Assembly (NCBI GenBank): GCA_021325635.1
Contig: JAJPGV010000034.1
Location: 60,745 to 124,744 of the forward strand
Direction of reading: 5' to 3'
DNA from: Chloroflexota bacterium
Lineage (GTDB): Bacteria; Chloroflexota; JAJPGV01
Length of the DNA stretch: 64,000 nucleotides
Within the stretch, counting starts at the first letter, position 1. Every line of letters begins with the position of its first letter. The notes under the pieces are model-generated. The model worked only from the letters and a program-made list of their open reading frames with translations. It was not told where the DNA came from and searched no databases. Both the position numbers and the translations under genes were made by a program. Shown here one piece after another: positions 1 to 64,000 of this stretch.

Positions 1-242
1 AGCGCCACCTCCAGTCCCGGCTTGCTGCGCAGGTCGATCATGATGCTGCGCTTGCCCCGGTTCAGCGAGCAGAAGGTCGAGCTGTAACCTCCGCTGGTCC
101 AGTTGCGATAGGGATCGCCGTGCGGTGGAGGTTCTATCTTGACGACGTCTGCTCCCAGGTCGGCGAGCAGGACGCCGGCGTAGGGTCCCGCGACGTAGTT
201 GGCGAACTCGACCACGCGTAGGCCTTCGAGAGCTGTAGACAC
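1..242 (-). CDS. CoA-transferase family III (CaiB/BaiF-like), N-terminal fragment; gene runs off the left window edge
   Basis: Minus-strand translation from GTG at 242: VSTALEGLRVVEFANYVAGPYAGVLLADLGADVVKIEPPPHGDPYRNW..., the N-terminal signature of family III CoA transferases. GGAGG lies 5 nt upstream of the GTG. Confidence 0.7.
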   Translation of the reverse strand, partial: MSTALEGLRVVEFANYVAGPYAGVLLADLGADVVKIEPPPHGDPYRNWTSGGYSSTFCSLNRGKRSIMIDLRSKPGLEVA

Positions 243-335
243 TGGCACCTCCGGGGACTGCTGCGCTTCCCTGCGGTCAGCTGTTGGCCGGCTCGCACCG
301 GTCAAGCGGGGCCGATGGTAGCATCGCCCGCAGGC

Positions 336-2999
336 TCAGGCGGATTCGAGGAGAAGGCTGTCGGCTTGCCCACAGGTGCCGGCCTGGCATAGCGGCAAGC
401 GTTTGCCCGAGGCTTCGTCGTACAGGCCGATTTCCACCTTGCCAAGCGCGCCGGAGGGCACTGCCAGGTCGTAGCTGTCGGTGATGAACTCGTTTTTCAC
501 CCAGCGCTCCGTGTTGGCGGCGAGATCGACCTGCCCAGCGATGCGCCCGCTGGCGTCGAGGGCATGGATGAACACTTTGTATGACCGATCCGTCTCGGTG
601 AGGACCTTCCAGTACAGCCTCAAGCCCAACCCTTGTGGGGTGCGCACGTCGTCGTAGCCTACGAGCTGAGCCAGGTCGCCGAACTGCGCCTGCATCGGAT
701 GCTCGACCTGGGGAGGGGTGAACACGTGGGAGCCCTTGAGCAGCTGTATGCTGCCGATGGTCGCTGGGCCAACCTTCACCGCATAGCGTCCCGGCGCCAG
801 GGTCGATGGCGCCCGAATCTTCACCCGATCGGCAACCACGTCGTTCGACTGCCACTTACTCGTGGGGTAAGACGCCCCGCCCACGACGTGATCTTGCACC
901 TGATTCCCGATGGCTATCGGGACCATGCTGTCAGTCGTGGAGCGGCTGCCCTGCCACAGCAGGCGCAGCTCGACAGGATCACCCACCGCAACGGTCGGCT
1001 GACCAATCGCCGCCCCCACGAGCCGCTCGGAATCGACGCGAACGTCGAGGCGGGGCAGATCCGTTGCCTGCGCAGATTGCGGCAGGCTGTGGTCGACCGT
1101 GACGTGGGCGATAGTTGCGGGGTCGCCAAGTGGCTTGCCGTTGGCCGGGTCGTAGGCAACGACCGTGACCGAATACTCGCCGGGAGGTGTGCCCACGGGC
1201 ACGACGACGCCGCGGCGATCCTCGAGGTCTTGCCCGGATGGCCAGGTTGCCGGATCGAAGAAGCCTCCCAGCGGACTTCCATCGAAGCTGGCTATGACGC
1301 CGTGGTTGGCGTCCTCGATGCGCAGCGACGTCTTGAAGTTGGGGAACGGGCCGCCGGCTGCATGCCAGCGCAGCGCCATGTCCAGCGAACCACCGGCCGG
1401 AACGGGCCGGTCGGGCTGAGAGGAGTCGACCAGGTCCAGCGAGCCGACGTGGGCGCTTGCCGGCTGCGGGGGCCCCGACGCGGTTAGGCCATAGAACTGC
1501 AGCCTCTGGAAGATGAAGTTGTGGGCGAAGGCCTGGAAGCGCTCGGCGGCGAGGGTGCGCTCGGTATCCAGGTGCGGGTCATACCGAAGGGCGTCGGTAT
1601 CGATAAACCAGATGCCCGAGCTGTTCGCGGCCAAGGCATCGATCTGCCCCTTGGTGCGCGCGGGATCGACGGGCACTCCCTCGGGAGGCACGAATTCGAC
1701 TCGCTGCGACAGGCCGTGGCGCAGCTGGGCGTAGTACCAGTACAGGTACCACTGCGAGACGCCGTCCAGCACGACCGCGTCGTTTGGGGCGATGTGGCTG
1801 GCCAGATAGTCGGCCAGCGGCCGGTAGGCCTCCGTGACGAAAGCGTCGGTGAACAGTCGGTTGTGGATGTAGGTGCCGCTCAGCAGCGCAAAGAAGGCGA
1901 CGGCGATGAGTCCAACGATTGCCGCCGCCCGCCACAGGAGCAGCACCGCGCCTGCCAGGATGAGCGAATAGCCTGGGGCTCCCAGCAGCAGGAAGCGAGC
2001 GCCGAATTGCGTCTGGTGCGCCAACGTGGCCAGGCCGAAGGCCAACGGCGCCAGCACGTAGGCCAGGGAGATGCCGGCCGCGGTCTTGCCAGCCAGTCGC
2101 AGCAGGCCAACTCCTCCGGCCAGGAACAGGACGCCCACGATCGCTCCTTCCGCTGTGACGAGCGGGCCGGGCGTGAAGGCGGGGCCGAAGTTGAACCACT
2201 GGTAGGTCTCGCGCAGACCCAGCGAGATGATCTCCCAGGTGCCGTGACCCCGGTGATAGCCCAGCAGGGCTCCCGATACGATGGCTACCCACGGCAGGAA
2301 CACGAGCGCAATGACGGCGTCGGCGGCGATCCACGGCCGCCACGTGGTCAGGCGCTGGCCGACCGCGTTAGGCCAGCGCCTGACGCGCGCTGCGGGCTGC
2401 CAGTCCCAGCCCATAAGCCAGGCCAGCAGCATGACCTGCTCCAGCGCCACGATAGCGATGGCGTAGTAATGGCTGTACAGGGCAGCCAGCACCAGGAGCA
2501 CGTAGAACGGGATGAGCCGGTGACGGCGGAAGGCCTTCAGCAGCACGATGAAGGACAGCAGGCCAAAGAACAGCGCCTGCGCATAGTCTCGGGCGGTTTC
2601 GGAATACAGAATCTGGTAGGGGTTGATGGCGGCCAGCAGGCCGGCAGTCAACCCGAGTGGTGGCCCAGCCAAAGTCCTGCCCAGCCGGCAAACAGCGCCC
2701 ACGGCCAGGACGCCGGGAATGACCGACAGCATCCGGACGGCGAATTCGGACACACCGGCCGGATGCATCCAGAGCTGCAGCAGGAAGAGATACAGTGGCG
2801 GATGCGGCTCGTCGATGCGCATCGCCTGGAGGTAGGTCCCCTGGTGCGCGATCTGGACGAAAAAGGCCTCATCGTCGGTCAGGTTCGCGACCCACAGCCC
2901 CAGCACCCGCAGGCCGAACGCCAGCAGCAGGATGACGCAGATGGCGACTCGCTCGGGGCTCGCGGAGCGAGGCTGCGGCTCCCCAGACAGCCGGCTCAC
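336..2999 (-). CDS. GT-C fold membrane glycosyltransferase (ArnT/PMT-like, GT39/GT83-type) with three C-terminal beta-rich repeat domains
   Basis: 887-aa ORF. Multi-pass hydrophobic N-terminal half with a DDEAFF loop motif (DE motif of ArnT/PMT-type enzymes). C-terminal half has three related modules of about 80 aa (LRWHAAGG...; LRLLWQGS...; LRLYWKVL...YKVFIHALD). Confidence 0.75.
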   Translation of the reverse strand: MSRLSGEPQPRSASPERVAICVILLLAFGLRVLGLWVANLTDDEAFFVQIAHQGTYLQAMRIDEPHPPLYLFLLQLWMHPAGVSEFAVRMLSVIPGVLAVGAVCRLGRTLAGPPLGLTAGLLAAINPYQILYSETARDYAQALFFGLLSFIVLLKAFRRHRLIPFYVLLVLAALYSHYYAIAIVALEQVMLLAWLMGWDWQPAARVRRWPNAVGQRLTTWRPWIAADAVIALVFLPWVAIVSGALLGYHRGHGTWEIISLGLRETYQWFNFGPAFTPGPLVTAEGAIVGVLFLAGGVGLLRLAGKTAAGISLAYVLAPLAFGLATLAHQTQFGARFLLLGAPGYSLILAGAVLLLWRAAAIVGLIAVAFFALLSGTYIHNRLFTDAFVTEAYRPLADYLASHIAPNDAVVLDGVSQWYLYWYYAQLRHGLSQRVEFVPPEGVPVDPARTKGQIDALAANSSGIWFIDTDALRYDPHLDTERTLAAERFQAFAHNFIFQRLQFYGLTASGPPQPASAHVGSLDLVDSSQPDRPVPAGGSLDMALRWHAAGGPFPNFKTSLRIEDANHGVIASFDGSPLGGFFDPATWPSGQDLEDRRGVVVPVGTPPGEYSVTVVAYDPANGKPLGDPATIAHVTVDHSLPQSAQATDLPRLDVRVDSERLVGAAIGQPTVAVGDPVELRLLWQGSRSTTDSMVPIAIGNQVQDHVVGGASYPTSKWQSNDVVADRVKIRAPSTLAPGRYAVKVGPATIGSIQLLKGSHVFTPPQVEHPMQAQFGDLAQLVGYDDVRTPQGLGLRLYWKVLTETDRSYKVFIHALDASGRIAGQVDLAANTERWVKNEFITDSYDLAVPSGALGKVEIGLYDEASGKRLPLCQAGTCGQADSLLLESA

Positions 3000-3147
3000 C
3001 CGGTGGTTATCGATCGCTGGCTGCGCCCTGTGCCTTCACCGGCCGGTCCACTCACGCTGCTTGAGTCTACACCGCCATCCTGAGCCGTATTTATAGTTCG
3101 AGTGCTCGAGTTCGAAACCGATATCACGAGCATCGGAGTAAGCGCAT

Positions 3148-3618
3148 ATGGCTAAGGCGACATTCGCGGCAGGCTGTTTCTGGGGTGTCGAGGACGTGTT
3201 TCGCCACACGCCCGGCGTCGTCAGCACGCGGGTGGGCTACACCGGTGGGACGACGTCCAATCCGACCTATCACGAGGTATGCACGGACCGTACCGGCCAC
3301 GCCGAGGCGGTGGAGGTGGAATACGACCCAGCCAAGATCAGTTATGAAGCGCTGCTCGAGGTCTTTTGGGAGAACCACGATCCGACGACGCTGAACCGCC
3401 AGGGACCGGACGTCGGCACGCAGTATCGGTCCGCCGTCTTCGTGCACGATGGGGAGCAGGAGTCTGCGGCGCGCAAGTCCAAGGAAGACCTGCAGCGCAG
3501 TGGCCGTTACTCCAGACCAGTGGTGACCGAGATTGCCCCGGCCCCAACCTTCTGGGAAGCGGAGGACTACCACCAGCAGTATTTCGAAAAGCGCGGCATC
3601 ACTCACTGCCAGATTTGA
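3148..3618 (+). CDS. msrA: Peptide methionine sulfoxide reductase MsrA
   Basis: 156 aa with the GCFWG active-site motif and full-length MsrA-like sequence; GGAGTAAG RBS upstream of the ATG. Confidence 0.95.
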
Positions 3619-3835
3619 CCGCCGCACCGCTGCCGCAGTAGTACCTGCGGAGCACCCCCTGGGTGCTATTTCCTAGGTAAAGCTGGCATTCCCGCCGGAG
3701 ATGGCGTACTCTAGCCGCGATGCGGGAGGCTGAAGGGCGGCTGCCATCCTGGGCGTGCCGGGCTAGCCGAGCAGGTGTGTCGTTTGTGGGTAGCTGGAGG
3801 GCTAGGCCCAACACGGCTGTGAGAGAGAGCAGCGT

Positions 3836-5470
3836 GTGGCTGCGTTAGACATTCGCCTGAGCCCCACCGAAGGGCTGCACGAGCAGGAAGTGCTGGGGCT
3901 CCTGGAGGTGGCGGCGGCGGTGGCGGGTGTCCTGGATCCCCAGCGCGTCGGCCAGCTGGCCGTCGACTGGGCTCGTCATTTGCTCGAGGTCGATGGCGCG
4001 CATCTGTGGATTGTGGATTCGGATACGAAGGGTCTGCGCTCGCTCGCCCGCAACGACCCATCCGCTCCGACCGCCGATGACGAAAGCCGCGGGCAGTCGA
4101 TCGTGGGTCAGGTCTTCAGCCAGCGAAAGGCGATCGTCGTGGACGATTACCAGGGGTGGGAACACGCGCTGAGGGCCATGGCCGGCGCTGGTGTTGCATC
4201 GGCAATGGGCGTGCCGCTGCTGGTCAACGACCGCCCTCTGGGCGTCATGGTGGTTCACAATTACCGGCCGCGGACGTTCGAAGGGCGCGAGGTGCACCTG
4301 CTCGAGCTGTTTGCCGCGCTGGTTGCGCCCGCTCTCGAAGCGGCGCGGCTCTACTCGGAGACCGAACGGCGGCGGGCGGAAGCCGAGGTGCTCAGCGTCA
4401 GCCTGGCGGAGGGGCTGTGCGCCGTCGACTCGCGCGGGACGCTCACCTTCGCCAATCCCGCGGCCGCCAAGCTGTTGGGTTGGGACCAGGCGGAGCTGCT
4501 GGGGCGGGAATTTCACTCGTGTGTGCATTTGCCGCATGATGCTTCGGGGACGGTATGCCCTCTGGAGCAGACCCTGCGCAGCGCTTCCGCCGTTCGAGTC
4601 GAGGACGACGAGTTCCTGCGCCGCGACGGGCGTCCGATTCCCACCTCCTACAGCGCGTCCGCCATTATCATCAACGAGGAACCGGCGGGCATGGTGGTCG
4701 CCTTTCGCGATCAAACCCATCGCCGCCAAAACGAGCAGCGGATTCGCTCGCTCAATGCCGAGCTGGAGCAGCGAGTCCTAGAACGAACCGCTGAGCTCGA
4801 AGCGGCCAACGGCGAGCTGGAGGCCTTCAGCTATTCGGTGTCACACGACCTGCGAGCGCCCCTGCGCAGCATCGACGGCTTCTGCCAGGTGCTGATCGAG
4901 GACTACACCGATCGCTTGGATGCGAGTGGCAAAGACTATCTGCAGCGGGTGCGCACGGCCAGCCAGCGTATGGCCGAGCTTATCGACGGTTTGCTGGACC
5001 TGTCTCGGGTTACGCGAGCTACCATGTCGCGGGAGCCGGTGGACCTCACTGACCTGGCGGCCAGCGTGGTGGCCGAGCTGACCCGTGCCAAGCGGGATCG
5101 CACGGTGACATTCGAGGTTCAGGAGGGCTTGCAGGCTACCGGTGATGCCCGGCTGCTGCGGCTGCTCGTGGACAACCTGTTGAACAATGCCTGGAAGTTC
5201 ACCTCGAAGCACGAGACGGCGAGGATTGAATTTGGGTCAACGACGCTCGACGGCAGGCAGGTATTTTTCGTGAGGGATGACGGGGCCGGGTTTGAGATGG
5301 CTTACGCTAACAAGCTGTTCGGACCGTTTCAGCGGCTGCACGGGGCCCACGAATTCGAGGGCACCGGGATTGGGCTGGCCACGGTTCAACGTATCGTGAG
5401 CCGGCACGGGGGCAAAGTTTGGGCAGAGGGTGAAGCAGAGCAGGGAGCCTGCTTCTACTTCACGCTGTGA
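3836..5470 (+). CDS. Sensor histidine kinase with GAF and PAS domains
   Basis: 544 aa. N-terminal GAF-like region, central PAS-like region, HisKA H-box (SVSHDLRAPL) and HATPase_c motifs (NAWKF, DDGAGF, GTGIGLA). Confidence 0.9.
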   Translation: MAALDIRLSPTEGLHEQEVLGLLEVAAAVAGVLDPQRVGQLAVDWARHLLEVDGAHLWIVDSDTKGLRSLARNDPSAPTADDESRGQSIVGQVFSQRKAIVVDDYQGWEHALRAMAGAGVASAMGVPLLVNDRPLGVMVVHNYRPRTFEGREVHLLELFAALVAPALEAARLYSETERRRAEAEVLSVSLAEGLCAVDSRGTLTFANPAAAKLLGWDQAELLGREFHSCVHLPHDASGTVCPLEQTLRSASAVRVEDDEFLRRDGRPIPTSYSASAIIINEEPAGMVVAFRDQTHRRQNEQRIRSLNAELEQRVLERTAELEAANGELEAFSYSVSHDLRAPLRSIDGFCQVLIEDYTDRLDASGKDYLQRVRTASQRMAELIDGLLDLSRVTRATMSREPVDLTDLAASVVAELTRAKRDRTVTFEVQEGLQATGDARLLRLLVDNLLNNAWKFTSKHETARIEFGSTTLDGRQVFFVRDDGAGFEMAYANKLFGPFQRLHGAHEFEGTGIGLATVQRIVSRHGGKVWAEGEAEQGACFYFTL

Positions 5471-5471
5471 C

Positions 5472-5936
5472 ATGGCACTCGCGGAGGACCCGAAATTGGC
5501 AAGCAAAGTCATTCTGCTGGTTGAGGACAACCCGGACGATGAGGCGCTCACCTTAAGGGCCCTCAACAAGCACAACGTGACCAACGAGGTGGTGGTCGCC
5601 AGGGATGGAGCGGAAGCGCTGGACTTTCTGTTCCGCACCGGAGCGTACGCCGGCAGAGACGCCCAGCAGACGCCACAGGTCATCCTGCTGGATCTCAAGC
5701 TCCCCAAGATCGACGGGCTCGAAGTGCTGCGGCGCATCCGCCAGGACGACCGAACCAGGCTCCTGCCGGTGGTCATCCTGACGTCCTCCAAGGAGGAGGA
5801 GGACATCCTCAACGGCTACCGCCTGGGCGCCAACAGTTACGTTCGCAAGCCGGTTGACTTCGTCGAATTCACGGATGCCGTCCGCCAGCTGGGACTCTTT
5901 TGGCTGCTCTTGAACGAGCCGCCTGTGATCAAGTAG
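5472..5936 (+). CDS. Single-domain response regulator (CheY-like receiver)
   Basis: Receiver-domain signature (ILLVEDNPDDE ... ILLDLKLPKIDG ... YVRKP). ATG at 5472 sits 1 nt after the kinase stop; the ORF-track start at 5430 overlaps the kinase and was trimmed. Confidence 0.85.
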   Translation: MALAEDPKLASKVILLVEDNPDDEALTLRALNKHNVTNEVVVARDGAEALDFLFRTGAYAGRDAQQTPQVILLDLKLPKIDGLEVLRRIRQDDRTRLLPVVILTSSKEEEDILNGYRLGANSYVRKPVDFVEFTDAVRQLGLFWLLLNEPPVIK

Positions 5937-7709
5937 ATGGGGGGCGACGAAGGGACCCCGGATCGGACCATCCGCGTCCTGCTCGTTGAGGATTCGGAAG
6001 ACGACGCCGAGCTCGTCCTCATCGCCCTTCGGAGGGCGGGGTACGAGGTGCAGCGCTCGCGTGTCGAGAGCGGTGCCGAGATGGACAAAGCTATCGAAGA
6101 TGGCGAGTGGGATGCCGTCATCTCCGATTTCAACATGCCTCATTTCAGCGCCCTGGGCGCGCTCAGCGTGCTGCACGAGCACGAGCTTGACTTACCGTTC
6201 ATCGTCGTCTCGGGCGCTATCGGCGAGGAGATCGCGGTGATGTGCATGAAGGCCGGCGCGCACGACTACGTCATGAAGGACAACCTGGCTCGCCTGGCGC
6301 CGGCGGTCGAACGCGAGCTGCGCGAGGCGCGGGTGCGAGCCGAGCGACGCAGCGCGGAGGAGGCTTTGCTGCACCTCGCGCTGCACGATCCGCTGACCGG
6401 CTTGCCAAACAGGACGCTGATGCAGGACCGGCTGGAGCAGGCCATCTTAGCTGCCCGCCGAGACGCGCGGCGCCTTACAGTCATGCTCATCGACCTCGAC
6501 CGGTTCAAAGAGATCAACGATGCCTTCGGGCATCACTACGGCGACCAGCTGCTGCGGCAGATCGGCCCGCGCCTGCAGGGACTCCTCGATGAGACGGACA
6601 CGGTGGCGCGCCTGGGGGGCGATGAGTTCGCGGTGATCCTGCCGGAATGTGACGACCTGGAGATGGCCAAGACCATCGCCGCCCAGCTGCTCGAAGCCAT
6701 CTCCGCGCCGTTCAGGGTCGAGGATCAGATCCTGCACGTGGACGCGAGCGTGGGCATCGTCGCCTCTCCGGAGCATGGCCAAGACGTGCAGACCTTGATG
6801 CGACGGGCCGACGTGGCCATGTACGCGGCCAAGCGCGAGGGTGAAGGCTGCAGCGTCTACCACGTGGAGCAGGACCGGCACACGGCCAGCCGGCTGACGT
6901 TAGGGACGCAGCTGCGGCAGGGCATCGAGCAGCAGCAGCTCGTCATTTACTACCAGCCGAAGGTCGATTTGCGGACGGGCGAGCTGGTGGGCGTCGAAGC
7001 GCTGGTGCGCTGGCACCATCCGGAGCGGGGCCTGCTGGCGCCGGACCACTTTATTCCCCTGGCAGAGCAAACCGGGCTCATCAAGCCGCTCAGTGTATGG
7101 GTGTTGAGCTCAGCGCTGGAGCAATGCGGGCGGTGGCATGCGCAGGGGCGCAATTTCACCGTGGCTGTGAACCTGTCCATGCGCAACCTGCACGATCCCC
7201 AGCTGCCAGAGCAGGTGGCGGAGGTGCTCCAAACCTGGGCGATCCCGCCCTCGATGCTGCAGTTCGAGATCACCGAGACCGTCCTCATGACCAATCCAGC
7301 CCGGGCGTTGGAGGTGATCACCCAGCTGAGCCACATGGGTATTCAGCTCAGCGTGGACGACTTCGGAACCGGCTACTCGTCACTTGCCTACCTCAAGCGG
7401 CTGCCGGTAGCGGAGATCAAGATCGACAAGTCGTTCGTGGGCGAGATGGCGCATGACGACAACGACGCCGTCATCGTCCGATCGACCATCGATCTCGGCC
7501 ACAATCTGGGCCTGAACGTGGTGGCTGAGGGTGTCGAGACACGCAGCGTGTGGGACCAGCTTGCCGGCCTGGGCTGCGATCTCGCGCAAGGCTTCTACCT
7601 GGCTCGGCCAATGCCCGCCGATCAACTGGAACGCTGGCTCGGACGCACCGCCACGAAATACGGCGAAGCGACCTCCAAGCCAACGGTCCAGTACGCCCAG
7701 ATCCACTGA
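5937..7709 (+). CDS. Response regulator with REC, GGDEF and EAL domains (c-di-GMP turnover)
   Basis: 590 aa. N-terminal receiver (VLLVEDSEDDAEL), intact GGDEF motif (RLGGDEFAV), C-terminal EAL-type domain (QFEITE, DDFGTGYSSL). ATG immediately follows the upstream stop (TAGATG). Confidence 0.9.
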   Translation: MGGDEGTPDRTIRVLLVEDSEDDAELVLIALRRAGYEVQRSRVESGAEMDKAIEDGEWDAVISDFNMPHFSALGALSVLHEHELDLPFIVVSGAIGEEIAVMCMKAGAHDYVMKDNLARLAPAVERELREARVRAERRSAEEALLHLALHDPLTGLPNRTLMQDRLEQAILAARRDARRLTVMLIDLDRFKEINDAFGHHYGDQLLRQIGPRLQGLLDETDTVARLGGDEFAVILPECDDLEMAKTIAAQLLEAISAPFRVEDQILHVDASVGIVASPEHGQDVQTLMRRADVAMYAAKREGEGCSVYHVEQDRHTASRLTLGTQLRQGIEQQQLVIYYQPKVDLRTGELVGVEALVRWHHPERGLLAPDHFIPLAEQTGLIKPLSVWVLSSALEQCGRWHAQGRNFTVAVNLSMRNLHDPQLPEQVAEVLQTWAIPPSMLQFEITETVLMTNPARALEVITQLSHMGIQLSVDDFGTGYSSLAYLKRLPVAEIKIDKSFVGEMAHDDNDAVIVRSTIDLGHNLGLNVVAEGVETRSVWDQLAGLGCDLAQGFYLARPMPADQLERWLGRTATKYGEATSKPTVQYAQIH

Positions 7710-8163
7710 CCCGGCCTTTCGTCGAGCGCCTGCGCAACGAGGGCGACCCGACGACCGCTTTCATTGCCAAACTCGGCTACCGGTAGGCACTTTCCGCCTT
7801 CGGTGACGTTGTATCCGGACAGCACGCGAGCGTGGGTGCGTGCTGAAGGGATCGGTGTTCTCGAGGGAAGGAATGGAGATAGCCGGACGCTCGACCGTGA
7901 AGCCGGAACGGCAGCCGCTGCCTGTGCTCGATACCCGGCACACGTGCCGCTACCTGGGCTTGAGCGAACAGGCCGGCCGGCACAACGGCGTTCCGAGCGC
8001 AGAGCATCGATGCCACCTGTGGGGTCTGCAGGAGCAGGTGGACCTCTTGCACCAGCGAAGCTACTGCCTCACCACCGAGCACCGCTGCTGTCCCTGGCTG
8101 TCCGTTCCTCCCGACGGCCGCCGGCCGAAGGACCGGCGTCTCCCGAAGAAACGGCTGGCCGTG

Positions 8164-9138
8164 ATGAGCGGGCTGCTGTCGCTGGCCGGCAGCTTCGCGG
8201 CGCTGTTCCTCAGTGGGATCTTGGCCTTGCCCGACCTGGCCGGCCTGGGCGGCTCTGCCGCCGTGCTTGCCGGGCCCGCCGTCGTTCCGGCCGGATCAAT
8301 CGGCCAGCTGCGTTCGGCCTCTCCGGACAGAGATGCTGCGCCAGGCGGGCGAAGGCTGCGCGCCGCCGGGAACGACCCCAGCGCCGTGAGCAATGAGCCG
8401 CTTTCGGCTGAGCTGCTGTCGAAGAGCGGACCCAGGACGGTCACCGCCCAGCTGCCGGCAGCCAGCGGTGGGACCGTGCTGGCAGGCAATGTTGGCCTGT
8501 CGTTTTCGGCAAAGGCACTGTCGGCGCTTTCGGGTCCCGTCGCGGTCTCGGTCGACGCGCAGCCCCCCGCTGGCTTTCCCGGCGGTCCCGCGCAATTCAG
8601 CCCGAACGGGACTATCGTGGACGTGAATGTCAGGGATTCGCGAGGGCAGCTCGTCACTACCTTTGCCGATCCGGTAGACGTCCTATTTCGCTACAACGGC
8701 GCGGACCTGGCCATGGCCAGGGGCGATCCCGGCGTGCTGACTGCCGCCTATGTGCTCGACGCGCAGTCGCCAGCGATTGAGAACCCCCTCCACTTCCCCG
8801 TCGGCACATGGGTGTTCTTTCCGCCGTCGAATGTGAAGCTGGATACCGCCAGCGGGACCATCGCCGTCCGCACTCAGGCGATTGGGTCGATCATGAGCGT
8901 GGTGTCCACGTCGATTGGCTACGCCCAAACCCTGAAGCCCGAGGTCCGGCTCTTTTCGAGCTTCGATCCGGCGACTTCGGTCATCTTCGGCAGCAAGAAG
9001 CAATTCAGCTACCTGCAGGTGCTGGAGCCGCAGATCGGGAGCCGGCTGCTGGTGCGGGATCTCCAAAGCGGGAACGTGGCCTACGTGAACGCCGCGGACG
9101 TGGGTCCGTCCGGCCCCCCGCCGGCGCCGGCCCCCTAG
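8164..9138 (+). CDS. Hypothetical secreted or membrane-anchored protein
   Basis: Downstream part of ORF 7840..9138. Trimmed to ATG 8164, where a hydrophobic signal/TM-like segment begins (MSGLLSLAGSFAALFLSGILA); the upstream 108 codons are Arg/Cys/His-rich and look non-coding. No recognisable family. Confidence 0.45.
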   Translation: MSGLLSLAGSFAALFLSGILALPDLAGLGGSAAVLAGPAVVPAGSIGQLRSASPDRDAAPGGRRLRAAGNDPSAVSNEPLSAELLSKSGPRTVTAQLPAASGGTVLAGNVGLSFSAKALSALSGPVAVSVDAQPPAGFPGGPAQFSPNGTIVDVNVRDSRGQLVTTFADPVDVLFRYNGADLAMARGDPGVLTAAYVLDAQSPAIENPLHFPVGTWVFFPPSNVKLDTASGTIAVRTQAIGSIMSVVSTSIGYAQTLKPEVRLFSSFDPATSVIFGSKKQFSYLQVLEPQIGSRLLVRDLQSGNVAYVNAADVGPSGPPPAPAP

Positions 9139-9185
9139 ACAAGCAGACGCATTTGGAGCGCCGAGCCGTTATCCTCTGTACAACC

Positions 9186-10490
9186 ATGTCTCGCCCCGCC
9201 CGCTTCCACTATGCCTGGATCGTGGCGGTGGTTACCTTCTTGACGCTGCTGGCCACGGCCGGCATTCGGGCCATGCCGGCCGTGCTCATCCTGCCGCTGG
9301 AGCAGGAGTTTGGCTGGAATCGGGCCACCGTATCGGTTGCTGTGTCGATCAACCTGCTTGTGTACGGCCTTATCGGCCCGTTTGCCGCCAGCCTCATGGA
9401 TCGCTTCGGCCTCCGCCGGGTCATCATGCTGGCACTCACGGCGGATGCGCTGGCCGTGGGCGGACTGCTGTTCATGCGATCGCTGTGGCAGCTGTACCTG
9501 CTGTGGGGCGTGCTGGTCGCCGTGGCGACTGGCTCCACGGCCATCGTGCTGGCAGCCACTGTAGCCAACCGCTGGTTCTTTGCTCGTCGAGGTCTGGTGA
9601 TGGGCGGCCTCACCTCGGCCAATGCCATGGGACAGATCCTGTTCCTGCCGCTGCTGGCCTACATCGCGGTCAGCGCTGGGTGGCGACCGGTGGTCATGGT
9701 GACCGCCGCCGTGGCCATGCTGATCCTACCCGTCAGCCTGGCCTTCATGCGAGACAGCCCCGAATCCATAGGGCTGCAGCCCTATGGAGCGCCGGCGGAG
9801 TCGGCCGCTTCATCCCTACCGCCTGGCGAAGCGGCGCCGCCGAAGCTGTCGGCGCTGGCATCGCTTCGTTTGGGCGTCCGCCGCGGCGACTTCTGGCTCT
9901 TGGCCGGCAGCTTCTTCGTCTGCGGGGCCAGCACGTTTGGGTTGATCAGCACGCACTTCATTCCGGCCTCGGTGGAGCACGGCGTGCCCGAAGTCACGGC
10001 TGCCAGCCTGCTGGCCGTGATGGGCACCCTGAACATTGCCGGGACCATGGCCTCGGGTTGGCTCACCGACCGCTACGACAATCGCTGGCTGCTGTGCGGC
10101 TACTACCTGATGAGAGGCATAGCCCTGCTGTTCCTGCCCTTTGCCTATGGTCTTGGCTTCTTCGGGCTGCTGGCCTTCGTCGTCTTCTACGGCCTGGATT
10201 GGATTGCCACCGTACCGCCGACGCTGGGCCTGTCCTCGCAAATCTTCGGCAAACGCAATGGGCCGGTGGTATTCGGCTGGATGTTCGCCGCCCACCAGGT
10301 TGGTTCGGCGACGGCCGCGCTCGGAGCGGGCATCCTCCGCACCTGGCTGGGCGACTACCAGCTGGCCTTCATGAGCTCGGGCCTGCTGTGCCTGCTGGCG
10401 GCGGGGATCGTGATCCGCATCGGCCGGGCTTCGCGCGGCAGCGTGCTCCCTGCTCGTCCGTTGGGGGCGGGTGTGCCGGCCGCGAGCTAG
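9186..10490 (+). CDS. MFS transporter (oxalate/formate antiporter-like)
   Basis: About 12 predicted TM segments with typical MFS topology; trimmed from the 8808 ORF-track start to ATG 9186 (MSRPARFHYAWIVAVVTFL). Confidence 0.8.
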   Translation: MSRPARFHYAWIVAVVTFLTLLATAGIRAMPAVLILPLEQEFGWNRATVSVAVSINLLVYGLIGPFAASLMDRFGLRRVIMLALTADALAVGGLLFMRSLWQLYLLWGVLVAVATGSTAIVLAATVANRWFFARRGLVMGGLTSANAMGQILFLPLLAYIAVSAGWRPVVMVTAAVAMLILPVSLAFMRDSPESIGLQPYGAPAESAASSLPPGEAAPPKLSALASLRLGVRRGDFWLLAGSFFVCGASTFGLISTHFIPASVEHGVPEVTAASLLAVMGTLNIAGTMASGWLTDRYDNRWLLCGYYLMRGIALLFLPFAYGLGFFGLLAFVVFYGLDWIATVPPTLGLSSQIFGKRNGPVVFGWMFAAHQVGSATAALGAGILRTWLGDYQLAFMSSGLLCLLAAGIVIRIGRASRGSVLPARPLGAGVPAAS

Positions 10491-11853
10491 TCGCTCGCTC
10501 GTCTCTCATCGACCCGGAGCGGCCCACTTCGGGCTGCTGATTCCACTGCTGCCGCTGGTCCTGTGGCTGGCTGCGCCCGCGGGCGCCGAGGCGCACGCAG
10601 CCTTCGTCAGCTCTGATCCCCCCGATGTTTGCGCACCGCAGGCCATTCCCCGGCTGTCCCCGACCGATCCGCGCTGTCAAACGGGAGTGCTGCTCGGCAC
10701 TTCGCCCGGTATGGTGACGGTGCGTTTGTCCGAGCCGGTGCAGCTGATAGGTCGTGGCATCAGGGTCCTGGGACCGTCGGGCTCGTTTGTCGCCTCCCCT
10801 CCGGCGACCGTCGACGGCACCGAGGCCAGGCTCGAGATCGGGCAGCTCGATCCGGGGACCTATGTGGTCGAGTGGCAGGTGCTTTCGGCCGACACGCATC
10901 CCACCCGTGGGCGCTTCGCCTTCAGCGTGGGGCAGACGAGCCGACCGGCTGTGGATCCGATGACCGGCGACGTCGGCCAGGTGACTCTGCTCGGCCTGGT
11001 CCTTCAAACCGCCGGCAGGTGGCTGCACTTTGGAGGTGTCGCCCTGGGTTTCGGCGGTCTGGCGTTTGCGCTGCTAACGGCTCGACGCCGCCGGGAGGCA
11101 TGGTGGCCGCTGCTGCTGGAGCGGTCCTGGTCCGAAGCGGGCTGGGGAGCGAGCCTGCTCATCCTGGCCGAGCCGGTTGCGCTGCTCGCCCAGAGTGCGA
11201 GCTTGGGCGTTGACACGACCTTCGATCCGGACACCCTCGTGGGTGTGCTGGGATCGAGCTTTGGCCTGCTGCTCGGCTTTCGCGCGGGGGCAGCGCTGCT
11301 GCTGTGGATGCTGGCCGGCGCTGCCCAGTTGGTGGAGAACGAGCCGAGCGAGCCGAAGCCGCTGCTGCTGGCAGCCGCCTGCCTCGGCCTGGCGCTGTCG
11401 GCGGTCGACGCCTTCTCGTCGCACGCCGGCAGCTTTCGGCCGGCCGCGCTCGGATTGGCGGTGCAGTCCCTGCACTCCACGGGCATGGCCTTATGGCTCG
11501 GAGCGGCGATGTCCATCGCGATCGCGCGGCGCAAGCTGAGTGGCGAGCGGTTGGAGGCGCTTCGCAGTTCCGCCAGATGGCCGGTGCTCCTGGGCCTGCT
11601 GCTCGTCGGCGCTACCGGTGTGGCCATGGCTGCCGTGCACATACCGTCGCTCGGCGCGCTCGTCGAAAGCGGTTACGGCAAGACGCTGTTGGCCAAGCAG
11701 GTGCTGCTGGGGCTGACGCTCAGCGCCGCGGCGCTGGCACGGGTAGGACGATCTCGGCTCCCGCGGGAGTGGTGGTCTGCATGCGATCTGGCGGCGCTGG
11801 TGGCGGTGGTCGGCAGCGCCAGCCTGCTGGTATCGCTGCCCCCGCCGCGCTGA
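10471..11853 (+). CDS. Copper resistance protein, CopC-CopD fusion
   Basis: N-terminal signal peptide then CopC-like periplasmic domain (AEAHAAFVSSDP ... VVEWQVLSADTHPTRGRFAFSV), followed by a multi-TM CopD-like domain. Start uncertain; ORF overlaps the MFS gene end. Confidence 0.75.
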   Translation: MCRPRASRSLVSHRPGAAHFGLLIPLLPLVLWLAAPAGAEAHAAFVSSDPPDVCAPQAIPRLSPTDPRCQTGVLLGTSPGMVTVRLSEPVQLIGRGIRVLGPSGSFVASPPATVDGTEARLEIGQLDPGTYVVEWQVLSADTHPTRGRFAFSVGQTSRPAVDPMTGDVGQVTLLGLVLQTAGRWLHFGGVALGFGGLAFALLTARRRREAWWPLLLERSWSEAGWGASLLILAEPVALLAQSASLGVDTTFDPDTLVGVLGSSFGLLLGFRAGAALLLWMLAGAAQLVENEPSEPKPLLLAAACLGLALSAVDAFSSHAGSFRPAALGLAVQSLHSTGMALWLGAAMSIAIARRKLSGERLEALRSSARWPVLLGLLLVGATGVAMAAVHIPSLGALVESGYGKTLLAKQVLLGLTLSAAALARVGRSRLPREWWSACDLAALVAVVGSASLLVSLPPPR

Positions 11854-11874
11854 GGTCCCGCTACGATAACGTCG

Positions 11875-13038
11875 GTGGAGCTCACTGCCAGCGATTGCTT
11901 CGTGGATCCCGACGTCGCGGTCGCGCGCAGCTTGCCCTCCGCCAGCTTCACCGAGCCGTCGTTTCTGGACCTGGAGCTGAGCACGATCTTCGGCCGGCAC
12001 TGGCTGCTGGCCCCGCAGCGTACGGCGGCGGAGCTCCGCGTGGACAGCCGATCGCTCGGCGAGCTGGTTCGACTGCGTGGGTCAATGGCGCCGCTCAGCC
12101 TCCTGGACCAACCGCTGTTCCTGTTGCGGGATTGGGAGGATCGCCTGCACTGCTTCCCTAACGTCTGCACCCATGCCTGGTACCCGTTGGTGCACGGCCC
12201 TGGCCGCGAGAAGACGCTGGTGTGCCGCCAGCATGGCCGCAAATTCGACTGCGCCGGGCACTATCTTTCGCAGCCTGGTTTCGCATCGCCGGGCGTGCCG
12301 CAGGTCGACGACCTGTGTGAGCTGCCTGTCGAAGAGTGGGGCCAGCTGCTGTTCGTAGCCCTGGGGAAGCCTGAGCGGCCGTTCGCGACGGTCTTCGCCG
12401 AGGTGCAGGAGTCGCTGCGCTGCCTGGCGTTGGAAACGTGCCGGCGGGCGCCGCAGGAGGCCGAGGAGCGGATTGTCGATGGGAATTGGAAGCAGCACGC
12501 CTGGAACTACATGGACACCTTCCATCTTCCCTTCATCCATCGGGCGCCCGGCGGCTTGGTGGATGCGCTGGACATGTCCTCGTACGTCACCGAGCTCTAT
12601 CCCTCCACGGCGCTGCAGTGGGCCTACGCCCGTGACCCCGCTCATGGCTTCGATCCGGATCTGCTGCCGCCGCGCTTCAGCCATCCAACCAAGCGTGTGT
12701 TCGCCCTGTGGTGGTTCGTGTTCCCTAACCTGACGCTCAACTTCTACCCATGGGGCCTGTCGGTCAATGTCTACGCGCCTGTTCCGGGTTGCCCGAACCG
12801 CACGCGATTCTTTTGGTATCAGTTCGTGCTTGACGATGAGAAGTACGCTCGGCGGGATGCTGTCTGGCTCAACCGCCAGGTAGACGCTGAGGACGTGGAC
12901 GCCATGGCTCAGGTGCGTCTTGGCGCGCAATCACGCTTCGCCCCGCGCGGCCGGTTTGCGCCTGGGGCGGAAGCGGGTCCGCACTGGTTCCACCGCCTGG
13001 TGTACCAAAACGTGTTCGAGACCGGCGCCGGCGCGTAG
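11875..13038 (+). CDS. Rieske [2Fe-2S] domain oxygenase (ring-hydroxylating oxygenase alpha-like)
   Basis: Rieske motif CTH-x17-CRQH (NVCTHAWYPLVHGPGREKTLVCRQHGRKF) and a C-terminal catalytic-type domain; 387 aa. Confidence 0.8.
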   Translation: MELTASDCFVDPDVAVARSLPSASFTEPSFLDLELSTIFGRHWLLAPQRTAAELRVDSRSLGELVRLRGSMAPLSLLDQPLFLLRDWEDRLHCFPNVCTHAWYPLVHGPGREKTLVCRQHGRKFDCAGHYLSQPGFASPGVPQVDDLCELPVEEWGQLLFVALGKPERPFATVFAEVQESLRCLALETCRRAPQEAEERIVDGNWKQHAWNYMDTFHLPFIHRAPGGLVDALDMSSYVTELYPSTALQWAYARDPAHGFDPDLLPPRFSHPTKRVFALWWFVFPNLTLNFYPWGLSVNVYAPVPGCPNRTRFFWYQFVLDDEKYARRDAVWLNRQVDAEDVDAMAQVRLGAQSRFAPRGRFAPGAEAGPHWFHRLVYQNVFETGAGA

Positions 13039-13051
13039 CTCGGCCCGGCGC

Positions 13052-13438
13052 CTACTCGGACTCCAGCTCGGCGATAGCCTCGATCTCGATCATTGCGCCT
13101 GGGATCGCCAGCGCGACCACCTGGACCAGCGTGCTGGCCGGTGGATTCGACGGAAAGAGCTGGGCTCGAACCTCGTTGTAGCCCTCGCGGTAGCGCATGT
13201 CCGTAATGAAAACCGTGGTCTTGACAATGTCGCTGAGGCTCCCGCCGGCCTCTTTCAGCACGGCGGCCAGCTGATAGAAAGCGTGCGTGGTCTGGACCTT
13301 GATGTCCGGCGTGAGGGTGCCGTCGTGCTCGGTGCCTATGGCCCCGGCGAGGTAGACGGTGCTGCCGCAGCGCCAGCCGCGGCTGTAACGGCCCGGGTCC
13401 TCCAGGCTCGCGGGCTGCAGACGTTGTCGATGAGCCAT
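13052..13438 (-). CDS. RidA/YjgF family protein
   Basis: 128 aa with YjgF/RidA-like sequence (TVFITDMRY ... EIEAIAEL). Confidence 0.85.
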   Translation of the reverse strand: MAHRQRLQPASLEDPGRYSRGWRCGSTVYLAGAIGTEHDGTLTPDIKVQTTHAFYQLAAVLKEAGGSLSDIVKTTVFITDMRYREGYNEVRAQLFPSNPPASTLVQVVALAIPGAMIEIEAIAELESE

Positions 13439-13469
13439 AACCCTTCCTGTTCCTTCGCGTGCTCGAGCA

Positions 13470-15383
13470 TCACACCAGAGCGGCTGCGTCCAGGCGTTTC
13501 AGCTCGGCGATAAGCGCGGGCACGACCTGGCGATAGTCGCCCACAATCCCCAGGTCGGCTTGCTCGAAGATTGGCGCGTCCGGGTCGTGGTTGATAGCCA
13601 CGATCGTCCCGGCGCCGCGGATGCCCGCGGTATGCGTGAATTCGCCCGATACGGCCACGCCCACGTACAGCTGTGGAGAGATGAACTTGCCGGTAACGCC
13701 AATCTGCTGCTGGCGTGGCAGCCAGCCGGCGTCGGCCACGCGGCGGGTCGCGCCGACAGCCGCGCCCAGGGCCGCCGCCAAGCTCTCGACATAATGCAGG
13801 TTTGTGGGGCCGCCGATGCCTGCCCCGGCGCACACCACACGGGAGGCGTGGTCGAGCTCGATGCCTCCCGTGCCTGCGCTGCGCTGGCAAGCCAGGACCG
13901 CGGATCGCGGCGCCGCCAGCGCAGGCGGCGGGGGGAGGGGAATGACGGCCGCCCTGCGCCCCATATCGGGCCGGCAGGGAGCTACGGCCCCGGGCCGCAC
14001 GGTTACCAGATGAGGAAGCGTACGCGAGTAGACCCGGGCAGCCACACTGCCGCCAAAGGCCGGCTTGATCTGACAGAGGCCTCGTCCGTCCAGCTCGAGC
14101 CCGATAGCATCGCCGGTGAGCCCCAGGTTAAGCCGGGCGGCGACTCGCGGGAGGTAATCACGCCCCATTGCCGTGGCCGGAGCGAGAACGGCCCACGGCC
14201 GGAAGCGGTTGATAGCTTCTGTCAGCACCTGGCTGAACGTCTCGGCCAGGTACGGATCCAGCCGCTTGTCGTCGGCAACGTAGACCGTATCGGCGCCGGA
14301 GGCAGCCAGGGCGGGGACGAGCTGCTGCACCTCGTACCCCAGCAGCACGGCCGCGGCCTGGCCACCCAGCTGCTGCGCCAGCCGGGCGCTGGCGCCGAGC
14401 AGCTCGAAGGTGGCCTCACGAATCTCCCCGTCCAGCTGCTCGACCACGACCCAGATGGCCTTGCAGGGATCTCCCAGGGTGGGGCGATCCGGCAGCGGCT
14501 CGAGCGCCGGAGGTGAGTCCCCGTCGAGCCGCAGCCGCCGGCGAAGGTGATCCACGAGCTCTTTGCCCGCGCGCGCCGGATCGTCGCCGGAAATGACGAT
14601 CGGACTGCGCGTCGAGCCCATTGCGAATACGCCGTCCACCGAGGTGGGCGATCCCTGGCTGCCTACCTCAGCGCTGTCCAGTCCGAGATCCGCGGCGGTG
14701 CGCACCTCCAGCGGCTTCGCCTGCGCCGCGACTCGCATGTCCGGCGAGAGAGGGAAGCGTTGGAGCTTGGTCCCCCAGCGCTCGTAGAAGAAGTCCACAT
14801 CGCCCTCGGGGATCGACGGCACGCGATCTCCGCGGATCAGCCGCTCGCCGGCGGTGATCACCGCCGGCAGACGGACCTCGATCGTCTCGATGCCGTCGTC
14901 CGTCTCGCGGTCCAGGATGGCCCGAGTCCCGCCGTCTTCGATCCGCAGCGAGGTGGCGTTCGTGACCTGCGGCACGTCCAGCAGCTCGGCGAGCTCGGGG
15001 CCCACCTGCCCGGTATCGGCGTCCAGACTGTTCCTGCCGCACAGCACAAGATCGGCGCGCTCTCGCCGAATCACCGCCGCCAGGGCTCGCGCCGTGGCCA
15101 GGGTATCGGCTCCGGCGAAGGCAGGATCGCACAGGTGTATGGCCCTGTCCGCGCCCACGGCCAGCGCACCACGCAGCACGTCGGCCGCCTGGGGTGGGCC
15201 CATGGTGATGACGACGACCTCTGCGCCCAGCTGTTCCTTGAGCGCCAGGGCCTGGGCGATGCCGCGGCGGTCGTACGGGTTCAGCTCGTTGAGCACGCCC
15301 TCCCGCCGGATGGTGTTGGTCTCAGGGTTGAAAGCGACGGCGTCGAGCTGTGGGACCTGCTTGACGCAAACGGCGACCTTCAA
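13470..15383 (-). CDS. Fused electron transfer flavoprotein, EtfB-like N-terminal half and EtfA-like C-terminal half
   Basis: 637 aa. N-terminus MKVAVCVKQVPQ is the ETF beta signature; C-terminus (PQLYVGVAVSGEFTHTAGIRGAGTIVAINHDPDAPIF) is the ETF alpha FAD-binding region. Confidence 0.85.
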   Translation of the reverse strand: MKVAVCVKQVPQLDAVAFNPETNTIRREGVLNELNPYDRRGIAQALALKEQLGAEVVVITMGPPQAADVLRGALAVGADRAIHLCDPAFAGADTLATARALAAVIRRERADLVLCGRNSLDADTGQVGPELAELLDVPQVTNATSLRIEDGGTRAILDRETDDGIETIEVRLPAVITAGERLIRGDRVPSIPEGDVDFFYERWGTKLQRFPLSPDMRVAAQAKPLEVRTAADLGLDSAEVGSQGSPTSVDGVFAMGSTRSPIVISGDDPARAGKELVDHLRRRLRLDGDSPPALEPLPDRPTLGDPCKAIWVVVEQLDGEIREATFELLGASARLAQQLGGQAAAVLLGYEVQQLVPALAASGADTVYVADDKRLDPYLAETFSQVLTEAINRFRPWAVLAPATAMGRDYLPRVAARLNLGLTGDAIGLELDGRGLCQIKPAFGGSVAARVYSRTLPHLVTVRPGAVAPCRPDMGRRAAVIPLPPPPALAAPRSAVLACQRSAGTGGIELDHASRVVCAGAGIGGPTNLHYVESLAAALGAAVGATRRVADAGWLPRQQQIGVTGKFISPQLYVGVAVSGEFTHTAGIRGAGTIVAINHDPDAPIFEQADLGIVGDYRQVVPALIAELKRLDAAALV

Positions 15384-15408
15384 GCGCGGACGCCGGCGCT
15401 GATCTCCG

Positions 15409-16488
15409 TCATTGGCCGACGTGCCGGTCCTGCGCGCTCTGGACGTATGAGGTGTCGACCATCTTGGCTACGTCGTAGTCGGCGACCTTGGGGTTGCGCT
15501 TGGCCAGCACGTCCTTGGTGTCGGCAAAGTCGGCGGCCTTGGGGAACGGGTATGCCGGGGTCACGTCGTTCTGGGCGAAGTAATCGTAGTTGAGCGCCAT
15601 GGCCGCGTCGTCGTCCGTCTTGAGGTACTTCTTCAGCACGCCGATGGTGAAAGCCTTGTCCTTCTTCTCACGCACGATGCCTTCGACCAGCGAGTCGACG
15701 TAACGCTGGATGACGTCCTTATGGCTGTTGGCATAGGAGCGGGAGACAATCATCTGCACGGTCACCGCCGGTAAGCGCAGACCGGCGAGATCGACCAGCG
15801 TGTGGAAGCCGCGGTTCTCCAGGCCGATCTTGTCGGCCATCTGGACGACACCCGCCTGTATCGCGCCGCTGTCCAATGCGGCCGCAATGACGGAGCCGTT
15901 GCCAACCTCGACTATGGTGACGTCCTTGTCGGGATCGAGTCCGAGCTTCTTCAGGGATACCCGGGTGGCGACGTCCGAGCTCGAGCCGTAATTGGTGACG
16001 CCTACCTTGCCACCCTTGAGCGTCTGAGCGTCGGGGACCTTGGGTATGGTCACGAAGGCCTGGGGATAGACCGGCGCCAACCCCGCGACGTCCACCAGAT
16101 CGGCGCCGCCCGCGGCGGCGGCCAACGCTTCGCCGCCGCCCACATGCGCTACCTGCGTTTGATTGGCGACGAGCGCGGCCATGCCGGCCGTGGAGGCGAT
16201 GACCTGCAGGTCGACGTCCAGGCCATGCTGGGCAAAGATGCCGGCTTCCTTCGTGACCCAGGCCGGCAGGAACACCGGCTGAAGGCTGTGCGACACCACC
16301 AGCTTGGTCAGGGCCTGGCCCGACGCCGCAGCCTGCGTCCCTGGCTTAGCCGACGCTTCAGCCGAAGCCGATGGTTTGGCTTGTGCCGCCGGCGAGCTGG
16401 CCGCTGGCGCGGCAGCTTGCCCGGAGCCGCAGCCCGCAAGGAGCACCGCCCCGAGCGCTAGTCCCGCTCTTCGGTGCCAAGCCCTCAC
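15409..16488 (-). CDS. ABC transporter substrate-binding lipoprotein (NMT1/SsuA/TauA-like)
   Basis: Lipobox (LLAGCGS) followed by an NMT1-like binding domain. Start trimmed to GTG at 16488; the ORF-track start 16608 adds an implausible Arg-rich leader. Confidence 0.7.
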   Translation of the reverse strand: MRAWHRRAGLALGAVLLAGCGSGQAAAPAASSPAAQAKPSASAEASAKPGTQAAASGQALTKLVVSHSLQPVFLPAWVTKEAGIFAQHGLDVDLQVIASTAGMAALVANQTQVAHVGGGEALAAAAGGADLVDVAGLAPVYPQAFVTIPKVPDAQTLKGGKVGVTNYGSSSDVATRVSLKKLGLDPDKDVTIVEVGNGSVIAAALDSGAIQAGVVQMADKIGLENRGFHTLVDLAGLRLPAVTVQMIVSRSYANSHKDVIQRYVDSLVEGIVREKKDKAFTIGVLKKYLKTDDDAAMALNYDYFAQNDVTPAYPFPKAADFADTKDVLAKRNPKVADYDVAKMVDTSYVQSAQDRHVGQ

Positions 16489-16756
16489 GAGAACGAGAGC
16501 GTTCCGCCTGGTCTTAGGAGTAATCGTGAATGAGGTGCGAATAGCCAACCACTGCCTCCGTCCTGAATTGAACCGTCCGATTCTCCCGCTTTCGGCCGGC
16601 CTCAGCAAGCGATCTGGCGGCCTGCCTGACTACCGGGGCAAGGCTGCGGCACGTGGTGCCGCGCAAGAGATTGCGAACAATCGTGCAGGGCAGGACCCCG
16701 CGCCCACCCTGTACGGCAGCTCATTACCTAATCCAGCGTCGCAACCTCGTCGGCCA

Positions 16757-19021
16757 TCACCCAATCTCCACCGGAAAGAGGTGGCTGGTCTCGTCGGGAT
16801 TCGAGGCGAGGGGCAGGCGCTGGCCGGAGGCGAGGTCGTAGACACCGACTTCGGCCTGGTACCGGCCGGGGGACAGGCTCGACACGTCGAGGACGTGGGT
16901 GTCGGGTACCAACTGCCCGGTGGGGAGCAGCGACGTGGGGTACCGGGCGCCGTCGGGTTGGCTGTCGTGCTGCGCCGCGAGCTTATCGTCCGGGCCCAGC
17001 AGGTGCACGAAAACCGTATAGTCCTTGCCGATGGGGCCTCTCGCCTGCCAGACGAGCGTGGCGCGGAGGCTCTTGCCGTCCTGCGTGAAGCTGTGGCCGG
17101 CCAGGGTGAGGTTATCGGCGAAGGGCAGACTATCCGAGACCGACGGCGATGTCGTCCGCGGCGGGAGCAGCATGAAGCGGCCCACTTCGGTCGTATCGTT
17201 GGCCAGGGGCGTGTCGCTTGCGCCTACTGCCGGCAGGTGGGGGCCACCTTCCACCGGCACGAAGATGCTAAGCAGCAGCGTATGCACCCCGCTTGCAGGT
17301 GGCTGCACGATGAGCCGGTGGCGGTCTCGCACCGTGAGGCCCGGCGTCCACTGACTGGTGGGCGCGCGTCCTTCGTCTGGCGTCGACAGCTCCTTCCAGG
17401 TGATGACGCCGTGGCTGTCGATCGCGGCCAGGTCCACCAGGTAGTCGAGGTCCATCGGGCGCAGCGCGCGCCAGACGAGGTCCACCGACACCGTATCTCC
17501 GGGATGGATGCCGGTGGGCGAGGGCGTTGAGTAGCCCACCAGCTCCAGTGCATCGCCGAAGCGCACCTGTGCCTGGTGCTCGATCGGGCCCTTATAAGGG
17601 GCAGGGAAGGCATAGGCAGGAACGAGCACCAGCAGCAGCGCACCCACGTTCAGTCCGACCAGGCCCAGGGGCAGGACCAGCAGGGCCTGCCAGCGACGCA
17701 CCAGTCGTTGGAGCCCGATCACGATGAGCAGCGTCAGCGCGGGAAAGGCGGGCAGCACCAGGCGCCACTGGTCGGCAGCGGCGTTGACCTCTATCCAGCG
17801 CGCCAGGGACAGGATGAACGCCACCGGCCACAGCAGCACCAGCAGGTGGCACAGGACGGCCGGGCTGCCGGCCAGCTGCGGCAGCGAGCGACGCATCAGC
17901 TGCCGCGCGGCAGCCACCGCCGCGGCCGCCAAGCCGAGCAGGCACAGCGCGTCGAAGGTGAAGTAGGCAATCGGGCTGACCGGTACGTTGGTCCAGCCGA
18001 AGACAGCCAGGGCGGTGCTGGTCCTCCCGAAGAGCTGGGCCAGTGCGGGCAGCAGGCCGATCGGCTGGGGTCGGAGCATCTGGCCGACCGCGGCGAGCAT
18101 CGGTTCCCAGCCCAGTGGATCTCCGAGCAGGATCCAATTGCGGGCGTACCACCAGCCGGCGATGCACAGAACCATGACGCCGACTGCGCCTGCCTGCAGC
18201 AGGGCTCGGAGTTGACGGCCCTGCAGCCAGCGCAGGCCCATGAAGCCGACGGCCAGCGCCACCGCGCTGAGGCCGCTCAGCTTGGCAAGCGCGGCATTGC
18301 CCAGCACCAGCCCCAGCAGCACTGTCTCCGTCCAGGGCGAGCCGTGATTCAGCCAGCGGAGCAGCAGGTACAGCGCCGCGGCGGACAGCCCGGCGATAGC
18401 GTTGTCCGCGTTCAGCACGCCGGAGATGAACAGCACCTGCGGGATCAGGCCCAGGATCGCCGCGGCGCACCATGACAGGGCGGGGGGTAGTCGCAGCTCC
18501 CGCGCGCTGCCGTAGGTAGCCAGTACGGCCAGCAGCAGGAACACCAGGTTGGCCAGCCGCATCGCGTGCAGCCGCAGCATGGTGCCCGTCCATGGGAAGG
18601 CTTCCTCGGCGCGGTGGTAGTAGAGGTTGACGTTGCCGTAATCGGTACGGTCCTGGAACGGATTGTGGTGATCCCACACGGGCACGTTGTCCGGCTGCGA
18701 CGGCGCCAGCCGAGCGATCAGCGATTCGAAGGCGTAATAGAACGGAGGCTGGCCGAACTCGGGATCTTGTCCGTTGACGCCCTGCAGCGGCAGTCCCTGT
18801 CCGCTGACCAGGCGATCGACGTAGTTGTAGTGGCCTGGCTCATCGGGCGCCTCGAAGGCCGGCGCCGCCACCGAGTACGCCGCGGCGAACAGGCAGCACA
18901 CAACGATGAGCGCAGCCAACGCCGGCCACCCCGAGGACCGGCCGCGTGCCGCGGTGGCTGTTGCCTCGGTTTGAGCGCCCGTGATCCGTGCCTGCGAGGA
19001 GGTGGAGACGGCTAAGCCCAT
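16757..19021 (-). CDS. GT-C fold membrane glycosyltransferase-like protein, paralog 2
   Basis: 754 aa. Hydrophobic N-terminal two thirds with a PDEPGHY loop motif; C-terminal modules share the DYTVFVHLL motif with the other two paralogs. Confidence 0.7.
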   Translation of the reverse strand: MGLAVSTSSQARITGAQTEATATAARGRSSGWPALAALIVVCCLFAAAYSVAAPAFEAPDEPGHYNYVDRLVSGQGLPLQGVNGQDPEFGQPPFYYAFESLIARLAPSQPDNVPVWDHHNPFQDRTDYGNVNLYYHRAEEAFPWTGTMLRLHAMRLANLVFLLLAVLATYGSARELRLPPALSWCAAAILGLIPQVLFISGVLNADNAIAGLSAAALYLLLRWLNHGSPWTETVLLGLVLGNAALAKLSGLSAVALAVGFMGLRWLQGRQLRALLQAGAVGVMVLCIAGWWYARNWILLGDPLGWEPMLAAVGQMLRPQPIGLLPALAQLFGRTSTALAVFGWTNVPVSPIAYFTFDALCLLGLAAAAVAAARQLMRRSLPQLAGSPAVLCHLLVLLWPVAFILSLARWIEVNAAADQWRLVLPAFPALTLLIVIGLQRLVRRWQALLVLPLGLVGLNVGALLLVLVPAYAFPAPYKGPIEHQAQVRFGDALELVGYSTPSPTGIHPGDTVSVDLVWRALRPMDLDYLVDLAAIDSHGVITWKELSTPDEGRAPTSQWTPGLTVRDRHRLIVQPPASGVHTLLLSIFVPVEGGPHLPAVGASDTPLANDTTEVGRFMLLPPRTTSPSVSDSLPFADNLTLAGHSFTQDGKSLRATLVWQARGPIGKDYTVFVHLLGPDDKLAAQHDSQPDGARYPTSLLPTGQLVPDTHVLDVSSLSPGRYQAEVGVYDLASGQRLPLASNPDETSHLFPVEIG

Positions 19022-19029
19022 GGCTGCGC

Positions 19030-21039
19030 TCAGGCCTTCTCCAGCGTCACTGGCACTGCGTCGTTTTCCAGTCGAGCGCCGGACGCGTCCGTGGCGGTGG
19101 CCCGAGAGTTGGGATTCGCACGGTCGTAGAGGCCAACGACCACCCGCGTCACCTGGCCTTCGAGATCCGGCGGCACCGGGATGCTGCGCTCGTCATGGAT
19201 GACGTCGCCGGCCTGCCAGCGCTGGGGCGGAAACATCCCGCCCATAGGGTAGCCGTCGTTCTGGACGAGTGGCTGGGGTCCACTGCCGAGCACGTGCACG
19301 AACACGGTGTAATCACCGGGCGCGGGCGCCGTCGCTCGCCAGGCCAGGCGCACCAGCAGCGCGCCGCCCGACAGCCGTGCGCGGGCGTCCTCGAGCGACA
19401 CCCAGCCACCAAGCTGCGCCACGCTTGCCGTGGCTGGGCCACGATCCACCCGGCCGGCGTACTCCAATCTGACGTGGCCTGGCTCGTAGCGGGCGACGTA
19501 CACGCCTCCACCTTTGCGGAAGGACTGCTCGAGCTCATTCAGGCCGGCACGCGGGCCCTGCATCCCGTAGGCCTCCTCCCAAGGGCGGGCGATATCGTCA
19601 TATGACAGCGAGGTGATGGGCAGTCGCTGGCCGCGCGCCGCCTGGACGGTGAGATCGAGACCGAAGTAGTCCGGCAGCATGGTCACGCCCGAGTGGCCCA
19701 GCAGGAAGTCCTGCTCCTTGGGCCCAATGAAGGCCGGCACGTTGACGTACGTCCGTCCGGCGTCCGGCCCTGGCTGGGTGGCGGTGTCGATGAGTTGGCT
19801 GACGACACTGGCCCCCTGCGCCAGCAGCCGCTCGCGCCGCGCGATGAAGCCGTAGCTCTCGACCAGGATCGCCGCGACGCAGGCCAGCCCAGTCGCGGCA
19901 GCGGCTAGGCGCAGCGCGGCAGCTGGGGTCACTCTGAGCGCGGCCGAAGGAGCAAGCGCAGCCGCCCACAGCAGGGCGATTCCGGCCGAGCTGAGGTACA
20001 GCAGGCGCGGAGCGTCGATGACGTAGTTGGGCCAGGGGAGCAGCAACGTCGCCGGGACGAGCGCCCCCGCGAACCACAGCAGCGCCAGCCCGGACACGAG
20101 CAGGCGCCGCCGCAGCGCGCTCAGCGCCAGCAAGACCAGCATGGTTACGGCCGCAGCCAGCAGCACTGTGCCGGCGTCGTCCCTGAAGCGCGGCAGCGAT
20201 GCCAGGCGCATGGCGTCGGGGTAGGCCAGTCCCTGCAGGAAATAGGTGGCGTTCAGCCGGATGGAGGGGCCGTCCAGCTTGAAGGCCGATGGCCAGCGCG
20301 GCACCGCCAGCCAGACGCCGACGAACGCCACCAGCTCGAGCGCAAACCAGCCGAGCACAGGACTGAGCCGGCCGGGCTGCTTTCGAAGCAGCAGCAGGAT
20401 CTCGATGCCGGTGAGGATCGGCAGCAGGGCAACCGTGCTTTCGTGGGTCAGGAAGGCGAGCCCGGCTGTCCCCAGGGCGCCCAGCAGCGCCTTGCGGCTG
20501 TGGCGCACGCGTGCATCCCAGTACAGCACGGCGCTGGCCAGCACGAACAGCGCGGCCAGGGAGTGGAAGATGGAATCCACGAAGCCGACCACCTGGTAGC
20601 TGAGCGGGAACAGGAGGAAGAGCGCTGCCGCGCACAGGCCGGCGGGCCCATCGAGCGCTCGCCGGCCAAGCTGGTACACCAGCCAACCACAGGCGATGTG
20701 GCTGGCTAGCGATAGCCCGTGCAGCACGAGCGGGTCATTTCGACCCAGGATGACGAAGCACAGCTTCCACAGCAGCAGCGTGACCGGACGGTAGTAGGGC
20801 GAGCCGCCGGCGCTGGTCAGGATCTCCAGCCAGCCGCGATCCGACGCCCGCGGCAAATCCAGCGCCGCGTCGAACATGATGCCGGCGCCGAGCGATCCCG
20901 CGTACGCGGCGATACCGATGCCGATGCAGACCAGCCAGGGAAGCAGCGTGGCCAACGTGCGGCCCAGGCCCGCGCGAGCCTTTGCCTTCGCTGGCAAAGA
21001 ACGTTCGAGGGGCGCCAGCCCGGTCTGCTGGGCGATCAC
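19030..21039 (-). CDS. GT-C fold membrane glycosyltransferase-like protein, paralog 3
   Basis: Multi-TM N-terminal region and C-terminal module with DYTVFVHVLG. ORF-track start 21303 overlaps cobM and is Arg-rich; trimmed to GTG at 21039, 19 nt after the cobM stop. Confidence 0.65.
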   Translation of the reverse strand: MIAQQTGLAPLERSLPAKAKARAGLGRTLATLLPWLVCIGIGIAAYAGSLGAGIMFDAALDLPRASDRGWLEILTSAGGSPYYRPVTLLLWKLCFVILGRNDPLVLHGLSLASHIACGWLVYQLGRRALDGPAGLCAAALFLLFPLSYQVVGFVDSIFHSLAALFVLASAVLYWDARVRHSRKALLGALGTAGLAFLTHESTVALLPILTGIEILLLLRKQPGRLSPVLGWFALELVAFVGVWLAVPRWPSAFKLDGPSIRLNATYFLQGLAYPDAMRLASLPRFRDDAGTVLLAAAVTMLVLLALSALRRRLLVSGLALLWFAGALVPATLLLPWPNYVIDAPRLLYLSSAGIALLWAAALAPSAALRVTPAAALRLAAAATGLACVAAILVESYGFIARRERLLAQGASVVSQLIDTATQPGPDAGRTYVNVPAFIGPKEQDFLLGHSGVTMLPDYFGLDLTVQAARGQRLPITSLSYDDIARPWEEAYGMQGPRAGLNELEQSFRKGGGVYVARYEPGHVRLEYAGRVDRGPATASVAQLGGWVSLEDARARLSGGALLVRLAWRATAPAPGDYTVFVHVLGSGPQPLVQNDGYPMGGMFPPQRWQAGDVIHDERSIPVPPDLEGQVTRVVVGLYDRANPNSRATATDASGARLENDAVPVTLEKA

Positions 21040-21058
21040 TCCGGCAGCGCGCCTGCTC

Positions 21059-21841
21059 TCATCCGCTGGATCGGAAGAGGTGCACGTAGTCCGGTGCGTA
21101 GAGCCGCGATCGCTCGTCCGACCGCTCGCCGAAGGCGGCGCCAACGAGAATGATGGCCTGCCGTGTGAATCGCGCCGCGCGCACCTTGCGCCCGATGTCG
21201 GCCAGCGTGCCGCGCACGATCTTCTCGTCCGGCCAGGAGACTTTGTACACCACCGCGCAGGGCGTCGTCGCCGGATAGCCGGCCGAGACCAGATCGCGTA
21301 CAACCTTGCCCATCATCGCCGCGCTCAGGAAGATGGCCATGCTGGCCTGGTGAGCGGCCAGCGTCCGCAGCTCTTCGAGCGCCGGAACGGCCGAAGCACG
21401 GCCCGAGCGCCGCGTCAGGATAACCGTCTGGCTGACGTTCGGCACGGTCATTTCCACGCCGAGCCGTGCCGCGGCGGCGAAGGCCGATGACACGCCCGGG
21501 ACGATCTCGTAGGGAACGCCTTCGCGCTCCAGGATGGCGATCTGCTCGTTGATGGCGCCATAGATCGATGGGTCGCCACTCTGCAGCCGCACCACGCGCT
21601 TTCCTTCGCGAGCCGCGGACAGCATGAGCTCCAGGGTCTGCTCCAGGGTCAGAGAGGAACTGCCGTGGATGTCCGCGTCCGGCCTGGCGAACTCGCACAC
21701 CCGCGCGTCCACCAGCGAATCGGCGAACACGATCACGTCAGCCTGCTCGATGAGCGCCCTGCCTTTGAGGGTGAGGAGCTGAGGATCGCCCGGTCCTGCC
21801 CCCACGAAGTGGATGGTCGCGGGCGGGCCGGCGGTGGTCAT
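21059..21841 (-). CDS. cobM: Precorrin-4 C11-methyltransferase (CobM/CbiF)
   Basis: 260 aa tetrapyrrole methylase (HFVGAGPGDPQLLT ... SGDPSIYG); start overlaps the cobI stop by 4 nt. Confidence 0.9.
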   Translation of the reverse strand: MTTAGPPATIHFVGAGPGDPQLLTLKGRALIEQADVIVFADSLVDARVCEFARPDADIHGSSSLTLEQTLELMLSAAREGKRVVRLQSGDPSIYGAINEQIAILEREGVPYEIVPGVSSAFAAAARLGVEMTVPNVSQTVILTRRSGRASAVPALEELRTLAAHQASMAIFLSAAMMGKVVRDLVSAGYPATTPCAVVYKVSWPDEKIVRGTLADIGRKVRAARFTRQAIILVGAAFGERSDERSRLYAPDYVHLFRSSG

Positions 21842-22527
21842 CGGCGTGTGACGATCATCTGGCCGAAGTAGTCGAGCGTCTGCTTACGCAGGGTGGTTAC
21901 GTCATGCACGATGCGCTGCTGCGGCCAACCTACCCGCTCGACGTAGATGGCGTCGTCGGTTCGACCGGTGGTGTTGAGCGCTTTGAGGACCGCTTCCAGC
22001 GCCATGCTCACCTTCAGGATCACGATCGTGTCGAAGGTGGCCAAGGCGTGCAGCACCTCACCCGTGGCCGGAACGATGGCTGCGCGGTCGTTGCCTTCCA
22101 CCAGAGGGACGTGCGCCGCTGCCGCTCCGGCGGTGACGGACGACACCCCGGGGACGATCTCGACTTCCACGTCCGGATAGCTCTGGGCGAGCAGCGGGTA
22201 GACGTGCACGAAGGTGCTGTACAGCATGGGGTCGCCCTCGGTGACGAAGGCCACCGTTTGGCCGCCGCGGGCCGTCTCGGCCAGTGTCTGGGCGTGCTGT
22301 CGCCAGCGCTCCAGGTTCTCTTCGCGCGACTTGGACATACGAAAGGGCATGTCTCGCACCTCGGCGCCGCTGCCGAGGTCGGCCAGGATCTTTCGAGCCA
22401 GGCTCTCGTGGTCGTCCCGGTTGGGCACAAAGATGACCTGCACTTCGCGCAGCAGCCGCCGGGCTTTGACGGTCAGCAGCTCGGGATCGCCAGGGCCCAA
22501 CCCGATGGCGTAGATGGTGCTCCTCAT
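21838..22527 (-). CDS. cobI: Precorrin-2 C20-methyltransferase (CobI/CbiL)
   Basis: 229 aa tetrapyrrole methylase (YAIGLGPGDPELLT); 4-nt overlap with the cobL stop. Confidence 0.9.
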   Translation of the reverse strand: MRSTIYAIGLGPGDPELLTVKARRLLREVQVIFVPNRDDHESLARKILADLGSGAEVRDMPFRMSKSREENLERWRQHAQTLAETARGGQTVAFVTEGDPMLYSTFVHVYPLLAQSYPDVEVEIVPGVSSVTAGAAAAHVPLVEGNDRAAIVPATGEVLHALATFDTIVILKVSMALEAVLKALNTTGRTDDAIYVERVGWPQQRIVHDVTTLRKQTLDYFGQMIVTRR

Positions 22528-23741
22528 CGATTCATTGCTGAGTCTACGGCAGCCGGGACCACCGCGATCCAGACCGGATTCAGGGCGCTGAGGCGCCGCC
22601 CGCCGTCCATGGCCTTGGCCCTGGCCACGTTGAGCTGCACGACCTCCGCGGTGGGATGGCGGTCGAGCAGCAGGCCGAGGTGCTCCAGCAGCGCCAGGTT
22701 GGCCACGAGCGGCGGGTCGATTGCATCCAGCAGCTCGGCCAGGCGTCCCCCGCTGCCGCCAAGGAACACCGAGCTCGGGGCCGGCAGGCCGGCGAGCGCC
22801 TCAGGCGCTTGTCCGGCGACGATGGTGACGTTGCCGGCTCCGTGGCGCTTGCAGTTGCGCTCGATGCAGGCCAGCTGCTCCGGGTCGCGCTCGATGGCGA
22901 AGACGTGCCCCCGCGGCATCAGCCGCGCCGCTTCGACCGCCAACGCTCCCGAGCCGGCCCCGACGTCCCACAACACGCCGTCGGGAGCCAGCCGCAGCTT
23001 CGACAGCGTGACTGCCCGCACCTCGGCCTTGGTGATCTGCCCGCGAACGCTCTCAAACCGATCGTCCGGCAGGCCGAAGGTCAGCCTCGCCGCGGTCTGG
23101 TCGCGCAGCAGCAGCAGCACGTTGAGCGGATCGAAGCGCTCCTCAGGCAGCTGCCACAGGCTGGACTCGACCACTCGCTGCCGCGTGCCCCCCAGGCGCT
23201 CGCATACAACCGCGCGGCAGTCTTCCATGCCGGCGTCTCGCAGTCGCGCGGCAATGACGCCCGGCGTGGACTGCGAGTCGGTCAGGATGGCTACAGTTCT
23301 GCCGCTGAGCGCCGCCGGCAGCAGCTCCTCGATGGGGCGCCCGTGGGCGGATAGGACGACCGCCTCATGCCAGGGCTCACCGATGGCCGCGAAAGCCAGC
23401 TGCACGCTGCTGGGACCGGGCAGGACGCGCACCTGGCCTGTCCCGAGCGCCGAGACCAGCGTATGGCCGATGCCGAACAGCAGCGGATCGCCGGATGCCA
23501 GGACGACTACCCGCTCGCCCTTGTCCATGGCGTCGCGAATGGCGGCGACGGACTCGCCTGCAGCGGCGCCGATCTCGATGCGCCGAGCTTTGTGATCGGC
23601 GAAGAAGCCCAGCTGGCGGCGTCCGCCGGCCAGCACAGTGGCTTCTCGGATCAGCGCCAGGGTGGCTGGGCTCAGGCTGCCCGCGCCACCGTCGGACAGG
23701 CCGACTACGATCACCGGGACGGTGCCGCCTGCGTCAGCCAC
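22524..23741 (-). CDS. cobL: Precorrin-6Y C5,15-methyltransferase, decarboxylating (CobL; CbiE/CbiT fusion)
   Basis: 405 aa; N-terminal tetrapyrrole-methylase half and C-terminal SAM-MTase half with VLWDVGAGSG motif. Confidence 0.9.
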   Translation of the reverse strand: MADAGGTVPVIVVGLSDGGAGSLSPATLALIREATVLAGGRRQLGFFADHKARRIEIGAAAGESVAAIRDAMDKGERVVVLASGDPLLFGIGHTLVSALGTGQVRVLPGPSSVQLAFAAIGEPWHEAVVLSAHGRPIEELLPAALSGRTVAILTDSQSTPGVIAARLRDAGMEDCRAVVCERLGGTRQRVVESSLWQLPEERFDPLNVLLLLRDQTAARLTFGLPDDRFESVRGQITKAEVRAVTLSKLRLAPDGVLWDVGAGSGALAVEAARLMPRGHVFAIERDPEQLACIERNCKRHGAGNVTIVAGQAPEALAGLPAPSSVFLGGSGGRLAELLDAIDPPLVANLALLEHLGLLLDRHPTAEVVQLNVARAKAMDGGRRLSALNPVWIAVVPAAVDSAMNR

Positions 23742-24825
23742 GCCCCAGAACCTGGCCGTCGAAGTCGAACATGACCGTCTCCACCTGCACCCTGCCCTGC
23801 ACCAGATCTTCGGATGTCCGCGACACGCGGCGGCAGATGACTTCGAATAGACCTCGTAATCCGGCAGGCTGAACCAGGTCCTGCACGTGGCGGGCGGTGT
23901 TGGCGTGCCGGATCCGATCGGCCAGTGCCGGTCCGGCGCCGGCTTCGATGGCCAGCTCCGCCAGGAAGTCGGGGTCGACCTTGTTGCCTGCGACGTGGGT
24001 CATGAAATGGCCCTGGGCAATCTTGGATAGCTTGCCGATCATGCCCGCCAGGGTGGCGCGCCGGATCCTGCGCAGGGCGCAGCGCTTGAGCGCGTGGCCG
24101 GTGAACTCGCCCATCTCCACGAACGCGATCTCGGGCAGGTGCGGGAACAGCGCCTGACTGAACTTCTCGCTGCGGCCGCCGGTGCTCAGCACCAGCTCCA
24201 GCTGTCCGTTGGCCGCGGCCACGTCTACGGCCTGCTCGACGCTGGCCCGCCACGAAGCCGTGGAATAGGGCCGGACGATGCCGGTGGTCCCGAGGATGGA
24301 GATGCCGCCGAGGATGCCGAGCCGGCCGTTCAAGGTCTTGCGGGCCATCTGCTCCCCGCCGGGCACGGAAATTTCGACCTTCACCGGGCGGTCGGTGACC
24401 GCCGCCACCGCGTCCCCGATCATTCGCCGCGGCACCGGATTGATGGCCGGTCCGCCGACTTCCAAGCCCAGCCCTTCACGGGTCACCACGCCCACGCCTT
24501 CGCCGCCGGCCAGCTCGTACTGCTCGGCCCAGGATACGCGGGCGCGGATCTCGGCGCCGTGCGTGCAGTCCGGGTCGTCGCCGGCGTCCTTGATCACCGA
24601 GCACATGACCTGGCCTTCGCCCATCTCGCAGCGGTGGATGGTAAAGGTGACGTCCATGCCGGCTCGGAGGTGAATGGTCACCTCGGGCACCTCATGGCCC
24701 GAGACGAGCGCCTGGGTGGCTGCCCTGGTCGCGGCTGCCGCGCAGGCGCCGGTGGTGTAGCCGGTGCGCAGACCGCGACGGCGGGGCGCCGGTGGCAGGC
24801 CGTCCGAGGTATCGTCTTCGATCAC
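23734..24825 (-). CDS. cbiD: Cobalt-precorrin-5B C1-methyltransferase (CbiD)
   Basis: CbiD N-terminal signature LRTGYTTGACAAAA and full-length similarity. Start trimmed to GTG 24825, overlapping the cobH stop (GTGA); the ORF-track start 25365 is an Arg-rich shadow. Confidence 0.85.
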   Translation of the reverse strand: MIEDDTSDGLPPAPRRRGLRTGYTTGACAAAATRAATQALVSGHEVPEVTIHLRAGMDVTFTIHRCEMGEGQVMCSVIKDAGDDPDCTHGAEIRARVSWAEQYELAGGEGVGVVTREGLGLEVGGPAINPVPRRMIGDAVAAVTDRPVKVEISVPGGEQMARKTLNGRLGILGGISILGTTGIVRPYSTASWRASVEQAVDVAAANGQLELVLSTGGRSEKFSQALFPHLPEIAFVEMGEFTGHALKRCALRRIRRATLAGMIGKLSKIAQGHFMTHVAGNKVDPDFLAELAIEAGAGPALADRIRHANTARHVQDLVQPAGLRGLFEVICRRVSRTSEDLVQGRVQVETVMFDFDGQVLGRG

Positions 24826-25448
24826 GTTTGGCCGGGCTGCGAGCCGGCCAACAGCAGCAGCGCGTTCATCGCTGCCGCTGCAACCGGTGATCCCCCGCGG
24901 CTGCCCTCCACGGTTATGAAGGGCGTCGCGCGCTTCATCAGCTCCTGCTTCGACTCCGCCGCCGCGACGAAGCCCACGGGTACGCCGATGATCAGCGCCG
25001 GCTGGCAGATGCCGGCATCCACCATGTCCAGCAGCGCCAGCAGCGCCGTGGGGGCGTTGCCGATGACGGCCAAACCGCCTTCCAGGTCGCTGGCCAGCTG
25101 GCGCATGCCCGCGGCGGCTCGGGTAATGCCGGCCGCCGTCGCGTCGGTGGAAAAGTCCGTAGACACCGCCACACGCACGGGGTTCGCGCACGCTCGCAGC
25201 CCGGTCGCCACCATGCGTACGTCGCACACGATCGGCGCCCCGGCGCGGATGGCTTCCAGGCCCGCGTCGACCGCATCGGGATGAACGTGGGCCAAGCCAG
25301 CCAGCGCCAGGTCGCCGGCGGCGTAGACCATGCGCTTGACCACGTCTCGCGCTTCCGAGGTCCATCCGCTGCAGGCAGGAATGGCGCCCTCGACCAGCTG
25401 CAGGCTGCGCGCTTCGATCTCCACCGGCGGTAGGCCGTAGCGGTCCAT
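24822..25448 (-). CDS. cobH: Precorrin-8X methylmutase (CobH/CbiC)
   Basis: 208 aa (MDRYGLPPVEIEARSLQLVEG ...). ATG at 25448 overlaps the cbiX stop (TGATG). Confidence 0.85.
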   Translation of the reverse strand: MDRYGLPPVEIEARSLQLVEGAIPACSGWTSEARDVVKRMVYAAGDLALAGLAHVHPDAVDAGLEAIRAGAPIVCDVRMVATGLRACANPVRVAVSTDFSTDATAAGITRAAAGMRQLASDLEGGLAVIGNAPTALLALLDMVDAGICQPALIIGVPVGFVAAAESKQELMKRATPFITVEGSRGGSPVAAAAMNALLLLAGSQPGQT

Positions 25449-26254
25449 CAGACTGCGGTCAGACACATGGCTCCCCAGGCGCAGTTGACGCCGGGCATAC
25501 GGCAGCCCATGCCGGCGCGACAGGGGCATAGCCCGGCCCGCGCTTCTTCGATGCGCTGCAGGAACAGGTCGAAGATCAGCGGATGCAGGCCCATGTGGCT
25601 GGCCACCTGCACCTCCGCGCGCGCGTCCACCGCCTGAACGCTGATGCGCTTGGCCAGCACCCCCGTGTTCAAGAAGTAGGGCACGACCAGCACGCGGCGG
25701 GCGCCCAGCCGAAAACAGCGGTCGATGCCTTGGGGCACGCCGGGCGGCGCGACGCTCACGAAGCACGATTCCACCCAGCCATAGCGGTTGCGATCCCAGA
25801 GCATGCGCGCGGTCTTGTGCAGGTCGGCGTTGGCTTCCGAGCTGAGGCTGCCGCGACCGACCAGCAGCACCGCCGTATCCGGACCGGGTTCGAATGGCGC
25901 CAGACGGTCCTCGATCACGCGCAGCAGCCGCTCGTCCACGCCCAACGGCCCGGCCAGCGTGACGCGAAGCTCCGGATGCCGCGCTCGAGCCAGCTCCAGC
26001 TGCTCCGGCATGTCGTCCCGCGTATGACCGGCAAAAAAGAGCAGCGCAGGCAGCCCCACAATGTCCGTGACACCGCGCGCCGCGGCCCGGTCGAACGCGG
26101 TCTGCACGTCCGGCAGCGTCTCGCCCGGATACTCGAGCACGCCAGCTTCCACATGCTCGCCGGTGCGCCGGCGAAGACCCTCGACGTAGCCCAGGAATTC
26201 GGCCGTTCCCTCGGGATCCTTGGTGCCGTGGCCCAAGACCACGATCCCCTGCAT
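25448..26254 (-). CDS. cbiX: Sirohydrochlorin cobaltochelatase, long form (CbiX-like) with Cys-rich C-terminal tail
   Basis: Two CbiX-type halves (MQGIVVLGHGTKDPEG ... VLLVGRGS) and a C-terminal Cys cluster (CPCRAGMGCRMPGVNCAWGAMC). Start trimmed to ATG 26254. Confidence 0.8.
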   Translation of the reverse strand: MQGIVVLGHGTKDPEGTAEFLGYVEGLRRRTGEHVEAGVLEYPGETLPDVQTAFDRAAARGVTDIVGLPALLFFAGHTRDDMPEQLELARARHPELRVTLAGPLGVDERLLRVIEDRLAPFEPGPDTAVLLVGRGSLSSEANADLHKTARMLWDRNRYGWVESCFVSVAPPGVPQGIDRCFRLGARRVLVVPYFLNTGVLAKRISVQAVDARAEVQVASHMGLHPLIFDLFLQRIEEARAGLCPCRAGMGCRMPGVNCAWGAMCLTAV

Positions 26255-26288
26255 GGCGGCCGTCAGCGCGCCCTCGGAGCCGTCGGCC

Positions 26289-28406
26289 TCAATTGCCCCG
26301 ACCCAGCGCGCCGCGCACGACGCCGGCCACACGGCTCGCGTCCAGCTCTTCGAGTCGCAGGTACTGCCCGCCCATGTCGGCCGCCAGCGTCCGCGCCAGC
26401 CCGAGCCGCAGGCCCGGGCCACCTTCGGTATCGATGACCACCGACTGGATGCGCTTGTGCGCGAATTGCGCGCCCAGCAGGCGCGACTCAGCCACGGGGT
26501 CACCGCCCAGCAGCGAGACGTTGGGCCGTCCGTCCGAGATCAGCACGAACAGCGGTACGGCGTCACGATGCAGCGTCTTGTGGCGGTCGATCGTCACCAG
26601 CCCAAGCTGCAGGGCGTGGCTTAGGGGGGTACGGCCGCCGGTAGGCAGCTCGCGCAGCTGGCGCTCGGCCAGATCGACGCTGTTAGTCGGCGGCAGCAGC
26701 ACCTCGCCGAACCGACCACGGAAGGCGATCATACCCACCTCGTCGCGCTTCTGGTAGGCATCGAGCAGCAGCGACATGACCGCGCCCTTGGCCGCCGCCA
26801 TGCGGTCCATGGCTGCCATCGAGCCGCTGGCGTCCACGGCGAACAGGATCAGGTTGGCAAGCTTCGTCTCGCGGACCTTGACCCGAACGTCCTGGGCCAT
26901 TACGGCGACCTTTCTTGCGGCCGCCTTCCTGTCCCGCTGTCCCGGCGCGGACGAGGCAGGGTCCGTTCGCTGCTGAGCCCGCCGCAGGGCTGACGCCCGC
27001 AGGGTAGCGTCGAGCGCGAGGTCTTGCACCTCGCCGTCCGGCTCTCGGCTGCCGACGTAGTGCCCCTGCCGGCCCGAGAGGCGCAGCTTGGTCCTGCGGC
27101 CGGCGTGTGGCTGCGTGACGCGCTCGGCCTTGGAGGCTCCCAGTGGTCGCGGCTGCAGCCGCTGTCCGATGTCGAACACCCGGTCTTCGGTGTCCCCTCC
27201 AGCCGGGCCATCGCCACCGCCGAGGCCCTCGTCGCCATCCGGGCGGTCGAGGTGCTGACGGATCGTTTGGTCGAGCTGCTCGCGGTCCGCTTCGGGGGAC
27301 TGGAAGGGCTGACGCCGGCGGCGATGAGGCAGGGCCAGCTCGGCGGCCTGGCGCACGTCGTCGTCGTTGACCTCGACGCGTCCGTTGTAGGCGGCAATGG
27401 TGATGGCCGTCTTGTACATGACGATGTCGGCGCGCAGCCCGTCGACCTGGAAGCTCGAGCAGATGTGGGTGATGAGATCGAGCATGCGTTCGTCGAGCTG
27501 CACCTTCCCCAGCAGCCGTTGGGCGTGGGCGATGCGTCGCCGCTCGGCCCTCTCGGCAGGCTGCCAGGTATGCGCAAAGCGCGCCGGGCTGCGCTCGAAG
27601 GCAATGCGGCGCCGCACTACCTGCGCGCGGTCGGCGGGCGGCAGGTCTCCCGCGACGTCCACCGAAAGCGCGAAGCGGTCCAGCAGCTGCGGGCGCAGGT
27701 CGCCTTCCTCGGGGTTCATGGTGCCGACCAGCAGGAACTGCGCCGGGTGCTGGAAGGAGATGCCCTCGCGCTGCACGTAGTTGCGGCCCATGGCCGCGGC
27801 GTCAAGCAGCACGTCGACCAGGTGGTCGTTCAGCAGGTTGACCTCGTCGATGTACAGGATGCCGTGATTGGCGGCCGCCAGCAGTCCCGGCTTGAAGCGC
27901 ACGCTGCCCTTGGCCAGCGCACGGCCAACGTCCAGACTGCCGACTACACGATCGTCGGTCGCGCCGACAGGCATCTCCACGATCTCGACTGCGCGGCGCG
28001 TGGACGGGAGCGACAGCGCCGGCTTGGGGGCCCTCACGGGGGTGAGGGGCATGGGCTCCAGGGGTGGATCGGTCTCAACAGGGGGTGGCGCCGCGCGTTC
28101 GTGCTGCTTGGACACCTTCTTGGCTCGCCGGTCGGCCTCCTGGCGGTGCTCGGCCTGCAGCGGGCAGGACTCGCCCGGATGGCAGTTGTACGGGCAGCCG
28201 GGCGTGACCTCGATCTCCGGCAGGAGGTTGGCCAGGGCACGAACCGCGGTCGACTTGGCCGTGCCCTTCTCGCCGCGGATCAGCACGCCGCCGATCTTGG
28301 GGTTGATGGCGTTCAGGATCAGCCCGAGCTTCATCTGCTCCTGGCCTACCAGGGCGGTGAAGGGAAAGACGCAGCCCGCGCCGGAACTCCCTGCGCGGTC
28401 ACTCAC
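26289..28406 (-). CDS. Chelatase ATPase, fused ChlI-like AAA+ and ChlD-like vWA domains (CobN partner)
   Basis: 705 aa. N-terminal AAA+ with Walker A (GEKGTAKST) and Mg-chelatase subunit I-like sequence; acidic/Pro-rich linker; C-terminal vWA domain with MIDAS motif (VDASGSM). Confidence 0.85.
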   Translation of the reverse strand: MSDRAGSSGAGCVFPFTALVGQEQMKLGLILNAINPKIGGVLIRGEKGTAKSTAVRALANLLPEIEVTPGCPYNCHPGESCPLQAEHRQEADRRAKKVSKQHERAAPPPVETDPPLEPMPLTPVRAPKPALSLPSTRRAVEIVEMPVGATDDRVVGSLDVGRALAKGSVRFKPGLLAAANHGILYIDEVNLLNDHLVDVLLDAAAMGRNYVQREGISFQHPAQFLLVGTMNPEEGDLRPQLLDRFALSVDVAGDLPPADRAQVVRRRIAFERSPARFAHTWQPAERAERRRIAHAQRLLGKVQLDERMLDLITHICSSFQVDGLRADIVMYKTAITIAAYNGRVEVNDDDVRQAAELALPHRRRRQPFQSPEADREQLDQTIRQHLDRPDGDEGLGGGDGPAGGDTEDRVFDIGQRLQPRPLGASKAERVTQPHAGRRTKLRLSGRQGHYVGSREPDGEVQDLALDATLRASALRRAQQRTDPASSAPGQRDRKAAARKVAVMAQDVRVKVRETKLANLILFAVDASGSMAAMDRMAAAKGAVMSLLLDAYQKRDEVGMIAFRGRFGEVLLPPTNSVDLAERQLRELPTGGRTPLSHALQLGLVTIDRHKTLHRDAVPLFVLISDGRPNVSLLGGDPVAESRLLGAQFAHKRIQSVVIDTEGGPGLRLGLARTLAADMGGQYLRLEELDASRVAGVVRGALGRGN

Positions 28407-28412
28407 AGCTCG

Positions 28413-31400
28413 TCATGTCTCCGTCCTTACCTCCAGCGCGGCTTCCATCTGCAGGTATGCCCCCTGGAGGGCATCGCGCTGCTCCTGCGAGGGATTTTTC
28501 CACATTCCACGCTCTATGGCTTCGAGCAGCCGCTCGGCGATATTGCGCAGCGCCCAGGGGTTTTTCTCGGCGAAGAAGGCCTGCATCGCCGGGTCCTGGA
28601 CGTAAGCCTGGGTAGTCCGCTCGTACATCCAGTCCTCAACCACCTGGGCCGTGGCGTCGTAGCCGAACAGGTAGTCGACAGTAGCGGCCAGCTCGAACGC
28701 GCCCTTGTAGCCGTGGCGCTTGATCGACTCGATCCACTTGGGGTTGATCACGCGACTGCGAAAGACGCGGCGGGCCTCGTCGTCCAGGTCGCGCACGCGC
28801 ACCAGCGCGGGATTGGCGCTATCCCCGAAGAACTGCCGCGGATTCTTGCCGGTAAGGGCGCGAATCGTGGCGATCATCCCGCCGTGGTACTGCATGTAGT
28901 CGTCGCTGTCGAAGATGTCGTGCTCGCGGTTGTCCTGGTTCTTGGTGGCAATGGAGATCTCGCCGAAGCGCTGCTCGAACTGTGGCCGGGCGGGCTTTCC
29001 GTACTCTTCGCGCGTATACGCGAAGCCGCCCCAGGCGGTGTAGACCTCGGCCAGGTCCTGGTCCGAGGCCCAGTTGCGCGCGTCGAGCAGCGGAAGGATG
29101 CCGGCGCCGTAGGTTCCCGGCTTGCTGCCGAAGATGCGATACAGAGCCTCCGGGGTCGATCCGTCACGGCGATAATGCGCCGCCACAAGATTGCGCTCGT
29201 CGCTCTCGTCCAGGCGGGCCACCAGCCGGAAGGCGTCATCCAGGAGCTGCACCAGGTTGGGGAAGGCGTCGCGGAAGAAGCCGCTGATGCGCACCGTGAC
29301 GTCGATGCGCGGCCGGCCCAGCTCTTCAATGGGGATCAGCTCCACGCCGGTCACGCGGCGGTTCTCCTTCATCCACACCGGCCGTACGCCCAGCAGCCAC
29401 AGGATCTCGGCGACGTCGTCGCCCTGGGTGCGCATGGCCGAGGTGCCCCACACGACGATGCCCACCGACTCGGGGTAGCGGCCCTCCTCGGCCAGGTACT
29501 TGGCCAGCAGCGCGTCCCCGAGCTGACGGCCGATGTCCCAGGCAGCGGGCGACGGCAGGGTCTTGGGATCGACCGAATAGAAGTTGCGCCCGGTAGGCAG
29601 GACGCTGGCCATGCCCCTGGTCGGCGCCCCCGATGGGCCAGGCGGAATGAATCGACCTTCGAGCCCGGCCAGCAGGTTGTCGATCTCCTCGCCGGTTCGC
29701 GCCAGTGCCGGGATCAGGGATTGCTTGACATAAGAACTGGTCGAGCATGCATCCGCCGCGACGGACAGTGCTTGCTCGGCGTCCTGCATGCCGAGAGCGT
29801 CGGCGACGGCCCGGTCCACCGGCTGTCCGTCGACGATCGCCTGCACCAGCTGATGGTTGCGAGCTTCGATGTGCTCGACGGCGTCACCATTGGAGCGCAC
29901 GCCGTCCAACGGAGGCCCGGAATACGGAGCGCCACGGTCGGCCAGCAGCACGGCGTAGTCGGGAATACCCAGCGCCTCGGCCATCGAGCTGCGCAGCGAG
30001 GGGGCCTCGACGTTGTCCAGCCGGGTGAGGGCCAGCAGCAGATCGACCAGCTGTTCGCCTGCCGGCGCCTGCCCGAGGACGTGCAGGCCGTCCCGGATCT
30101 GGGAGTCTTTCAGCTCACACAAGTAGCCGTCGACGTGCAGCAGGAAACCGTCGAAGTCCTCAGGCAGCTCGTCCTCGCCCAGGTCGTGGTGGAGCTGTGC
30201 CTGCACGACTGCATCCCAGATCTGCCCGCGGATGATGGGCGCCTTGCGTGGGTCCAGCGTCTGCACCTGGTAGTACTCGTCCATCAGCTGCTCGATGCGC
30301 ACGATCTCGTTGTAGGCATCGGCGGTCGTCATGGCCGGAATGAGGTGGTCGACGATGGCGGCGTGGCTGCGCCGCTTGGCCTGCGCGCCCTCGCCGGGGT
30401 TGTTGATGATGAACGGGTAGAAATGCGGCAAGTCGCTGATGGCCAGCTCGGGGTAGCAGCTTGGCGACAAGCCCAACGACTTGCCGGGCAGCCATTCCAG
30501 CGTGCCGTGTTTGCCGACGTGCACAATCGCGTCGGCCTGAAAGACGTCACGGATCCAGCGGTAATAGGCCAGGTAGTGGTGCGTCGGCGGCAGATCCGGC
30601 GAGTGGTAGATGGCGATGGGGTTCTCTCCGAACCCGCGCGGCGGCTGCACCCCCAGAAAGACGTTGCCCAGCAAGATCCCAGGCATGGCGAGGGAGGGCT
30701 GACCCCTCTCCGCCAGGAACACCGTTCCGGGCGGAGAGCCCCAGGCTTCGACCAGCTCGCGCTGGTTGGTAGGTGGGAATTGGTCGAACCAGGCGCGATA
30801 CTGCGCCGCGCTGGCGTGGCCGGCGGCGTCCCGGAGCTGCTGCTCGGTAAGCATCTCGCGGTCGTTGGAGCAGCGATCGATGAGCTGGAACACCAGCTCG
30901 TCGCCCGATTCCGGGAGGTCGCCGGTGTCGTACCCAGCCCCTTGCATGGCCTTCAGCACTTCGAGCACCGAGGCCGGCGTATCCAGCCCCACGGCGTTGC
31001 CGATACGGGCGTTCTTGGTGGGGTAGTTGCTGAGCACGAAGGCCACGCGCTTCTGGGCGTTGGGTGTGCGCCGCAGCCTGGCCCAATTGCAGGCCAGGCG
31101 GGCGAAGGCGTCCACGCGCTCGCGGTCGGCCACGTAGCGTAGGACGGGACTGCCCAAGAGCTCATCCTGCGCCAGCTCCTCCTTGAACGACACGGGCACG
31201 GTGATGATGCTGCCGTCGAACTCCGGCAGCGCGACGTTCATGGCCGTGTCGATGGGGCTCAGGCCGGCCGAGCTGCGCTGCCAGGCCTCACGCGAGCTGG
31301 TGCTCACGATGGCTTGAAGCACCGGCACGTCCAGCCGCTGCAGCCACTCCACGGAGCCGGCGCCCATGGAGAAGCTGAGTGTGTTGATGATGGCGTCGAC

Positions 31401-32228
31401 CCTGGCCTCGCGCAGCAGCGGCTCGATCTGGGCTGCGTGCTCCGGCTTGAGTGAATAGACGAAGATCGGCAGCGGCCGGCATCCCAGCTCCTGCAGCCGC
31501 TCCGCCAGCGCATCCACGAAGTCCGTGTTGCCACTCATCCAGTGGGCCCGATAGAACAGGAGGGCAATCGCCGGCGAGAGTGCCGAGTGCCGCGTGCCGG
31601 CGAGAGTGCCGCGTGCGGAGTGCCGGCGAGAGTGCCGAGTGCCGCGTGCCGCGTGCGGAGTGCCGGGCGCCGAGCCTTCTTCCCCGCTGTCAGGCTGGGC
31701 GTCGAGCGAAGCATCCTCGCCCTCCCAGTCGGCGTTCGTGGCCTGGTCGGGCTCGCCAGCTACAGCTCCGGCGCGCTGGTACAGCCCGAACCACGGCAGC
31801 TCGGCGGGCGGCTCAGCGGCCTCTCCGGACAGTCGGAGCAGCAGGTTGCGGACATTGGCCGCGCCGCCGTGGGACACGTAGGCGAAGACCTCGTGCACCA
31901 ACTCAGGAGGGGCTGTGCTGAGCGCGGTCAGCTCCGGGTCCGGGACGGAGTCGCCGGCGCACGCGATGAAGGGCACGTTCCTGCGCACACAGCAGTCGCG
32001 GATCAGGTCGAAGCCCGCCTCCAGCGTCCGGCGGCCGCCCAGCAGGCGCACGACGACGGCGGTCTGGGCGCGTTCCACCGTGTCCGCGACGAAGCGCTGC
32101 AGGACGCGGTCAGAGCTGAGCGAGGCCACGCTGCAGGCGCGGACGGCGGGGACTCCCTTCGGCAGGGCCCGAACCACGTTGGACAGTGTGAGGATGTCGG
32201 TGTCCGCGGTGGTCAAAAAGACGATCAA
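28413..32228 (-). CDS. cobN: Cobaltochelatase large subunit CobN
   Basis: 1271-aa ORF with CobN-like N-terminus (IVFLTTADTDILTL) and length. Apparent TTG start at 32228 preceded by GGGAGAG at 8-nt spacing. Confidence 0.9.
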   Translation of the reverse strand: MIVFLTTADTDILTLSNVVRALPKGVPAVRACSVASLSSDRVLQRFVADTVERAQTAVVVRLLGGRRTLEAGFDLIRDCCVRRNVPFIACAGDSVPDPELTALSTAPPELVHEVFAYVSHGGAANVRNLLLRLSGEAAEPPAELPWFGLYQRAGAVAGEPDQATNADWEGEDASLDAQPDSGEEGSAPGTPHAARGTRHSRRHSARGTLAGTRHSALSPAIALLFYRAHWMSGNTDFVDALAERLQELGCRPLPIFVYSLKPEHAAQIEPLLREARVDAIINTLSFSMGAGSVEWLQRLDVPVLQAIVSTSSREAWQRSSAGLSPIDTAMNVALPEFDGSIITVPVSFKEELAQDELLGSPVLRYVADRERVDAFARLACNWARLRRTPNAQKRVAFVLSNYPTKNARIGNAVGLDTPASVLEVLKAMQGAGYDTGDLPESGDELVFQLIDRCSNDREMLTEQQLRDAAGHASAAQYRAWFDQFPPTNQRELVEAWGSPPGTVFLAERGQPSLAMPGILLGNVFLGVQPPRGFGENPIAIYHSPDLPPTHHYLAYYRWIRDVFQADAIVHVGKHGTLEWLPGKSLGLSPSCYPELAISDLPHFYPFIINNPGEGAQAKRRSHAAIVDHLIPAMTTADAYNEIVRIEQLMDEYYQVQTLDPRKAPIIRGQIWDAVVQAQLHHDLGEDELPEDFDGFLLHVDGYLCELKDSQIRDGLHVLGQAPAGEQLVDLLLALTRLDNVEAPSLRSSMAEALGIPDYAVLLADRGAPYSGPPLDGVRSNGDAVEHIEARNHQLVQAIVDGQPVDRAVADALGMQDAEQALSVAADACSTSSYVKQSLIPALARTGEEIDNLLAGLEGRFIPPGPSGAPTRGMASVLPTGRNFYSVDPKTLPSPAAWDIGRQLGDALLAKYLAEEGRYPESVGIVVWGTSAMRTQGDDVAEILWLLGVRPVWMKENRRVTGVELIPIEELGRPRIDVTVRISGFFRDAFPNLVQLLDDAFRLVARLDESDERNLVAAHYRRDGSTPEALYRIFGSKPGTYGAGILPLLDARNWASDQDLAEVYTAWGGFAYTREEYGKPARPQFEQRFGEISIATKNQDNREHDIFDSDDYMQYHGGMIATIRALTGKNPRQFFGDSANPALVRVRDLDDEARRVFRSRVINPKWIESIKRHGYKGAFELAATVDYLFGYDATAQVVEDWMYERTTQAYVQDPAMQAFFAEKNPWALRNIAERLLEAIERGMWKNPSQEQRDALQGAYLQMEAALEVRTET
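31571..31666. repeat. Imperfect tandem repeat (period about 26 nt, roughly 3.5 copies) inside cobN
   Basis: Units of the form cggcgagagtgccg(agtgccg)cgtgc repeated head to tail; encodes the low-complexity stretch ARGTRHSRRHSARGTLAGTRHSALSP in a CobN linker. Confidence 0.7.
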
Positions 32229-32231
32229 GCG

Positions 32232-32420
32232 TCCAACTCTCCCTTTGTTGCGAAGCTCAGCGAGTTGGTAGCCCGAGGCTGTTTTCTGCCTCTCACAGTA
32301 GCGCCACTGGGCCGGGGTTGCACCGGCTTGCCAGCGCCCGGGCGACGTATTTTGGATTGTACGCGATAGGCCGCCGGCTGCCGGCTGGCACGGCGCTTGC
32401 GTCAGCGCCCACCCAACGCA
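32232..32420 (-). promoter_or_regulatory. Candidate cobalamin riboswitch-like leader upstream of cobN (partial match only)
   Basis: Minus-strand leader contains GGTGCAACCCCGGCCCAGTGGCGCTACTGTGAGAGG, resembling the conserved 5' core of cobalamin riboswitches as I recall it, directly upstream of a B12 operon. A canonical B12-box (GCCAGGAGACCTGCC-like) is not evident. Confidence 0.3.
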
Positions 32421-32445
32421 GCTTTTCAGGAGGACATTGGACCTG

Positions 32446-32844
32446 ATGCAAGCGAACTACAAGCCACTGGAGAAAAAGCTCCTGCAGGAACGCGAGCGCG
32501 TCCAGGGGCTGATGCAGGCCGAAACTGAACATCGCAGCTCGTTGAGTGAGACGGGCGACCTGGAGCGTTACGGCAACCATCCGGGCGACGAAGGCACCGA
32601 GACCTTCGAGAAGGAGAAAAGCCTGGCGCTGCAGAGCAACCTGCAGATCATCCTCGACGAGGTCGAGCATGCGCTGCACAAGCTCGAGGCCGGTACCTAC
32701 GGGACGTGCGACGAGTGCGGCGCCGAGATCCCCTACGAGCGGCTCGAAGTCCGTCCCCAGGCCGCGCTGTGCGTCCGCTGCAAGAGCAAGGTCGAGCACA
32801 CGGTGATGGTCAGCAGTCTGGAGCGAGCCAACAGCACGTTCTGA
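32446..32844 (+). CDS. DksA/TraR family C4-type zinc-finger protein
   Basis: C-x2-C-x17-C-x2-C zinc finger (CDECGAEIPYERLEVRPQAALCVRCKSK) after a coiled-coil-like N-terminus; start taken as ATG 32446 downstream of AGGAGG. Confidence 0.8.
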   Translation: MQANYKPLEKKLLQERERVQGLMQAETEHRSSLSETGDLERYGNHPGDEGTETFEKEKSLALQSNLQIILDEVEHALHKLEAGTYGTCDECGAEIPYERLEVRPQAALCVRCKSKVEHTVMVSSLERANSTF

Positions 32845-32857
32845 GCGGAAAGCGCGC

Positions 32858-32892
32858 AAGAAGGGCCGGGGCGATAACGCCTGGCCCTTCTT
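32858..32892 (+). terminator. Probable intrinsic terminator after the DksA-like gene
   Basis: Perfect 10-bp inverted repeat aagaagggcc / ggcccttctt with a 15-nt loop, ending in a T-rich run, 14 nt after the stop codon. Confidence 0.45.
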
Positions 32893-32895
32893 TGC

Positions 32896-32921
32896 GAGTG
32901 AAGAGTGAAGAGTGAAGAGTG
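32896..32921. repeat. Short tandem repeat (gagtgaa) x3.5
   Basis: gagtgaagagtgaagagtgaagagtg read directly from the sequence, in the intergenic region. Confidence 0.8.
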
Positions 32922-33137
32922 CTGGGCCCGCCCTCCGGGCTGCCATGGGAGTCGAGCGAAGCATTGCCGGCAGGGCGGCCAGCAGCCGCCGGTGGCCTGA
33001 CGGGCGCCGCTTTCCCCTCGGTGGTGCGGTTTTGGGCCCGTCGCCCCCGCGGGTGACGGATGGGGCAGAGCGCGCTGAGCGTCGGTGTGTTAGCGGGGTG
33101 TTAACGATGGGCGGCGGGGACGTATCATGGCGGCGCT

Positions 33138-33953
33138 ATGGAACGTGTTGGACTGATCGGGGCTGGAGCCATTGGCCTGGGCTTCGTGGAACGCCTGAGA
33201 CTGGCTGGGATCGTGCCCACGGTGTATGACGTTGATCCTGCGGCTCGGGACCGGGCGTGCGAGGCGGGCGCTCGCATTGCCACTTCGGCGGCGGCTGCTG
33301 CCCGCGCCGCCACCATCATCGACGTCGTCGTACGGACCGACCAGGACGTGCTGGACTGCATGCTGGCGGCCGACGGCATCCTGGCCGGCGCCGCCGCGGA
33401 CACGCTCGTGCTGCTGCACAGCACCATCCATCCCGATACCACCCGCCAGGTCGCCGCGACCGCCGCCGAGCGCGCCGTGCACGTGCTCGATGCCTGCATG
33501 GTGGGCGTGCCGGACAAGGCCCGCGCCGGCGAGGAGATCTTCCTGCTCGGCGGGCCGGACGATCTGGTCGAGCGCGCCCGGCGGCACCTGCTGCTGCTGG
33601 GCTCCGAGGTGGTCCACTTCGGCCCCTTGACCTCAGGCAACGTGGCCAAGATCGTCAAGAACTCCCTCACCGGGGTACAGACGCTGATGGTTGCCGAGGC
33701 CAGCCGTTTCGCCGCTGCCGGAGGCCTGTCGGAGAGCGCTTTCGATGAGCTGCTGCACCTGTTCCGCCGTACTCCACCCGCTCCACGAGCGGCCAGCGTG
33801 GCGACCTCAAACCCCCGCGGTGGCCAAAACATGTTCGGCAAGGACCTGCCCCTCGCCGCCCAACTCGCGGGCGAGCTTGGGCTCGACCTACCGCTGACCC
33901 AGCATGCCGCAGAGGTTGGATTGAGCCGGCTCGAGCAGGAGAAGGGTGGATAA
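33138..33953 (+). CDS. NAD(P)-binding oxidoreductase, 3-hydroxyisobutyrate / 6-phosphogluconate dehydrogenase-like
   Basis: N-terminal Rossmann motif GLIGAGAIG and HIBADH-like length (271 aa). Confidence 0.8.
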   Translation: MERVGLIGAGAIGLGFVERLRLAGIVPTVYDVDPAARDRACEAGARIATSAAAAARAATIIDVVVRTDQDVLDCMLAADGILAGAAADTLVLLHSTIHPDTTRQVAATAAERAVHVLDACMVGVPDKARAGEEIFLLGGPDDLVERARRHLLLLGSEVVHFGPLTSGNVAKIVKNSLTGVQTLMVAEASRFAAAGGLSESAFDELLHLFRRTPPAPRAASVATSNPRGGQNMFGKDLPLAAQLAGELGLDLPLTQHAAEVGLSRLEQEKGG

Positions 33954-34124
33954 GAGCTGACGGAGGCGTGGTCCTTTTGGTTTTCCCCAATGACCGCGTC
34001 CACGGGCACTCCGGCTCCCATCCTCTCGTCCCCACTTGGGTCTGCGTTGCTCATGAGGCTAAGCTTGTTTCAGCTTCAAGTCGCTGCTTGGTTCAATTCC
34101 AAGCAGGCTCGGGCAGCACAACCG

Positions 34125-34197
<73 letters not shown>

Positions 34198-34277
34198 CAA
34201 AACCGGACAGTCCGTGCTTAGCACGCACACTCATGGGCGGACCGCACTTCCTGGCTCGAAGCTCGCGGAGGCGTGTT

Positions 34278-34829
34278 CTACAGGAAGACCGTGACGGTCT
34301 TGGCCAGCAGCACGTTCTGATCGAGCATGATCTCCCGGCGAGCGATCTGCCAGCTGTCGCCGGCGCGGCGCAGCGTGTCTTTGCGGCGGCCGACGAGAAA
34401 ATCGGTCTCGGTCTCCTGCCGGTTGCGGTAGACGATGAAGCTGCAGGCGATCTTGACCTCGCCGGCCTGTTCGAGGCTTGGCGTGGCCTCGAGCAGGCGC
34501 ACGTTGGACACCACGTGGGTCACGCGCGAGATGGGCTCCTCAGCCCAATGGACGCCGGTGCGGATCTGCCGTACGCGCAGGGCAAGCGTGCCTTTGTCCT
34601 CGTCGAACCAGTTCATGTCGACGTCGGGGCGGGTATTCTCCTGCTCCCATTCGCCGTACTTCACGTTGCGCCGCATGGGCATCCAGTACGCCACGTCGTC
34701 AGACAGCAGGTCCAGCCACTCCTCGTAGCGGCGCTCGTCCAGCAGCTCGGCCTCACGATAGAGGAAGTTCTCGATCTCACGCATGAGCAGCAGCTCGTCC
34801 AGGGAGGCCTTCGATCCGGTGGGCGTCAT
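34278..34829 (-). CDS. Aromatic ring-hydroxylating dioxygenase beta (small) subunit
   Basis: 183 aa with small-subunit-like sequence; 4-nt overlap with the upstream alpha-subunit gene. Confidence 0.85.
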   Translation of the reverse strand: MTPTGSKASLDELLLMREIENFLYREAELLDERRYEEWLDLLSDDVAYWMPMRRNVKYGEWEQENTRPDVDMNWFDEDKGTLALRVRQIRTGVHWAEEPISRVTHVVSNVRLLEATPSLEQAGEVKIACSFIVYRNRQETETDFLVGRRKDTLRRAGDSWQIARREIMLDQNVLLAKTVTVFL

Positions 34830-36205
34830 CGTCCGACCCGCTTCGGGTAGAGATCGCTCCAGCCGGACGCGTCCATGAACTCCGCCCAGCGGCCGTAGAA
34901 GCCGCGCTGGTTCTTCTCCGACGGCACGTCACTGATCAGGCCCGGCGGAAAGTCGCTTGGCTGCCCGCCGCCCAGGCCCATTTCGTAGTTGTAGGGGTAG
35001 CGCCGGGCGATGGTGCCCGCGCTGGCGGAGGTGGCGTAGACCCAGTTCTCCATGTCGTCCTGCTCGGTCATCCCCACTGGCCCCACGCTCAGCTCGTGAT
35101 AGCGCCGCACCAGGTCTTTCAGCTTTTCCGGCGCCTCACGGTCAACGAACACGAAGCGCCACATCTCCGTCTTGGTCGGGCCGTGCGGATGCCACACGGC
35201 CAGCGTGCGCGGCTGCCGCGGCTGAAAGGAGGTATTGGGGAAGATGGTGCTGGCCGATCCCAGCAGCCGCGACATGTTGCCCAGCCGCTGCTGACGCTCC
35301 TCATATTCGCGCTTCAGGTAGTCCTGCAGCTCCGACACGTTGGGGTAGATCGGCGTGTAAGGCTCGTTCTCCAGCATCTGGATGGTCGTGTTGGTTCCGT
35401 GTCCCAGGTCGGGAAAGGACACCGCGTAGCGCTTCGGCCGCGTGGTGCCGTCGTCGGTCCTGCCCTTGCCGCCGGGAGCAATGCCCACGGTATCGACCGA
35501 GCGATGGCTGATGGCGTGGTAGGCGTCACCCACGAAGTTCTCCGCGGCGAACTTCCAATTGCAGGGCACGATCCATTTCTGGATGCCGCCGAGGACCTCG
35601 GCGTCGCCTTCGCGGCCGTCGCGCGAATCCAGCAGCAGGTCCAGATAGACGCGCATGCCACCCAGGTAGTCCGAAAAGGCGGGGGCGTCGGGGTCCCAGC
35701 TGGCCCAGATGCTGCCTTTGTAGTTCTCCATCTGGGCCACCTCGACCAGCCCCCACTTGGGCCTATCGAGCTTCTCGTGGTACGCCTCCCGGAAGTAGGG
35801 GACGCCTACCAGCTTGCCGTCTGTCGCGTAGCCCCAGCCGTGGTACGGGCAGGTGAAGATCGTCGTATTTCCCTGGTCGTAGCGGCACACCTTCATGCCG
35901 CGATGGCGGCAGGTGTTCAGGAACACGTGGATCTGGCCCTGACGATCGCGCGTCAGCAGCACCGACTCCTCACCCATGCGCGAGGAGAAGAAATCGCCGG
36001 GATTTGGGATTTGGCTCTCGTGGCCTATGAACAGCCACGCGCGAGCGAAGACCTGCTCCAGCTCGCGTTTGTAGATTTCATCGGAGACGAAGATCTCGCG
36101 ACTGATCATCCCGGTCGTGACGTCGACCAGGTTGCCCGTGAACTTGCCGTGGGCCGCGCTACCCACGGCTGCCCTCATCGGCGATTCCAACGACGTCGCT
36201 GGCAA
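34826..36205 (-). CDS. Aromatic ring-hydroxylating dioxygenase alpha subunit (Rieske non-heme iron oxygenase)
   Basis: Rieske motif CRHRG-x16-CPYHGW, conserved NWK(F)AAENFVGDAYH catalytic region; 459 aa. Start may be at the internal MRAAV instead. Confidence 0.9.
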   Translation of the reverse strand: MPATSLESPMRAAVGSAAHGKFTGNLVDVTTGMISREIFVSDEIYKRELEQVFARAWLFIGHESQIPNPGDFFSSRMGEESVLLTRDRQGQIHVFLNTCRHRGMKVCRYDQGNTTIFTCPYHGWGYATDGKLVGVPYFREAYHEKLDRPKWGLVEVAQMENYKGSIWASWDPDAPAFSDYLGGMRVYLDLLLDSRDGREGDAEVLGGIQKWIVPCNWKFAAENFVGDAYHAISHRSVDTVGIAPGGKGRTDDGTTRPKRYAVSFPDLGHGTNTTIQMLENEPYTPIYPNVSELQDYLKREYEERQQRLGNMSRLLGSASTIFPNTSFQPRQPRTLAVWHPHGPTKTEMWRFVFVDREAPEKLKDLVRRYHELSVGPVGMTEQDDMENWVYATSASAGTIARRYPYNYEMGLGGGQPSDFPPGLISDVPSEKNQRGFYGRWAEFMDASGWSDLYPKRVGR

Positions 36206-36389
36206 ACACCAGGTCTTCCTCTGAGCTCAGAGCTTCCGAATTTCCCTCTCGCGTTACGTGGCGCACGTACAGCCAGGTACCGTCGCGCGGGTTGCTCGTG
36301 ATCTCGGCTACGCGGCCGCCGGAAAGGTGTACGCGCGTGCCTACCGCGAGATCCTGGATCGTGACGTAGCGCTGGTCTTCGGCCGCCAT
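36159..36389 (-). CDS. Hypothetical small protein (76 aa)
   Basis: ORF between the binding-protein gene and the dioxygenase alpha gene, same strand, balanced composition (MAAEDQRYVTIQDLAVGTRVHLSGGRVAEITSNPRDGTWLYV...). Overlaps the alpha start by up to 47 nt. Confidence 0.3.
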   Translation of the reverse strand: MAAEDQRYVTIQDLAVGTRVHLSGGRVAEITSNPRDGTWLYVRHVTREGNSEALSSEEDLVFASDVVGIADEGSRG

Positions 36390-36402
36390 GCAGTGCTCCC
36401 CC

Positions 36403-37509
36403 TCAGTTCGTCCCCGTCAGGATACCGGCGGCGGGCTTGAGAAAGGCTGCCTGGGCCTTGATGTCCGCCAGGCTGGCCGGATAGACGATCTTGGCCGCGG
36501 GGTTGGACTGCTTGATGAGGGTGGCGACGGGGCTCGTCGGCGAGCTGAAACGTGACGCCTGGCGCAGCTCCAGATACACCTTCATGCCCTCCGATACCTC
36601 CCAGGCGGCGTACAGCCGGGCCGCGTTGGGGTGAGGCGCTTTGGCGGCGATGACGGTGTAGCGGTGGTCGCCCGGGACCACATCCGGCACCACGGCCTGG
36701 ATTGGCTTGCTCTTGCCGATCCCGTCCAGGATCGAAGCGAAGTCGCTTACGCCCATCGGCACCTCGCCGCGCGACACGATGTCCACCAGCTGGCTGGCTG
36801 ATCCCTGCAGCAGCGGCTTATTGGCCGCCACCTGGCGGACCAGCTGCTCCGTCTTTGTCGGCCCCCAATCTGGGCTTACCGACAGGTAGTTGAATGGATA
36901 GCCAAAGGACGAAGCGGCGAACTTGCCGCGATACTTCGGATCAGCTAGGTCGGTCCACTGCTTGGGCATATCGGCCGCCTTCATCTGGTCGCGGTTGAAG
37001 AAGAATCCGTAGCCGCCGTCGTAAAAATTCAGCGCGCCGCCTTTGAACTCCGCGGGCACGGCGCCGGCGGCATCGCTTACGTCCGGCAGCTCCTTCTGGA
37101 AGGGCGCCCAGTCGACCTTGGCCAGGATGCCCCGATCCGTTAGGTCGGGCAGGCTCTCGCTGCCGAAGTTGGGAAACACGTCCCAGTCGAAGCGGTTGCC
37201 CTGTGCTTCTGCCATCATCCGGGTCTGTGCCTCGGGAGCGGAGATGGAGACTGTCTGAATCTTGATGTTGGTCTTGAAACGCACGTTGAATGCTTCCTGC
37301 ACTTTGGGAACGTCGCTATCCAGGGGATACTGCCCCCAGATCACGACGCTGCCCTCCTTGTTGGCGGCGTCCACGATCTGCGCGAGGCTGCCCGCGGGCT
37401 GACTCGCGGCGGCCGAGGCAGAGCCACCCGTGGTTGCGGCGCTTCCGCCGCAACTGGCCAAGGTCAGCGACACGAGGGCGCCAGCCAGGCTGGCAATATG
37501 GCTTTTCAC
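36403..37509 (-). CDS. Extracellular solute-binding lipoprotein (ABC-type, family 1-like)
   Basis: Lipobox (LTLASCGG) and periplasmic binding protein-like sequence; 368 aa. No cognate permease or ATPase genes adjacent. Confidence 0.75.
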   Translation of the reverse strand: MKSHIASLAGALVSLTLASCGGSAATTGGSASAAASQPAGSLAQIVDAANKEGSVVIWGQYPLDSDVPKVQEAFNVRFKTNIKIQTVSISAPEAQTRMMAEAQGNRFDWDVFPNFGSESLPDLTDRGILAKVDWAPFQKELPDVSDAAGAVPAEFKGGALNFYDGGYGFFFNRDQMKAADMPKQWTDLADPKYRGKFAASSFGYPFNYLSVSPDWGPTKTEQLVRQVAANKPLLQGSASQLVDIVSRGEVPMGVSDFASILDGIGKSKPIQAVVPDVVPGDHRYTVIAAKAPHPNAARLYAAWEVSEGMKVYLELRQASRFSSPTSPVATLIKQSNPAAKIVYPASLADIKAQAAFLKPAAGILTGTN

Positions 37510-37522
37510 GAACGCGATGCTC

Positions 37523-38278
37523 CTACGTGCGAATCATGACTTCGAGGGTGGATCCGGAGACCGTCTCGGACTCGTCCGAGGCCAGCCAGAATACGGCATT
37601 GGCAATGTCGCGCGGCGTGTTCACCCGGCCTGCCGGACTGGCCAGCGCGGCGCGCTCGAGCTTGCGTTTCCGCTCCGGCGTATCCGCGTCACGCTCGGTC
37701 ATGCCGGTAGGGAAGACGTTGCCGGGGACGACAGTGTTGGCCCGGATGCCGCTCGCGGCGTACTCCTGCGCGATGGACACGGTGAAGGGGAAGACGGCTC
37801 CCTTCGAGCAGCAATAGGCGAGCCTTCCCGGGCCACCGTAGCCCGAGCCGGAGGCCACGTTGACGATAGCGCCGCGGTGCCGCGCGATCATGTGCGGCAG
37901 CACCTCGCGGGTCAGCAGGAACATGCCGCCGATGTTCACGGCAAAGGCGCGGTCCCACTGCTCCTTGGTCGTCTCCAGCAGCGTGCCCCGGATCATCACG
38001 GCCGCGTTGTTGACCAGCACGTCGATCTGCTGCTCGCGTGCCATGACCTCGCCCACGATCCCGCGTACGTCGGCCGGGTCGGATACGTCGCCGGTCAGCA
38101 CGTACCCCTCGAGACCCTTCGACCGAAGCGACTCGACGGTCGCTGCGGTCTGCGCGGGATCGATCCCGAAGGCCGCCACGGCGTAGCCGTGCTCCGCGAA
38201 CTTGAGGGTGATCTCCCGGCCGATGCCGTACGTTCCGCCACTGATCAGGGCGACGCGCTTCCCCAATGCCGTCGTCAT
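37523..38278 (-). CDS. SDR family short-chain dehydrogenase/reductase
   Basis: Gly-rich NAD(P) motif ISGGTYGIG, NNAA motif, catalytic Y-x3-K (YCCSK); 251 aa. Confidence 0.9.
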   Translation of the reverse strand: MTTALGKRVALISGGTYGIGREITLKFAEHGYAVAAFGIDPAQTAATVESLRSKGLEGYVLTGDVSDPADVRGIVGEVMAREQQIDVLVNNAAVMIRGTLLETTKEQWDRAFAVNIGGMFLLTREVLPHMIARHRGAIVNVASGSGYGGPGRLAYCCSKGAVFPFTVSIAQEYAASGIRANTVVPGNVFPTGMTERDADTPERKRKLERAALASPAGRVNTPRDIANAVFWLASDESETVSGSTLEVMIRT

Positions 38279-38472
38279 CCGGCGCCGATCCTACTATGGC
38301 CGGGCTTCCGGCCAGCATGCAGCCTACGTGGATGGGTTACAGCAATGAGGCAGTCGCGGGAGGTCGCCCCCGCCATTCTCCGCCTCCGGGGTGGAGGCCA
38401 GAAGGCTGCATGACTGCCGAGCGATGGGTGGCGATGGCCCACCGCCGCACAGGACGGGCGGAGCGTGGTGCC

Positions 38473-38748
38473 CTAGCGGGAGGACTCCAGCTCGATGGAC
38501 GGGCCTGATTGGCGCAGTCGGAAGACGGCGCGATTCTCGCGGCTCGCCAGCAGCAGGCGCACCACCTGGAGCACCACGTCGGTGCTATTCCGGACGGTCG
38601 TGTCCTCCCTGGCCGCGTTCAGCAAATCGCACACGAAATGGATCATCTGTCGAGGTGTGAGCCGTCCCAGGTAGGTAAACCAGGCCGACATCTCGGCCTC
38701 CGCGCGACGGACCGCTTGGGCGCTCGGCTGATCTTTCCGTATGTTCAT
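38473..38748 (-). CDS. Hypothetical protein (91 aa)
   Basis: ORF trimmed to ATG 38748, preceded by GGTGAG; no recognisable motif. Confidence 0.3.
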   Translation of the reverse strand: MNIRKDQPSAQAVRRAEAEMSAWFTYLGRLTPRQMIHFVCDLLNAAREDTTVRNSTDVVLQVVRLLLASRENRAVFRLRQSGPSIELESSR

Positions 38749-38896
38749 GTCCAACTCACCTCTCGACGCCAATCACGGGTATCAGACTACGCGTGCCGGC
38801 ACAAGCGAGCCAGGCCAAAACCGCCCAGCCTTCCGCCGAAGACGGTGGATTCCCGGTAGGTGTTCCCGGCAGGCGGCGAAAGCTGGCGGGTGGCAG

Positions 38897-39109
38897 CTAA
38901 GCGGAGGTGGTTGAGGTGCCCGCGCTCGATGGGATCGGGCACTCTTGAGCCAGCAGATCCCGGCGAATATCGCTTAGCACGACAGCGGCATGGGTATCGT
39001 GCTGCGCCCGCTCACGCAGGAGCATCATCAGCCATACGCACTCGCGCGGCGACCAGCGCGATCCCTCCGAGGTGGATCGGTCTTCGAGTGGACTGTCCGG
39101 GCGTTTCAT
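38897..39109 (-). CDS. Hypothetical small protein (70 aa)
   Basis: ORF only; same strand as the neighbouring small ORFs; weak RBS context. Confidence 0.2.
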   Translation of the reverse strand: MKRPDSPLEDRSTSEGSRWSPRECVWLMMLLRERAQHDTHAAVVLSDIRRDLLAQECPIPSSAGTSTTSA

Positions 39110-39345
39110 GCTTCCTGTTCTCCGGCGCGATTCTGGGTTCGAATCCAGCGTAGGGCAGAATGTTGAGGCAAGCGTGAGACGAAGCTAAGGGTTAGCTGAG
39201 GACCGCGGCGACGGACGGCTAACGGATGCCGGGATGCCACAGCGGCACACGGAGGAGGCATCGCAGCCGGCTGCGATGCAGGACGGGCAGCACGAGGCGC
39301 AGGAGAATGCCGTCGAGCCAGTAGCGGCGCTGCCGGACGATCATG

Positions 39346-39552
39346 TCAGGCAGCTCGGGGTGACGGATCCTGCCGCGGCGGATCCTGGCGCGGCGGCACG
39401 AGATGCAGCGAGCGGTCACCCGTTTTGGGTGTGAAGCTGCTGCAGTGGCAGATGCCGCAGCCAGGCAGACGGTAAGGCACGTCGTGCTGGTCGAGCTGAT
39501 GGCCGCATTCGCAGGCGGTGGATGCCGCGGTGTCTGTCGCAAGGTGGCTCAT
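39346..39552 (-). CDS. Hypothetical Cys-rich small protein (possible zinc-binding)
   Basis: MSHLATDTAASTACECGHQLDQHDVPYRLPGCGICHCSSF...PPRQDPPRQDP: CxC and CxxCxC clusters plus a tandem PPRQD repeat; AGAGG 4 nt upstream of the ATG. Confidence 0.3.
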   Translation of the reverse strand: MSHLATDTAASTACECGHQLDQHDVPYRLPGCGICHCSSFTPKTGDRSLHLVPPRQDPPRQDPSPRAA

Positions 39553-39677
39553 GTGGCCTCTGTACATGGAGTATCGGATGGGGCCCCGCGAACCTTCAGT
39601 GGCTCCTTGGTGCGTCATCTTCACCGCCTGCTCCTCGTTGGTATGGTGAAGGTGAACGACGCTGTTAGGGGGCTCGA

Positions 39678-40778
39678 ATGATCCAGCGGATATTGGCCGC
39701 GATCGCATGCCTGATAATCTCGGCGGGGGTCGCCGTGCCCGTCACAGCCCAGACCAGCACGCCGGCGTGCGATTTCATCCTGGGATTCAAGACGCTGCAC
39801 GAGCTCGTTCCGGCGGACGTCGGAGGCTGCTTGGATAACCAGGCGTTTGCCGCTAACGGAGATGCGCTGCAGCATACGACAGGAGGCTTGCTGGTGTGGC
39901 GCAAGGCTGACAACTGGACGGCCTTCACGAACGGTTACATGACCTGGATCAACGGCCCGACGGGGCTCGTCAGCCGGCTCAACAGCGAGCGTTTTCCGTG
40001 GGAGGAGGCGGCGGCCCCTAGTCCCACGCCGGTGGCCGCGCCCTCGCCGCCCTTCAACGTCACCTTCGACGCGGGCGTCTCCCCTCAGGATCGGTCGGAC
40101 GTGCTCGACGGCCTGGGCATAGCGAACAGCTACTTCATCTCGACCTTCGGCCAGGGCCTTACCGGAAGCTCCTATACCCTCGACGTTCGCAGCAGCGATC
40201 CCGGCAGCCAGTACGTCATGGGTTACGGCCAGCTGAAGGTCACGCTGTTCACGGCGCACGCCACCTGGCTGGTAAGCGCCCCTTACCAGCGCAAGCAGCT
40301 GGTCGCCCGGGCCGCCTTCCACCTGCTCCAGCAGGTCGCTTCAGCTCAGCATCCCGCCCTGTTCGACCCGCTGAACGATGGGCTGCCATGGCTGTTCGAA
40401 GGCACTGCGGACGTTGCCGCCTGGCACGCGGTGGCGGCTCGCGGCCTGGTCGACTTCGAACGGGTGCGTCAATGCAACCTGGGGCAGGCGCCTATCCTCA
40501 GCCCCCCGCACCTCGCCGCGCTGAGCGCCTACACAGTCCCGCAGGTGTTCACCTCGGGCGGCGAACAGGCGCTGCAGCTGGCCTTCGACGCCGTCGACAT
40601 GCTGACGGCTGCCAACGGCGTTGGCTCGCTGCTGAGCTATTACTCGCCGGCTCCTCAGGCCTATCGTGAGTCGGCGTTCCGCAATGCTTTTGCCGTGGAC
40701 CTGAACGTCTTCAACGCTCGTTTCGAGCAGTTTCGCGCCAACCTGGGTCCGAGCAGCAACGTCGGCTGCGTGCCGTAG
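39678..40778 (+). CDS. Hypothetical secreted protein
   Basis: 366 aa with an N-terminal signal peptide (MIQRILAAIACLIISAGVAVPVTAQ); no recognisable family or catalytic motif. Confidence 0.6.
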   Translation: MIQRILAAIACLIISAGVAVPVTAQTSTPACDFILGFKTLHELVPADVGGCLDNQAFAANGDALQHTTGGLLVWRKADNWTAFTNGYMTWINGPTGLVSRLNSERFPWEEAAAPSPTPVAAPSPPFNVTFDAGVSPQDRSDVLDGLGIANSYFISTFGQGLTGSSYTLDVRSSDPGSQYVMGYGQLKVTLFTAHATWLVSAPYQRKQLVARAAFHLLQQVASAQHPALFDPLNDGLPWLFEGTADVAAWHAVAARGLVDFERVRQCNLGQAPILSPPHLAALSAYTVPQVFTSGGEQALQLAFDAVDMLTAANGVGSLLSYYSPAPQAYRESAFRNAFAVDLNVFNARFEQFRANLGPSSNVGCVP

Positions 40779-40794
40779 GGGCCGATTTGCGCTC

Positions 40795-40995
40795 CTAATC
40801 GGGGCGGGGACTCGACGGTGAGTAGTCCTGATGCCCGGCACGGGCCGCTTGAGAGTGGCCCGTGCCAACGGCTCCACAGGCCCGGCACTGCTGCCGCAGC
40901 GCCACGTTCACAGCGCCGCACTTGCGGCACCACCAATGGTTGAGGCCGACTTCGGCCAGGTATCGACGCGCCGCGCTATCGCTTTGCTGAGCCAT
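40795..40995 (-). CDS. Hypothetical small zinc-ribbon protein
   Basis: MAQQSDSAARRYLAEVGLNHWWCRKCGAVNVALRQQCRACGA...: CxxC-x12-CxxC zinc-ribbon pattern in an otherwise gene-free 360-bp gap. Confidence 0.3.
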   Translation of the reverse strand: MAQQSDSAARRYLAEVGLNHWWCRKCGAVNVALRQQCRACGAVGTGHSQAARAGHQDYSPSSPRPD

Positions 40996-41140
40996 TTGAA
41001 ACATCCCCCCAGGGCATTGCCTGCGCCCAGGCTAAGACTCTCGCGGGCGGCTGTGTGTGTCAAATCCGTTGGCCCAAAAAGCACAGCGCGCATGAGGTGT
41101 TTGGGTAGGAGAACCTGCAACGGGCGTATGCTCATGGGCG

Positions 41141-42418
41141 GTGTCTGGCAGTGATGCTCCTGCGGCGGAGCAGGCAAGGATGGCGCAGCATGCGCTGGCC
41201 ACCCTCCGCCACCGCGACTTCACGCTCATCTCCGCGGGCCAGCTGGTGTCGTCAATCGGCGACCAGATGCAGTCGGTCGGCATTGCCTGGCACGTGTATC
41301 TCCTTACCAACTCGCCGCTCCAGCTTGGGCTGCTGGGGCTCGCCCGCGCGGTGCCGTTCATGTCGCTGTCGCTGGCCGGCGGGGCGCTGGCCGACTCGGT
41401 AGATCGGAAGCGACTGCTGGCCGCGTCCCAGCTGGGGCAGATGGTGCTGACCACGCTGCTGATGATCACTACCGCCACGGGTCGGGTGAACGTGGCCCTG
41501 CTGTATGGCGTGACCTTCATGTCCGGCGCGGCCATGGCCTTCGACACGCCGGCCAGGCAGGCGATCGTGCCAAACGTGGTGCCGCGGCGTGAGCTGGCAG
41601 CAGCCTTGACACTCATGGCGCTGATGCGCCAGGTGTCTTTCATTGCCGGTCCAGGCATCGGCGGGCTGGTGATTGCCCGTTTCGGCCTTGCGCCCGACTA
41701 TCTCGGGAATGCGCTGTCGTTCCTGGCGGTGGTCATCGCGGTGGTGATGTTGAAGCCGATTCCGAGGGTGCCTCTGGAAGGAGTCAGCAGCAATTGGGAC
41801 CGGCTGCTTGGCGGTGTGCGCTTCGCCCGGCGGCAACCCCTGGTGCTGCTGCCGATGCTGCTCGACTTCTTCACCCGTTTGGCCTGCAACTCTCGCGGCC
41901 TGCTGCCAATCTTCGCCCGCGACATCTTCTTGACCGGTGCGGAAGGGTTTGGCTGGCTCAACTCGGCGCTGTCTGGCGGGGCGGTACTGGGTGGTCTGCT
42001 GCTGGGCCGGGCAAGGCAGGCCAAACATCCCATTGCCCTGATGGCCTGCGCCTACCTGACAGAGGGACTGTTCATTGCCGGCATGGCCGTTGCGCCAACC
42101 TTCGGGCTGGCGATTGTGGCGCTCGTCCTAGTTGGCATCGCCAACGTCTACGGTGAGGTGCTACGCAACACGGTGCTGCAGCTCAAGACCCCGGATGAGC
42201 TGCGTGGTCGCGTCACGGCGCTATCCAACATCTTCGACAGCGGCGGTCCGCAGCTGGGTCAGGTGAGGGCCGGCGCCGTCGCCAACGTCATTGGGCCGGT
42301 CGGCTCAGCGGTCTGGGGTGGCTTGGCGGCGACCGCCATAGCTATTGGCTTCGTGCTGCTGCCCGGCATCCGCCGCAGCCTCGGCGAGACCAGCGACGAG
42401 CTGGCGCAGGAGCTCTAG
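41141..42418 (+). CDS. MFS transporter
   Basis: 425 aa, about 12 TM segments with typical MFS organisation. Confidence 0.8.
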   Translation: MSGSDAPAAEQARMAQHALATLRHRDFTLISAGQLVSSIGDQMQSVGIAWHVYLLTNSPLQLGLLGLARAVPFMSLSLAGGALADSVDRKRLLAASQLGQMVLTTLLMITTATGRVNVALLYGVTFMSGAAMAFDTPARQAIVPNVVPRRELAAALTLMALMRQVSFIAGPGIGGLVIARFGLAPDYLGNALSFLAVVIAVVMLKPIPRVPLEGVSSNWDRLLGGVRFARRQPLVLLPMLLDFFTRLACNSRGLLPIFARDIFLTGAEGFGWLNSALSGGAVLGGLLLGRARQAKHPIALMACAYLTEGLFIAGMAVAPTFGLAIVALVLVGIANVYGEVLRNTVLQLKTPDELRGRVTALSNIFDSGGPQLGQVRAGAVANVIGPVGSAVWGGLAATAIAIGFVLLPGIRRSLGETSDELAQEL

Positions 42419-42552
42419 GCGCGCCTGAGAGCTTCTTTCGCTGGGATCACCAAGGCCATTCCGAGATCACTCAGCCTCGTAGGCACAAACGGCAGCGCGA
42501 GTAGGGTGATCCAGCGCTGTTTGGCGGCGTCAGGCATTGCTAGCGTGGTCGC

Positions 42553-43365
42553 GTGGGCATGGGCAAGGTCAAGGCGCTGGGCCTCGGGGCCGGGCTGGGC
42601 GCGGTACTGCTGGCGAGCTGCGCAGCCACCTCCGGCGCCGAACCGTCTCCCGGCGCGGTGCCATCCGGCGGCCGCACGGCAATCGTGTGGTCGACCGGCA
42701 GGCCGCTGGCCTGGTCCGATTTTGCCGGCCCCGTGCCGCAAGACCGCGCGAACGCCAGCATCCGCTATCGCTTCGCAGCGTTGATTGGTGCCAACGTCGT
42801 GGACAGCGCACATGAAGCCGCGGAAACCGTCAGCTCCATCGGGCACGCGGCCTCGCACTACAGCTACACCTGCATCACCACCAGCACGACTCGCTGCTCG
42901 GTGACCGGTGTGACCGCTGATGCGGCCGCGGCCGAGTTCGACCCCAATCGTTCCTGGGCTATCGCAGGCGAAGAAAGCGACCGCCTGCTGGAGCACGAGC
43001 AGGGCCATTTCGACATTGCCGCCATCTACGCGGCGCGCCTCACGGCCAGGCTGGCCGCCGAGCTGAAGTCCCAGACCGCCGGAATGAGCGTTGTGGCTCA
43101 GGATCAATCGAGCGCCGAGGCAGACCTCAAACGGCGCATGGACGAGCTGCAGCAAGCCGTCTCCCAGGCGGTCGGGCAGGAATTCGAAGACACCCAGACG
43201 CAGTACGACGCGGACACCAACCACGGTTTGAACCCGAGCGGCCAGAAGCAGTGGTCGGATCGCATTCGTGAGGAGCTGCGCGGCCTGTATCCTACGCTGC
43301 AGGCTCGGACAGCTCCTATTCCGGCGCCTCACGGCAGCAGCGCTGGCGGGGTGGTGCGGGCCTAA
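42553..43365 (+). CDS. Lipoprotein with HExxH motif (putative zinc-dependent hydrolase-like)
   Basis: Lipobox (LLASCAA) and a single HEQGH motif (LLEHEQGHFDI); family not identified. Confidence 0.55.
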   Translation: MGMGKVKALGLGAGLGAVLLASCAATSGAEPSPGAVPSGGRTAIVWSTGRPLAWSDFAGPVPQDRANASIRYRFAALIGANVVDSAHEAAETVSSIGHAASHYSYTCITTSTTRCSVTGVTADAAAAEFDPNRSWAIAGEESDRLLEHEQGHFDIAAIYAARLTARLAAELKSQTAGMSVVAQDQSSAEADLKRRMDELQQAVSQAVGQEFEDTQTQYDADTNHGLNPSGQKQWSDRIREELRGLYPTLQARTAPIPAPHGSSAGGVVRA

Positions 43366-43449
43366 GGGCGACAGCTCGACCGGTCCGCAGCTGCCATCCG
43401 AGCTGCCCGAACGTGGCAGACAGATTGCCATCCACGGTTAAATGGCAGC

Positions 43450-44100
43450 ATGAACGAGCGTCCCGGGGCACACGGCAAGGCCGAGCCTCGCTGGCCCGCG
43501 TCGGTGGCTGTTCTGGCAGCGATTGCGCTGTATGCCACGCTGCCCGAGCGATTCACTATTGGGCCAACCTGGCTTCTGCCGGCCATTGAAGGCGTGCTGG
43601 CAATCGGCCTGAACGTGACCGCGCCGAGACGGCATGCGAACGAGGCGGCGATCTACCGCACGGCGACGATCGTGCTGGTAGCCCTTCTTACCGCCACGAA
43701 CCTGTTCTCTTTGGCCACGCTGATCGACCGGCTGCTGCACGGCGCCAAAGCCGAAGGGTCGCAGCTCGTGTTCGCGGCGATTCAGATCTGGCTGACCAAC
43801 GTGGTTGCCTTCGCGCTGTGGTTTTGGGAGCTGGACCGAGGTGGTCCGGCCAAGCGCGGGGGAAGCCGGCAGGCAGACTTTCTCTTTCCTCAGATGACCG
43901 CGCGGGAGGTGGCCCCGCCGGGCTGGACCCCGTCCTTCATCGACTACCTGTACGTGTCGTTCACCAACGCGATGGCCTTCAGCCCTACCGACACCCTGCC
44001 GCTGACTCGCTGGGCCAAGCTGCTCATGCTGGCCCAATCACTGGCTTCGCTGCTCACGGTCGCCTTTGTGGCTGCCAGGGCGGTGAATATCCTCAGCTGA
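43450..44100 (+). CDS. Membrane protein (DUF1345-like)
   Basis: 216 aa with several TM segments; I recall this pattern as the DUF1345 family. Confidence 0.55.
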   Translation: MNERPGAHGKAEPRWPASVAVLAAIALYATLPERFTIGPTWLLPAIEGVLAIGLNVTAPRRHANEAAIYRTATIVLVALLTATNLFSLATLIDRLLHGAKAEGSQLVFAAIQIWLTNVVAFALWFWELDRGGPAKRGGSRQADFLFPQMTAREVAPPGWTPSFIDYLYVSFTNAMAFSPTDTLPLTRWAKLLMLAQSLASLLTVAFVAARAVNILS

Positions 44101-44113
44101 GCCGAGGCCCGGG

Positions 44114-44728
44114 CTAGAACCGCTCCTCCAGCCAGTCGACGGCGATGTCGACGGCCGCGTCCTCGCTTCGCGGTTTGAAGGAGTGGTCGCCGGGAACTAC
44201 CTCAGAGGTAAAGGGCATGCGCACCAGCTGCTGCACCTCCCGCAGGTGCTCGGGCCGGCAAAGGGCGTCGCGATCGCCGGTGATGAAGAGCATCGGCGCG
44301 GCGATCCGGCTCATATGCGACCAATCGCGCGGTTTGGCGTTCTTGGCCATCCCGTGCAGCGGAAGCCCGTAGAACACCAGCGCACTCACGTCTTCCCGCG
44401 CGGCGGCCACGTAGGAAGACACACGGGCGCCGAAGGATTTTCCCAGCAGCACCAGCGGGCCGCGGCCGGCCATATACGTGATGGCCTGCTCCAGCTCCGC
44501 CATTTCCCGCTTGCTGCCGGCCGATGGCGCTCGGCGCGCGGTCAAATAGCTGAAGTTCCAGCGCAGCACCGTGAAGCCGTCCTCAGCCAGCCGCAGCGCG
44601 GTCTTTTCCAGGAGGGGGGTATCGAGGCCCCGGCCTGCCCCATGACTGGCGATGACTGCCGCCCGCCGGCCGCCCTCCTGCAGCATGCCCTCCAGCCCTT
44701 CGCCAAAGTGCACCTGCGTCGTGGTCAT
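44114..44728 (-). CDS. Alpha/beta hydrolase (dienelactone hydrolase-like)
   Basis: G-x-S-x-G nucleophile motif (LLGKSFGA) and alpha/beta-hydrolase-like sequence; trimmed to ATG 44728 (MTTTQVHFGEG). Confidence 0.7.
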   Translation of the reverse strand: MTTTQVHFGEGLEGMLQEGGRRAAVIASHGAGRGLDTPLLEKTALRLAEDGFTVLRWNFSYLTARRAPSAGSKREMAELEQAITYMAGRGPLVLLGKSFGARVSSYVAAAREDVSALVFYGLPLHGMAKNAKPRDWSHMSRIAAPMLFITGDRDALCRPEHLREVQQLVRMPFTSEVVPGDHSFKPRSEDAAVDIAVDWLEERF

Positions 44729-44779
44729 GGAGCTTCGGGGCCATTGTAGCGGCGGCCGTCGCGCGCTAGACTCGGAGCT

Positions 44780-45134
44780 GCCAAGCAGGCCGGGCAATCG
44801 CGGACGCGCCTCAGGCCGTCCGAGGAAAGTCCGAGCTCCACAGGGCAGGATGCTGGGTAACACCCAGTGGGGGTGACCCCAGGAAAGTGCCACAGAAACA
44901 TACCGTCTGCCGCAAGGCAGATAAGGGTGAAACGGCGAGGTAAGAGCTCACCGGCAGCCGGGTGACCGGCTGGCCAGGCAAACCCCATCCGGAGCAAGAC
45001 CGAGCAGGGGCGGGTGGCCCGCCTATGCCCCGGGTTGGTCGCTGGAGACGGACGGTAACGGCCGTCCTAGAGGGATGATTGCCGGTCCGCTGGAAACGGC
45101 GGACTACAGAACTCGGCTTACAGGCCTGCTTGGC
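44780..45134 (+). ncRNA. rnpB: RNase P RNA (bacterial type A)
   Basis: Conserved regions read directly: GAGGAAAGTCCGAGCTCCACAGGGCAGG (CR-I), ATAAGGGTGAAACGGCGAGGTAAGAGCTCACC (CR-II/III), ACAGAACTCGGCTTACAGG (CR-V). P4 shows compensatory changes (GTCCGAGC with CTCGGC). P1 pairs GCCAAGCAGGCC with GGCCTGCTTGGC. Confidence 0.9.
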
Positions 45135-45143
45135 TGCCCTCCG

Positions 45144-45503
45144 TCAGTCGGTGAAGTCGATCTCCACGACAGCGTGGGCCGGCAGTCCGCATACGTCCGT
45201 CAAGAGGTCCTCGAGCTGGCTGGCCACGTTCCAGGATCGCTCGGCCTTGCTCACCGGGCGAAAGAAGGACTCGCCGTCCCGTTGAAAACGGAGATCTGCG
45301 AGCTCCGGCTGCTTGTCGGGGAGCACCGCGTCGGCGCTGACGTGAATGCCGTAGTTGTCCTCGGTGCGGGTGAGTCGCAGCCAGCATGAAGGCCGTTCGA
45401 CCGCATGGCAGCGCATCTCGCGACCGCGGCCTTTGGACAGCCGCTCCGTGGCTAGGTTGAAGGCCCCGATGCGGTCCAGCACGGAGTCGAAGCGTTCGGG
45501 CAT
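45144..45503 (-). CDS. Hypothetical protein (119 aa)
   Basis: ORF with balanced composition, starting just after the rnpB 3' end; no recognisable motif. Confidence 0.4.
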   Translation of the reverse strand: MPERFDSVLDRIGAFNLATERLSKGRGREMRCHAVERPSCWLRLTRTEDNYGIHVSADAVLPDKQPELADLRFQRDGESFFRPVSKAERSWNVASQLEDLLTDVCGLPAHAVVEIDFTD

Positions 45504-45559
45504 CTAGCCTCAGTGTAGGCAGGAAGGTCGAGGCCGGTCAATTACACTTCCAAGGCCGT

Positions 45560-46636
45560 ATGTATGTGGTGATCCTTGCCGGGGGAAGCGGCACCAGGTT
45601 GTGGCCGCGCAGCCGCAAGCAGCGTCCCAAGCACCTCCTGGATCTGGTCACCGAGCGGTCGCTGCTGCAGGAAACCTTCGAGCGCGTGAACCAGGTGGTG
45701 CCTGAGTCCAACATCCTGGTAGTGACCGAGCAATCGCATGCCGACGTCATTCGTGAGCAGCTGCCCTCGCTGCCAGCCCGCAACGTGCTGGTCGAGCCGA
45801 CACGACGGGGCACCGGCCCGGCGATTGGCTGGGCCGCGATCCATGTCAGGCAGCGCGATCCCGACGCGGTCATGGCCGTTTTCCCTTCCGATCATGTAAT
45901 CGTGCGGCGCGACGAGTTCCTGCGCCTGCTTGTGCTCGCCGCCGAGATGGCAGCCTCGACTGAGGCTCTGCTGACATTTGGCATCCAGCCGACCGAGCCC
46001 AGCACTGAGTTTGGCTACATCCATCGAGGGGCCGCGCACTCGCAGCGCGAGGGGTGGCAGGTGTACCGCGTGGAGTCCTTCAAGGAGAAGCCCAACGCGG
46101 ACCGGGCGCGCGAGTTCCTGGAGAGCGGCGAATACTACTGGAACAACGGCATGTTTTGCTCGAAGGCGGCCGTGATCCTGCAGGAGATCGAGCGTCTCAT
46201 GCCCGGTCTCGCTCGCGGGTTGGAGGTCCTGGCCGGAGCGATCGGCCGACCAGACGAAGCCGGGATCGTCGATACGGTGTATCCCCAGCTGCCGAAGGAC
46301 ACCATCGACTACGGGGTGCTGGAGAAGGCCGGCAACGTGCTGGTCATTCCGGCCAACATCGGCTGGAGTGACGTCGGCACCTGGTCGGCCCTGCTCGACG
46401 TGCTGTCGGACGGCGCGGACGGCAACGTGGCCCTTGGATCATGCCAGCACGTGGCCATCGATACGCATCGCACGCTGGTGGCCAGCGCCAACAAGCTGGT
46501 CGCCACAATTGGTGTGGAGGACTTGATCGTGGTCGATTCGGAGACAGCGCTGCTGGTCTGCCGCCGAGACCGCGCCGCCGACGTGAAACGGATCGTCGAA
46601 CAGCTGGAGGCCGAACAGCGGGATGAGTACCTGTAG
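45560..46636 (+). CDS. manC: Mannose-1-phosphate guanylyltransferase (GDP-mannose pyrophosphorylase)
   Basis: Nucleotidyltransferase motif VILAGGSGTRLWPRSR and full-length similarity; 358 aa. Confidence 0.85.
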   Translation: MYVVILAGGSGTRLWPRSRKQRPKHLLDLVTERSLLQETFERVNQVVPESNILVVTEQSHADVIREQLPSLPARNVLVEPTRRGTGPAIGWAAIHVRQRDPDAVMAVFPSDHVIVRRDEFLRLLVLAAEMAASTEALLTFGIQPTEPSTEFGYIHRGAAHSQREGWQVYRVESFKEKPNADRAREFLESGEYYWNNGMFCSKAAVILQEIERLMPGLARGLEVLAGAIGRPDEAGIVDTVYPQLPKDTIDYGVLEKAGNVLVIPANIGWSDVGTWSALLDVLSDGADGNVALGSCQHVAIDTHRTLVASANKLVATIGVEDLIVVDSETALLVCRRDRAADVKRIVEQLEAEQRDEYL

Positions 46637-46660
46637 AGCCGGGAGGCGGGGAGCAGCCGA

Positions 46661-47959
46661 ATGATCGAGCGCTATTCGCACCCCGAGATGGCTCGGGTGT
46701 GGTCTATCGAGAACCGCACCGATCAGTGGCTGAAGGTCGAGCAGATGGTGGTGCAGGTGCGCTTCGAGCGCGGCGAGGTGCCGGCTGAAGCCAACGAGAT
46801 TGTCCAAACGCAGGCGCGTTACGACCTGGCGCGCATGGACGAGATCGAGCGGGAGACGCACCACGATCTGGTGGCCTTTGTGCGCTGTGTCGGCGAGTCG
46901 ATTGGCGATGCGTCACGCTACGTGCACGTCGGTCTCACCTCGACCGACGTGGTCGATACCGGCCTGTCGGTGCAGATTGCCCAGGCCACCGACATCCTCG
47001 AGCGCGACGTCCAAGAAGTCATCGCTACGCTGGAGAGGCTGGCACTTCAGTACAAGTACACGCCCATCATGGGCCGCAGCCACGGCATGCACGCCGAGCC
47101 CAGCAGCTTTGGGCTGAAGATGGCGCTGTGGATAGACGAGATGCGCCGCAACGCCACCCGGCTGCGCCAGGCGCGGGAGCAAATCGCGGTGGGCAAGATC
47201 TCGGGCGCCGTCGGCACCCACGCCAACGTCGAGCCGGAGATCGAGGAGGCGGTGTGCGCCAAGCTGGGCCTGCGCGCGGCGCCCATCTCCACCCAAACGC
47301 TGCAGCGCGACCGGCACGCGCACTACATGTCCACGCTGGCCATCATCGGCACTTCTCTGGAGAAGATGTCCACCGAGATCCGCCACCTGCAGCGGACCGA
47401 GGTGGGCGAGGTCGAAGAGCCGTTCGAGACCGGTCAGGCCGGCTCGTCGGCCATGCCGCACAAGCGCAATCCCAGGCTCAGCGAACGGGTCTGCGGGCTC
47501 TCCCGCGTCGTTCGAGGCTATGCCCTGGCCGCGCTGGAGGACGTTGCCCTGTGGCACGAGCGGGACATCTCGCATTCGTCGACCGAGCGCATCATCCTGC
47601 CCGATGGCTGCCTGGCCCTGGACTACATGCTGCGGACCTTCAATCGGATCATGAAAGGGCTGGTCGTCAAGCCCGATCGTATGCTGGCCAACCTCGAAAT
47701 GCTCCATGGCGTGATCTTCTCGGAACGCGTCCTGCACGCCTTGATCGATGCCGGGATGAGCCGCACCGATGCCTACTACCTCGTCCAGCGGGCTGCGCAC
47801 GAAGCCATGGACCACAATGTCAGCTTCCGCGAGCGGCTGGTGGCCGAACCTTCCATCCGAGAACGGCTGACGGACGAGCGGCTGGACGATCTGTTTGGTT
47901 ACGACTACCACCTGAGGCACGTCGACACCGCCTTCCGGCGCATTGGCCTCGATTCTTGA
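46661..47959 (+). CDS. purB: Adenylosuccinate lyase
   Basis: 432 aa with fumarate-lyase signature (GSSAMPHKRNP) and PurB-like sequence throughout. Confidence 0.95.
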   Translation: MIERYSHPEMARVWSIENRTDQWLKVEQMVVQVRFERGEVPAEANEIVQTQARYDLARMDEIERETHHDLVAFVRCVGESIGDASRYVHVGLTSTDVVDTGLSVQIAQATDILERDVQEVIATLERLALQYKYTPIMGRSHGMHAEPSSFGLKMALWIDEMRRNATRLRQAREQIAVGKISGAVGTHANVEPEIEEAVCAKLGLRAAPISTQTLQRDRHAHYMSTLAIIGTSLEKMSTEIRHLQRTEVGEVEEPFETGQAGSSAMPHKRNPRLSERVCGLSRVVRGYALAALEDVALWHERDISHSSTERIILPDGCLALDYMLRTFNRIMKGLVVKPDRMLANLEMLHGVIFSERVLHALIDAGMSRTDAYYLVQRAAHEAMDHNVSFRERLVAEPSIRERLTDERLDDLFGYDYHLRHVDTAFRRIGLDS

Positions 47960-49073
47960 TCCGCTGTGGGCGCCTAACGACCAGCAGGTCCTGTTCCACG
48001 GTCGCGTAGGCGCGCTGCGCCTGGCCGATGGGCGATCCCTGGTCGTCGAGGGGGCAGCTAGCCGGATCGACGACTCGCCAGCAGAGCCACCGGACAACAG
48101 CGTTGCCGCCCCAGACCGCTCGCTGCCGGTCAGGCGGCCTGCGTACCTGAATGCCGTGCCCCTGTTCGCACCGCATGTCCCGGATGCGGAAGCCGGCAGC
48201 TGGGATGACATCGCGCCCGAGCTGTGGGCCAGCCGATTGGAGCCGGACAGCTTCGTGCGCCAGGATCCCTACACCGGCGGTCTGCTCCGCGTCTGCCAGG
48301 CACTGCGCTGGGCGGCGGTTGCGGACCTCGATCCGCTGGCGGTTTCGTTCAGCCTCAGCTATGGCGATGGAGGGTCCCCGGAAGCGCAGTACCAGCTGAC
48401 CAGGTGCGTTCAGGGCGCGGCCGATGCGCTCGCCATGGCTGGCCTGGCGGCGGTGTCGGGCGAAATCGAGTGCGCGGAGGCTGGAGCGGATCCGAACTTG
48501 CGCATCTGGCTGCACGGCGCGGCGGGATCGGTGTCATCGGCGGGTGAGATCGGCAGCCGGCGAGAAGCGCAAGGGGCGCGTTCGTGGTTCGCCGACTCTG
48601 GCTCTGCCATCGTGCATCTCGGCCGCGCGACGAGCGATCTGAGCGGCAGCCTCTACCTGGAGCGCCGTGGGGTACAGGAGACACTGCCTCCGCCGATCGA
48701 CTTGATTGCCGAGGGCCGGGTGCTGGAGGTCGTTCGCGAGGCTCGAGGGCTGGGGCTCCTCCAATCACTCAGGCCGGTTGGTCGTGGCGGCCTGCTGATA
48801 ACATTGGCGCTGTGCTGCGCTCAGCTGGGGCTGGGTGCCGAGACCGCGGTTCCTGAGGCGTGGAGCTCCATCGACCCGGCGGCAGTCCTGTTCGGCGAAG
48901 CGCAGTCGAGGTTTCTGGTATCAGTCGCGCCAGATGATGTGCCGCGCCTGCAGCAGATCGCCGGTGCGATCGGCGTGCCGGCGCTGACGTTGGGAACGAC
49001 CGGTGGCGCCGATCTGACGGTGGGCAGTCTGATACACATCGCGGGGAGGGTGCTTAAGGAATGGCCGATCTGA
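47943..49073 (+). CDS. PurM-superfamily (AIR synthase-related) protein of unclear function
   Basis: 376 aa. C-terminal region (LFGEAQSRFLVSVAPDDVPRLQQIAGAIGVPALTLGTTGG) resembles AIRS C-terminal domains of PurL/PurM-type proteins; too short to be a PurL. Overlaps the purB stop by 17 nt. Confidence 0.5.
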   Translation: MASILDPLWAPNDQQVLFHGRVGALRLADGRSLVVEGAASRIDDSPAEPPDNSVAAPDRSLPVRRPAYLNAVPLFAPHVPDAEAGSWDDIAPELWASRLEPDSFVRQDPYTGGLLRVCQALRWAAVADLDPLAVSFSLSYGDGGSPEAQYQLTRCVQGAADALAMAGLAAVSGEIECAEAGADPNLRIWLHGAAGSVSSAGEIGSRREAQGARSWFADSGSAIVHLGRATSDLSGSLYLERRGVQETLPPPIDLIAEGRVLEVVREARGLGLLQSLRPVGRGGLLITLALCCAQLGLGAETAVPEAWSSIDPAAVLFGEAQSRFLVSVAPDDVPRLQQIAGAIGVPALTLGTTGGADLTVGSLIHIAGRVLKEWPI

Positions 49074-49420
49074 ACACAATGCTGGAGCGCTTCACAGCGA
49101 TCGAGGGCGTAACCCTGGCGGCGGTCGTCGGCACCGATGGTTTGGTGATCGAGAGCGCAGGCAAACCCGAATTCGACGTGGAGGCGGTGAGCGCCGTGGC
49201 AACGAGCGCGCTGGGATCGGCCCAAGCGCTGTCGGAGGAAGTCACCCGCGGCGCACTGACGCAGGCCATGGTCGAATTCGAGAGAGGCGTCGTTGTCCTG
49301 GAGCCGGTGGGCGAGCTCGGCGTGCTGGTGGTCCTCACCGAGAGTGTGTCGAACATCGGCCGGGTAAGGCTGGTGGCTCGTCGCGAACGCGAAGCGCTGG
49401 AGCAGGCTCTGGCGTCTTAA
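49061..49420 (+). CDS. Roadblock/LC7 (MglB-like) domain protein
   Basis: 119 aa with a Roadblock/LC7-like pattern (AAVVGTDGLVIESAG ... LGVLVVLTESVSNIGRVRL); overlaps the upstream gene by 13 nt. Confidence 0.65.
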   Translation: MADLNTMLERFTAIEGVTLAAVVGTDGLVIESAGKPEFDVEAVSAVATSALGSAQALSEEVTRGALTQAMVEFERGVVVLEPVGELGVLVVLTESVSNIGRVRLVARREREALEQALAS

Positions 49421-49532
49421 CGTCTTCTTCGGGGGCAGTCGCTGCTAACATCGAGAGAGTCGCGACTGGCGCTAAGGTGGAGCACCACCGGGGAGCGACC
49501 GTGGAAATTGCCGCGCGCCTGGGCACATCAAG

Positions 49533-51065
49533 ATGTTCGGGAGACAGCGCGTGAGAGTCCTCATCTCAGTTTGGGATAAGACCGGCCTGGTCGACTTCGC
49601 CCGACGCCTGGCAGCACTCGACGTTGGGCTGGTGTCCAGCGGCGGCACGGCGGCGGAGCTGCGGTCCGCCGGCTTGAAGGTGCAGGAAGTGGCCGACGTC
49701 GCCGGCTTTCCCGAGATCCTGGGTGGACGCGTCAAGACGCTGCACCCGGCCATCCACGGCGGCATCCTGGCCCGCCGCGACGATCCGGAGCACATGGAGC
49801 AGCTGGAGCGGCACGGTATTACGCCCATCGACATGGTGGTCTGCAACCTCTATCCCTTTGCCGAGGACCCGTCGATTGAAATGATTGATATCGGTGGGGT
49901 AGCGTTGATCAGGGCCGCGGCCAAGAACCATGATTCGGTGGCCGTGGTGGTCGATCCGGCCGATTACGACGTCGTCCTGGCGGAGCTCGAGCTCCACCAT
50001 GAGGTGAGCGAGCCCACGCGGCGGCGGCTGGCCGAAGCAGCCTTTGGTATGACCTCGGCCTACGACGCGCGCATCGCGGGGTGGTTCAATCGCGGCAACC
50101 GGAAGCTGTTTCCGCGGCGGCTTGCCCTGCCGATGGAGAAGCAGCTCGACCTGCGCTACGGTGAGAACCCGCACCAGCAGGCGGCCTTCTACTCAACCCC
50201 CACCGCCGGTGACTATCCGTCGCTGGCCCGTATGCGCCAGCTTCACGGCAAGGAGCTGTCGTTCAACAACCTGCTGGACATGGACGCCGCCGTCAATTGC
50301 GCGTCCGCGTTCTCAGAGCCATGCATCGCCATCATCAAGCACAACAATCCCTGCGGACTGGCGGTCAGGGAGCAGCTGGACGAGGCTTATCGCCAGGCGC
50401 TGGCCGGCGATCCTGTGTCTGCCTTTGGAAGCGTCATCGGCAGCAATCGGATCGTAGATGCAGCCACGGCTCGCGAAATGAGCCAGCTGTTCATCGAAGT
50501 GATCGTGGCGCCCGGCTTCGACGCCGAGGCGGCTGAGGTTCTCGGCGCCAAGAAGAACATTCGCCTGGTAGAGCTGCCGGGGGATTGGGCGGAGCAGCCC
50601 GATCCCTTCCGCGATCTTGACATAAAGCGTGTAAGAGGTGGCTTCCTCGTGCAGTCACTGGACTTCGATAGCCGGGATCTGGGCTGGACGGTCGTTACCA
50701 GGCGCCAGCCAACGGCCGTCGAAAGCGAGCAGCTTCGGTTCGCCTGGAAGGTGGTGCGACACGTGAAGTCCAATGCCATCGTGCTGGCCAAGGACACGAT
50801 GGTCGTGGGGATAGGGCCGGGACAGATGAGCAGGGTGGAATCGACCGACATCGCCGTGAAGAAGGCTGGCGAGCGGGCCACCGGGGCGGTGCTCGGCTCC
50901 GACGCGTTTTTCCCGTTCCCGGATGGTCTGGAGCACGCCATCGAGGCCGGCGTCACGGCGGCGATCCAGCCGGGCGGCGGCGCCCACGATAGCGACGTCA
51001 TCGCCGCTGCCGACCGGGCAGGCATCGCCATGGTCTTCACCGACGAGCGGCACTTCAAGCACTGA
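49533..51065 (+). CDS. purH: Bifunctional AICAR transformylase / IMP cyclohydrolase
   Basis: 510 aa with PurH N-terminal MGS-like (LISVWDKTGLVDFA) and C-terminal AICARFT regions. Confidence 0.95.
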   Translation: MFGRQRVRVLISVWDKTGLVDFARRLAALDVGLVSSGGTAAELRSAGLKVQEVADVAGFPEILGGRVKTLHPAIHGGILARRDDPEHMEQLERHGITPIDMVVCNLYPFAEDPSIEMIDIGGVALIRAAAKNHDSVAVVVDPADYDVVLAELELHHEVSEPTRRRLAEAAFGMTSAYDARIAGWFNRGNRKLFPRRLALPMEKQLDLRYGENPHQQAAFYSTPTAGDYPSLARMRQLHGKELSFNNLLDMDAAVNCASAFSEPCIAIIKHNNPCGLAVREQLDEAYRQALAGDPVSAFGSVIGSNRIVDAATAREMSQLFIEVIVAPGFDAEAAEVLGAKKNIRLVELPGDWAEQPDPFRDLDIKRVRGGFLVQSLDFDSRDLGWTVVTRRQPTAVESEQLRFAWKVVRHVKSNAIVLAKDTMVVGIGPGQMSRVESTDIAVKKAGERATGAVLGSDAFFPFPDGLEHAIEAGVTAAIQPGGGAHDSDVIAAADRAGIAMVFTDERHFKH

Positions 51066-51135
51066 GATCAGGAATGTGGGGCGCGGGGCTGCGATAATGA
51101 ACCTTCATGATTTTCATCGGGCGAGGGCCGCGTGC

Positions 51136-52392
51136 ATGCGAGTAGCCGTGCTCAGCGTTCATACCTCACCCCTGGCGCGATTGGGCAGTCACGATTCGGG
51201 CGGCATGAACGTCTACGTTCGGCGGCTCAGCGAGGAGCTGGGACGTTTCGGCGTGGCGGTCGACGTCTTCACCCGGCGCTCGGATGGTCACGCCCCCACG
51301 GTGGTCGATTTCGGGCCGAACGCGCGGCTCATTCACGTCAAGGCCGGGCCGGCGCGTTACGTCAGCAAGCGCGACCTGCTCGACTATCTGCCCGAGTTCG
51401 TGTCCGGGGTCAAGCGGTTTGGGGAATCGGTCCCGGACGGCTACGACCTGGTGCACGGCCACTACTACCTGTCGGGCTGGGCCGGCGCGGTGCTGGCCCA
51501 TTGCTGGCAGGTCCCGCACGTGCAGAGCTTCCACACGCTGGCCCGAGTGAAGAACAGCGCCCTGCCTGGTGCCATCGCGCCCGAAGGCGCGGAGCGAATC
51601 GATATCGAAGCTAAGGTCATGGCCAGCGCCGATCGCATCATCGCCACCAGCCCCAGTGACCGGCAGGACATGATCCGCCACTACGGCGCTGCCCCGCAGC
51701 GCGTCAGCGTCATTCCGCCCGGCCTCGATCTGGGCCTGTTCCACCCGCTCGACCGCGACGCCACGAAACGGGCGCTCGGTCTGGAGGGCTGTCGGGTAGT
51801 GCTGTTCGTGGGCCGAATGGACCGTATCAAGGGCCTGGAAACGCTGCTGCGCGCCGCGCGAGAGCTGTTGAGCGCCGACGCCGCGCTGCAGCTCCGGGTC
51901 TTGATCGTGGGCGGCGATCGCCAGGTGCGAGTCGTCGACGACGCCTCGCGCGAGCTCACGCGCATCCGGGCGCTGGTACGCGAGCTTGGCCTCCTGAAGA
52001 CCGTGAAATTCGTTGGCCCCAAGGAGCAGCACGAGCTGCCGGCCTACTATTCCGCGGCCGACGTATGCGCCGTACCGTCCTATGCCGAGTCGTTCGGCAT
52101 GGTAGCCCTCGAAGCCATGGCCTGCGGGACTCCGGTGGTGGCGTCACGGGTGGGTGGGCTCATCTCGACCATCGTCGACGGTGAGACGGGCTTTCTGGTT
52201 TCCAGCCACAACCCGCCGGAGTTTGCGCGCCGCGTTCGCCAGATCCTGGACGACCCGGGGCTGCAGGCGCGTTTGGGGAAGGCCGGCGTGGAGGTGGCCG
52301 CGGGATATCGTTGGCCAAACGTGGCCCGCCAGCTGGAAGCTGCATACCGGTCGCTGATCAGCCTCCCGGTGATATCGCAGCGCGCCAGCTGA
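51136..52392 (+). CDS. GT4 family glycosyltransferase (MshA-like retaining GT-B)
   Basis: N-terminus MRVAVLSVHTSPL...GGMNVYV resembles MshA-type GT4 enzymes; C-terminal GT4 motif (ESFGMVALEAMACGTPVVA). Trimmed from ORF-track start 50923. Confidence 0.85.
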   Translation: MRVAVLSVHTSPLARLGSHDSGGMNVYVRRLSEELGRFGVAVDVFTRRSDGHAPTVVDFGPNARLIHVKAGPARYVSKRDLLDYLPEFVSGVKRFGESVPDGYDLVHGHYYLSGWAGAVLAHCWQVPHVQSFHTLARVKNSALPGAIAPEGAERIDIEAKVMASADRIIATSPSDRQDMIRHYGAAPQRVSVIPPGLDLGLFHPLDRDATKRALGLEGCRVVLFVGRMDRIKGLETLLRAARELLSADAALQLRVLIVGGDRQVRVVDDASRELTRIRALVRELGLLKTVKFVGPKEQHELPAYYSAADVCAVPSYAESFGMVALEAMACGTPVVASRVGGLISTIVDGETGFLVSSHNPPEFARRVRQILDDPGLQARLGKAGVEVAAGYRWPNVARQLEAAYRSLISLPVISQRAS

Positions 52393-52440
52393 ACGTTACA
52401 GGAGTATGCCGGTTAGGGCCTTGATTCACCGAGCTCCGAC

Positions 52441-53937
52441 ATTGTCCGGAGCAAACTGACGAAGATACTCATCGCCGCGGCGGAGGCGGTCCCCTTCGCC
52501 AAGGTTGGCGGCCTGGCCGACGTCGTTGGGGCCCTTCCCAAGGCGCTGAAACGGCTGGGCCATGACGTTCGCGTGGTCATGCCGAAGTACCAGCGGGTGT
52601 CGGACGAGAAATTCGGAATCCGAACGCGAATACGAGGCCTGCCGGTGCCCCTGCAGGGGAATATCGAGCGCGCCGACGTCAAGGAGTGCAGCATCGGCGC
52701 GGACGTGCCGGTGTACTTCATCGACAACCAGCGCTTCTTCGGCCGGGAGGGCGTGTACGGCTACCCCGACGATGATGAGCGCTTCATCTTCTTCTCCCGC
52801 GCGCTGCTGTCCATGCTGCCGGCGCTTGACTGGCAGCCGGACGTGGTGCACTGCAACGAGTGGCACACGGCCATCATTCCCAACTGGCTGAAGACGATCT
52901 ACGCGGAACATCCCAGCGCTGGCTCCATGGCGACCGTGTTCACGGTGCACAACCTGGCCTACCAGGGCATCTTCGGCCACCGCGTGCTGGAGATCGCCGG
53001 CATCGGCTCGTTCGGTTTCGTCTACGCCGACCAGGGTGGCGAGGGCCAGGCCGTTGGCCTCCTCGGAAGAGGCCTGCAGTTCGCCGACGCCATCAGCACG
53101 GTGAGCGAGCAATACGCGCGCGAGATTCAGACCCCCGAGTTCGGACACGGCATGCACGAGGTCCTGCGGCAGCGTCGAGATCGTCTCTCAGGCATTCTCA
53201 ATGGCCTTGACTACGACGAGCTCGACCCCGCACAAGACGTCCACATCGCGGAGAGGTTCGACGCCTCGACGCTCGATCGCCGACCTCTCAACAAGACCGC
53301 GCTGCAGGCTGAGGCCGGCCTGCCGATTGACGCCAACGCGCCGCTCATCGGCATGATCACCAGGCTGACCGATCAGAAGGGCTTGGACATTCTCTCGCAG
53401 GCACTGGACGGACTGCTGGCGCAGCCGCTGCAAATGGTCATCCTGGGAACCGGTGACCAGCGCTACCACGAGCTGCTCTCAGCGGCGGTCAAGCGGCACC
53501 CCAACCTGGCCGTGTTCCTGACGTTCAGCACGCCGCTGGCGCAGAAGATCTATGCCGGCAGCGACCTGTTCCTCATGCCATCCCGTCTCGAACCGTGCGG
53601 CCTGGGGCAGCTCATCGCCATGCGTTACGGCAGCGTGCCTATTGTGCGCAGCACCGGAGGCCTGGCGGACACGGTGCTCGACTATGACCCGAGCAGCGGT
53701 GAGGGCAGCGGCTTCGTCTTCCAAAGGTACGCGTCGATGGATCTCTTCGCCGCCGTCATCCGGGCGATCGAGAATTACAAGCAGCGAGACGCCTGGCGCC
53801 GCCTGATGGAGTACGACATGCGCCTCGACTTCTCATGGACAGTGTCGGCGCAGAAATACGTCGACGTCTACCACCGGGCCATGAGCTGGCGCCGTCAGGA
53901 AACGTCGACGCCCGATGCGATGCCCCAGCCGGCCTAG
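52441..53937 (+). CDS. glgA: Glycogen (starch) synthase GlgA; start codon unresolved
   Basis: GlgA-like throughout, including N-terminal KILIAAAEAVPFAKVGGLADVVGALP. That conserved segment lies upstream of the first in-frame ATG/GTG (52573) and after an in-frame TAG at 52414-52416, so the true start is non-canonical or the sequence is imperfect. Confidence 0.8.
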   Translation: MVRSKLTKILIAAAEAVPFAKVGGLADVVGALPKALKRLGHDVRVVMPKYQRVSDEKFGIRTRIRGLPVPLQGNIERADVKECSIGADVPVYFIDNQRFFGREGVYGYPDDDERFIFFSRALLSMLPALDWQPDVVHCNEWHTAIIPNWLKTIYAEHPSAGSMATVFTVHNLAYQGIFGHRVLEIAGIGSFGFVYADQGGEGQAVGLLGRGLQFADAISTVSEQYAREIQTPEFGHGMHEVLRQRRDRLSGILNGLDYDELDPAQDVHIAERFDASTLDRRPLNKTALQAEAGLPIDANAPLIGMITRLTDQKGLDILSQALDGLLAQPLQMVILGTGDQRYHELLSAAVKRHPNLAVFLTFSTPLAQKIYAGSDLFLMPSRLEPCGLGQLIAMRYGSVPIVRSTGGLADTVLDYDPSSGEGSGFVFQRYASMDLFAAVIRAIENYKQRDAWRRLMEYDMRLDFSWTVSAQKYVDVYHRAMSWRRQETSTPDAMPQPA

Positions 53938-54040
53938 ACAAGGGCGAAGAGGGCCGGCAGACGTGTTAGGATCGCTGTCGCTGCCCTCTTGATGGACATT
54001 GACTTATATTGATCGGACTGGTACGATGGGCAGAGGCACA

Positions 54041-54064
54041 CGCTTGATTAGTGTTGATCAAGCG
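54041..54064. promoter_or_regulatory. Perfect 8-bp inverted repeat (candidate operator) upstream of citrate synthase
   Basis: cgcttgat-tagtgttg-atcaagcg, 26 nt upstream of the citrate synthase ATG, in an unusually AT-rich stretch. Confidence 0.3.
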
Positions 54065-54089
54065 ACCGATTTACGGCGAGGTAAATGAC

Positions 54090-55220
54090 ATGGCAACTGC
54101 TCCCACCAACACAGCCGGACTGCAGGACGTCGTTGCTGCGACCTCATCCATCTGCTTCCTGGACGGCAAGCAGGGCAAGCTGCTGTATCGCGGGTACGAC
54201 ATTCACGATCTGGCGGCGCACGCCAGCTTCGAAGAGGTGGCTTACCTGCTGTGGCACGACGATCTGCCCACGCAGGGCCAGCTCGATGAGCTGAATGCCT
54301 CACTCGTGGCCAAGCGAGACATTCCCGAGGCGGTGACCAAGCTGCTGGAATCGCTGCCGAAGACGGCCACCCCCATGGAGCTGCTTCGAACGTCTGTTTC
54401 GGCCCTATCGGCCTACGATCCTGACGGGCGCGACAACTCGCTGCCGGCCAGCCTGCGCAAAGCGGAGCGACTGGCCGCTCAGATGCCGACCATCACCGCC
54501 TACATCCACCGGCTGCGCCAGGGCGAGCCCCTGGTTCACCCGCGGAAGACGGGGAACACCGCTGAGAACTTCCTGTACATGATGTTCGGTAAAGAGCCGG
54601 ACGAGCTCAGCTCCCGCACCATGAACGTAGCCCTGGTGCTGCACGCGGACCATGAGCTCAACGCCTCCACCTTCGCCGCCAGAGTGACGGCGGCGACCTT
54701 GTCCGACATGTATGCCGCCATCACCTCGGGTATCGGCGCCCTGGCCGGGCCGCTGCATGGTGGGGCCAACGAAGAGGTCATGAAGATGCTCCTCAAGATC
54801 GGCGACGAGTCGCGGGTGGAGGCCGAGGTCAAGGGTATTTTTGAGCGGCACGAGAAGATCTCCGGCTTCGGGCACCGCGTCTATCGCACCGAAGATCCGC
54901 GGGCTACCCATCTGCGCCAGCTGTCCGAGGAGCTGGGCCGGCGCGCCGGGAACCTGAAGTGGTTCAACATGTCACGCCACATCGAGCAGCTGGTGATGCA
55001 GGAAAAGAAGCTGTACTGCAACGTGGACTTCTATTCGGCGTCCACCTACTACACGATGGGTATCCCCATCGAGCTGTACACGCCGATCTTCGCCTGCAGC
55101 CGCATCAGCGGCTGGTCCGCCCACGTCCTCGAGCAGCTTGGCAACAACCGGCTCATTCGGCCGGTGGCCGAGTACACCGGGCCCACCGACCTGGTGTACC
55201 GTCCGATCAGCCAGCGCTAG
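54090..55220 (+). CDS. gltA: Citrate synthase
   Basis: Citrate synthase signature (GFGHRVYRTEDPRA) and full-length similarity; ATG 54090 preceded by GAGGT. Confidence 0.9.
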   Translation: MATAPTNTAGLQDVVAATSSICFLDGKQGKLLYRGYDIHDLAAHASFEEVAYLLWHDDLPTQGQLDELNASLVAKRDIPEAVTKLLESLPKTATPMELLRTSVSALSAYDPDGRDNSLPASLRKAERLAAQMPTITAYIHRLRQGEPLVHPRKTGNTAENFLYMMFGKEPDELSSRTMNVALVLHADHELNASTFAARVTAATLSDMYAAITSGIGALAGPLHGGANEEVMKMLLKIGDESRVEAEVKGIFERHEKISGFGHRVYRTEDPRATHLRQLSEELGRRAGNLKWFNMSRHIEQLVMQEKKLYCNVDFYSASTYYTMGIPIELYTPIFACSRISGWSAHVLEQLGNNRLIRPVAEYTGPTDLVYRPISQR

Positions 55221-55284
55221 GGGCGCTGCTCGGTATATCAGGGGATCGAGGTAACGGACCGGCGCCTGTCTCGTTAGCACTCGC

Positions 55285-56214
55285 GTGACCCTATCGGAGG
55301 CGCGCCAGGAATTCCTGGACTATCTGGCCGAGCGGAACAAGTCCCTGCGCACCGTGCGCACCTATGGCTTTGCCATCAACAAGTTTCTGTCGTTCGCCGA
55401 GACGCAGGGCTTGACCGCGGAGGCTGAGGCCGGCGGTGTGGACAGCCGGCTGCTTCGAGCCTACAGCCGCCATCTTTTCCACCAGCGGCTGTCCGCCAGC
55501 GGCCGCAAGACCTACCTGGTAGCGCTGACGGCCTGGTTCAAGCATCTGGCCGCCGCCGAGGTGTGCCAGGTCAATACCGACGCCATCGAGCTGCCCAAGG
55601 TCACGCCCGAGCCGCCGAGCCCCGATGAGCGCCTCCCCGATCTGCTCCGGGGCGACCCTCCGCCGTTCCAGTCGGCCGACCAGGAGCTGTCCTGGCTTCG
55701 GGATCGCGCGCTGCTCAGGGTGCTGTTCGATACCAACGCCCGTGTGTCCGAGGTTGCGGCCCTGAACAGGCAGTCGGTCGACTTCGAGAAGGGGCTGGCC
55801 GTCATCGTCGGCAAAGGGGGCAAAGTTCGGACGGTGTTCTTTTCCGATCCCTGCCTGGAGGCCGTCAACCGCTATCTCGACGCGAGGAATGACGACTTCG
55901 ACCCGATTTTCGTTCGACATAACGTTGCCAGGAAGGCCGAGCGTGTCGATCGGGATGGGAACGTGCTGCGGCTGTCGGTCAGGTCCATCCAATTGATCGT
56001 GCGCAAGTACGCTCGACGAGCTGGCATCCGCGCCACGCCGCACTCGTTCCGCCATTACGGCGGGACCGAGATGGTGAGGTCGGGCGCCGACATTCGCAGC
56101 GTGCAGGAGTACCTCGGACACAAGAGCGTGTCGACGACACAGATCTACACGCACGTGTCGCCTCAGCGGCTGATGGACGAGTGGAAGCGCTTCCACCCGG
56201 CAGGGAATACCTAG
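55285..56214 (+). CDS. Tyrosine site-specific recombinase (XerC/XerD-like)
   Basis: N-terminal SAM-like domain and C-terminal catalytic region with HSFRHYGG and GHKSVSTTQIYTHV (catalytic Tyr). Confidence 0.85.
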   Translation: MTLSEARQEFLDYLAERNKSLRTVRTYGFAINKFLSFAETQGLTAEAEAGGVDSRLLRAYSRHLFHQRLSASGRKTYLVALTAWFKHLAAAEVCQVNTDAIELPKVTPEPPSPDERLPDLLRGDPPPFQSADQELSWLRDRALLRVLFDTNARVSEVAALNRQSVDFEKGLAVIVGKGGKVRTVFFSDPCLEAVNRYLDARNDDFDPIFVRHNVARKAERVDRDGNVLRLSVRSIQLIVRKYARRAGIRATPHSFRHYGGTEMVRSGADIRSVQEYLGHKSVSTTQIYTHVSPQRLMDEWKRFHPAGNT

Positions 56215-56285
56215 GAGTGGCGTTGCGTCCGGCCGTTCTAACCCAGATGGCCTAGGAGCGGCAGCGCGGTGGTATAACCTGCCAC

Positions 56286-56939
56286 ATGCCAGCGAGCGTA
56301 AGGGAAGATCGGCGCCAGCAGCGCAAGCTTCAGCGGCAAGTGGCCGAGCAGGCCGCGGCCCGCGGCGCAAGGGTTCGCCGCTTCGGATTTATTGGGCTTG
56401 GCCTAGCGGTGATTGCCATCGTCGCCGTCATGGCCGTGATCTCTCGGGCGGGCACGGCGCAGCAGCAGCAGGCGAGTGCCGCCGAGGTGACCGGGCCGGG
56501 CACTCGGTTCGACGATCCGATCACAGCCTCGGGCGGCTTCTACCAGCACATCCCGAGCACCCAGCCGTTGACCATCGTGCATTATCCACCGACCTTTGGC
56601 GACCATTACGACACGCCTCGCCCACCTGGCGTGTACGACAACCCCGTGCCCGAGGGCTACTTCGTGCATGACCTGGAGCACGGCGCCATCGTGGTGCTGT
56701 TCCGCTGCCCGACGGGCTGTCCGGATACCGTCAATCAGCTGAAGGGCTTGATGAACAGCCTGCCCAAGGAGCGCTTCGGCCAGGTGAAGGTGGTGGCCTC
56801 GCCCAACGACCGGATCGATCATCCGGTAGCGTTGCTGGCCTGGGACTGGGAGCAGGACCTCGACGCCTTCGACGCGGACGCGGTCCGCACGTTCTACCGG
56901 GCACACGTCGACCACGGTCCGGAGCAGGCGCAGATCTAG
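56286..56939 (+). CDS. Membrane-anchored DUF3105-like protein
   Basis: N-terminal TM anchor then a domain with YFVHDLEHGAIVVLFRCPTGCPD, which I recall as the DUF3105 pattern. Confidence 0.55.
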   Translation: MPASVREDRRQQRKLQRQVAEQAAARGARVRRFGFIGLGLAVIAIVAVMAVISRAGTAQQQQASAAEVTGPGTRFDDPITASGGFYQHIPSTQPLTIVHYPPTFGDHYDTPRPPGVYDNPVPEGYFVHDLEHGAIVVLFRCPTGCPDTVNQLKGLMNSLPKERFGQVKVVASPNDRIDHPVALLAWDWEQDLDAFDADAVRTFYRAHVDHGPEQAQI

Positions 56940-56973
56940 ACCTGCCGGGCCGTCCGTGCGACGATGAGATCGT

Positions 56974-57213
56974 ATGAGTGAGCCCGACGCCTGGCCGCAG
57001 GATGACGTAAAAGCGCGCGCCACGCTCCTGGCATGGCTGGAAGGGGAGATCGATCTGGAGCGGGCCGCGGAGGTGTATGCAGGCTGCTTTCCGCCGGCGG
57101 CGAGCGTGGACGTAGAACACGTTAAGCGAACATGGGCGGGCTGGAGCGTTCCGCTGAGGCGGCAGATGGCCGCCCAGATCCGCCGTGCCATGACTGCGCC
57201 ACCTGTCAGCTGA
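56974..57213 (+). CDS. Hypothetical small protein (79 aa)
   Basis: ORF only; no recognisable motif. Confidence 0.25.
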   Translation: MSEPDAWPQDDVKARATLLAWLEGEIDLERAAEVYAGCFPPAASVDVEHVKRTWAGWSVPLRRQMAAQIRRAMTAPPVS

Positions 57214-57274
57214 TAAGCGGCCGACTGTTAGACTTGCCCGTGCTCAGCGCGTCGCCGCGGAGCAGGGGAGAGTC

Positions 57275-57562
57275 ATGAGCAGCAGCGGTTCCAGCAAAGT
57301 CCAGGGCACACCGTGGAAAGGGTGGGCCGAGGACATGGTTGACGCGTCAAAGCTGTGCGAGATTCTCGGCTATTCGACGAGCGATCCGAAGGTCGTCGGG
57401 GACGATGCTGCCGATAAGATCATCCGCATGGAAGCGGCGGTGGAGCGGGCCCGCATTTCAGGACGAATCCGGCGGTTCAGCGTTCTCAACACCGCCACCG
57501 GCGAGGTGCTGGCGTATGGCTACAAGCGAGCCGACGTACGCCGCATTCTTGGCATACCCTAG
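57275..57562 (+). CDS. Hypothetical protein (95 aa)
   Basis: ORF preceded by GGGGAGAG; balanced composition; no recognisable motif. Confidence 0.35.
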   Translation: MSSSGSSKVQGTPWKGWAEDMVDASKLCEILGYSTSDPKVVGDDAADKIIRMEAAVERARISGRIRRFSVLNTATGEVLAYGYKRADVRRILGIP

Positions 57563-57592
57563 CGTTCGCGAAGCTTTTCAGGAGTCAGAGGA

Positions 57593-58069
57593 ATGGACGA
57601 TCAAGCAAAGAAAACCGCGCTGCGCATGATTCCCTACGGCCTTCAGGTGCTGGGCGTTTCAGACGGCACGCAGCTCGACGTGGCCAGCATCAATTGGACC
57701 ACCCAGGTGTCCTTTCAGCCGCCGCTGGTGGTCATCGGCGTGAAGAAGGACAGCAAGCCATTCGGCATCCTCAAGGCCGGCGGCAAATTCGCCCTCAGCT
57801 TTCTCGAAAGTGGTCAGCGGGATCTTGCCTTTGCCTTTTTCAAGAGCGTGGAGCCGGCCGACGGCAAGTTCGGCAGCTATGCCTATGAGACGGCCCAAAC
57901 CGGCTGTCCGATCATCAGCGACGCCGCATCGTGGATCGAGGCTGAGGTGGTCTCGATTGACGAGACGGGCGATCACGCCGCGGTCATCGGCCGTGTCGTC
58001 AACGCCGGAGTGAAGCGAGAAGCGAAGCCGCTGACCCTGGCCGAGATGGGCGTCAACTACGGCGGCTAA
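57593..58069 (+). CDS. Flavin reductase family protein (NAD(P)H-flavin oxidoreductase-like)
   Basis: 158 aa with flavin-reductase-like sequence (MIPYGLQVLGV ... VASINWTTQVSFQPPLVVIGV). Confidence 0.8.
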   Translation: MDDQAKKTALRMIPYGLQVLGVSDGTQLDVASINWTTQVSFQPPLVVIGVKKDSKPFGILKAGGKFALSFLESGQRDLAFAFFKSVEPADGKFGSYAYETAQTGCPIISDAASWIEAEVVSIDETGDHAAVIGRVVNAGVKREAKPLTLAEMGVNYGG

Positions 58070-58071
58070 CC

Positions 58072-58113
58072 GCTAGCTCGAAGGAAGGTCCCGGGCGTTC
58101 GTGACCCGAGATC
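58072..58113 (+). terminator. Probable intrinsic terminator after the flavin reductase gene
   Basis: Stem ggaaggtcccggg / cccgagatcttcc with a 9-nt loop, followed by a T/C-rich tail, 3 nt after the stop. Confidence 0.45.
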
Positions 58114-58212
58114 TTCCTTTCCTCGGTATGCATGTTCGTATAATTACCGTTAAGCGAATACACCAACAGGCCCATTGCTTGTGACGCGCTTTTCTGGCAG
58201 ACTGAAAGAGCC

Positions 58213-59139
58213 ATGGCAGTATCGTCGATTGACTCCAGTCTCGCGTCGCTTCTGCAGCTGAGCCAGAATCCGCTGTTCGGGTCATCGAGCAGCCAGGGCC
58301 TGTTGGCGCTGGCGCAGCAGCTGGCCCAAGGTGCAGCGGCGGCTCAAGCAATACCGGCCACGCTGCCGGCGTCACTGATCTCGGCGCCGGCGAACGGTGG
58401 CATCGATGTGACCGGCGGAGGTTCAGTTGTGACGAACGTCGGTGGCATCAGCGGCGTCACCTCCGGCACAGCCACCATCGACGTGACCGCTCTGGCCGCG
58501 TCCGGCCAGCTGACCGGCTCAGCCGCGACGACCAGCGGCGCGACGTTTGCAGGTGGCGGGTCTTTGACCATAACCGGACCCGGAGGCAGCGTCTCCCTCA
58601 GCACTACGGCCGGTGAGACGGTGGGCCAGCTCATACAGGCGATTAACAGCTCCGGCGCCGGGGTGAACGCCGCGCTCAACAGCTCCGGCAAGCTGCAGCT
58701 CACGACCAGCGGCGCTGGGGCGGATCAAGCGATCACGGTCAGCGCGGTCTCCGGGGCGGACATCACGACCACCTTGGGCCTGACCAACGCCAGCGCCAGC
58801 GGCACGAACGCCACCGCGGTCGTGAACGGAACCACGTTCACCGCGGAAAGCGGCAACCAGTTCCATCTTTCCGGCATCGGCGCGGGCTCGCTGCTGGGCC
58901 TTACGTTCAGCGCTGCCAGCACCGGCACCACCAGCGTGACCGTGTCAGCCAGCCGCTCGACGGTGAACGTGCCACCACCGGTTTCGAGCTCACCTGCAAA
59001 CGCCCTGCAGTCCGTGCTGGGTACGAACGATTTCACGCTGGCGTCGCGGCAGCTGGCCAATGCACTGCTGCTGCAGCAGTTCTCGCTGTTTGCCCTGCAG
59101 CAGCAGAGCCAGGCATTCGGCCTCCAGAACCTGCTGTAG
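58213..59139 (+). CDS. FliD-like (flagellar cap protein-like) low-complexity protein, orphan
   Basis: 308 aa, Ser/Thr/Gly/Ala-rich. Central segment ETVGQLIQAINSSGAGVNAALNSSGKLQLTTSGAGADQAITVS resembles the FliD central domain pattern; Gln/Leu-rich helical termini. No other flagellar genes in the window. Confidence 0.45.
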   Translation: MAVSSIDSSLASLLQLSQNPLFGSSSSQGLLALAQQLAQGAAAAQAIPATLPASLISAPANGGIDVTGGGSVVTNVGGISGVTSGTATIDVTALAASGQLTGSAATTSGATFAGGGSLTITGPGGSVSLSTTAGETVGQLIQAINSSGAGVNAALNSSGKLQLTTSGAGADQAITVSAVSGADITTTLGLTNASASGTNATAVVNGTTFTAESGNQFHLSGIGAGSLLGLTFSAASTGTTSVTVSASRSTVNVPPPVSSSPANALQSVLGTNDFTLASRQLANALLLQQFSLFALQQQSQAFGLQNLL

Positions 59140-59255
59140 ATCGCTGGCTGGGCCAGCTGCCGTCGGAGTCCGCTTCTCGGCCCCTACCTCTTCATTCGTC
59201 GATGTTCCTATCGGCATTATGTCAATGCGCGTAGGGTATGCTGAGGAGCGTTCGT

Positions 59256-60053
59256 ATGACTGACGTCAACCTCCTTCCCCGAATCGCCGACGTCGAGCGC
59301 ATCGAGCTCGACAGGTTGATCGCCTATCTGCGCGATCTGGATGAGGCCGGCTGGGTCGAACAGTCCTACTGCTTCGACTGGGCCGTTTATCAGGCGGTGT
59401 CGCACCTCGCCTCGGGCCTCCGAATCACCAAGATGCGATTGAACCACTGGGTCAACAGCGGACCCGAGGTGTCGCGTGAGCAGATGGAGGCGGTGTGGGA
59501 GCTGTTCGACAGCCTGCGGCCGGCCGACGTGGGCTCGGAGTTTCAGAAGGCCACGGGCGAGTATCTGGTGGCGCTGCGTGCGCTCCCCGACGAGGCCGGG
59601 CTGCTCGAAGTAGACGGTTTTCGCGGTGTTCGGCCACTGTGGGTGTATCAGCTCGGCCGGCTGCATGAGCTGGCCGTGCACAGCTGGGACATCTTCATCG
59701 CTCGCGATCGCACTGCTCGGCTCCCGGCCGCGGCAGTCGAGCTGTTTGCCGGCCAGCTGCACAATCTCTTCACGGCGGGCGACATCGAGCGCGGCCGTGA
59801 GCTCACCGAGGGCCGCCGGGTTGAGCTGCGGACAGCGAATCCGGATTTCCGTTACCAGCTGAACAGCACTGGCGTACGCCTCAGGCTCGAGCCCGCCGGC
59901 TCGGAAGCGGCCGACCTCATCGTCGAGGGACCGGCCGAAGAGGTTTGCCGGCTGACAGCGGGCCGGCACTTCCTACCTGGCAGCCTACGTCAGCTCACCG
60001 TCATCAGCGGTCCGCCCGGCGACCTGGGCAAGCTCTGCCGGGTCTTTCATTAG
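59256..60053 (+). CDS. DinB-like / mycothiol-dependent maleylpyruvate isomerase N-terminal domain family protein (TIGR03083-like)
   Basis: Sequence pattern (WAVYQAVSHLASG ... HSWDIFIA) recalled as this family; ATG 59256 preceded by GAGGAG at 6-nt spacing. Confidence 0.6.
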   Translation: MTDVNLLPRIADVERIELDRLIAYLRDLDEAGWVEQSYCFDWAVYQAVSHLASGLRITKMRLNHWVNSGPEVSREQMEAVWELFDSLRPADVGSEFQKATGEYLVALRALPDEAGLLEVDGFRGVRPLWVYQLGRLHELAVHSWDIFIARDRTARLPAAAVELFAGQLHNLFTAGDIERGRELTEGRRVELRTANPDFRYQLNSTGVRLRLEPAGSEAADLIVEGPAEEVCRLTAGRHFLPGSLRQLTVISGPPGDLGKLCRVFH

Positions 60054-60055
60054 CG

Positions 60056-60829
60056 ATGCAGTTCGTTCGCCTGGAGCAGGACGGACCCATTGCCGTCATC
60101 ACTATCGACAACCCGCCGGTCAACGCCATTGCCCAACCCGTGCGCGCTGAGATCCAGGAGGCCTTGCGCAGCGTGGAGGACGACCCGGACACTCGGGTGG
60201 TGATTCTCACCGGCGCCGGCCAGAAAATCTTCGTCGCCGGCGCCGACGTCACCGAATTCCCGCCGCTGAACTACGCTAGCGGCGTCGAGCGGAACAAGCG
60301 CGCGCGCGCTTGGTGGGACTACGTCGCTTCCTTCCCCAAGCCCATCATCGCCGCCATCAACGGCCACGCGCTGGGCGGAGGATTGGAGCTGGCGCTGTGC
60401 TGCGACATCCGCATCGCCTCGCCCAACGCCAGGTTGGGGCTGCCCGAGGTTGGTCTGGGGATCCTGCCCGGCGGAGGCGGCACGCAGCGCCTGGCCAGAC
60501 TCGTAGGCGCAGGCATGGCCAAGCTGATGATCTTTACCGGGGAAGCCATTACCGCGTCCGAAGCGGAGCGGCGCGGCCTGGTCGAGAAGGTGGTGGAACA
60601 GGGGCAGCTGCTCATGGAGTGCCGCGTTCTCGCGGAGAAGATCATCACCAAAGCACCGCTGTCCATCCTTCGAGCCAAGGAAGCCATCAACCGTGGCGCT
60701 GAGGGTGGGTTGGCGCAAGGTCTCGACTATGAAGGCGAATGCTTTGCTCGGCTGATGGACACCGAGGACAAGAACGAAGGCATCGCCGCGTTCCAGGAGA
60801 AACGTCCACCGCTCTGGAAGGGCCGCTGA
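60056..60829 (+). CDS. Enoyl-CoA hydratase/isomerase (crotonase family)
   Basis: 257 aa with crotonase signatures (AINGHALGGGLELALCCDIRIAS ... GLPEVGLGILPGGGGTQRL). Confidence 0.9.
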   Translation: MQFVRLEQDGPIAVITIDNPPVNAIAQPVRAEIQEALRSVEDDPDTRVVILTGAGQKIFVAGADVTEFPPLNYASGVERNKRARAWWDYVASFPKPIIAAINGHALGGGLELALCCDIRIASPNARLGLPEVGLGILPGGGGTQRLARLVGAGMAKLMIFTGEAITASEAERRGLVEKVVEQGQLLMECRVLAEKIITKAPLSILRAKEAINRGAEGGLAQGLDYEGECFARLMDTEDKNEGIAAFQEKRPPLWKGR

Positions 60830-60846
60830 CCGCCTGCGACCGGCGC

Positions 60847-62142
60847 TCAGCCGTGGCTGTGGCTGGCCGCTTCGCGAGGCTCGGACTCTAACGCCGCCCC
60901 CTCGTGCTGCTGAGCGAAGTGCTGACGACAGTGATCCGAGCAAAAGTAGTATGTCCGCCCCGCGATCGTCATCTCGGCCGGAGCCTGCGCGATCTCGACC
61001 TGCATGCCGCAGACAGGATCGTTGGCGTAGCCGGCGCCGCCTCCAAATCGGGCACGGTTGCGTTCCAGCCACAGCAGCGCCAGGAACGCGACCACGGCAA
61101 TCAGGTTCAGCACGGTGGTGTAGCTCCACTGCAGGGGTGGCTCGACGATTCGCAGGCTCGCCTGGGACGGAACCAAACCGGCTGCCTGGAAGACCAGCTC
61201 GGTCAGCAGTCCCGCCATCGACATGACCAGCCAGAACAGCGCCAGCATCCTCAGCGCCAGCTTTCCGCCGTAGTACTTGCGGTAGATCGCCAGCAGGGGG
61301 AAGGAGATCAGATCGGCGAAGATGAAGCTCACCACACCGCCAAAGCTGATGCCACCCGCCCACAGCGCCGCTGCCAGGGGCACGTTGCCCACCGAGCAAA
61401 CAAAGCTGACGATGGCAATGAACGGCCCAATGATGACGTTCTCCAACGACGTCCAAAAGCCGTGTCCCCGCAGAAACAGCGCGTTCCACAGGCTCGTTGG
61501 GACCAGCACAGCCAGGAAGCCGGCCACGACGTAGCCAATCAGCAGCTCCCGGCGCAGCATGGTGACGTCGGCCACGGTGTAACCAGCCGCATCTGACCAG
61601 CCTGCCAGCGAGGTCAGCCTGGTACGCCAGGGGGCGCGGGGTGCGCCGGCCTCGGCACCATGCGCTTCACCCTGGGCCTGCAGGCGCTTTCGCGCGGCCT
61701 CGACGAGGCGCGGCCGGAGGAGCAGTCCCGCGGCGGCGCTCAGCAGCGCGATCATGAGCACCCCACCGAGAAATTCGCTCGCGACGAACTGCCAGCCCAT
61801 CAGTACCCACAGCACGATGCCCAGCTCGATCACCAGGTTGGTGCTGGCAAACATGAACGTCAGCGCCGCCACGAAATCCGCGCCCTTCTGAAACAGCGAC
61901 TTAGCCACGGCCGTAGCTGCATACGAGCACGACGAGGAGATCATGCCGAAGCCGGTCGCCCGGGCAATAGAAGGCAAACTGCGCGCTCCGAGAGCCCGCT
62001 GCATCTCTGCACGGGACACAAACGCCTGCACGGCGCCCGACAGCGTGAAGCCCAGCACCAGGGCCCAGAGCGTGTCCCAGAACATGAAGAAGGCCATCTG
62101 CAGACTGGCCCACACAGCCATTGCCGCGGTCGCAAGTGTCAT
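60847..62142 (-). CDS. DUF318/ArsP-like permease fused to a C-terminal YHS (TRASH-like) metal-binding domain
   Basis: 431 aa. Two-repeat permease architecture with a Cys-containing motif (GMISSSCSYAATA); C-terminal YHS-type motif DPVCGMQV...GRTYYFCSDHC. Confidence 0.75.
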   Translation of the reverse strand: MTLATAAMAVWASLQMAFFMFWDTLWALVLGFTLSGAVQAFVSRAEMQRALGARSLPSIARATGFGMISSSCSYAATAVAKSLFQKGADFVAALTFMFASTNLVIELGIVLWVLMGWQFVASEFLGGVLMIALLSAAAGLLLRPRLVEAARKRLQAQGEAHGAEAGAPRAPWRTRLTSLAGWSDAAGYTVADVTMLRRELLIGYVVAGFLAVLVPTSLWNALFLRGHGFWTSLENVIIGPFIAIVSFVCSVGNVPLAAALWAGGISFGGVVSFIFADLISFPLLAIYRKYYGGKLALRMLALFWLVMSMAGLLTELVFQAAGLVPSQASLRIVEPPLQWSYTTVLNLIAVVAFLALLWLERNRARFGGGAGYANDPVCGMQVEIAQAPAEMTIAGRTYYFCSDHCRQHFAQQHEGAALESEPREAASHSHG

Positions 62143-62155
62143 GTTCCCGGCTCGA

Positions 62156-62419
62156 CTACCTCCTCGATATCTCGAAGATGTCGGCCAGCTCTCGTATCGT
62201 GTCCTGGCCCCGATCGGGCAGGAGCCGTTCCTGGACGCAGCCGCTCAAATGGCCCTGCAGAAGGACGCTCTCGAGCTTCTTGATAGCTCGTTCCACGGCG
62301 TAGGTCTGCTTGAGGATGTCGACGCAGTATTGGTCTTCATCGACCATGCGCCGTATGCCCTTGAGGTGCCCTTCGATGGTGGCTAGGCGGTTCAGGACGT
62401 CACGCTTGTTCGCCTGCAT
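62156..62419 (-). CDS. csoR: CsoR/RcnR family metal-sensing transcriptional repressor
   Basis: 87 aa from the second Met ([12 protein letters not shown]). CsoR-like sequence with Cys (YCVDIL) and His-x3-Cys (GHLSGC) at positions matching the Cu(I)-sensing CsoR triad. Confidence 0.8.
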
Positions 62420-62436
62420 ACCCGTACTGTAGCGCG

Positions 62437-62461
62437 TACCCACCCCCCTGGGGAGGGGGTA
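62437..62461. promoter_or_regulatory. GC-rich pseudo-palindrome, candidate CsoR operator
   Basis: TACCCACCCCCCTGGGGAGGGGGTA, 18 nt upstream of the csoR start. Resembles the TACCC...GGGGTA operators described for CsoR-family repressors. Confidence 0.5.
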
Positions 62462-62553
62462 AGCGCCCTGGAAGCTCGGCCGGGTTTAGTATTGGGTCGA
62501 TCCCGGTGCAGGCTGCACTCAGCCACGGCCTGCACCAGTCGAGGAAGACGACA

Positions 62554-63057
62554 GTGACAGAAACGCTGCCCATCAGCGTCACGGTGAATGGCACCGAATA
62601 CCGGTACGAAGTCGAGCCCCGCCTCCTGCTGGTGCATTACATCAGGGACATCCTCAACCTCACCGGCACCCATGTGGGCTGTGATACGAGTAACTGCGGC
62701 GCCTGCACGGTGCTGCTCGACAACCGCTCGGTGAAATCGTGCACGCTGCTGGCCGTGCAGGCTGACGGCTGTGACGTCACCACCATCGAGGGTCTGGCCG
62801 GGGAAGAGGGGCTCCACCCGGTGCAGCGGGGCTTCTGGGAAGAGCATGGGCTGCAGTGCGGCTACTGCACCCCCGGCATGATCCTCTCGGCCGTGCAGCT
62901 GCTGCAGCGCAACCCGGAGCCCACGGACGACGAGATCCGCTCCGGAATCGAGGGCAACTTATGCCGCTGCACCGGCTACCAGAACATCGTCAACGCTATT
63001 CGCTGGGCGGCAGAGCGCCTGCGTGAAGCCGAAGCCAGCCAGACGGCAAAGCAGTGA
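62554..63057 (+). CDS. coxS: Molybdo-enzyme small subunit, [2Fe-2S]-binding (CO dehydrogenase CoxS-like)
   Basis: Two 2Fe-2S motifs ([11 protein letters not shown] and CGYCTPGM / CRCTGY); start taken as GTG 62554 after GAGGAAG. Confidence 0.85.
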
Positions 63058-63920
63058 TTCCCCCTGAATTTGGCTACCGCCGCCCGGCGTCTCTGGCGGA
63101 GGCCGTCGCGATGCTGGAGGGCGACGAGGAGGCCAAGATCCTGGCCGGCGGGCACAGCCTGATCCCGCTCCTCAAGCTGCGCCTGGTCCAGCCCTCGCAG
63201 CTGGTGGACATTGCCCGCCTGCCCGGCTTGAGCTACGTGCGCGAGGACAACGGGGCCATAGCCGTTGGCGCGATGACCACCCACTTCGACGTCGAACGCT
63301 CTGGCCTGCTGATGGACGCGCTTCCCCTGCTGCCCTTGACCGCAGCGACCATCGGCGACGTGCAGGTACGCAATCGAGGCACGATCGGAGGCTCCTTGGC
63401 CCACGCCGATCCGGCCGCCGATCTGGGTGCGGCCGCACTGGCGCTGGGGGCCGAATTCGTCGCCGAGGGCCCCGCCGGCCGGCGGGCTATCCCGGCGCAA
63501 GCCTTCTTCGTTGACGTTCTCACGACGGCGCTTGAACCGGCGGAGGTCGTCGTCGAGATCCGCTTTCCCAAGCCCGCCGGCCGTGTGGGCGCGGATTACC
63601 TCAAGTTCAACCACCGAGCGATCGACTGGGCCATCGTCGGTATCGCCAGCTGGCTGGTTTTCGACGGCGACGTTGTCTCGGATGCCGCGGTTGGGCTTAC
63701 CGCCCTGGGCAGCACGCCGCTCCGGGCCACCGGAGTCGAACAGCTGCTGCGGGGGCAGAAGTGGTCACGGGATCTAGCCCAGGCCGCGGCTCAACGAGCG
63801 TCGGACGGGCTCGATCCCTTGAGCGACCGCCACGGCAGCGCTGCGTACCGACTGCACCTGGCACGGGTGCTCACCGAGCGCAGCCTGATCGCAGCGGCCG
63901 CTCGGGCCGGCCAGCAGTAG
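63054..63920 (+). CDS. coxM: Molybdo-enzyme medium subunit, FAD-binding (CO dehydrogenase CoxM-like)
   Basis: 288 aa with FAD-binding signature ([15 protein letters not shown]) and CoxM-like sequence; GTGA overlap with the coxS stop. Confidence 0.85.
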
Positions 63921-64000
63921 CTTCCCGGCTGTAACTCGCTCCGACCGATCTGGTATGAAGCGCATGCTCACGTTGTCCGCTCGCTGCCGCCAGGTCTTCC

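Follow-up and report, generated by a model that had tools for sequence, protein, structure and literature searches.

GT-C glycosyltransferases draw on lipid-linked donors (PMC11127046), and some of them bear acceptor-binding CBMs (PMC11127046; bioRxiv 10.1101/2019.12.22.885152). Among the DUF2142 proteins, WpsI and WpsJ of lactococci have a proposed, not proven, role as polysaccharide polymerases or transferases (PMC12599335). In EmbA/B/C, AftD and GT136 ORF12, the GT-C membrane core is followed by extracytoplasmic β-sandwich domains, and these bind the acceptor glycan. The window analysed here, a 64-kb stretch of DNA from an uncultured Chloroflexota bacterium, encodes three proteins that invite comparison with these systems: GT1 (754 aa; 16757–19021), GT2 (669 aa; 19030–21039) and GT3 (887 aa; 336–2999), all on the minus strand. 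GT1 and GT2 lie in tandem behind cobM, the terminal gene of a cobalamin biosynthesis run.

These proteins differ from PMT (GT39) and ArnT (GT83) in having only 9–18% sequence identity to the solved enzymes, in the absence of MIR domains and in the presence of C-terminal β-sandwich modules that neither PMT nor ArnT has. GT1 is like WpsI and WpsJ in being a multi-pass, GT-C-like protein for which the proposed substrates are lipid-linked or wall polysaccharides, acted on outside the membrane. However, it carries two additional C-terminal modules, and whereas WpsI and WpsJ sit beside glycosyltransferases and flippases in dedicated cell-wall polysaccharide clusters, GT1 does not. The succession of a GT-C core and extracytoplasmic β-sandwich domains is that of EmbA/B/C, AftD and GT136 ORF12. 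By analogy with the three-component GtrA/GtrB/Gtr* systems, the GT-C enzyme here would fill a Gtr*-like role and use a flipped polyprenyl-phosphate sugar; Pfam searches of the genes adjacent in the window and in seven relative contexts (L002–L013 included) revealed neither a GtrB-like synthase nor a GtrA-like flippase.

Fold, topology and conserved residues

The first-pass annotation had described all three proteins as PMT/ArnT-like GT-C membrane glycosyltransferases, and Pfam searches, structural models and Foldseek bear this out. GT1 matches DUF2142 (PF09913) with a score of 50.9 bits against a gathering threshold of 30.1, the alignment covering profile positions 1–365 of 395; neither GT2 nor GT3 matches this family. 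GT3 is a PMT_2-family enzyme (PF13231; 30.7 bits, gathering threshold 26.1). GT2 itself reaches no Pfam threshold and is unmatched by PMT_2 at E ≤ 1, but its family is PMT_2-like, 12 of 22 aligned sequences matching the profile with a best E-value of 7.9e-9.

The AF2 model of GT1 has a pLDDT of 92.2. Its membrane core matches that of solved GT-C enzymes in structure, with resemblance to ArnT, STT3 and Pmt4, and Foldseek also retrieved RbmA/transglutaminase-type sandwiches. When the family profiles were compared with PDB sequences, that of GT1 produced a single weak match, to Pmt1 (6p25; E 4e-5), and that of GT2 found nothing. Hydropathy and the model helices indicate about 11 transmembrane helices each in GT1 and GT2, within the GT-C range of about 7–13. 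Taken with the positive-inside rule, the model helices predict that the N-terminus is inside and the C-terminus outside in both proteins.

The first outer loop of GT1 contains the near-invariant motif F-E-x-P-D60-E61-x-x-H64, in which Glu57, Asp60, Glu61 and His64 are at least 90% conserved among 49 sequences. In the first outer loop of GT2, Phe56 and Asp57 are conserved, Asp57 at a level of at least 90% (22 sequences), and the sequence of GT3 has a D42-D43-E44 motif. GT2 possesses an α/β domain, predicted to be extracytoplasmic, at approximately residues 422–535; GT3 also has a predicted extracytoplasmic domain, besides three C-terminal modules.

The three proteins had further been presented as paralogues. 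Profile comparison reveals their distant homology, with 21% identity between family profiles, so that GT3 stands as the third relative and a recent duplication does not. BLASTP among the three proteins is significant in the C-terminal module alone, and the description 'recent paralogues' was set aside.

C-terminal β-sandwich modules

BLASTP and a module alignment bear out the earlier observation of related C-terminal modules; all three proteins carry them, one to three per protein. All are encoded on the minus strand. GT1 has two, at 17156–17587 (β-strand block 482–618 in the model) and 16760–17155 (β-strand block 628–753), and GT2 has one, at 19033–19434 (β-strands 541–667). The three of GT3, delineated by the module alignment, lie at 1080–1475, 714–1079 and 339–713, the second giving a weak match to Wzt_C (E 0.0084). 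In Foldseek comparisons, the GT2 module resembles the Wzt CBD and NPC2 and ASF1-type sandwiches. Searches of Pfam to E ≤ 10 with the six modules and the two middle domains returned weak Wzt_C and RbmA-like hints and no other family, and neither the Pfam nor the NCBIfam copy that was searched contains a model matching the module. The module is nevertheless abundant, occurring in at least 26,862 cluster representatives, where it is attached to five GT-C families (PMT, PMT_2, PTPS_related, TMEM260-like and YfhO), to which GT1 adds DUF2142. A literature search on Chloroflexi GT39 or GT-C modules yielded nothing specific. The shared module may represent an undescribed family of acceptor-binding domains.

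By analogy with the Emb proteins, AftD and GT136, these modules, which are predicted to be extracellular, most likely hold the acceptor, and this is probably a wall or surface glycan. It is conceivable that GT1 and GT2 are instead protein O-glycosyltransferases, akin to bacterial PMTs, that modify secreted or surface-layer proteins and not polysaccharides. We consider this unlikely, since the stronger match of GT1 is to DUF2142, a family in which the members studied so far have been proposed to polymerize or transfer polysaccharides (PMC12599335), and the modules resemble, if anything, the Wzt O-antigen-binding domain; similarity in GT-C fold does not discriminate between the types of acceptor.

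Gene order behind cobM and in related genomes

The genes of the cob run are compactly arranged on the minus strand and were identified by Pfam and NCBIfam matches. The order of transcription is cobN (28413–32228), a gene for a ChlI/D-like chelatase subunit (26289–28406), cbiX (25448–~26290), cbiC (24822–~25440), cbiD (23734–~24820), cobL (cbiE/T; 22524–23741) and cobI/cbiL (21838–22527), the starts of the inner genes being inferred from the beginnings of the domains. This part of the run, spanning 21838–32228, is followed by cobM/cbiF (21059–21841), which encodes precorrin-4 C11-methyltransferase (TIGR01465; 341 bits, cutoff 259.65). Direct reading of the sequence confirmed that cobM, GT2 and GT1 succeed one another on one strand, with 19 nt (21040–21058) separating the stop codon of cobM from the start codon of GT2 and an 8-nt spacer between GT2 and GT1 (19022–19029).

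A scan of the 15–28-kb region located a terminator-like site at neither of these junctions; across the region, three such sites were observed against 4.1 expected by chance. No promoter-like site was found in the same scan, which included the 19-nt spacer, and the 216 nt 3′ of GT1 show no more tendency to fold than shuffled sequence does (z 0.92). Because the gap is 19 nt and the junctions are free of terminator-like sites, co-transcription of GT2 and GT1 with cobM, by read-through from the cob promoter, is plausible on the sequence evidence. Directly 5′ of the cobN start, at 32234–32358 on the minus strand, a full-length match to the AdoCbl riboswitch model RF01482 was obtained with relaxed settings. 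Its score of 32.6 bits is below the gathering threshold of 50, at which Rfam reports no cobalamin riboswitch, and its E-value is 0.012 in 19 kb or 1.8e-4 in 301 nt. The segment is a candidate riboswitch, and its position before cobN fits this assignment.

The first-pass annotation had called the pairing of glycosyltransferase and B12 genes unexpected. The link that this implies is not supported by comparison with related genomes, the adjacency being unique to the present one among those compared. Cob genes are found within 6–10 kb of a GT1 or GT2 homologue at none of 91 other loci, and a homologue of GT1, GT2 or GT3 within 6 kb of cobM at none of 80 metagenome loci of cobM homologues. On JGI contig Ga0209810_1000020, which carries loci L098 and L004, cobM is some 70 kb from the GT2–GT1 cassette. 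Close relatives likewise have cobM at the end of their cob genes, but there carboxyltransferase and amidase genes come next. The cassette is kept in seven relative lineages (L002, L003/4/5, L008/9, L010, L011, L014 and L015), preceded by a divergent MmgE/PrpD gene or by ABC and PEMT-like genes and never by cob genes. At 63054–63887, the window holds a FAD_binding_5 paralogue that is 45% identical to a flanking gene of the relatives.

The genes that flank these loci in the relatives (PrpD, nitroreductase, luciferase-like, COXG, MoCoBD, carboxyltransferase and amidase) are all missing from the window, which points to rearrangement. Moreover, GT-C genes with modules are abundant, so that a chance adjacency to some operon is unremarkable: this window alone has three module-bearing GT-C genes, and two or more GT-C genes are present at 11 of 78 Chloroflexota loci. 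In the absence of a conserved cob–GT linkage among relatives, a functional link to B12 is not supported.

Function and origin of the GT2–GT1 cassette

Overall, we conclude, with a probability of roughly 0.8, that GT2 and GT1 are a PMT/ArnT-like GT-C pair, encoded in a conserved cassette, that was moved behind cobM by rearrangement and has no functional connection with cobalamin. On the outer side of the cytoplasmic membrane, as analogy with known GT-C systems suggests, each enzyme would draw on a polyprenyl-phosphate-linked donor and hand its sugar to an envelope acceptor. Catalysis would involve acidic residues just past the first membrane helix, Asp60 and Glu61 in GT1 and Asp57 in GT2. The two proteins probably share a substrate, on which they may act one after the other or joined in a complex.

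The stronger proposal, that GT2 and GT1 form an obligate heterodimer and are not independent transferases, is a minority view in our assessment. The gene order is conserved, and at the GT2–GT1 junction the relatives have either a 4-nt stop/start overlap or a gap of 2 or 85 nt; the overlaps, present in three lineages, suggest translational coupling. Furthermore, the families closest in structure among those solved include the heterodimeric Pmt1–Pmt2 and EmbA–EmbB. Against this, GT1 is solitary in L012/13 and GT2 in L006, and most GT2-family genes across Chloroflexota are without a GT1 neighbour.

Capture of the cassette by a riboswitch-controlled cob operon, of which it would form the 3′ end, with envelope glycosylation switched according to cobalamin status, seems very improbable; we know of no such regulatory link described for GT-C enzymes. 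Least credible of all is that the cassette is a true member of the cob operon, served by its promoter and B12 riboswitch so as to tune envelope glycosylation to cobalamin status or to help handle corrinoids at the envelope, as no linkage of this kind is conserved in relatives.

Returning to the cassette, GT2 followed by GT1 is an arrangement conserved within a narrow Chloroflexota clade that a rearrangement in the present genome probably set directly behind the last cob gene. Transcription from the cob promoter may run on into it, though nothing indicates that this would be more than incidental, and to judge from gene order the pairing looks like an accident. Confined to one lineage and most simply put down to a rearrangement, the adjacency carries little weight for B12 biology. 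GT1 and GT2 are ordinary Chloroflexota membrane glycosyltransferases of known type. The envelope biochemistry of this phylum is poorly known, and the two-gene cassette offers a concrete candidate pair for the study of envelope glycosylation in Chloroflexota. The C-terminal module, abundant and unmatched in the domain collections searched, merits a domain model of its own.

Gene layout and transcription

The window has a G+C content of ~66%, and its nearest named relatives are Chloroflexota MAGs. On its minus strand, a compact run of cobalamin biosynthesis genes (the cob run) extends from cobN (28413-32228) through a ChlI/D-type chelatase subunit gene (26289-28406), then cbiX, cbiC and cbiD, to cobL (cbiE/T; 22524-23741), cobI/cbiL (21838-22527) and cobM/cbiF (21059-21841). 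Between 25448 and 32228, CobN and the ChlI/D-type chelatase, a pairing of the ATP-dependent, late-insertion type, are encoded beside a CbiX-type chelatase, which is of the early-insertion type; cobJ/cbiH, cobK/cbiJ and cbiG were not seen in the run. Directly behind cobM on the same strand lies a cassette of two GT-C membrane glycosyltransferase genes: GT2 (19030-21039, 669 residues), starting 19 nt past the cobM stop codon, and GT1 (16757-19021, 754 residues), starting 8 nt past the GT2 stop. The first-pass annotation had these coordinates, strands and spacings right, and the GT1 and GT2 products were reproduced by an independent gene call on a matching metagenome contig. The window matches an uncultured Chloroflexota metagenome contig: the GT1 product has an identical counterpart on Logan SRR5581483, and that of GT2 has one on a 305-kb JGI contig. 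A non-coding stretch of ~200 nt separates GT1 from the next gene, which encodes a lipoprotein solute-binding protein of the NMT1 type. A 637-residue ORF at 13470-15383 (minus strand) is a fused electron-transfer flavoprotein, beta (1-180) and alpha (about 340-630). On the plus strand, a phage-integrase-family recombinase gene (55285-56214) is followed after 2 kb by an ORF encoding a flagellin-hook IN motif (58213-59139).

The 19-nt and 8-nt gaps are too short for a conventional terminator and promoter, and a consensus scan revealed no promoter or terminator site at the cobM-GT2 or GT2-GT1 junction. Terminator-like sites in the region are fewer than in shuffles, and the 216 nt 3' of GT1 have no more structure than shuffled sequence. 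At 32234-32358 (minus strand), 6 nt before cobN begins, there is a sub-threshold, full-length match to the AdoCbl riboswitch RF01482 (32.6 bits, where the gathering score is 50; E 1.8e-4 over 301 nt). It probably represents a diverged cobalamin riboswitch of Chloroflexota that governs the cob run. Given this candidate, the short gaps and the lack of a junction site, transcripts begun at a B12-regulated promoter could run on into the cassette in this organism, and a promoter inside cobM is possible too; nothing indicates that any such read-through was selected.

Among other RNA features, a ZMP/ZTP riboswitch (49452-49531, plus strand; 59.8 bits) lies directly 5' of purH (AICARFT/IMPCHase, 49533-51065), the standard arrangement, and a tRNA-Arg(TCT) is found at 34125-34198. 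A class A bacterial RNase P RNA (44782-45136, plus strand; 286 bits) runs into the 5' portion of the longest ORF called as an alpha/beta hydrolase gene (44114-44893, minus strand), so that the true start of this gene must lie further in.

The cassette and the cob genes in relatives

Orthologues, looked up exactly, are 45-61% (GT2) and 46-54% (GT1) identical to the window proteins. The GT2-GT1 order is kept at loci L002, L003/4/5, L008/9, L010 and L011 on relatives' contigs, with a 4-nt stop/start overlap in three lineages, which suggests that the two enzymes serve one pathway. GT1 and GT2 may form a heterodimer in the style of Pmt1-Pmt2 or EmbA-EmbB but need not, because either gene can be found on its own: GT1 after PrpD (L012/13), and GT2 between enolase and hrcA (L006). 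The cassette is preceded in relatives by a divergent MmgE/PrpD gene or, in L008, by ABC-transporter and PEMT-like genes; none of the relatives' flanking genes is present in the window.

The proximity to cobM had implied an association with cobalamin synthesis, which the relatives do not bear out. In tblastn searches of 92 loci with CobM, CobI, CobL, CbiD, CbiX and CobN, cob genes were found solely in the window's own contig, and in a metagenome scan with CobM none of 80 loci had a GT1, GT2 or GT3 (see below) homologue within 6 kb of cobM. The closest relatives (CobM 79-88% identical) retain the order cbiX-cbiD-cobL-cobI-cobM, with cobM still last and followed by carboxyltransferase and amidase genes or by unrelated ORFs. 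The 563-kb JGI contig Ga0209810_1000020 carries both a cassette (L004; record range 75118-96977) and a cob run (L098; 151804-164565), ~70 kb apart, and likely shows the ancestral, unlinked arrangement. As no cob-GT linkage is seen from either side and the relatives' flanking genes are absent from the window, the adjacency, not kept in relatives, is best explained as a rearrangement specific to the window's lineage. A cassette beside some operon is unremarkable, because module-bearing GT-C genes are numerous.

The GT2 family profile, scanned against a single genome for each GTDB species, gave 79 loci, nearly all titled Chloroflexota (two are labelled just 'uncultured bacterium') and including Thermomicrobiales, Nitrolancea hollandica, Anaerolineae and Thermoflexales. 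Of 78 Chloroflexota loci, 11 contain at least two GT-C genes, and the window has three that bear modules. Clusters of 2-4 GT2-like and/or GT1-like genes are found in distant Chloroflexota genomes (L026, L031, L037, L040, L047, L077, L081, L083 and L086); P0099 and P0105 follow each other in NCBI accession number and share one contig. Tandem GT-C arrays thus appear to recur in the Chloroflexota loci sampled.

Family, fold and kinship

The GT-C assignment is supported by Pfam matches and AlphaFold models. In Pfam, GT1 clears the cut-off of DUF2142 with 50.9 bits and, narrowly, that of PMT with 23.9 bits. The third gene, at 336-2999 (minus strand), is of the same general kind, as had been noted; its product, GT3 (887 residues), passes PMT_2. 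GT2 itself has no match in Pfam or NCBIfam, and 12 of the 22 sequences in its family alignment match PMT_2. Models built from the family alignments are confident (GT2, pLDDT 89.5, pTM 0.87; GT1, 92.2 and 0.87). The membrane part of the GT1 model resembles ArnT, STT3 and Pmt4, and the GT1 family profile matches yeast Pmt1 at the sequence level. Just past the first membrane helix, the GT1 family has a near-invariant F-E57-x-P-D60-E61-x-x-H64, and the GT2 family a near-invariant acidic D57 in F56-D57, then a conserved Y-R84-P85. The model helices and the positive-inside rule predict 11 membrane helices in each protein and a cytoplasmic N-terminus, placing the acidic loop and the entire C-terminal region, modules included, outside.

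BLASTP among the three proteins finds significant similarity only in a C-terminal module of ~100-130 residues (26-34% identity, E from 6e-14 to 2e-9). When the profiles of the GT1 and GT2 families are aligned with each other, homology stretches over 519 columns, beginning at the third membrane helix and ending at the C-terminus (probability 99.8%, E 9e-30, 21% identity). On these alignments, GT1 and GT2 are distant members of one superfamily with a common mobile module; recent duplication of the three genes is rejected.

The C-terminal module and its proposed role

The module occurs once in GT2 (19033-19434), twice in GT1 (16760-17587) and three times in GT3 (339-1475), all on the minus strand, with the consensus L-x-W...DYxVFxHL...Q-D...P...PTS-W...D...G-x-Y...VG-x-YD. 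It is a beta sandwich in the AlphaFold models, the GT1 tandem resembling RbmA FnIII pairs, transglutaminase C-terminal barrels and arrestin, and the GT2 copy NPC2, ASF1 and the carbohydrate-binding domain of the Wzt O-antigen transporter. The six copies match no Pfam family at E<=10 beyond weak Wzt_C (0.0084) and RbmA-like (0.24). Run against 1.84 billion cluster representatives, a six-copy profile matched 26,862 proteins at E<=1e-3, of which 17,742 also passed E<=1e-10. The best matches are proteins of ~1,000 residues, each with 3-4 copies. The cores of the 48 top matches include PMT_2 (13), PTPS_related (7), TMEM260-like (4), PMT (4) and YfhO (2), all polytopic GT-C-type families, and in none of the 48 does a Pfam model cover the module; where these matches bear names, they are called Chloroflexota 'glycosyltransferase family 39' or hypothetical proteins. 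We conclude that the module is an abundant accessory domain of GT-C enzymes, un-modelled in Pfam. Its most likely role is acceptor binding, on the model of the CBMs in EmbA/B/C, in AftD and in ORF12, the founder of GT136 (PMC11127046; bioRxiv 10.1101/2019.12.22.885152).

GT1 and GT2 would probably take polyprenyl-phosphate sugars at the outer leaflet and glycosylate an envelope acceptor, with the conserved first-loop aspartate/glutamate as putative catalytic residue and the modules tethering a polymeric acceptor. Two points lean slightly towards a glycan as the acceptor: the module's likeness to the Wzt domain, and the DUF2142 relatives WpsI/WpsJ, a proposed wall-polysaccharide polymerase/transferase (PMC12599335, PMC9746298); PMT-like protein O-glycosylation is a serious alternative. 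No donor synthase or flippase gene lies beside these genes in the window or in the relatives' loci L002-L013. A ManC-like mannose-1-phosphate guanylyltransferase gene (45560-46636, plus strand), 24 kb away and not linked, could possibly supply GDP-mannose for a polyprenyl-phosphate-mannose donor. Known GT-C families thus gain new members in GT1, GT2 and GT3, whose context is ordinary if rearranged; the sole mildly novel element is their abundant C-terminal module, for which Pfam has no model.

Follow-up and report, generated by a model that had tools for sequence, protein, structure and literature searches.

The window, a 64,000-nucleotide stretch of DNA from a Chloroflexota bacterium, contained an eight-gene cobalamin operon on the minus strand at positions 21059–32228, in the order cobN, chlID, cbiX, cbiC, cbiD, cbiET, cbiL and cbiF (Table 1). 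All eight open reading frames were intact and tightly coupled. Stop and start codons overlapped at cbiX/cbiC (TGATG), cbiC/cbiD (GTGA), cbiD/cbiET (GTGGCTGA), cbiET/cbiL (ATGA) and cbiL/cbiF (ATGA), and gaps of 6 nt and 34 nt separated cobN from chlID and chlID from cbiX, respectively. This confirmed the single coupled operon with GTGA, TGATG and ATGA junctions described in an earlier note on the sequence, which counted seven genes and overlooked cbiC. Genes for Rieske ring-hydroxylating dioxygenases flanked the operon.

Table 1. Genes and leader of the cobalamin operon, with positions counted from the first nucleotide of the window
Feature	Position	Strand	Start codon	Length (aa)	Assignment and family matches
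cobN	28413–32228	-	TTG	1271	TIGR02257 1284 bits (cut-off 822); PF02514 1384 bits
chlID	26289–28406	-	GTG	705	AAA+, AAA_lid_2, Mg_chelatase and VWA/VWA_2 domains; TIGR02442 729 bits (cut-off 779)
cbiX	25448–26254	-	ATG	268	PF01903 142 bits, two stretches
cbiC/cobH	24822–25448	-		208	(Cobalt-)precorrin-8 methylmutase; PF02570 213 bits, E 3e-63
cbiD	23734–24825	-	GTG	363	Cobalt-precorrin-5B C1-methyltransferase; NF000849 476 bits (cut-off 348); TIGR00312 424 bits
cbiET/cobL	22524–23741	-		405	Fused C5 and C15 methyltransferase/decarboxylase; TIGR02467 CbiE 172 bits and TIGR02469 CbiT 119 bits, both above cut-offs
cbiL/cobI	21838–22527	-		229	C20 methyltransferase; TIGR01467 232 bits (cut-off 163)
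cbiF/cobM	21059–21841	-		260	C11 methyltransferase; TIGR01465 341 bits (cut-off 260)
Leader of cobN	32234–32358	-			Divergent, short cobalamin riboswitch (candidate); RF01482 32.6 bits (gathering cut-off 50)

By its sequence, CobN is unambiguously orthologous to the large, catalytic subunit of class I cobaltochelatases (ATP-dependent), a subunit that marks the late (cobalt-last, 'aerobic') pathway. The earlier note had proposed that its placement be checked, and it lay nearest to solved CobN structures (7c6o, 1133 bits; another CobN, 925 bits) rather than to ChlH (499 bits) or the dechelatase HmuS (330 bits). ChlID is predicted to combine an N-terminal ChlI-like AAA+ motor domain (similar to ChlI 8osf, E 5e-100) and a C-terminal ChlD-like VWA/MIDAS domain (similar to BchD 2x31) in one polypeptide. 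The Walker A, Walker B, arginine-finger and MIDAS motifs were all retained (GEKGTAKS, residues 45–52; ILYIDE, 183–188; LRPQLLDRF, 237–245; and DASGSM, 525–530, respectively). The medium-subunit layout of ChlI-like AAA+ domain, linker and VWA domain with MIDAS, encoded next to cobN, is that of the CobN–ChlID variant, with a score against TIGR02442 ('putative cobaltochelatase') slightly below the cut-off. The earlier description of a CobN with a fused ChlI–ChlD needs correction: AAA+ and VWA domains do share one protein, but this is the product of a separate gene adjoining cobN, in the usual ChlD/"ChlID" layout, and is not fused to CobN. Conservation next to CobN in relatives was a check that the note had proposed, and the adjacency of the two genes was kept in L002, L003, L005, L006, L007, L086 and the P0118 contig. 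The partner gene gave matches to ChlI/ChlD families and to TIGR02442 rather than to CobS or CobT, and the 64-kb window had no separate gene for a ChlI small subunit. No slippery heptamer was found in the AAA+ domain or linker of chlID and no A/T run across the whole gene; its sole X XXY YYZ site, codon 664, fell within the VWA domain.

CbiX is predicted to be a class II sirohydrochlorin chelatase of the long, two-domain form, ending in a five-cysteine (Cys5) C-terminal tail. The tail pattern, C243-x-C245-x5-C251-x6-C258-x5-C264 with no histidine run, agreed with the Cys-rich tail previously noted. In an AlphaFold2 model the chelatase fold consisted of two alpha/beta domains with a mean pLDDT of 93, and the tail was of low confidence. 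Among 70 sequences, His9 of the N-domain was near-invariant and His77 invariant; the window protein had no C-domain histidines. The Cys5 tail was kept in approximately 40 close homologues and in the near clade, and more distant relatives carried His-rich tails or MNCDxC followed by poly-His. One relative at 59% identity was encoded next to fur and near cbiMQO. Another cob or cbi gene was present within the sequence examined at 83 of 85 loci of CbiX relatives, and the remaining two (L071 and L079) were cut by a contig end. In a phylogenetic tree, the window CbiX was placed among cob-embedded CbiX proteins, with Bacillus subtilis SirB, the only characterised SirB included, as a distant long-branch outgroup. 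The grouping with siroheme ferrochelatases that the earlier note had named as evidence against its own reading was not seen.

The pathway encoded by the operon was incomplete. A Pfam scan of every sizeable open reading frame in the 64-kb window detected no cbiH/cobJ, cbiJ/cobK, cbiG, cobG, cobF or cobA, as stated previously, and no family matching a CobG/CobZ monooxygenase, CobF or CobW; tblastn with CbiG, CbiH, CbtA and CbtB gave no match in the window, and no other cobalamin genes lay outside the operon in the 64 kb. CbiG and CbiH were also absent from the near-clade operons L003, L005, L006 and L007, and CbiJ from every Chloroflexota operon examined, including the large L086 operon. Of the marks of the early pathway, a class II chelatase encoded among cbi genes was present (cbiX, between chlID and cbiC), as was CbiD rather than CobF, the anaerobic signature already reported and here well above its NF000849 cut-off. 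Neither uroporphyrinogen-III methyltransferase nor the CbiJ reductase was in the window. The CbiH step falls between CbiL and CbiF, that of CbiG between CbiF and CbiD, and that of CbiJ between CbiD and CbiE/T. Since the missing steps interleave with those present, the operon is not a self-contained sub-pathway.

The leader of cobN is, by reciprocal match, a homologue of cobalamin riboswitches and a candidate for a divergent, short member. The AdoCbl riboswitch model RF01482 matched it with a local E of 1.6e-4, below the gathering cut-off, and no RF00174 match reached the gathering threshold in the leader. Its 3' hairpin (CCAACUC...GAGUUGG) covered the ribosome-binding site GGGAGAG. L003 and L006 carried the same element ahead of cobN, and 5 of 31 pairs showed compensatory changes across the three sequences; L005 lacked the element. 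A model built from these three leaders only (R1) also matched L002, overlapping the RF00174 riboswitch of that locus, and all seven weak matches checked in Firmicutes loci lay inside RF00174 riboswitches. All non-self matches were on the operon strand.

The order cobN-chlID-cbiX-cbiC-cbiD-cbiET-cbiL-cbiF recurred in four Chloroflexota contigs (L003, L005, L006 and L007) at 60–80% protein identity. All eight genes were under purifying selection, with dN/dS of 0.14–0.43 against the four relatives (0.03 for one 27-codon cbiD fragment), values that are rough because dS was near saturation. In a sister clade the operon was modular. L002 had a canonical RF00174 riboswitch followed by cbtB-cbtA-cobN-chlID-cbiX-cbiC-cbiD-cbiET-cbiL-cbiF-cbiGH, and L086 added a cobA-hemD-cbiC fusion, cbiA, cbiP, a nitroreductase(BluB-like)/CobT fusion, cbiB and an aminotransferase. 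L087 consisted of fur-cbiX-cbiC-cbiD-cbiET-cbiL-cbiF-cbiGH-cbiA without cobN-chlID. L087 thus indicates that CbiX alone suffices in a close relative; CbiG marks the early-insertion route. All three sister-clade loci carried a fused cbiG-cbiH, which the near clade has lost from its operon; it is precisely in the CbiG and CbiH steps that the early route departs from the late one. The sister-clade operons, even the large ones, had no cbiJ, so split loci are normal in this group.

The earlier note had implied that CbiX and CobN together are anomalous. This premise was wrong: two cobalt-inserting enzymes side by side are already common in public genomes (Streptomyces, alphaproteobacteria and haloarchaea) and have been discussed (PMC8305020, PMC9227772). 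The cobalamin cluster on pHV3 of Haloferax volcanii includes HVO_B0050 (chlID), HVO_B0051 (cobN), HVO_B0054 (cbiX1), cbiH2 and cbiL, and the role of the late chelatase in cobalt-early haloarchaea was called an open issue by the authors, who speculated on salvage (PMC8305020). In both systems a CbiX-based cobalt-early set neighbours cobN and a chlID in one piece. The haloarchaeal cluster, however, is archaeal and plasmid-borne, in an organism with CbiG and CbiH, whereas the window is bacterial, with cbiX directly after chlID, no cbiG or cbiH at the locus and a long, Cys5-tailed CbiX. CbiX and cobN also share one cob cluster in Streptomyces and in many alphaproteobacteria. At 14 Streptomyces loci, including L066 on the chromosome of Streptomyces sp. 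HUAS TT11, cobN, chlID, cbiL, cbiF, cbiET and cbiC were accompanied by a long-form cbiX from the same clade. The order there differed (cobN-chlID-cobO-cobB-cobI ... cbiG::cbiH-cobH-cbiX), with cbiX last and not adjoining chlID, a CbiG–CbiH fusion present and no cbiD detected in the flank.

The cbi operon of the Bacillus megaterium type, with a long CbiXL bearing an MxCxxC 4Fe-4S motif, was represented by 27 Firmicutes-type loci (Paenibacillus, Brevibacillus, Geobacillus, Alicyclobacillus and related genera). These had cbiH-cbiX-(cbiJ)-cbiC-cbiD-cbiET-cbiL-cbiF-cbiG behind an upstream cobalamin riboswitch, and the core order cbiC-D-ET-L-F was common to the window. In contrast to the window, they lacked cobN and chlID and had cbiH, cbiJ and cbiG in the operon. 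The window CbiX shared with CbiXL the two-domain fold with an N-domain histidine pair and, with the Firmicutes-type proteins, a Cys motif directly after the chelatase fold. Its tail pattern differed from their MxCxxC plus poly-His, and the Fe-S/His-tail signature of CbiXL was not found in it. The MNCDxC plus poly-His tail of more distant relatives is of the kind described for B. megaterium CbiXL, whose motif is named in an entry of the reference list of PMC7242693 (ref. 109).

Like the aerobic-pathway chelatase CobNST of Pseudomonas denitrificans (CobN structures 7c6o and 9uk9), the window encoded an orthologous CobN and a partner with AAA+ and VWA domains, but a single ChlI/ChlD-type protein stood in place of CobS and CobT, and cobW, cobG and cobF were absent from the window. 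Rodionov 2003, cited in PMC9227772, proposed this variant. In cobalt chelatases with a frameshifted chlD (Antonov 2020; Kuznetsov et al. 2022, PMC9227772), cobN likewise adjoins a chlD-type gene with no small-subunit gene nearby; the window chlID, by contrast, was intact in one frame, with no slippery heptamer in its AAA+ domain or linker and no A/T run.

Taken as a whole, the explanation that we consider probable is that CbiX acts as the early cobaltochelatase and CobN–ChlID as an accessory ATP-driven one, in a riboswitch-controlled operon whose interleaved steps are completed from a second locus. The bacterium, an uncultured and probably aerobic member of the Chloroflexota, would then have at least two cobalamin loci, this operon among them. 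When B12 is plentiful, the leader would sequester the ribosome-binding site and turn the operon off; when it is on, the eight translationally coupled genes would be made. Judging from family assignments, CbiX would insert Co2+ into sirohydrochlorin at an N-domain active site with His9 and His77, its Cys5 tail probably binding an Fe-S cluster. CbiL (C20), CbiF (C11), CbiD (C1), CbiE/T (C5, C15 and decarboxylation) and CbiC (methyl shift) would then yield a cobalt-corrinoid on the way to cobyrinic acid. The other locus would have to provide for C17 methylation and ring contraction (CbiH/CobJ), lactone opening (CbiG), reduction (CbiJ/CobK) and the step ahead of the branch point (CobA/SirC). CobN and the one-piece ChlID would form a genuine ATP-driven cobaltochelatase of class I, a second module ahead of the cbiX core, most likely metalating a cobalt-free, hydrogenobyrinic acid a,c-diamide-like corrinoid that is made when cobalt is scarce or is imported.

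That cbiH, cbiG, cbiJ and cobA are most likely encoded elsewhere in the genome matches one of the two options offered in the earlier note. The interleaved steps, purifying selection, synteny in four relatives and sister operons with cbiG-cbiH, one also with cobA, make this the best-supported reading of the gaps, but a second cob locus was not found: no CbiGH lay on the 305-kb contig that carries the operon, or on a 243-kb contig, among the best 120 matches. This counts against the two-locus explanation, as do the near clade's loss of cbiGH from the operon, the ferrochelatase SirB as the best solved match of CbiX, whose class II family does not reveal its metal specificity by sequence, the Cys-rich rather than His-rich near-clade tail, the lack of the riboswitch element in L005, and the absence of both a ChlI small subunit and a frameshift signal for the ChlID motor.

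The note's second option, that CbiX serves another tetrapyrrole pathway, is disfavoured by its cob and cbi neighbours, by L087, by the position of SirB in the tree and by the riboswitch leader; no gene for a siroheme-dependent enzyme was found near cbiX in the window. A rival explanation makes the near clade users of an oxygen-dependent late-insertion route, with CobN–ChlID as the working chelatase, cobG/cobZ, cobJ and cobK elsewhere, and CbiX a siroheme or other sirohydrochlorin chelatase left in the operon. The loss of the route-specific cbiG and cbiH fits such a route, and could conceivably reflect a switch to CobG/CobZ and CobJ encoded elsewhere; the Rieske dioxygenases beside the operon suggest an aerobic organism, and in alphaproteobacteria with cobN the cob clusters likewise retain cbiX and cbiD. 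Among solved structures, CbiX matched the B. subtilis ferrochelatase SirB best (E 2e-28 to 2e-29), although no CbiXL structure exists for comparison, and CbiX has a Cys-rich tail where relatives have a His-rich one that stores metal. A Paracoccus gene annotated as cbiX encodes a proven siroheme ferrochelatase (PMC4063343). That enzyme, however, uses the C-domain histidines H127/H187, whereas in the window protein only the N-domain pair is present, and a sequence search with the window CbiX did not detect it at E ≤ 0.01. Placed under a cobalamin riboswitch, CbiX would be repressed by B12, which makes little sense for siroheme supply. Together with its retention, under purifying selection, after chlID and before cbiC in all near-clade operons, its occurrence without cobN in L087 and the presence of CbiD instead of CobF, this leaves the late route unlikely.

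Two further alternatives are very improbable. The operon could be a decaying remnant without de novo corrin synthesis, losing genes or only partly remodelling imported intermediates, as the window, like every near-clade contig seen, lacks four to five ring-synthesis steps that are essential, and none of the best 120 CbiGH matches lay on the same 305-kb contig; yet the frames are intact with coupled junctions, selection and synteny have held across four relatives, the regulatory riboswitch is kept, alternating gaps leave no useful partial pathway, and split loci are normal in this group. CobN–ChlID could instead serve another metal or tetrapyrrole, for instance in chelating nickel or magnesium or in dechelation of the HmuS kind, given that other roles are known in the CobN/ChlH family, the heme dechelatase HmuS is among the structure matches and the haloarchaeal pair has no assigned role in an early-insertion organism (PMC8305020), but its equivalog score (TIGR02257) is well above cut-off, CobN structures outscore ChlH and HmuS, and cobN stands first in a riboswitch-controlled cob operon, follows the cobalt transporter genes cbtAB in L002 and lies between cobO and cbiX-cbiA in another contig.

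A further reading, which we hold to be doubtful, is that the conserved cobN-chlID-cbiX triad forms a functional unit rather than a pair of redundant chelatases, and that the loss of cbiG-cbiH in the near clade signals a third, hybrid corrin route. CobN–ChlID might then re-metalate or rescue cobalt-free corrinoids leaking from the CbiX-initiated pathway under cobalt limitation; alternatively, the Cys5-tailed CbiX might sense cobalt or redox state or deliver it to CobN, replacing the absent CobW chaperone. If true, this would answer why cobalt-early organisms such as haloarchaea, Streptomyces and Chloroflexota keep a late chelatase.

The eight cobalamin genes on the minus strand of the window (G+C content approximately 66%) were identified based on Pfam and NCBIfam scores, with curated cut-offs exceeded for most. 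The gene list of the earlier note held except that cbiC had been overlooked. This gene starts at the TGATG that closes cbiX, and cbiD starts at the GTGA that closes cbiC; every gene junction previously quoted was found in the DNA. A 543-aa open reading frame (23734–25365) was discarded as an artefact of the longest-ORF rule, as reading of the DNA placed cbiC in another frame. No further cobalamin gene was detected in the 64 kb with Pfam on every sizeable ORF or with tblastn using the CbiG, CbiH, CbtA and CbtB of a relative, so the factual part of the earlier finding was borne out. CbiL and CbiF stayed under the cut-off of all specific NCBIfam sub-models distinguishing a 'cobalt-' from a metal-free substrate. 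The taxon-named nearest homologues of CbiX carried a Chloroflexota label. An exact copy of CbiX was present on a 305-kb JGI metagenome contig (P0001), and CbiL was identical to one on a Logan contig (SRR5581483).

Coordinates of the cobalamin operon, its leader and other features of the window
Feature	Position	Strand	Remark
cobN	28413–32228	−	
chlID	26289–28406	−	
cbiX	25448–26254	−	
Cys motif of CbiX	25448–25540	−	residues 243–264
cbiC	24822–25448	−	
cbiD	23734–24825	−	
cbiET	22524–23741	−	
cbiL	21838–22527	−	
cbiF	21059–21841	−	
AdoCbl riboswitch match (RF01482)	32234–32358	−	cobN leader, below cut-off
DksA/TraR C4 zinc-finger gene	32446–32844	+	132 aa, divergent upstream neighbour of cobN
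Polytopic membrane protein	19030–21039	−	669 aa, no Pfam hit, hydrophobic segments in N-terminal 400 residues
DUF2142/PMT-like polytopic membrane protein	16757–19021	−	
PMT_2 protein	336–3035		third such protein
Fused electron-transfer flavoprotein	13470–15467	−	637–665 aa, ETF (beta-like) and ETF_alpha domains
tRNA	34125–34197	+	anticodon loop CUUCUAA, read as UCU (Arg)
RNase P RNA, bacterial class A	44782–45136	+	286 bits
GC3-based ORF	44114–44947	−	
ZMP/ZTP riboswitch	49452–49531	+	59.8 bits, directly upstream of purH
purH (AICARFT/IMPCHase), frame	49476–51065		

The operon is a known kind of cob cluster and a new example from uncultured Chloroflexota. The earlier note had regarded the combination of CbiX and CobN as surprising, but it is common, occurring in all Streptomyces loci retrieved and in many alphaproteobacteria. 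We searched an alignment of 70 CbiX homologues against one genome per GTDB species and kept the best 80 loci, annotated with tblastn; with the loci fetched earlier, 85 were obtained. Other cob/cbi genes lay beside cbiX in 83 of these, and the remaining two stopped at a contig end. Flanks of up to 10 kb on each side contained cobN at 29 loci, chlID at 19, and cbiG or cbiH at 72. Firmicutes loci had the classical order cbiH-cbiX-...-cbiC-D-ET-L-F-G without cobN, which is the arrangement of B. megaterium CbiXL (long CbiX). Streptomyces clusters (among L039–L084) read cobN-chlID-cobO-cobB-cobI ... cobM-cobL-cbiG::cbiH-cobH-cbiX, and many alphaproteobacterial ones (L015, L017, L044, L060, L069 and others) read cobN ... 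cbiX-cobH-cobL-cobI-cbiG-cobJ-cobM with cbiD in addition. Both groups thus combine cobN with a long CbiX of the same clade and CbiG-like genes, so the markers of 'aerobic versus anaerobic' synthesis are mixed far beyond the window. The presence of both routes in aerobes and facultative organisms is regarded as usual (PMC9227772). Haloarchaea use the cobalt-early route, yet their cobN and chlID adjoin cbiX; the authors leave the role of this late chelatase open, with salvage raised as a speculation (PMC8305020).

Within the phylum, the gene order of the operon was kept in four near-clade loci, on a 243-kb JGI contig (L003), an NCBI MAG (L005, GCA_019237235.1) and two Chloroflexota MAGs from GTDB (L006 and L007). 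Their CbiX shared 60–68% identity with that of the window. A sister Chloroflexota clade, with CbiX at 45–48% identity, shows that the operon is modular. In L002, on a 3-Mb contig, a cobalamin riboswitch precedes cbtB, cbtA, cobN, chlID, cbiX, cbiC, cbiD, cbiET, cbiL, cbiF and a fused cbiG-cbiH. L086 carries cobN, chlID and cbiX followed by a CobA-HemD-CbiC triple fusion (749 aa) in the place of cbiC; its cbiGH is followed by cbiA, cbiP, a nitroreductase (BluB-like)/CobT fusion (604 aa), cbiB and an aminotransferase gene. L087 consists of fur, cbiX, cbiC, cbiD, cbiET, cbiL, cbiF, cbiGH and cbiA, without cobN and chlID, and one more contig reads cobQ-cobO-cobN-chlID-cbiX-cbiA-cbiC. These gene orders make CbiG, the hallmark of the cobalt-early route, part of this operon family, and cobN-chlID an optional module directly upstream of cbiX. 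L087 further indicates that CbiX alone suffices in a close relative. We consider it probable that CbiX is the early cobaltochelatase in the window's host, that CobN-ChlID is accessory and that the missing steps are encoded elsewhere.

It is rather unlikely that cobalt is instead inserted late, with CobN-ChlID as the working B12 chelatase and CbiX as a siroheme-type chelatase. The top solved-structure match of CbiX was the sirohydrochlorin ferrochelatase SirB. To our knowledge, no CbiXL structure exists, which explains this ranking. In the phylogenetic placement that the earlier note had proposed, neighbour joining put CbiX within the Chloroflexota clade, and B. subtilis SirB formed a long-branch outgroup outside the cob-embedded clade. 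Assignment as a ferrochelatase from the structure match was dropped on these two grounds. The Paracoccus protein annotated as "CbiX" is a siroheme ferrochelatase with the C-domain histidines H127/H187 (PMC4063343); it was not detected in a sequence search with CbiX of the window. The latter protein instead retains N-domain histidines, H9/H77, and its C-domain positions are occupied by GRGS and TG. A C-terminal C-x-C-x5-C-x6-C-x4/5-C motif was conserved in about 40 near-clade CbiX proteins. Farther relatives had His-rich tails, or MNCDxC followed by poly-His as described for CbiXL; we know of no description of the near-clade five-cysteine variant. This tail probably binds an Fe-S cluster. AlphaFold2 predicted a confident chelatase fold for CbiX and a poorly resolved tail, with pLDDT falling from 84 to 44. 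In two Chloroflexota contexts (the contig of homologue P0036, and L087 at 4123–5269), the gene immediately upstream of cbiX encodes a fur-family regulator, and in one of the two cbiMQO is close by. Where the riboswitch and the cobN module are missing, cbiX may thus be under metal-responsive control.

The cobN leader also bears on the function of CbiX. No cobalamin riboswitch reached the Rfam gathering threshold in the window. A permissive scan of the 215-nt leader gave a match to the AdoCbl family (32.6 bits against a cut-off of 50; local E 1.6e-4). The same element preceded cobN in L003 (4215–4339) and L006 (about 1990–2113) and was absent from the near relative L005. In the common fold of the three copies, 5 of 31 pairs were compensatory, and the GGGAGAG ribosome-binding site is spanned by a 3' hairpin in which CCAACUC pairs with GAGUUGG. 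A covariance model built from these three leaders alone and applied to 1.56 Mb of loci matched L002 at 2165–2311, overlapping the RF00174 cobalamin riboswitch match there, and gave ten weaker matches in Firmicutes, of which all seven checked sat inside RF00174 riboswitches (104–124 bits). All 11 non-self matches were on the operon strand. The leader was therefore treated as a short, divergent cobalamin riboswitch candidate. If so, B12 would repress all genes of the operon, both cbiX and cobN-chlID among them, which fits a role in making B12 but not one in supplying siroheme.

The missing steps concern CbiH/CobJ, CbiG (or CobG/CobZ/CobF), CbiJ/CobK and CobA, for which no second locus of the host was located. 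Among the best 120 matches, no CbiGH homologue was assigned to the source contig of the window or of L003. By NCBI accession block, no CbiGH protein neighboured the near-clade CbiX proteins MBV8086588, MBV8084909, HEX6511886, MFI5265969 and MDE3074610. A scan of genome and metagenome contigs with the riboswitch core for loci of the same regulon gave zero matches in both. No CbiJ/CobK (PF02571) was found in any Chloroflexota cob operon seen, including the large one of L086. Pairwise dN/dS against the four near-clade loci was 0.14–0.43 for every operon gene, both chelatases included, these values being rough with dS near saturation. The encoded steps are thus under selection and the missing ones alternate with them, making a second cob locus the only sensible reading; there is little probability left for a decaying operon.

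A small share also remains for a role of CobN-ChlID other than with cobalt. Solved CobN structures were the best matches of CobN (7c6o, 1133 bits; 9uk9, 925 bits), with ChlH (499 bits) and the dechelatase HmuS (330 bits) far behind. [quoted passage not shown] The ATPase had been described as a ChlI-ChlD fusion; chlID is in fact its own gene, starting 6 nt past the cobN stop, and has the layout of any ChlD/BchD-type medium subunit. Its N-terminal AAA+ domain is very near ChlI (8osf, E 5e-100) and its C-terminal VWA domain is near BchD (2x31), with Walker A, Walker B, the arginine-finger region and the MIDAS motif intact. Frameshifting to a ChlI-like small subunit was ruled out, as no in-frame X XXY YYZ heptamer occurs in the AAA+ domain or linker (the sole one, at codon 664, lies inside the VWA domain) and no A/T run was found in the intact ORF. 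No chlI was present in the window.

Upstream, the divergent dksA-like neighbour of cobN was also found in L003 and L005, and the pairing is conserved. Two large polytopic membrane proteins begin 19 nt past cbiF; they look like GT-C glycosyltransferases, and their genes were not conserved beside the operon in L003. The first, the 669-aa protein, sits directly downstream of cbiF, where sister operons have cbiGH. As a divergent CbiG-CbiH it was rejected, since neither Pfam nor NCBIfam gave a match and tblastn with CbiG and CbiH did not hit it; its hydrophobic N-terminus, the DUF2142/PMT protein next to it and its lack of conservation in L003 also disfavoured this. Elsewhere in the window, the fused electron-transfer flavoprotein gene adjoins Rieske ring-hydroxylating oxygenase genes, and an adenylosuccinate lyase gene and an AIR-synthase-related gene come just before the ZMP/ZTP riboswitch and purH. 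At its 5' end, the GC3-based ORF runs into the RNase P gene, and the true start must lie further in.

Three particulars set the near clade apart: CbiX has the five-cysteine tail, the operon has lost cbiG-cbiH, and the short riboswitch variant is so small or divergent that it escapes the Rfam cut-offs. On its own the operon is of little importance: many organisms are already known whose cob clusters encode both a class II (CbiX) and a class I (CobN-ChlID) cobaltochelatase, and an uncultured, soil-type lineage of Chloroflexota now joins them. Aerobic versus anaerobic pathway calls from chelatase marker genes are unreliable. The comparative value is modest: one phylum has operons with and without cobN-chlID and with and without cbiG-cbiH, and its CbiX tails include both His-rich and Cys-rich forms. 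Such a Chloroflexota series could serve to test the role of a 'late' chelatase in a cobalt-early pathway, the question flagged as open for haloarchaea.

Follow-up and report, generated by a model that had tools for sequence, protein, structure and literature searches.

We found that two genes lying between purB and purH in a 64-kb stretch of Chloroflexota DNA (the window, i.e., the whole stretch that was analyzed) encode a pair of proteins that is real and new. One member, a 376-residue protein that we refer to as X, is the product of a core biosynthetic enzyme gene, purL, that has been reduced to its non-catalytic half yet is kept under selection. The other is a 119-residue Roadblock/LC7 protein. 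The explanation that we favor, with moderate confidence, is that X is a non-catalytic PurL-derived pseudoenzyme and that, with this orphan Roadblock protein, it forms a pair that is synthesized along with PurB and has an accessory or regulatory role.

X and the Roadblock protein are encoded in an overlapping unit with purB

All the features described here are on the forward strand. The gene preceding purB in the conserved cluster is an ORF (45560..46636) encoding a manC-like nucleotidyltransferase, which is 65–76% identical to the versions found in relatives, where it matches the NTP_transferase and ManC_GMP_beta-helix Pfam families and in several cases overlaps purB by 4 nt. It is followed by purB (46661..47959), which encodes an adenylosuccinate lyase with Lyase_1 and ADSL_C domains (TIGR00928, 517 bits with a cut-off of 326), and then by the genes for X (47943..49073) and the Roadblock protein (49061..49420). 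The next gene is purH (49533..51065), encoding AICAR formyltransferase/IMP cyclohydrolase (NF002049, 684 bits vs. 402), and purB and purH both score as equivalogs in profile searches. The true start of purH is possibly a GTG at 49551. The neighbors at this locus are the manC-like gene, purB, X, purH, GT4, GT5, and citrate synthase.

The two ORFs between purB and purH and their coordinates are as given in a preliminary description of this DNA, and the overlaps that it reported at both junctions are confirmed in the sequence, with 17 nt shared by the end of purB and X and 13 nt shared by X and the Roadblock gene. X has a weak TTG start and no clear Shine–Dalgarno (SD) sequence, while the Roadblock gene has its own, a GGAGG read from the sequence at 49045..49049, within the 3′ end of X and 11 nt before the ATG. 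No further pur genes were found among the 37 ORFs of the 64-kb window that were scanned with Pfam, and X was the sole match when the window was searched for PurL fragments using tblastn.

The 112-nt gap between the Roadblock gene and purH contains an element that the preliminary description had missed, a ZMP/ZTP riboswitch aptamer (pfl motif; 49452..49531). The match to the Rfam covariance model RF01750, which is above gathering (59.8 bits vs. 39), spans the full model (1–86) directly 5′ of purH. A ZMP/ZTP riboswitch is also present in the relative L088 (48.1 bits), and none was found by Rfam search in the relatives L001, L003, L005, and L006. Since this riboswitch precedes purH, purH is under its own control element. 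The overlapping unit is formed by purB, X, and the Roadblock gene.

X corresponds to the C-terminal part of a small PurL

The proposal that X belongs to the PurM superfamily without being an ordinary PurL, PurM, ThiL, or HypE is borne out by profile searches. X displays an AIRS_C (B) domain (40.8 bits) and the overall fold of the PurM superfamily, while its AIRS match is borderline (24.1 bits, with a cut-off of 24) and covers only positions 30–97 of the 112 in the profile. Scores against the PurL equivalogs are far under the cut-offs, 99.3 vs. 648 bits for TIGR01736 and 94.2 vs. 525.75 bits for NF002290, and the PurL profile match is limited to positions 447–695 of 723. Similarly, the best PDB sequence match is to residues 452–697 of Thermus thermophilus PurL. 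With 376 residues, X falls short of the two-repeat A1-B1-A2-B2 architecture (~600–750 residues) with its catalytic N-terminal half, and the DNA upstream is purB.

X corresponds to the C-terminal ~55% of small PurL, i.e., the B1 tail, the linker, and A2-B2, and the entire catalytic A1-B1 half is absent, together with the first β-hairpin of A2. Residues 1–100 (47943..48242), which resemble the B1 tail and the B1-A2 linker, show low conservation, with parts deleted in some family members. They contain a PVRRPAYL motif, RRPAYLD being also found in PurL linkers, and the linker match of this N-terminal region has an hhalign P of 0.04. Residues 101–200 (48243..48542) form an A2-like subdomain without the first β-hairpin, and residues 217–376 (48591..49070) form a B2-like subdomain, which is the best-conserved part of X and includes the Pfam AIRS_C match (residues 219–355). 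The A2-B2 match of the X family to PurL has an hhalign probability of 99.8. In HMMER alignments, collinearity between the closest PurLs and the X family starts in the B1 tail or the linker and extends to the C terminus, the alignments of the best PurLs beginning at positions 24–54 of the X-family profile, which are PurL residues ~340–360. This profile separates the two groups, with members scoring 300–474 bits and PurLs ≤182 bits. X is clearly nearer to the PurL pseudo-half than to PurM, ThiL, HypE, or SelD.

Alignment with full-length PurLs by MAFFT placed the N terminus of X on the A1 hairpin and the RRPAVQVGNPF motif of B1, which would make X a PurL with two internal deletions. This reading was rejected because in hhalign the B1 motif had a P of 0.46 and A1 was not matched, compared to a P of 0.04 for the collinear linker, and because the HMMER alignments are collinear and RRPAYLD truly occurs as a motif in PurL linkers.

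In a Dormibacteraceae outgroup (L078), the operon order is purB-purC-purS-purQ-purL-purF-purM-purN-purH, and the position of X is the place of purC-purS-purQ-purL in a Bacillus-type purB...purH operon. In light of the outgroup order, X looks like an in-place purL remnant. X descends from a gene for small PurL (FGAM synthetase subunit II) and has lost the first ~330 codons, corresponding to the catalytic A1-B1 half, and ~45 further codons, corresponding to the first β-hairpin of A2. The B1 tail and the linker are left, together with a remodeled A2-B2 unit. The ancestral operon position of X is identifiable, and few bacterial pseudoenzymes have an origin that can be traced.

Most PurL-conserved residues are lost in X

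In the C-regions of 20 PurLs, 82 columns have a conservation of at least 90%; X keeps 23 of these (28%), another 45 are changed, and 14 have been deleted. GGDAAV, GNVSxYNE, and the AEAARN Glu and Asn are among those lost, while HDxS(D/E)GG has become PxGRGG, the Asp/Glu of SDGG being replaced by Arg in the X family. The A2 hairpin bearing the conserved Asp of the DAA motif is deleted. In the PurM fold, the first β-hairpin of A2 helps form the central barrel with A1, and in PurM, ThiL, HypE, and SelD the first hairpin carries acidic metal ligands. We take E718, N722, and D884 of StPurL to be individual ligands at the auxiliary nucleotide site, further to D679. The latter residue is among the ligands of this site (PMC3815217). 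DX4GAXP, the ATP-binding signature of the PurM superfamily (PMC13013826), is degenerate in the X family, which has the consensus (D/E)PYTGG[LAM][IL]R in its place, where D-x4-G persists, A-x-P does not, and there is a new invariant Arg.

Other features are family specific or retained. In the B2-like part, PurL motifs survive, intact or modified, as PPPIDLxAE, RGGLL, and LFGEAQSRF. The X family has 48 invariant columns across 15 sequences, and 12 columns at which the family is (near-)invariant have residues other than those of PurL, the new invariant residues including several Arg and Trp. An invariant acidic residue in a B-domain loop (D232) and DxxxxG are retained, and because of these and the new Arg residues, X may still bind phosphate or nucleotide in some form. 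AF2 predicts a PurM-type fold with A-like and B-like domains (pLDDT 80.7, pTM 0.85), with pLDDT values of 41–84 over residues 1–100. It sets N-terminal strands whose equivalence to the missing A hairpin is uncertain, the hairpin being missing at the sequence level.

Since the catalytic A1-B1 half is lost, X alone cannot be an FGAM synthetase, and since most PurL-conserved residues around the A2 auxiliary nucleotide site are lost, X is most likely a pseudoenzyme. The preliminary description viewed X as a PurM-fold ATP-dependent enzyme, which appears unlikely judging from its sequence. X matches the non-catalytic C-terminal part of PurL, with A1-B1 and the A2 hairpin missing, and inspection of the active-site residues also speaks against the idea, most PurL-conserved residues being replaced and DX4GAXP degenerate.

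The second protein is a genuine Roadblock without a neighboring GTPase

The 119-residue protein is a genuine Roadblock/LC7 protein, as had been proposed. It scores 53.3 bits against Robl_LC7 (PF03259; gathering 23), AF2 predicts a Roadblock fold with the order alpha-beta-beta-alpha-beta-beta-beta-alpha, and its best phmmer match in the PDB is 7F8M, a Thorarchaeota Roadblock (E 5e-12; 32% identity in the Foldseek alignment). Foldseek TM values of 0.72–0.77 were obtained with Asgard Roadblocks, MglB, and MglC. Orthologs are 63–80% identical. The protein is not an MglB equivalog (NF052242, 24.1 bits vs. 200).

No small GTPase is encoded within four genes of the Roadblock gene, which is the distance used to define coupling to an MglA-like GTPase (PMC4316618), and none turned up when 37 ORFs of the window were scanned with Pfam. 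The absence noted in the preliminary description therefore stands, but it is less odd than was implied, because 328 of 749 prokaryotic MglB/Roadblock homologs are likewise "orphans" with no MglA within four genes, none of which had been characterized as of the 2014 survey (PMC4316618). Our literature search returned no paper connecting Roadblock proteins with purine synthesis.

The pair is conserved in one clade and under purifying selection

The arrangement and the 17-nt purB-X overlap recur in every relative examined, which represent 10 distinct family members. X proteins of the family are 36–50% identical to that of the window and 45–63% identical among syntenic loci. This recurrence across divergent relatives excludes a chance ORF or a local misannotation. 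The Roadblock gene adjoins X in every X locus fetched, so that the pairing, whose conservation the preliminary description had considered critical, is kept. The co-occurrence is exclusive, since none of 78 canonical purL loci has a Roadblock gene within ±8 kb, and neither purQ nor purS is present at any X locus examined. When clustered at 50% identity, the X family has about nine clusters in a set of 1.84 billion proteins, and a scan of genome contigs found X in two GTDB species only, besides unrelated PurLs. The X-bearing assemblies include GCA_036378715.1, GCA_036844545.1, GCA_036565165.1, GCA_019237235.1, GCA_054639555.1, and IMG 3300054680. The feature is restricted to one narrow clade, all carriers coming from a single syntenic clade of uncultured soil Chloroflexota, and common descent therefore accounts for part of the conserved adjacency of X and the Roadblock gene, which to that extent is not independent functional evidence.

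We estimated dN/dS from more distant pairs (dS about 1) and set aside close pairs (window vs. L007; L002, L003, and L004), which give no selection signal because the DNA of X and the Roadblock gene is identical. The values were 0.27–0.46 for X, 0.12–0.20 for purB, and 0.10–0.18 for the Roadblock gene. X is under purifying selection, and the Roadblock gene is constrained to the same degree as purB. X, the fastest-evolving gene in the cluster, evolves 2–3 times faster than its neighbors and is rich in indels, which also fits a gene drifting toward loss. Its ORF is intact in all ~20 sequences.

A non-catalytic accessory pair is the favored explanation

The origin of X, its architecture, the loss of catalytic parts, the selection acting on it, and its exclusive co-occurrence with the Roadblock gene are established by the data above, whereas a physical complex of X and the Roadblock protein, its binding partner, and its role are inferred. 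The two proteins, the second probably as a dimer, would be co-produced with PurB via translational coupling and would assemble into a non-catalytic complex acting as an accessory, scaffold, or regulatory module of purine metabolism. X would contribute a PurL-like docking or ligand-binding surface and the Roadblock protein a dimeric interaction platform. Their interface might involve the C-terminal RLVARRER helix of the Roadblock protein, which is invariant, or R116, R228, R281, and W307 of X. A more speculative idea, which we hold to be unlikely, is that the pair is a purine-status module, where X, with its former Mg-ADP pocket rebuilt by Arg and Trp, binds, but does not convert, a nucleotide or phosphorylated purine intermediate and the Roadblock dimer relays occupancy to a partner. 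Candidate partners would be PurB, PurH, a PurQ-type glutaminase, or an unlinked GTPase, and such a module might connect the supply of purines or GTP with the genes for GDP-mannose and glycans in the conserved cluster. If this were true, X would be the first defined non-GTPase partner of a bacterial orphan Roadblock protein.

The remains of PurL in X invite two other readings, both of which we regard as very improbable. X might be the structural C-terminal half of a split FGAM synthetase, with the catalytic N-terminal half encoded elsewhere and the Roadblock protein possibly replacing PurS as a small dimeric adaptor. X does sit at the ancestral purL position in a purine operon, the A2-B2 half of real PurL is structural and non-catalytic (PMC13013826), and the A2 loops of PurL are at the glutaminase interface, PurS being likewise a small dimeric adaptor (PMC3815217). 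However, the A2 β-hairpin is deleted, just 28% of the PurL-conserved columns are kept, there is no purQ or purS near X, and no half-size N-terminal PurL was seen in the sequences examined. Moreover, X is far more divergent (45–55% identity) than purB and purH of the same genomes, whose conservation an essential half should match. Could X instead be an active ATP-dependent homodimer of the PurM superfamily, catalyzing a new purine-related step under regulation by the Roadblock protein? Its PurM fold with A-like and B-like domains, its DxxxxG and D232, and the purifying selection acting on it are what such an enzyme would show, but X stems from a PurL pseudo-half that was itself already non-catalytic. 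The hairpin with the DAA Asp is gone, AXP in the signature has become [LAM][IL]R, the AEAARN Glu and Asn and the SDGG Asp/Glu are replaced, the last by Arg, and fast, indel-rich evolution is unusual for a core enzyme.

Two further readings do away with a functional pair. That X is a decaying relic, nearly functionless, with a frame kept open mainly as its translation couples purB to the Roadblock gene (and purH), is in our view doubtful. In this reading, the lineage may even have lost de novo purine synthesis and have retained just purB, to make AMP, and purH, to recycle AICAR. It is true that X evolves fastest in the cluster, with a variable N terminus and loops, that it has a weak TTG start and no clear SD while the Roadblock gene has its own GGAGG, that purC, purS, purQ, purF, purM, and purN are missing from the ancestral position, and that the 64-kb window contains no other pur genes. 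A relic is nevertheless hard to reconcile with a dN/dS well below 1 (0.27–0.46 in pairs with dS about 1), with 48 invariant columns and 12 family-specific ones unlike PurL, with an ORF intact in all ~20 sequences, and with a confident AF2 fold (pLDDT 80.7, pTM 0.85). Alternatively, the Roadblock protein might be an MglB-like GAP or GEF for an unlinked GTPase, its position by X and the pur genes being historical and no complex with X being formed. It is structurally nearest to MglB, MglC, and Asgard Roadblocks, orphan MglB homologs are common (328/749; PMC4316618), and its far better conservation than X suggests a main partner that is more conserved than X. We consider this rather improbable in view of its MglB equivalog score (24 vs. 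a cut-off of 200), its strict co-occurrence and overlap with X at all loci, its absence beside 78 canonical purL genes, and the lack of a GTPase within four genes or in the 37 Pfam-scanned window ORFs.

A non-catalytic accessory pair made with PurB is thus the explanation that we prefer. The orphan Roadblock protein is here locked to a specific non-GTPase neighbor, which makes direct binding testable. The locus also raises the question of whether de novo purine synthesis has been rearranged or lost in this clade of soil Chloroflexota.

Comparison with known systems

Small PurL (TIGR01736/NF002290; 3VIU, 1VK3, 2HS0, and 3D54) has an A1-B1 half with catalytic His residues and the ATP/FGAR site, whereas X is without A1 and most of B1. 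X also lacks the A2 hairpin, has 72% of the PurL-conserved columns changed or deleted, is half as long, has no purQ/purS neighbors, and reaches ~15% of the equivalog cut-off score. The single-unit enzymes PurM, ThiL, HypE, and SelD keep the DX4GAXP signature, which X does not.

PurS, which forms homodimers and corresponds to the N-terminal domain of large PurL (PMC3815217), resembles the Roadblock protein in being a small protein encoded beside a PurL-type gene in a pur operon. The two differ in fold and family (PF02700 vs. Robl_LC7) and have no sequence relationship, and the analogy would be positional only. The full Roadblock fold and the size of the 119-residue protein are shared with MglB, MglC, CvnB of the conservons, Asgard Roadblocks, and LAMTOR2/3. 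Unlike in MglB-type systems, there is no adjacent MglA- or Rag-type GTPase and there are no conservon genes here; instead, the Roadblock protein is tied to a PurL-derived protein within a purine operon.

Gene layout and conservation of the purB–purH region

Between purB (46661-47959, +; equivalog, 517 bits) and purH (49533-51065, +; equivalog, 684 bits) lie a 376-aa ORF with a TTG start, which we call X (47943-49073, +), and a 119-aa Roadblock gene (49061-49420, +). The preliminary description of these two ORFs was borne out: purB and X overlap by 17 nt and X and Roadblock by 13 nt, X belongs to the PurM superfamily (Pfam AIRS_C, 40.8 bits; AIRS, 24.1 bits, which barely passes the cut-off of 24 bits), and the 119-aa protein is a Robl_LC7 member (53.3 bits). 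A Shine-Dalgarno sequence, GGAGG, is found within X 11 nt 5' of the Roadblock ATG, and no clear one was seen in the sequence upstream of the X TTG.

That description was silent on the 112-nt gap 5' of purH, which contains a ZMP/ZTP riboswitch (RF01750, 49452-49531, +; 59.8 bits vs. a cut-off of 39). The riboswitch ends 1 nt short of the first ATG of the purH ORF, but the PurH profile start is better matched by the GTG at 49551, which has GGGAGA upstream of it. Among the loci checked, the riboswitch was seen only in the window and in one relative (L088, 11260-11335, 48.1 bits); it was not found in relatives L001, L003, L005, and L006, whose Roadblock and purH genes are separated by just 6-90 nt, abut, or overlap. 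Abutting or overlapping Roadblock and purH genes occur in L005, L006, and L089.

The pairing is conserved in relatives, as ten distinct family members share the order rnpB, small ORF, manC-like, purB, X, Roadblock, purH, GT4, and GlgA-like. The syntenic block, common to 10 distinct relatives (window 45144-56214), starts with a 119-aa ORF that matches no Pfam family (45144-45503, -), next to which come the manC-like nucleotidyltransferase gene, purB, X, Roadblock, and purH. Beyond purH lie genes for a glycosyltransferase of family GT4 (~51097-52392) and a GlgA-like GT5 (52573-53937), and the block closes with those for citrate synthase (54051-55220) and a tyrosine recombinase (55285-56214). The purine genes are thus set amid GDP-sugar and glycan genes. 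The class A RNase P RNA gene rnpB (44782-45136, +; 286 bits) partly overlaps a mechanical ORF (44114-44893, -) at its 5' end, and it holds the corresponding position 5' of the cluster in all six relatives whose sequence extends to that point (L001, L002, L003, L005, L006, and L088). Roadblock adjoins X in every X locus, while 0 of 78 canonical purL loci have a Roadblock gene within 8 kb on either side. These findings show that purB, X, and Roadblock are three overlapping genes and that X is tightly and exclusively linked to a highly conserved orphan Roadblock gene.

Elsewhere in the window, we noted a cobalamin-biosynthesis cluster (21838-26503, -) with genes for CbiX, CbiD, and a pair of tetrapyrrole methylases, of which one is a fusion with a class I methyltransferase domain, and a consecutive GAF-PAS histidine kinase, response regulator, and receiver-GGDEF-EAL protein (3836-7709, +). 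A 1372-aa mechanical ORF (27024-31142, +), with a GC1 of 0.87 and a translation resembling the antisense of a real gene, is probably no gene.

X as a derivative of the C-terminal half of PurL

X residues 103-359 match positions 447-695 of the 723-position NCBIfam PurL profile, with 99 bits vs. a cut-off of 648, and the nearest solved structure by sequence is Thermus thermophilus PurL (residues 452-697). When the X family was compared with PurL fragments profile to profile, the C-terminal half, A2-B2, was matched with a probability of 99.8. When 1.84 billion representatives were searched exhaustively with HMMER, X proved to belong to a discrete family, with about nine clusters at 300-474 bits, then a gap, and full-length PurLs at no more than 182 bits. 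Alignments of the best PurLs begin at family profile positions 24-54, facing PurL residues ~340-360. An 891-aa PurL from the representative search (P0054) has a ~170-residue A1 insertion between "GNC" and "IGVPTV" that ends in "HNC" and looks like an intein.

In a collinear alignment with 20 PurLs trimmed after the SESQERM motif, X starts in the last strands of B1, retains the B1-A2 linker including "RRPAYLD" (a motif also present in the closest PurLs), lacks the ~45 residues "QYDxxV...PGGDAAV" that form the first β-hairpin of A2, and then aligns along A2 and B2 to the C-terminus. A MAFFT pairing of the X N-terminus with the A1 hairpin and a B1 motif was rejected (hhalign P = 0.46 vs. P = 0.04 for the collinear linker). 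By its sequence, X is clearly a truncated and remodelled PurL derivative, which on its own cannot be an FGAM synthetase.

X is probably not an enzyme. It lacks A1-B1, the catalytic half of PurL, which cannot lie concealed 5' of X because purB fills that DNA. The other half of PurL carries only an "auxiliary" ADP, viewed as structural or vestigial (PMC13013826), and X has lost most of the residues of that half too. Of the 82 columns with a conservation of 90% or more across the 20 PurL C-regions, 23 are retained in X, 45 are altered, and 14 are deleted. The "DAA" hairpin is deleted, AEAARN has its Glu changed to Gln and its Asn to variable residues, GNVSxYNE is lost, and HDxS(D/E)GG has become PxGRGG, an acid-to-Arg reversal. 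Some of the altered positions probably correspond to Mg-ADP ligands of Salmonella PurL, among them Asp679, which published work (PMC3815217) locates at the auxiliary ADP. In the X family, DX4GAXP, the signature of the superfamily (PMC13013826), has the form (D/E)PYTGG[LAM][IL]R.

Selection and origin

The X ORF is unbroken in all ~20 family sequences, with 48 invariant columns among 15 sequences, and 12 family (near-)invariant columns are unlike PurL (W95, R98, D102, Y110, T111, R116, M165, R228, D232, R281, P304, and W307). Length varies at the N-terminus and in one loop. Nei-Gojobori dN/dS for seven genome pairs, rough values since dS is ~1, was 0.27-0.46 for X, 0.12-0.20 for purB, and 0.10-0.18 for Roadblock, and protein identity to relatives was 45-63% for X, 74-86% for PurB, 64-72% for PurH, and 61-81% for Roadblock. 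X is therefore constrained, but two to three times less than its neighbours. These findings show that X is under selection and is no dead gene.

X and Roadblock were found in Chloroflexota-labelled MAGs only, and just two GTDB species representatives have X. A Dormibacteraceae outgroup MAG (L078; JBOHUX010000013.1, 3154-13164) has the operon purB-purC-purS-purQ-purL-purF-purM-purN-purH, which is complete, Bacillus-type, and made of overlapping genes. By this order, X stands at the place of purC, S, Q, and L, and Roadblock at that of purF, M, and N. The PurL nearest X in tblastn comes from another Dormibacterota MAG (L010). The simplest history would be the loss of all DNA between the end of purB and the middle of purL, after which the remaining 3' portion of purL was read in frame from a new TTG start.

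Possible role of the X–Roadblock pair

X and a Roadblock dimer may form a non-catalytic complex, which would be produced in step with PurB and might act as an adaptor, scaffold, or sensor for purine metabolism. A possible contribution of X is hinted at because PurL A2 bears glutaminase-interface loops and the auxiliary nucleotide pocket (PMC3815217), and X has gained invariant Arg residues in the auxiliary-pocket region. We give this general reading, a non-catalytic complex serving purine metabolism, an even chance of being right; we are far more confident of the PurL origin and of the pseudoenzyme status than of the complex and its role.

X was initially taken for an active PurM-like enzyme, and its AIRS and AIRS_C matches fit that idea, which is improbable given the motifs lost. 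Equally improbable is that X is part of a split PurL. That the Roadblock instead serves an unlinked GTPase we think quite unlikely. No small GTPase turned up among the genes around it or in a Pfam scan of 37 ORFs of the window. The absence noted in the preliminary description was thus confirmed, but its oddness was overstated, since 328 of 749 prokaryotic MglB homologues surveyed have no MglA within four genes, none of these having been studied (PMC4316618). Finally, X could be a remnant retained chiefly because it couples translation, perhaps in a lineage that has lost de novo purine synthesis; no full-length purL or other early pur genes were found in the window. We regard this reading as unlikely.

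Comparison with known Roadblock proteins

Taken together, a probable PurL-derived pseudoenzyme and an orphan Roadblock make up a gene pair that is genuine and conserved and had not been described before, limited to one uncultured clade and with a role so far putative. The Roadblock fold is complete (α-β-β-α-β-β-β-α), with a mean column identity of 82% among 14 orthologues and an invariant C-terminal RLVARRER stretch. The protein is no MglB equivalog (24 bits vs. a cut-off of 200). Its top sequence match is 7F8M (E = 5e-12), and by structure it is nearest to the Roadblocks of Asgard archaea and to MglB and MglC, with a TM of ~0.75.
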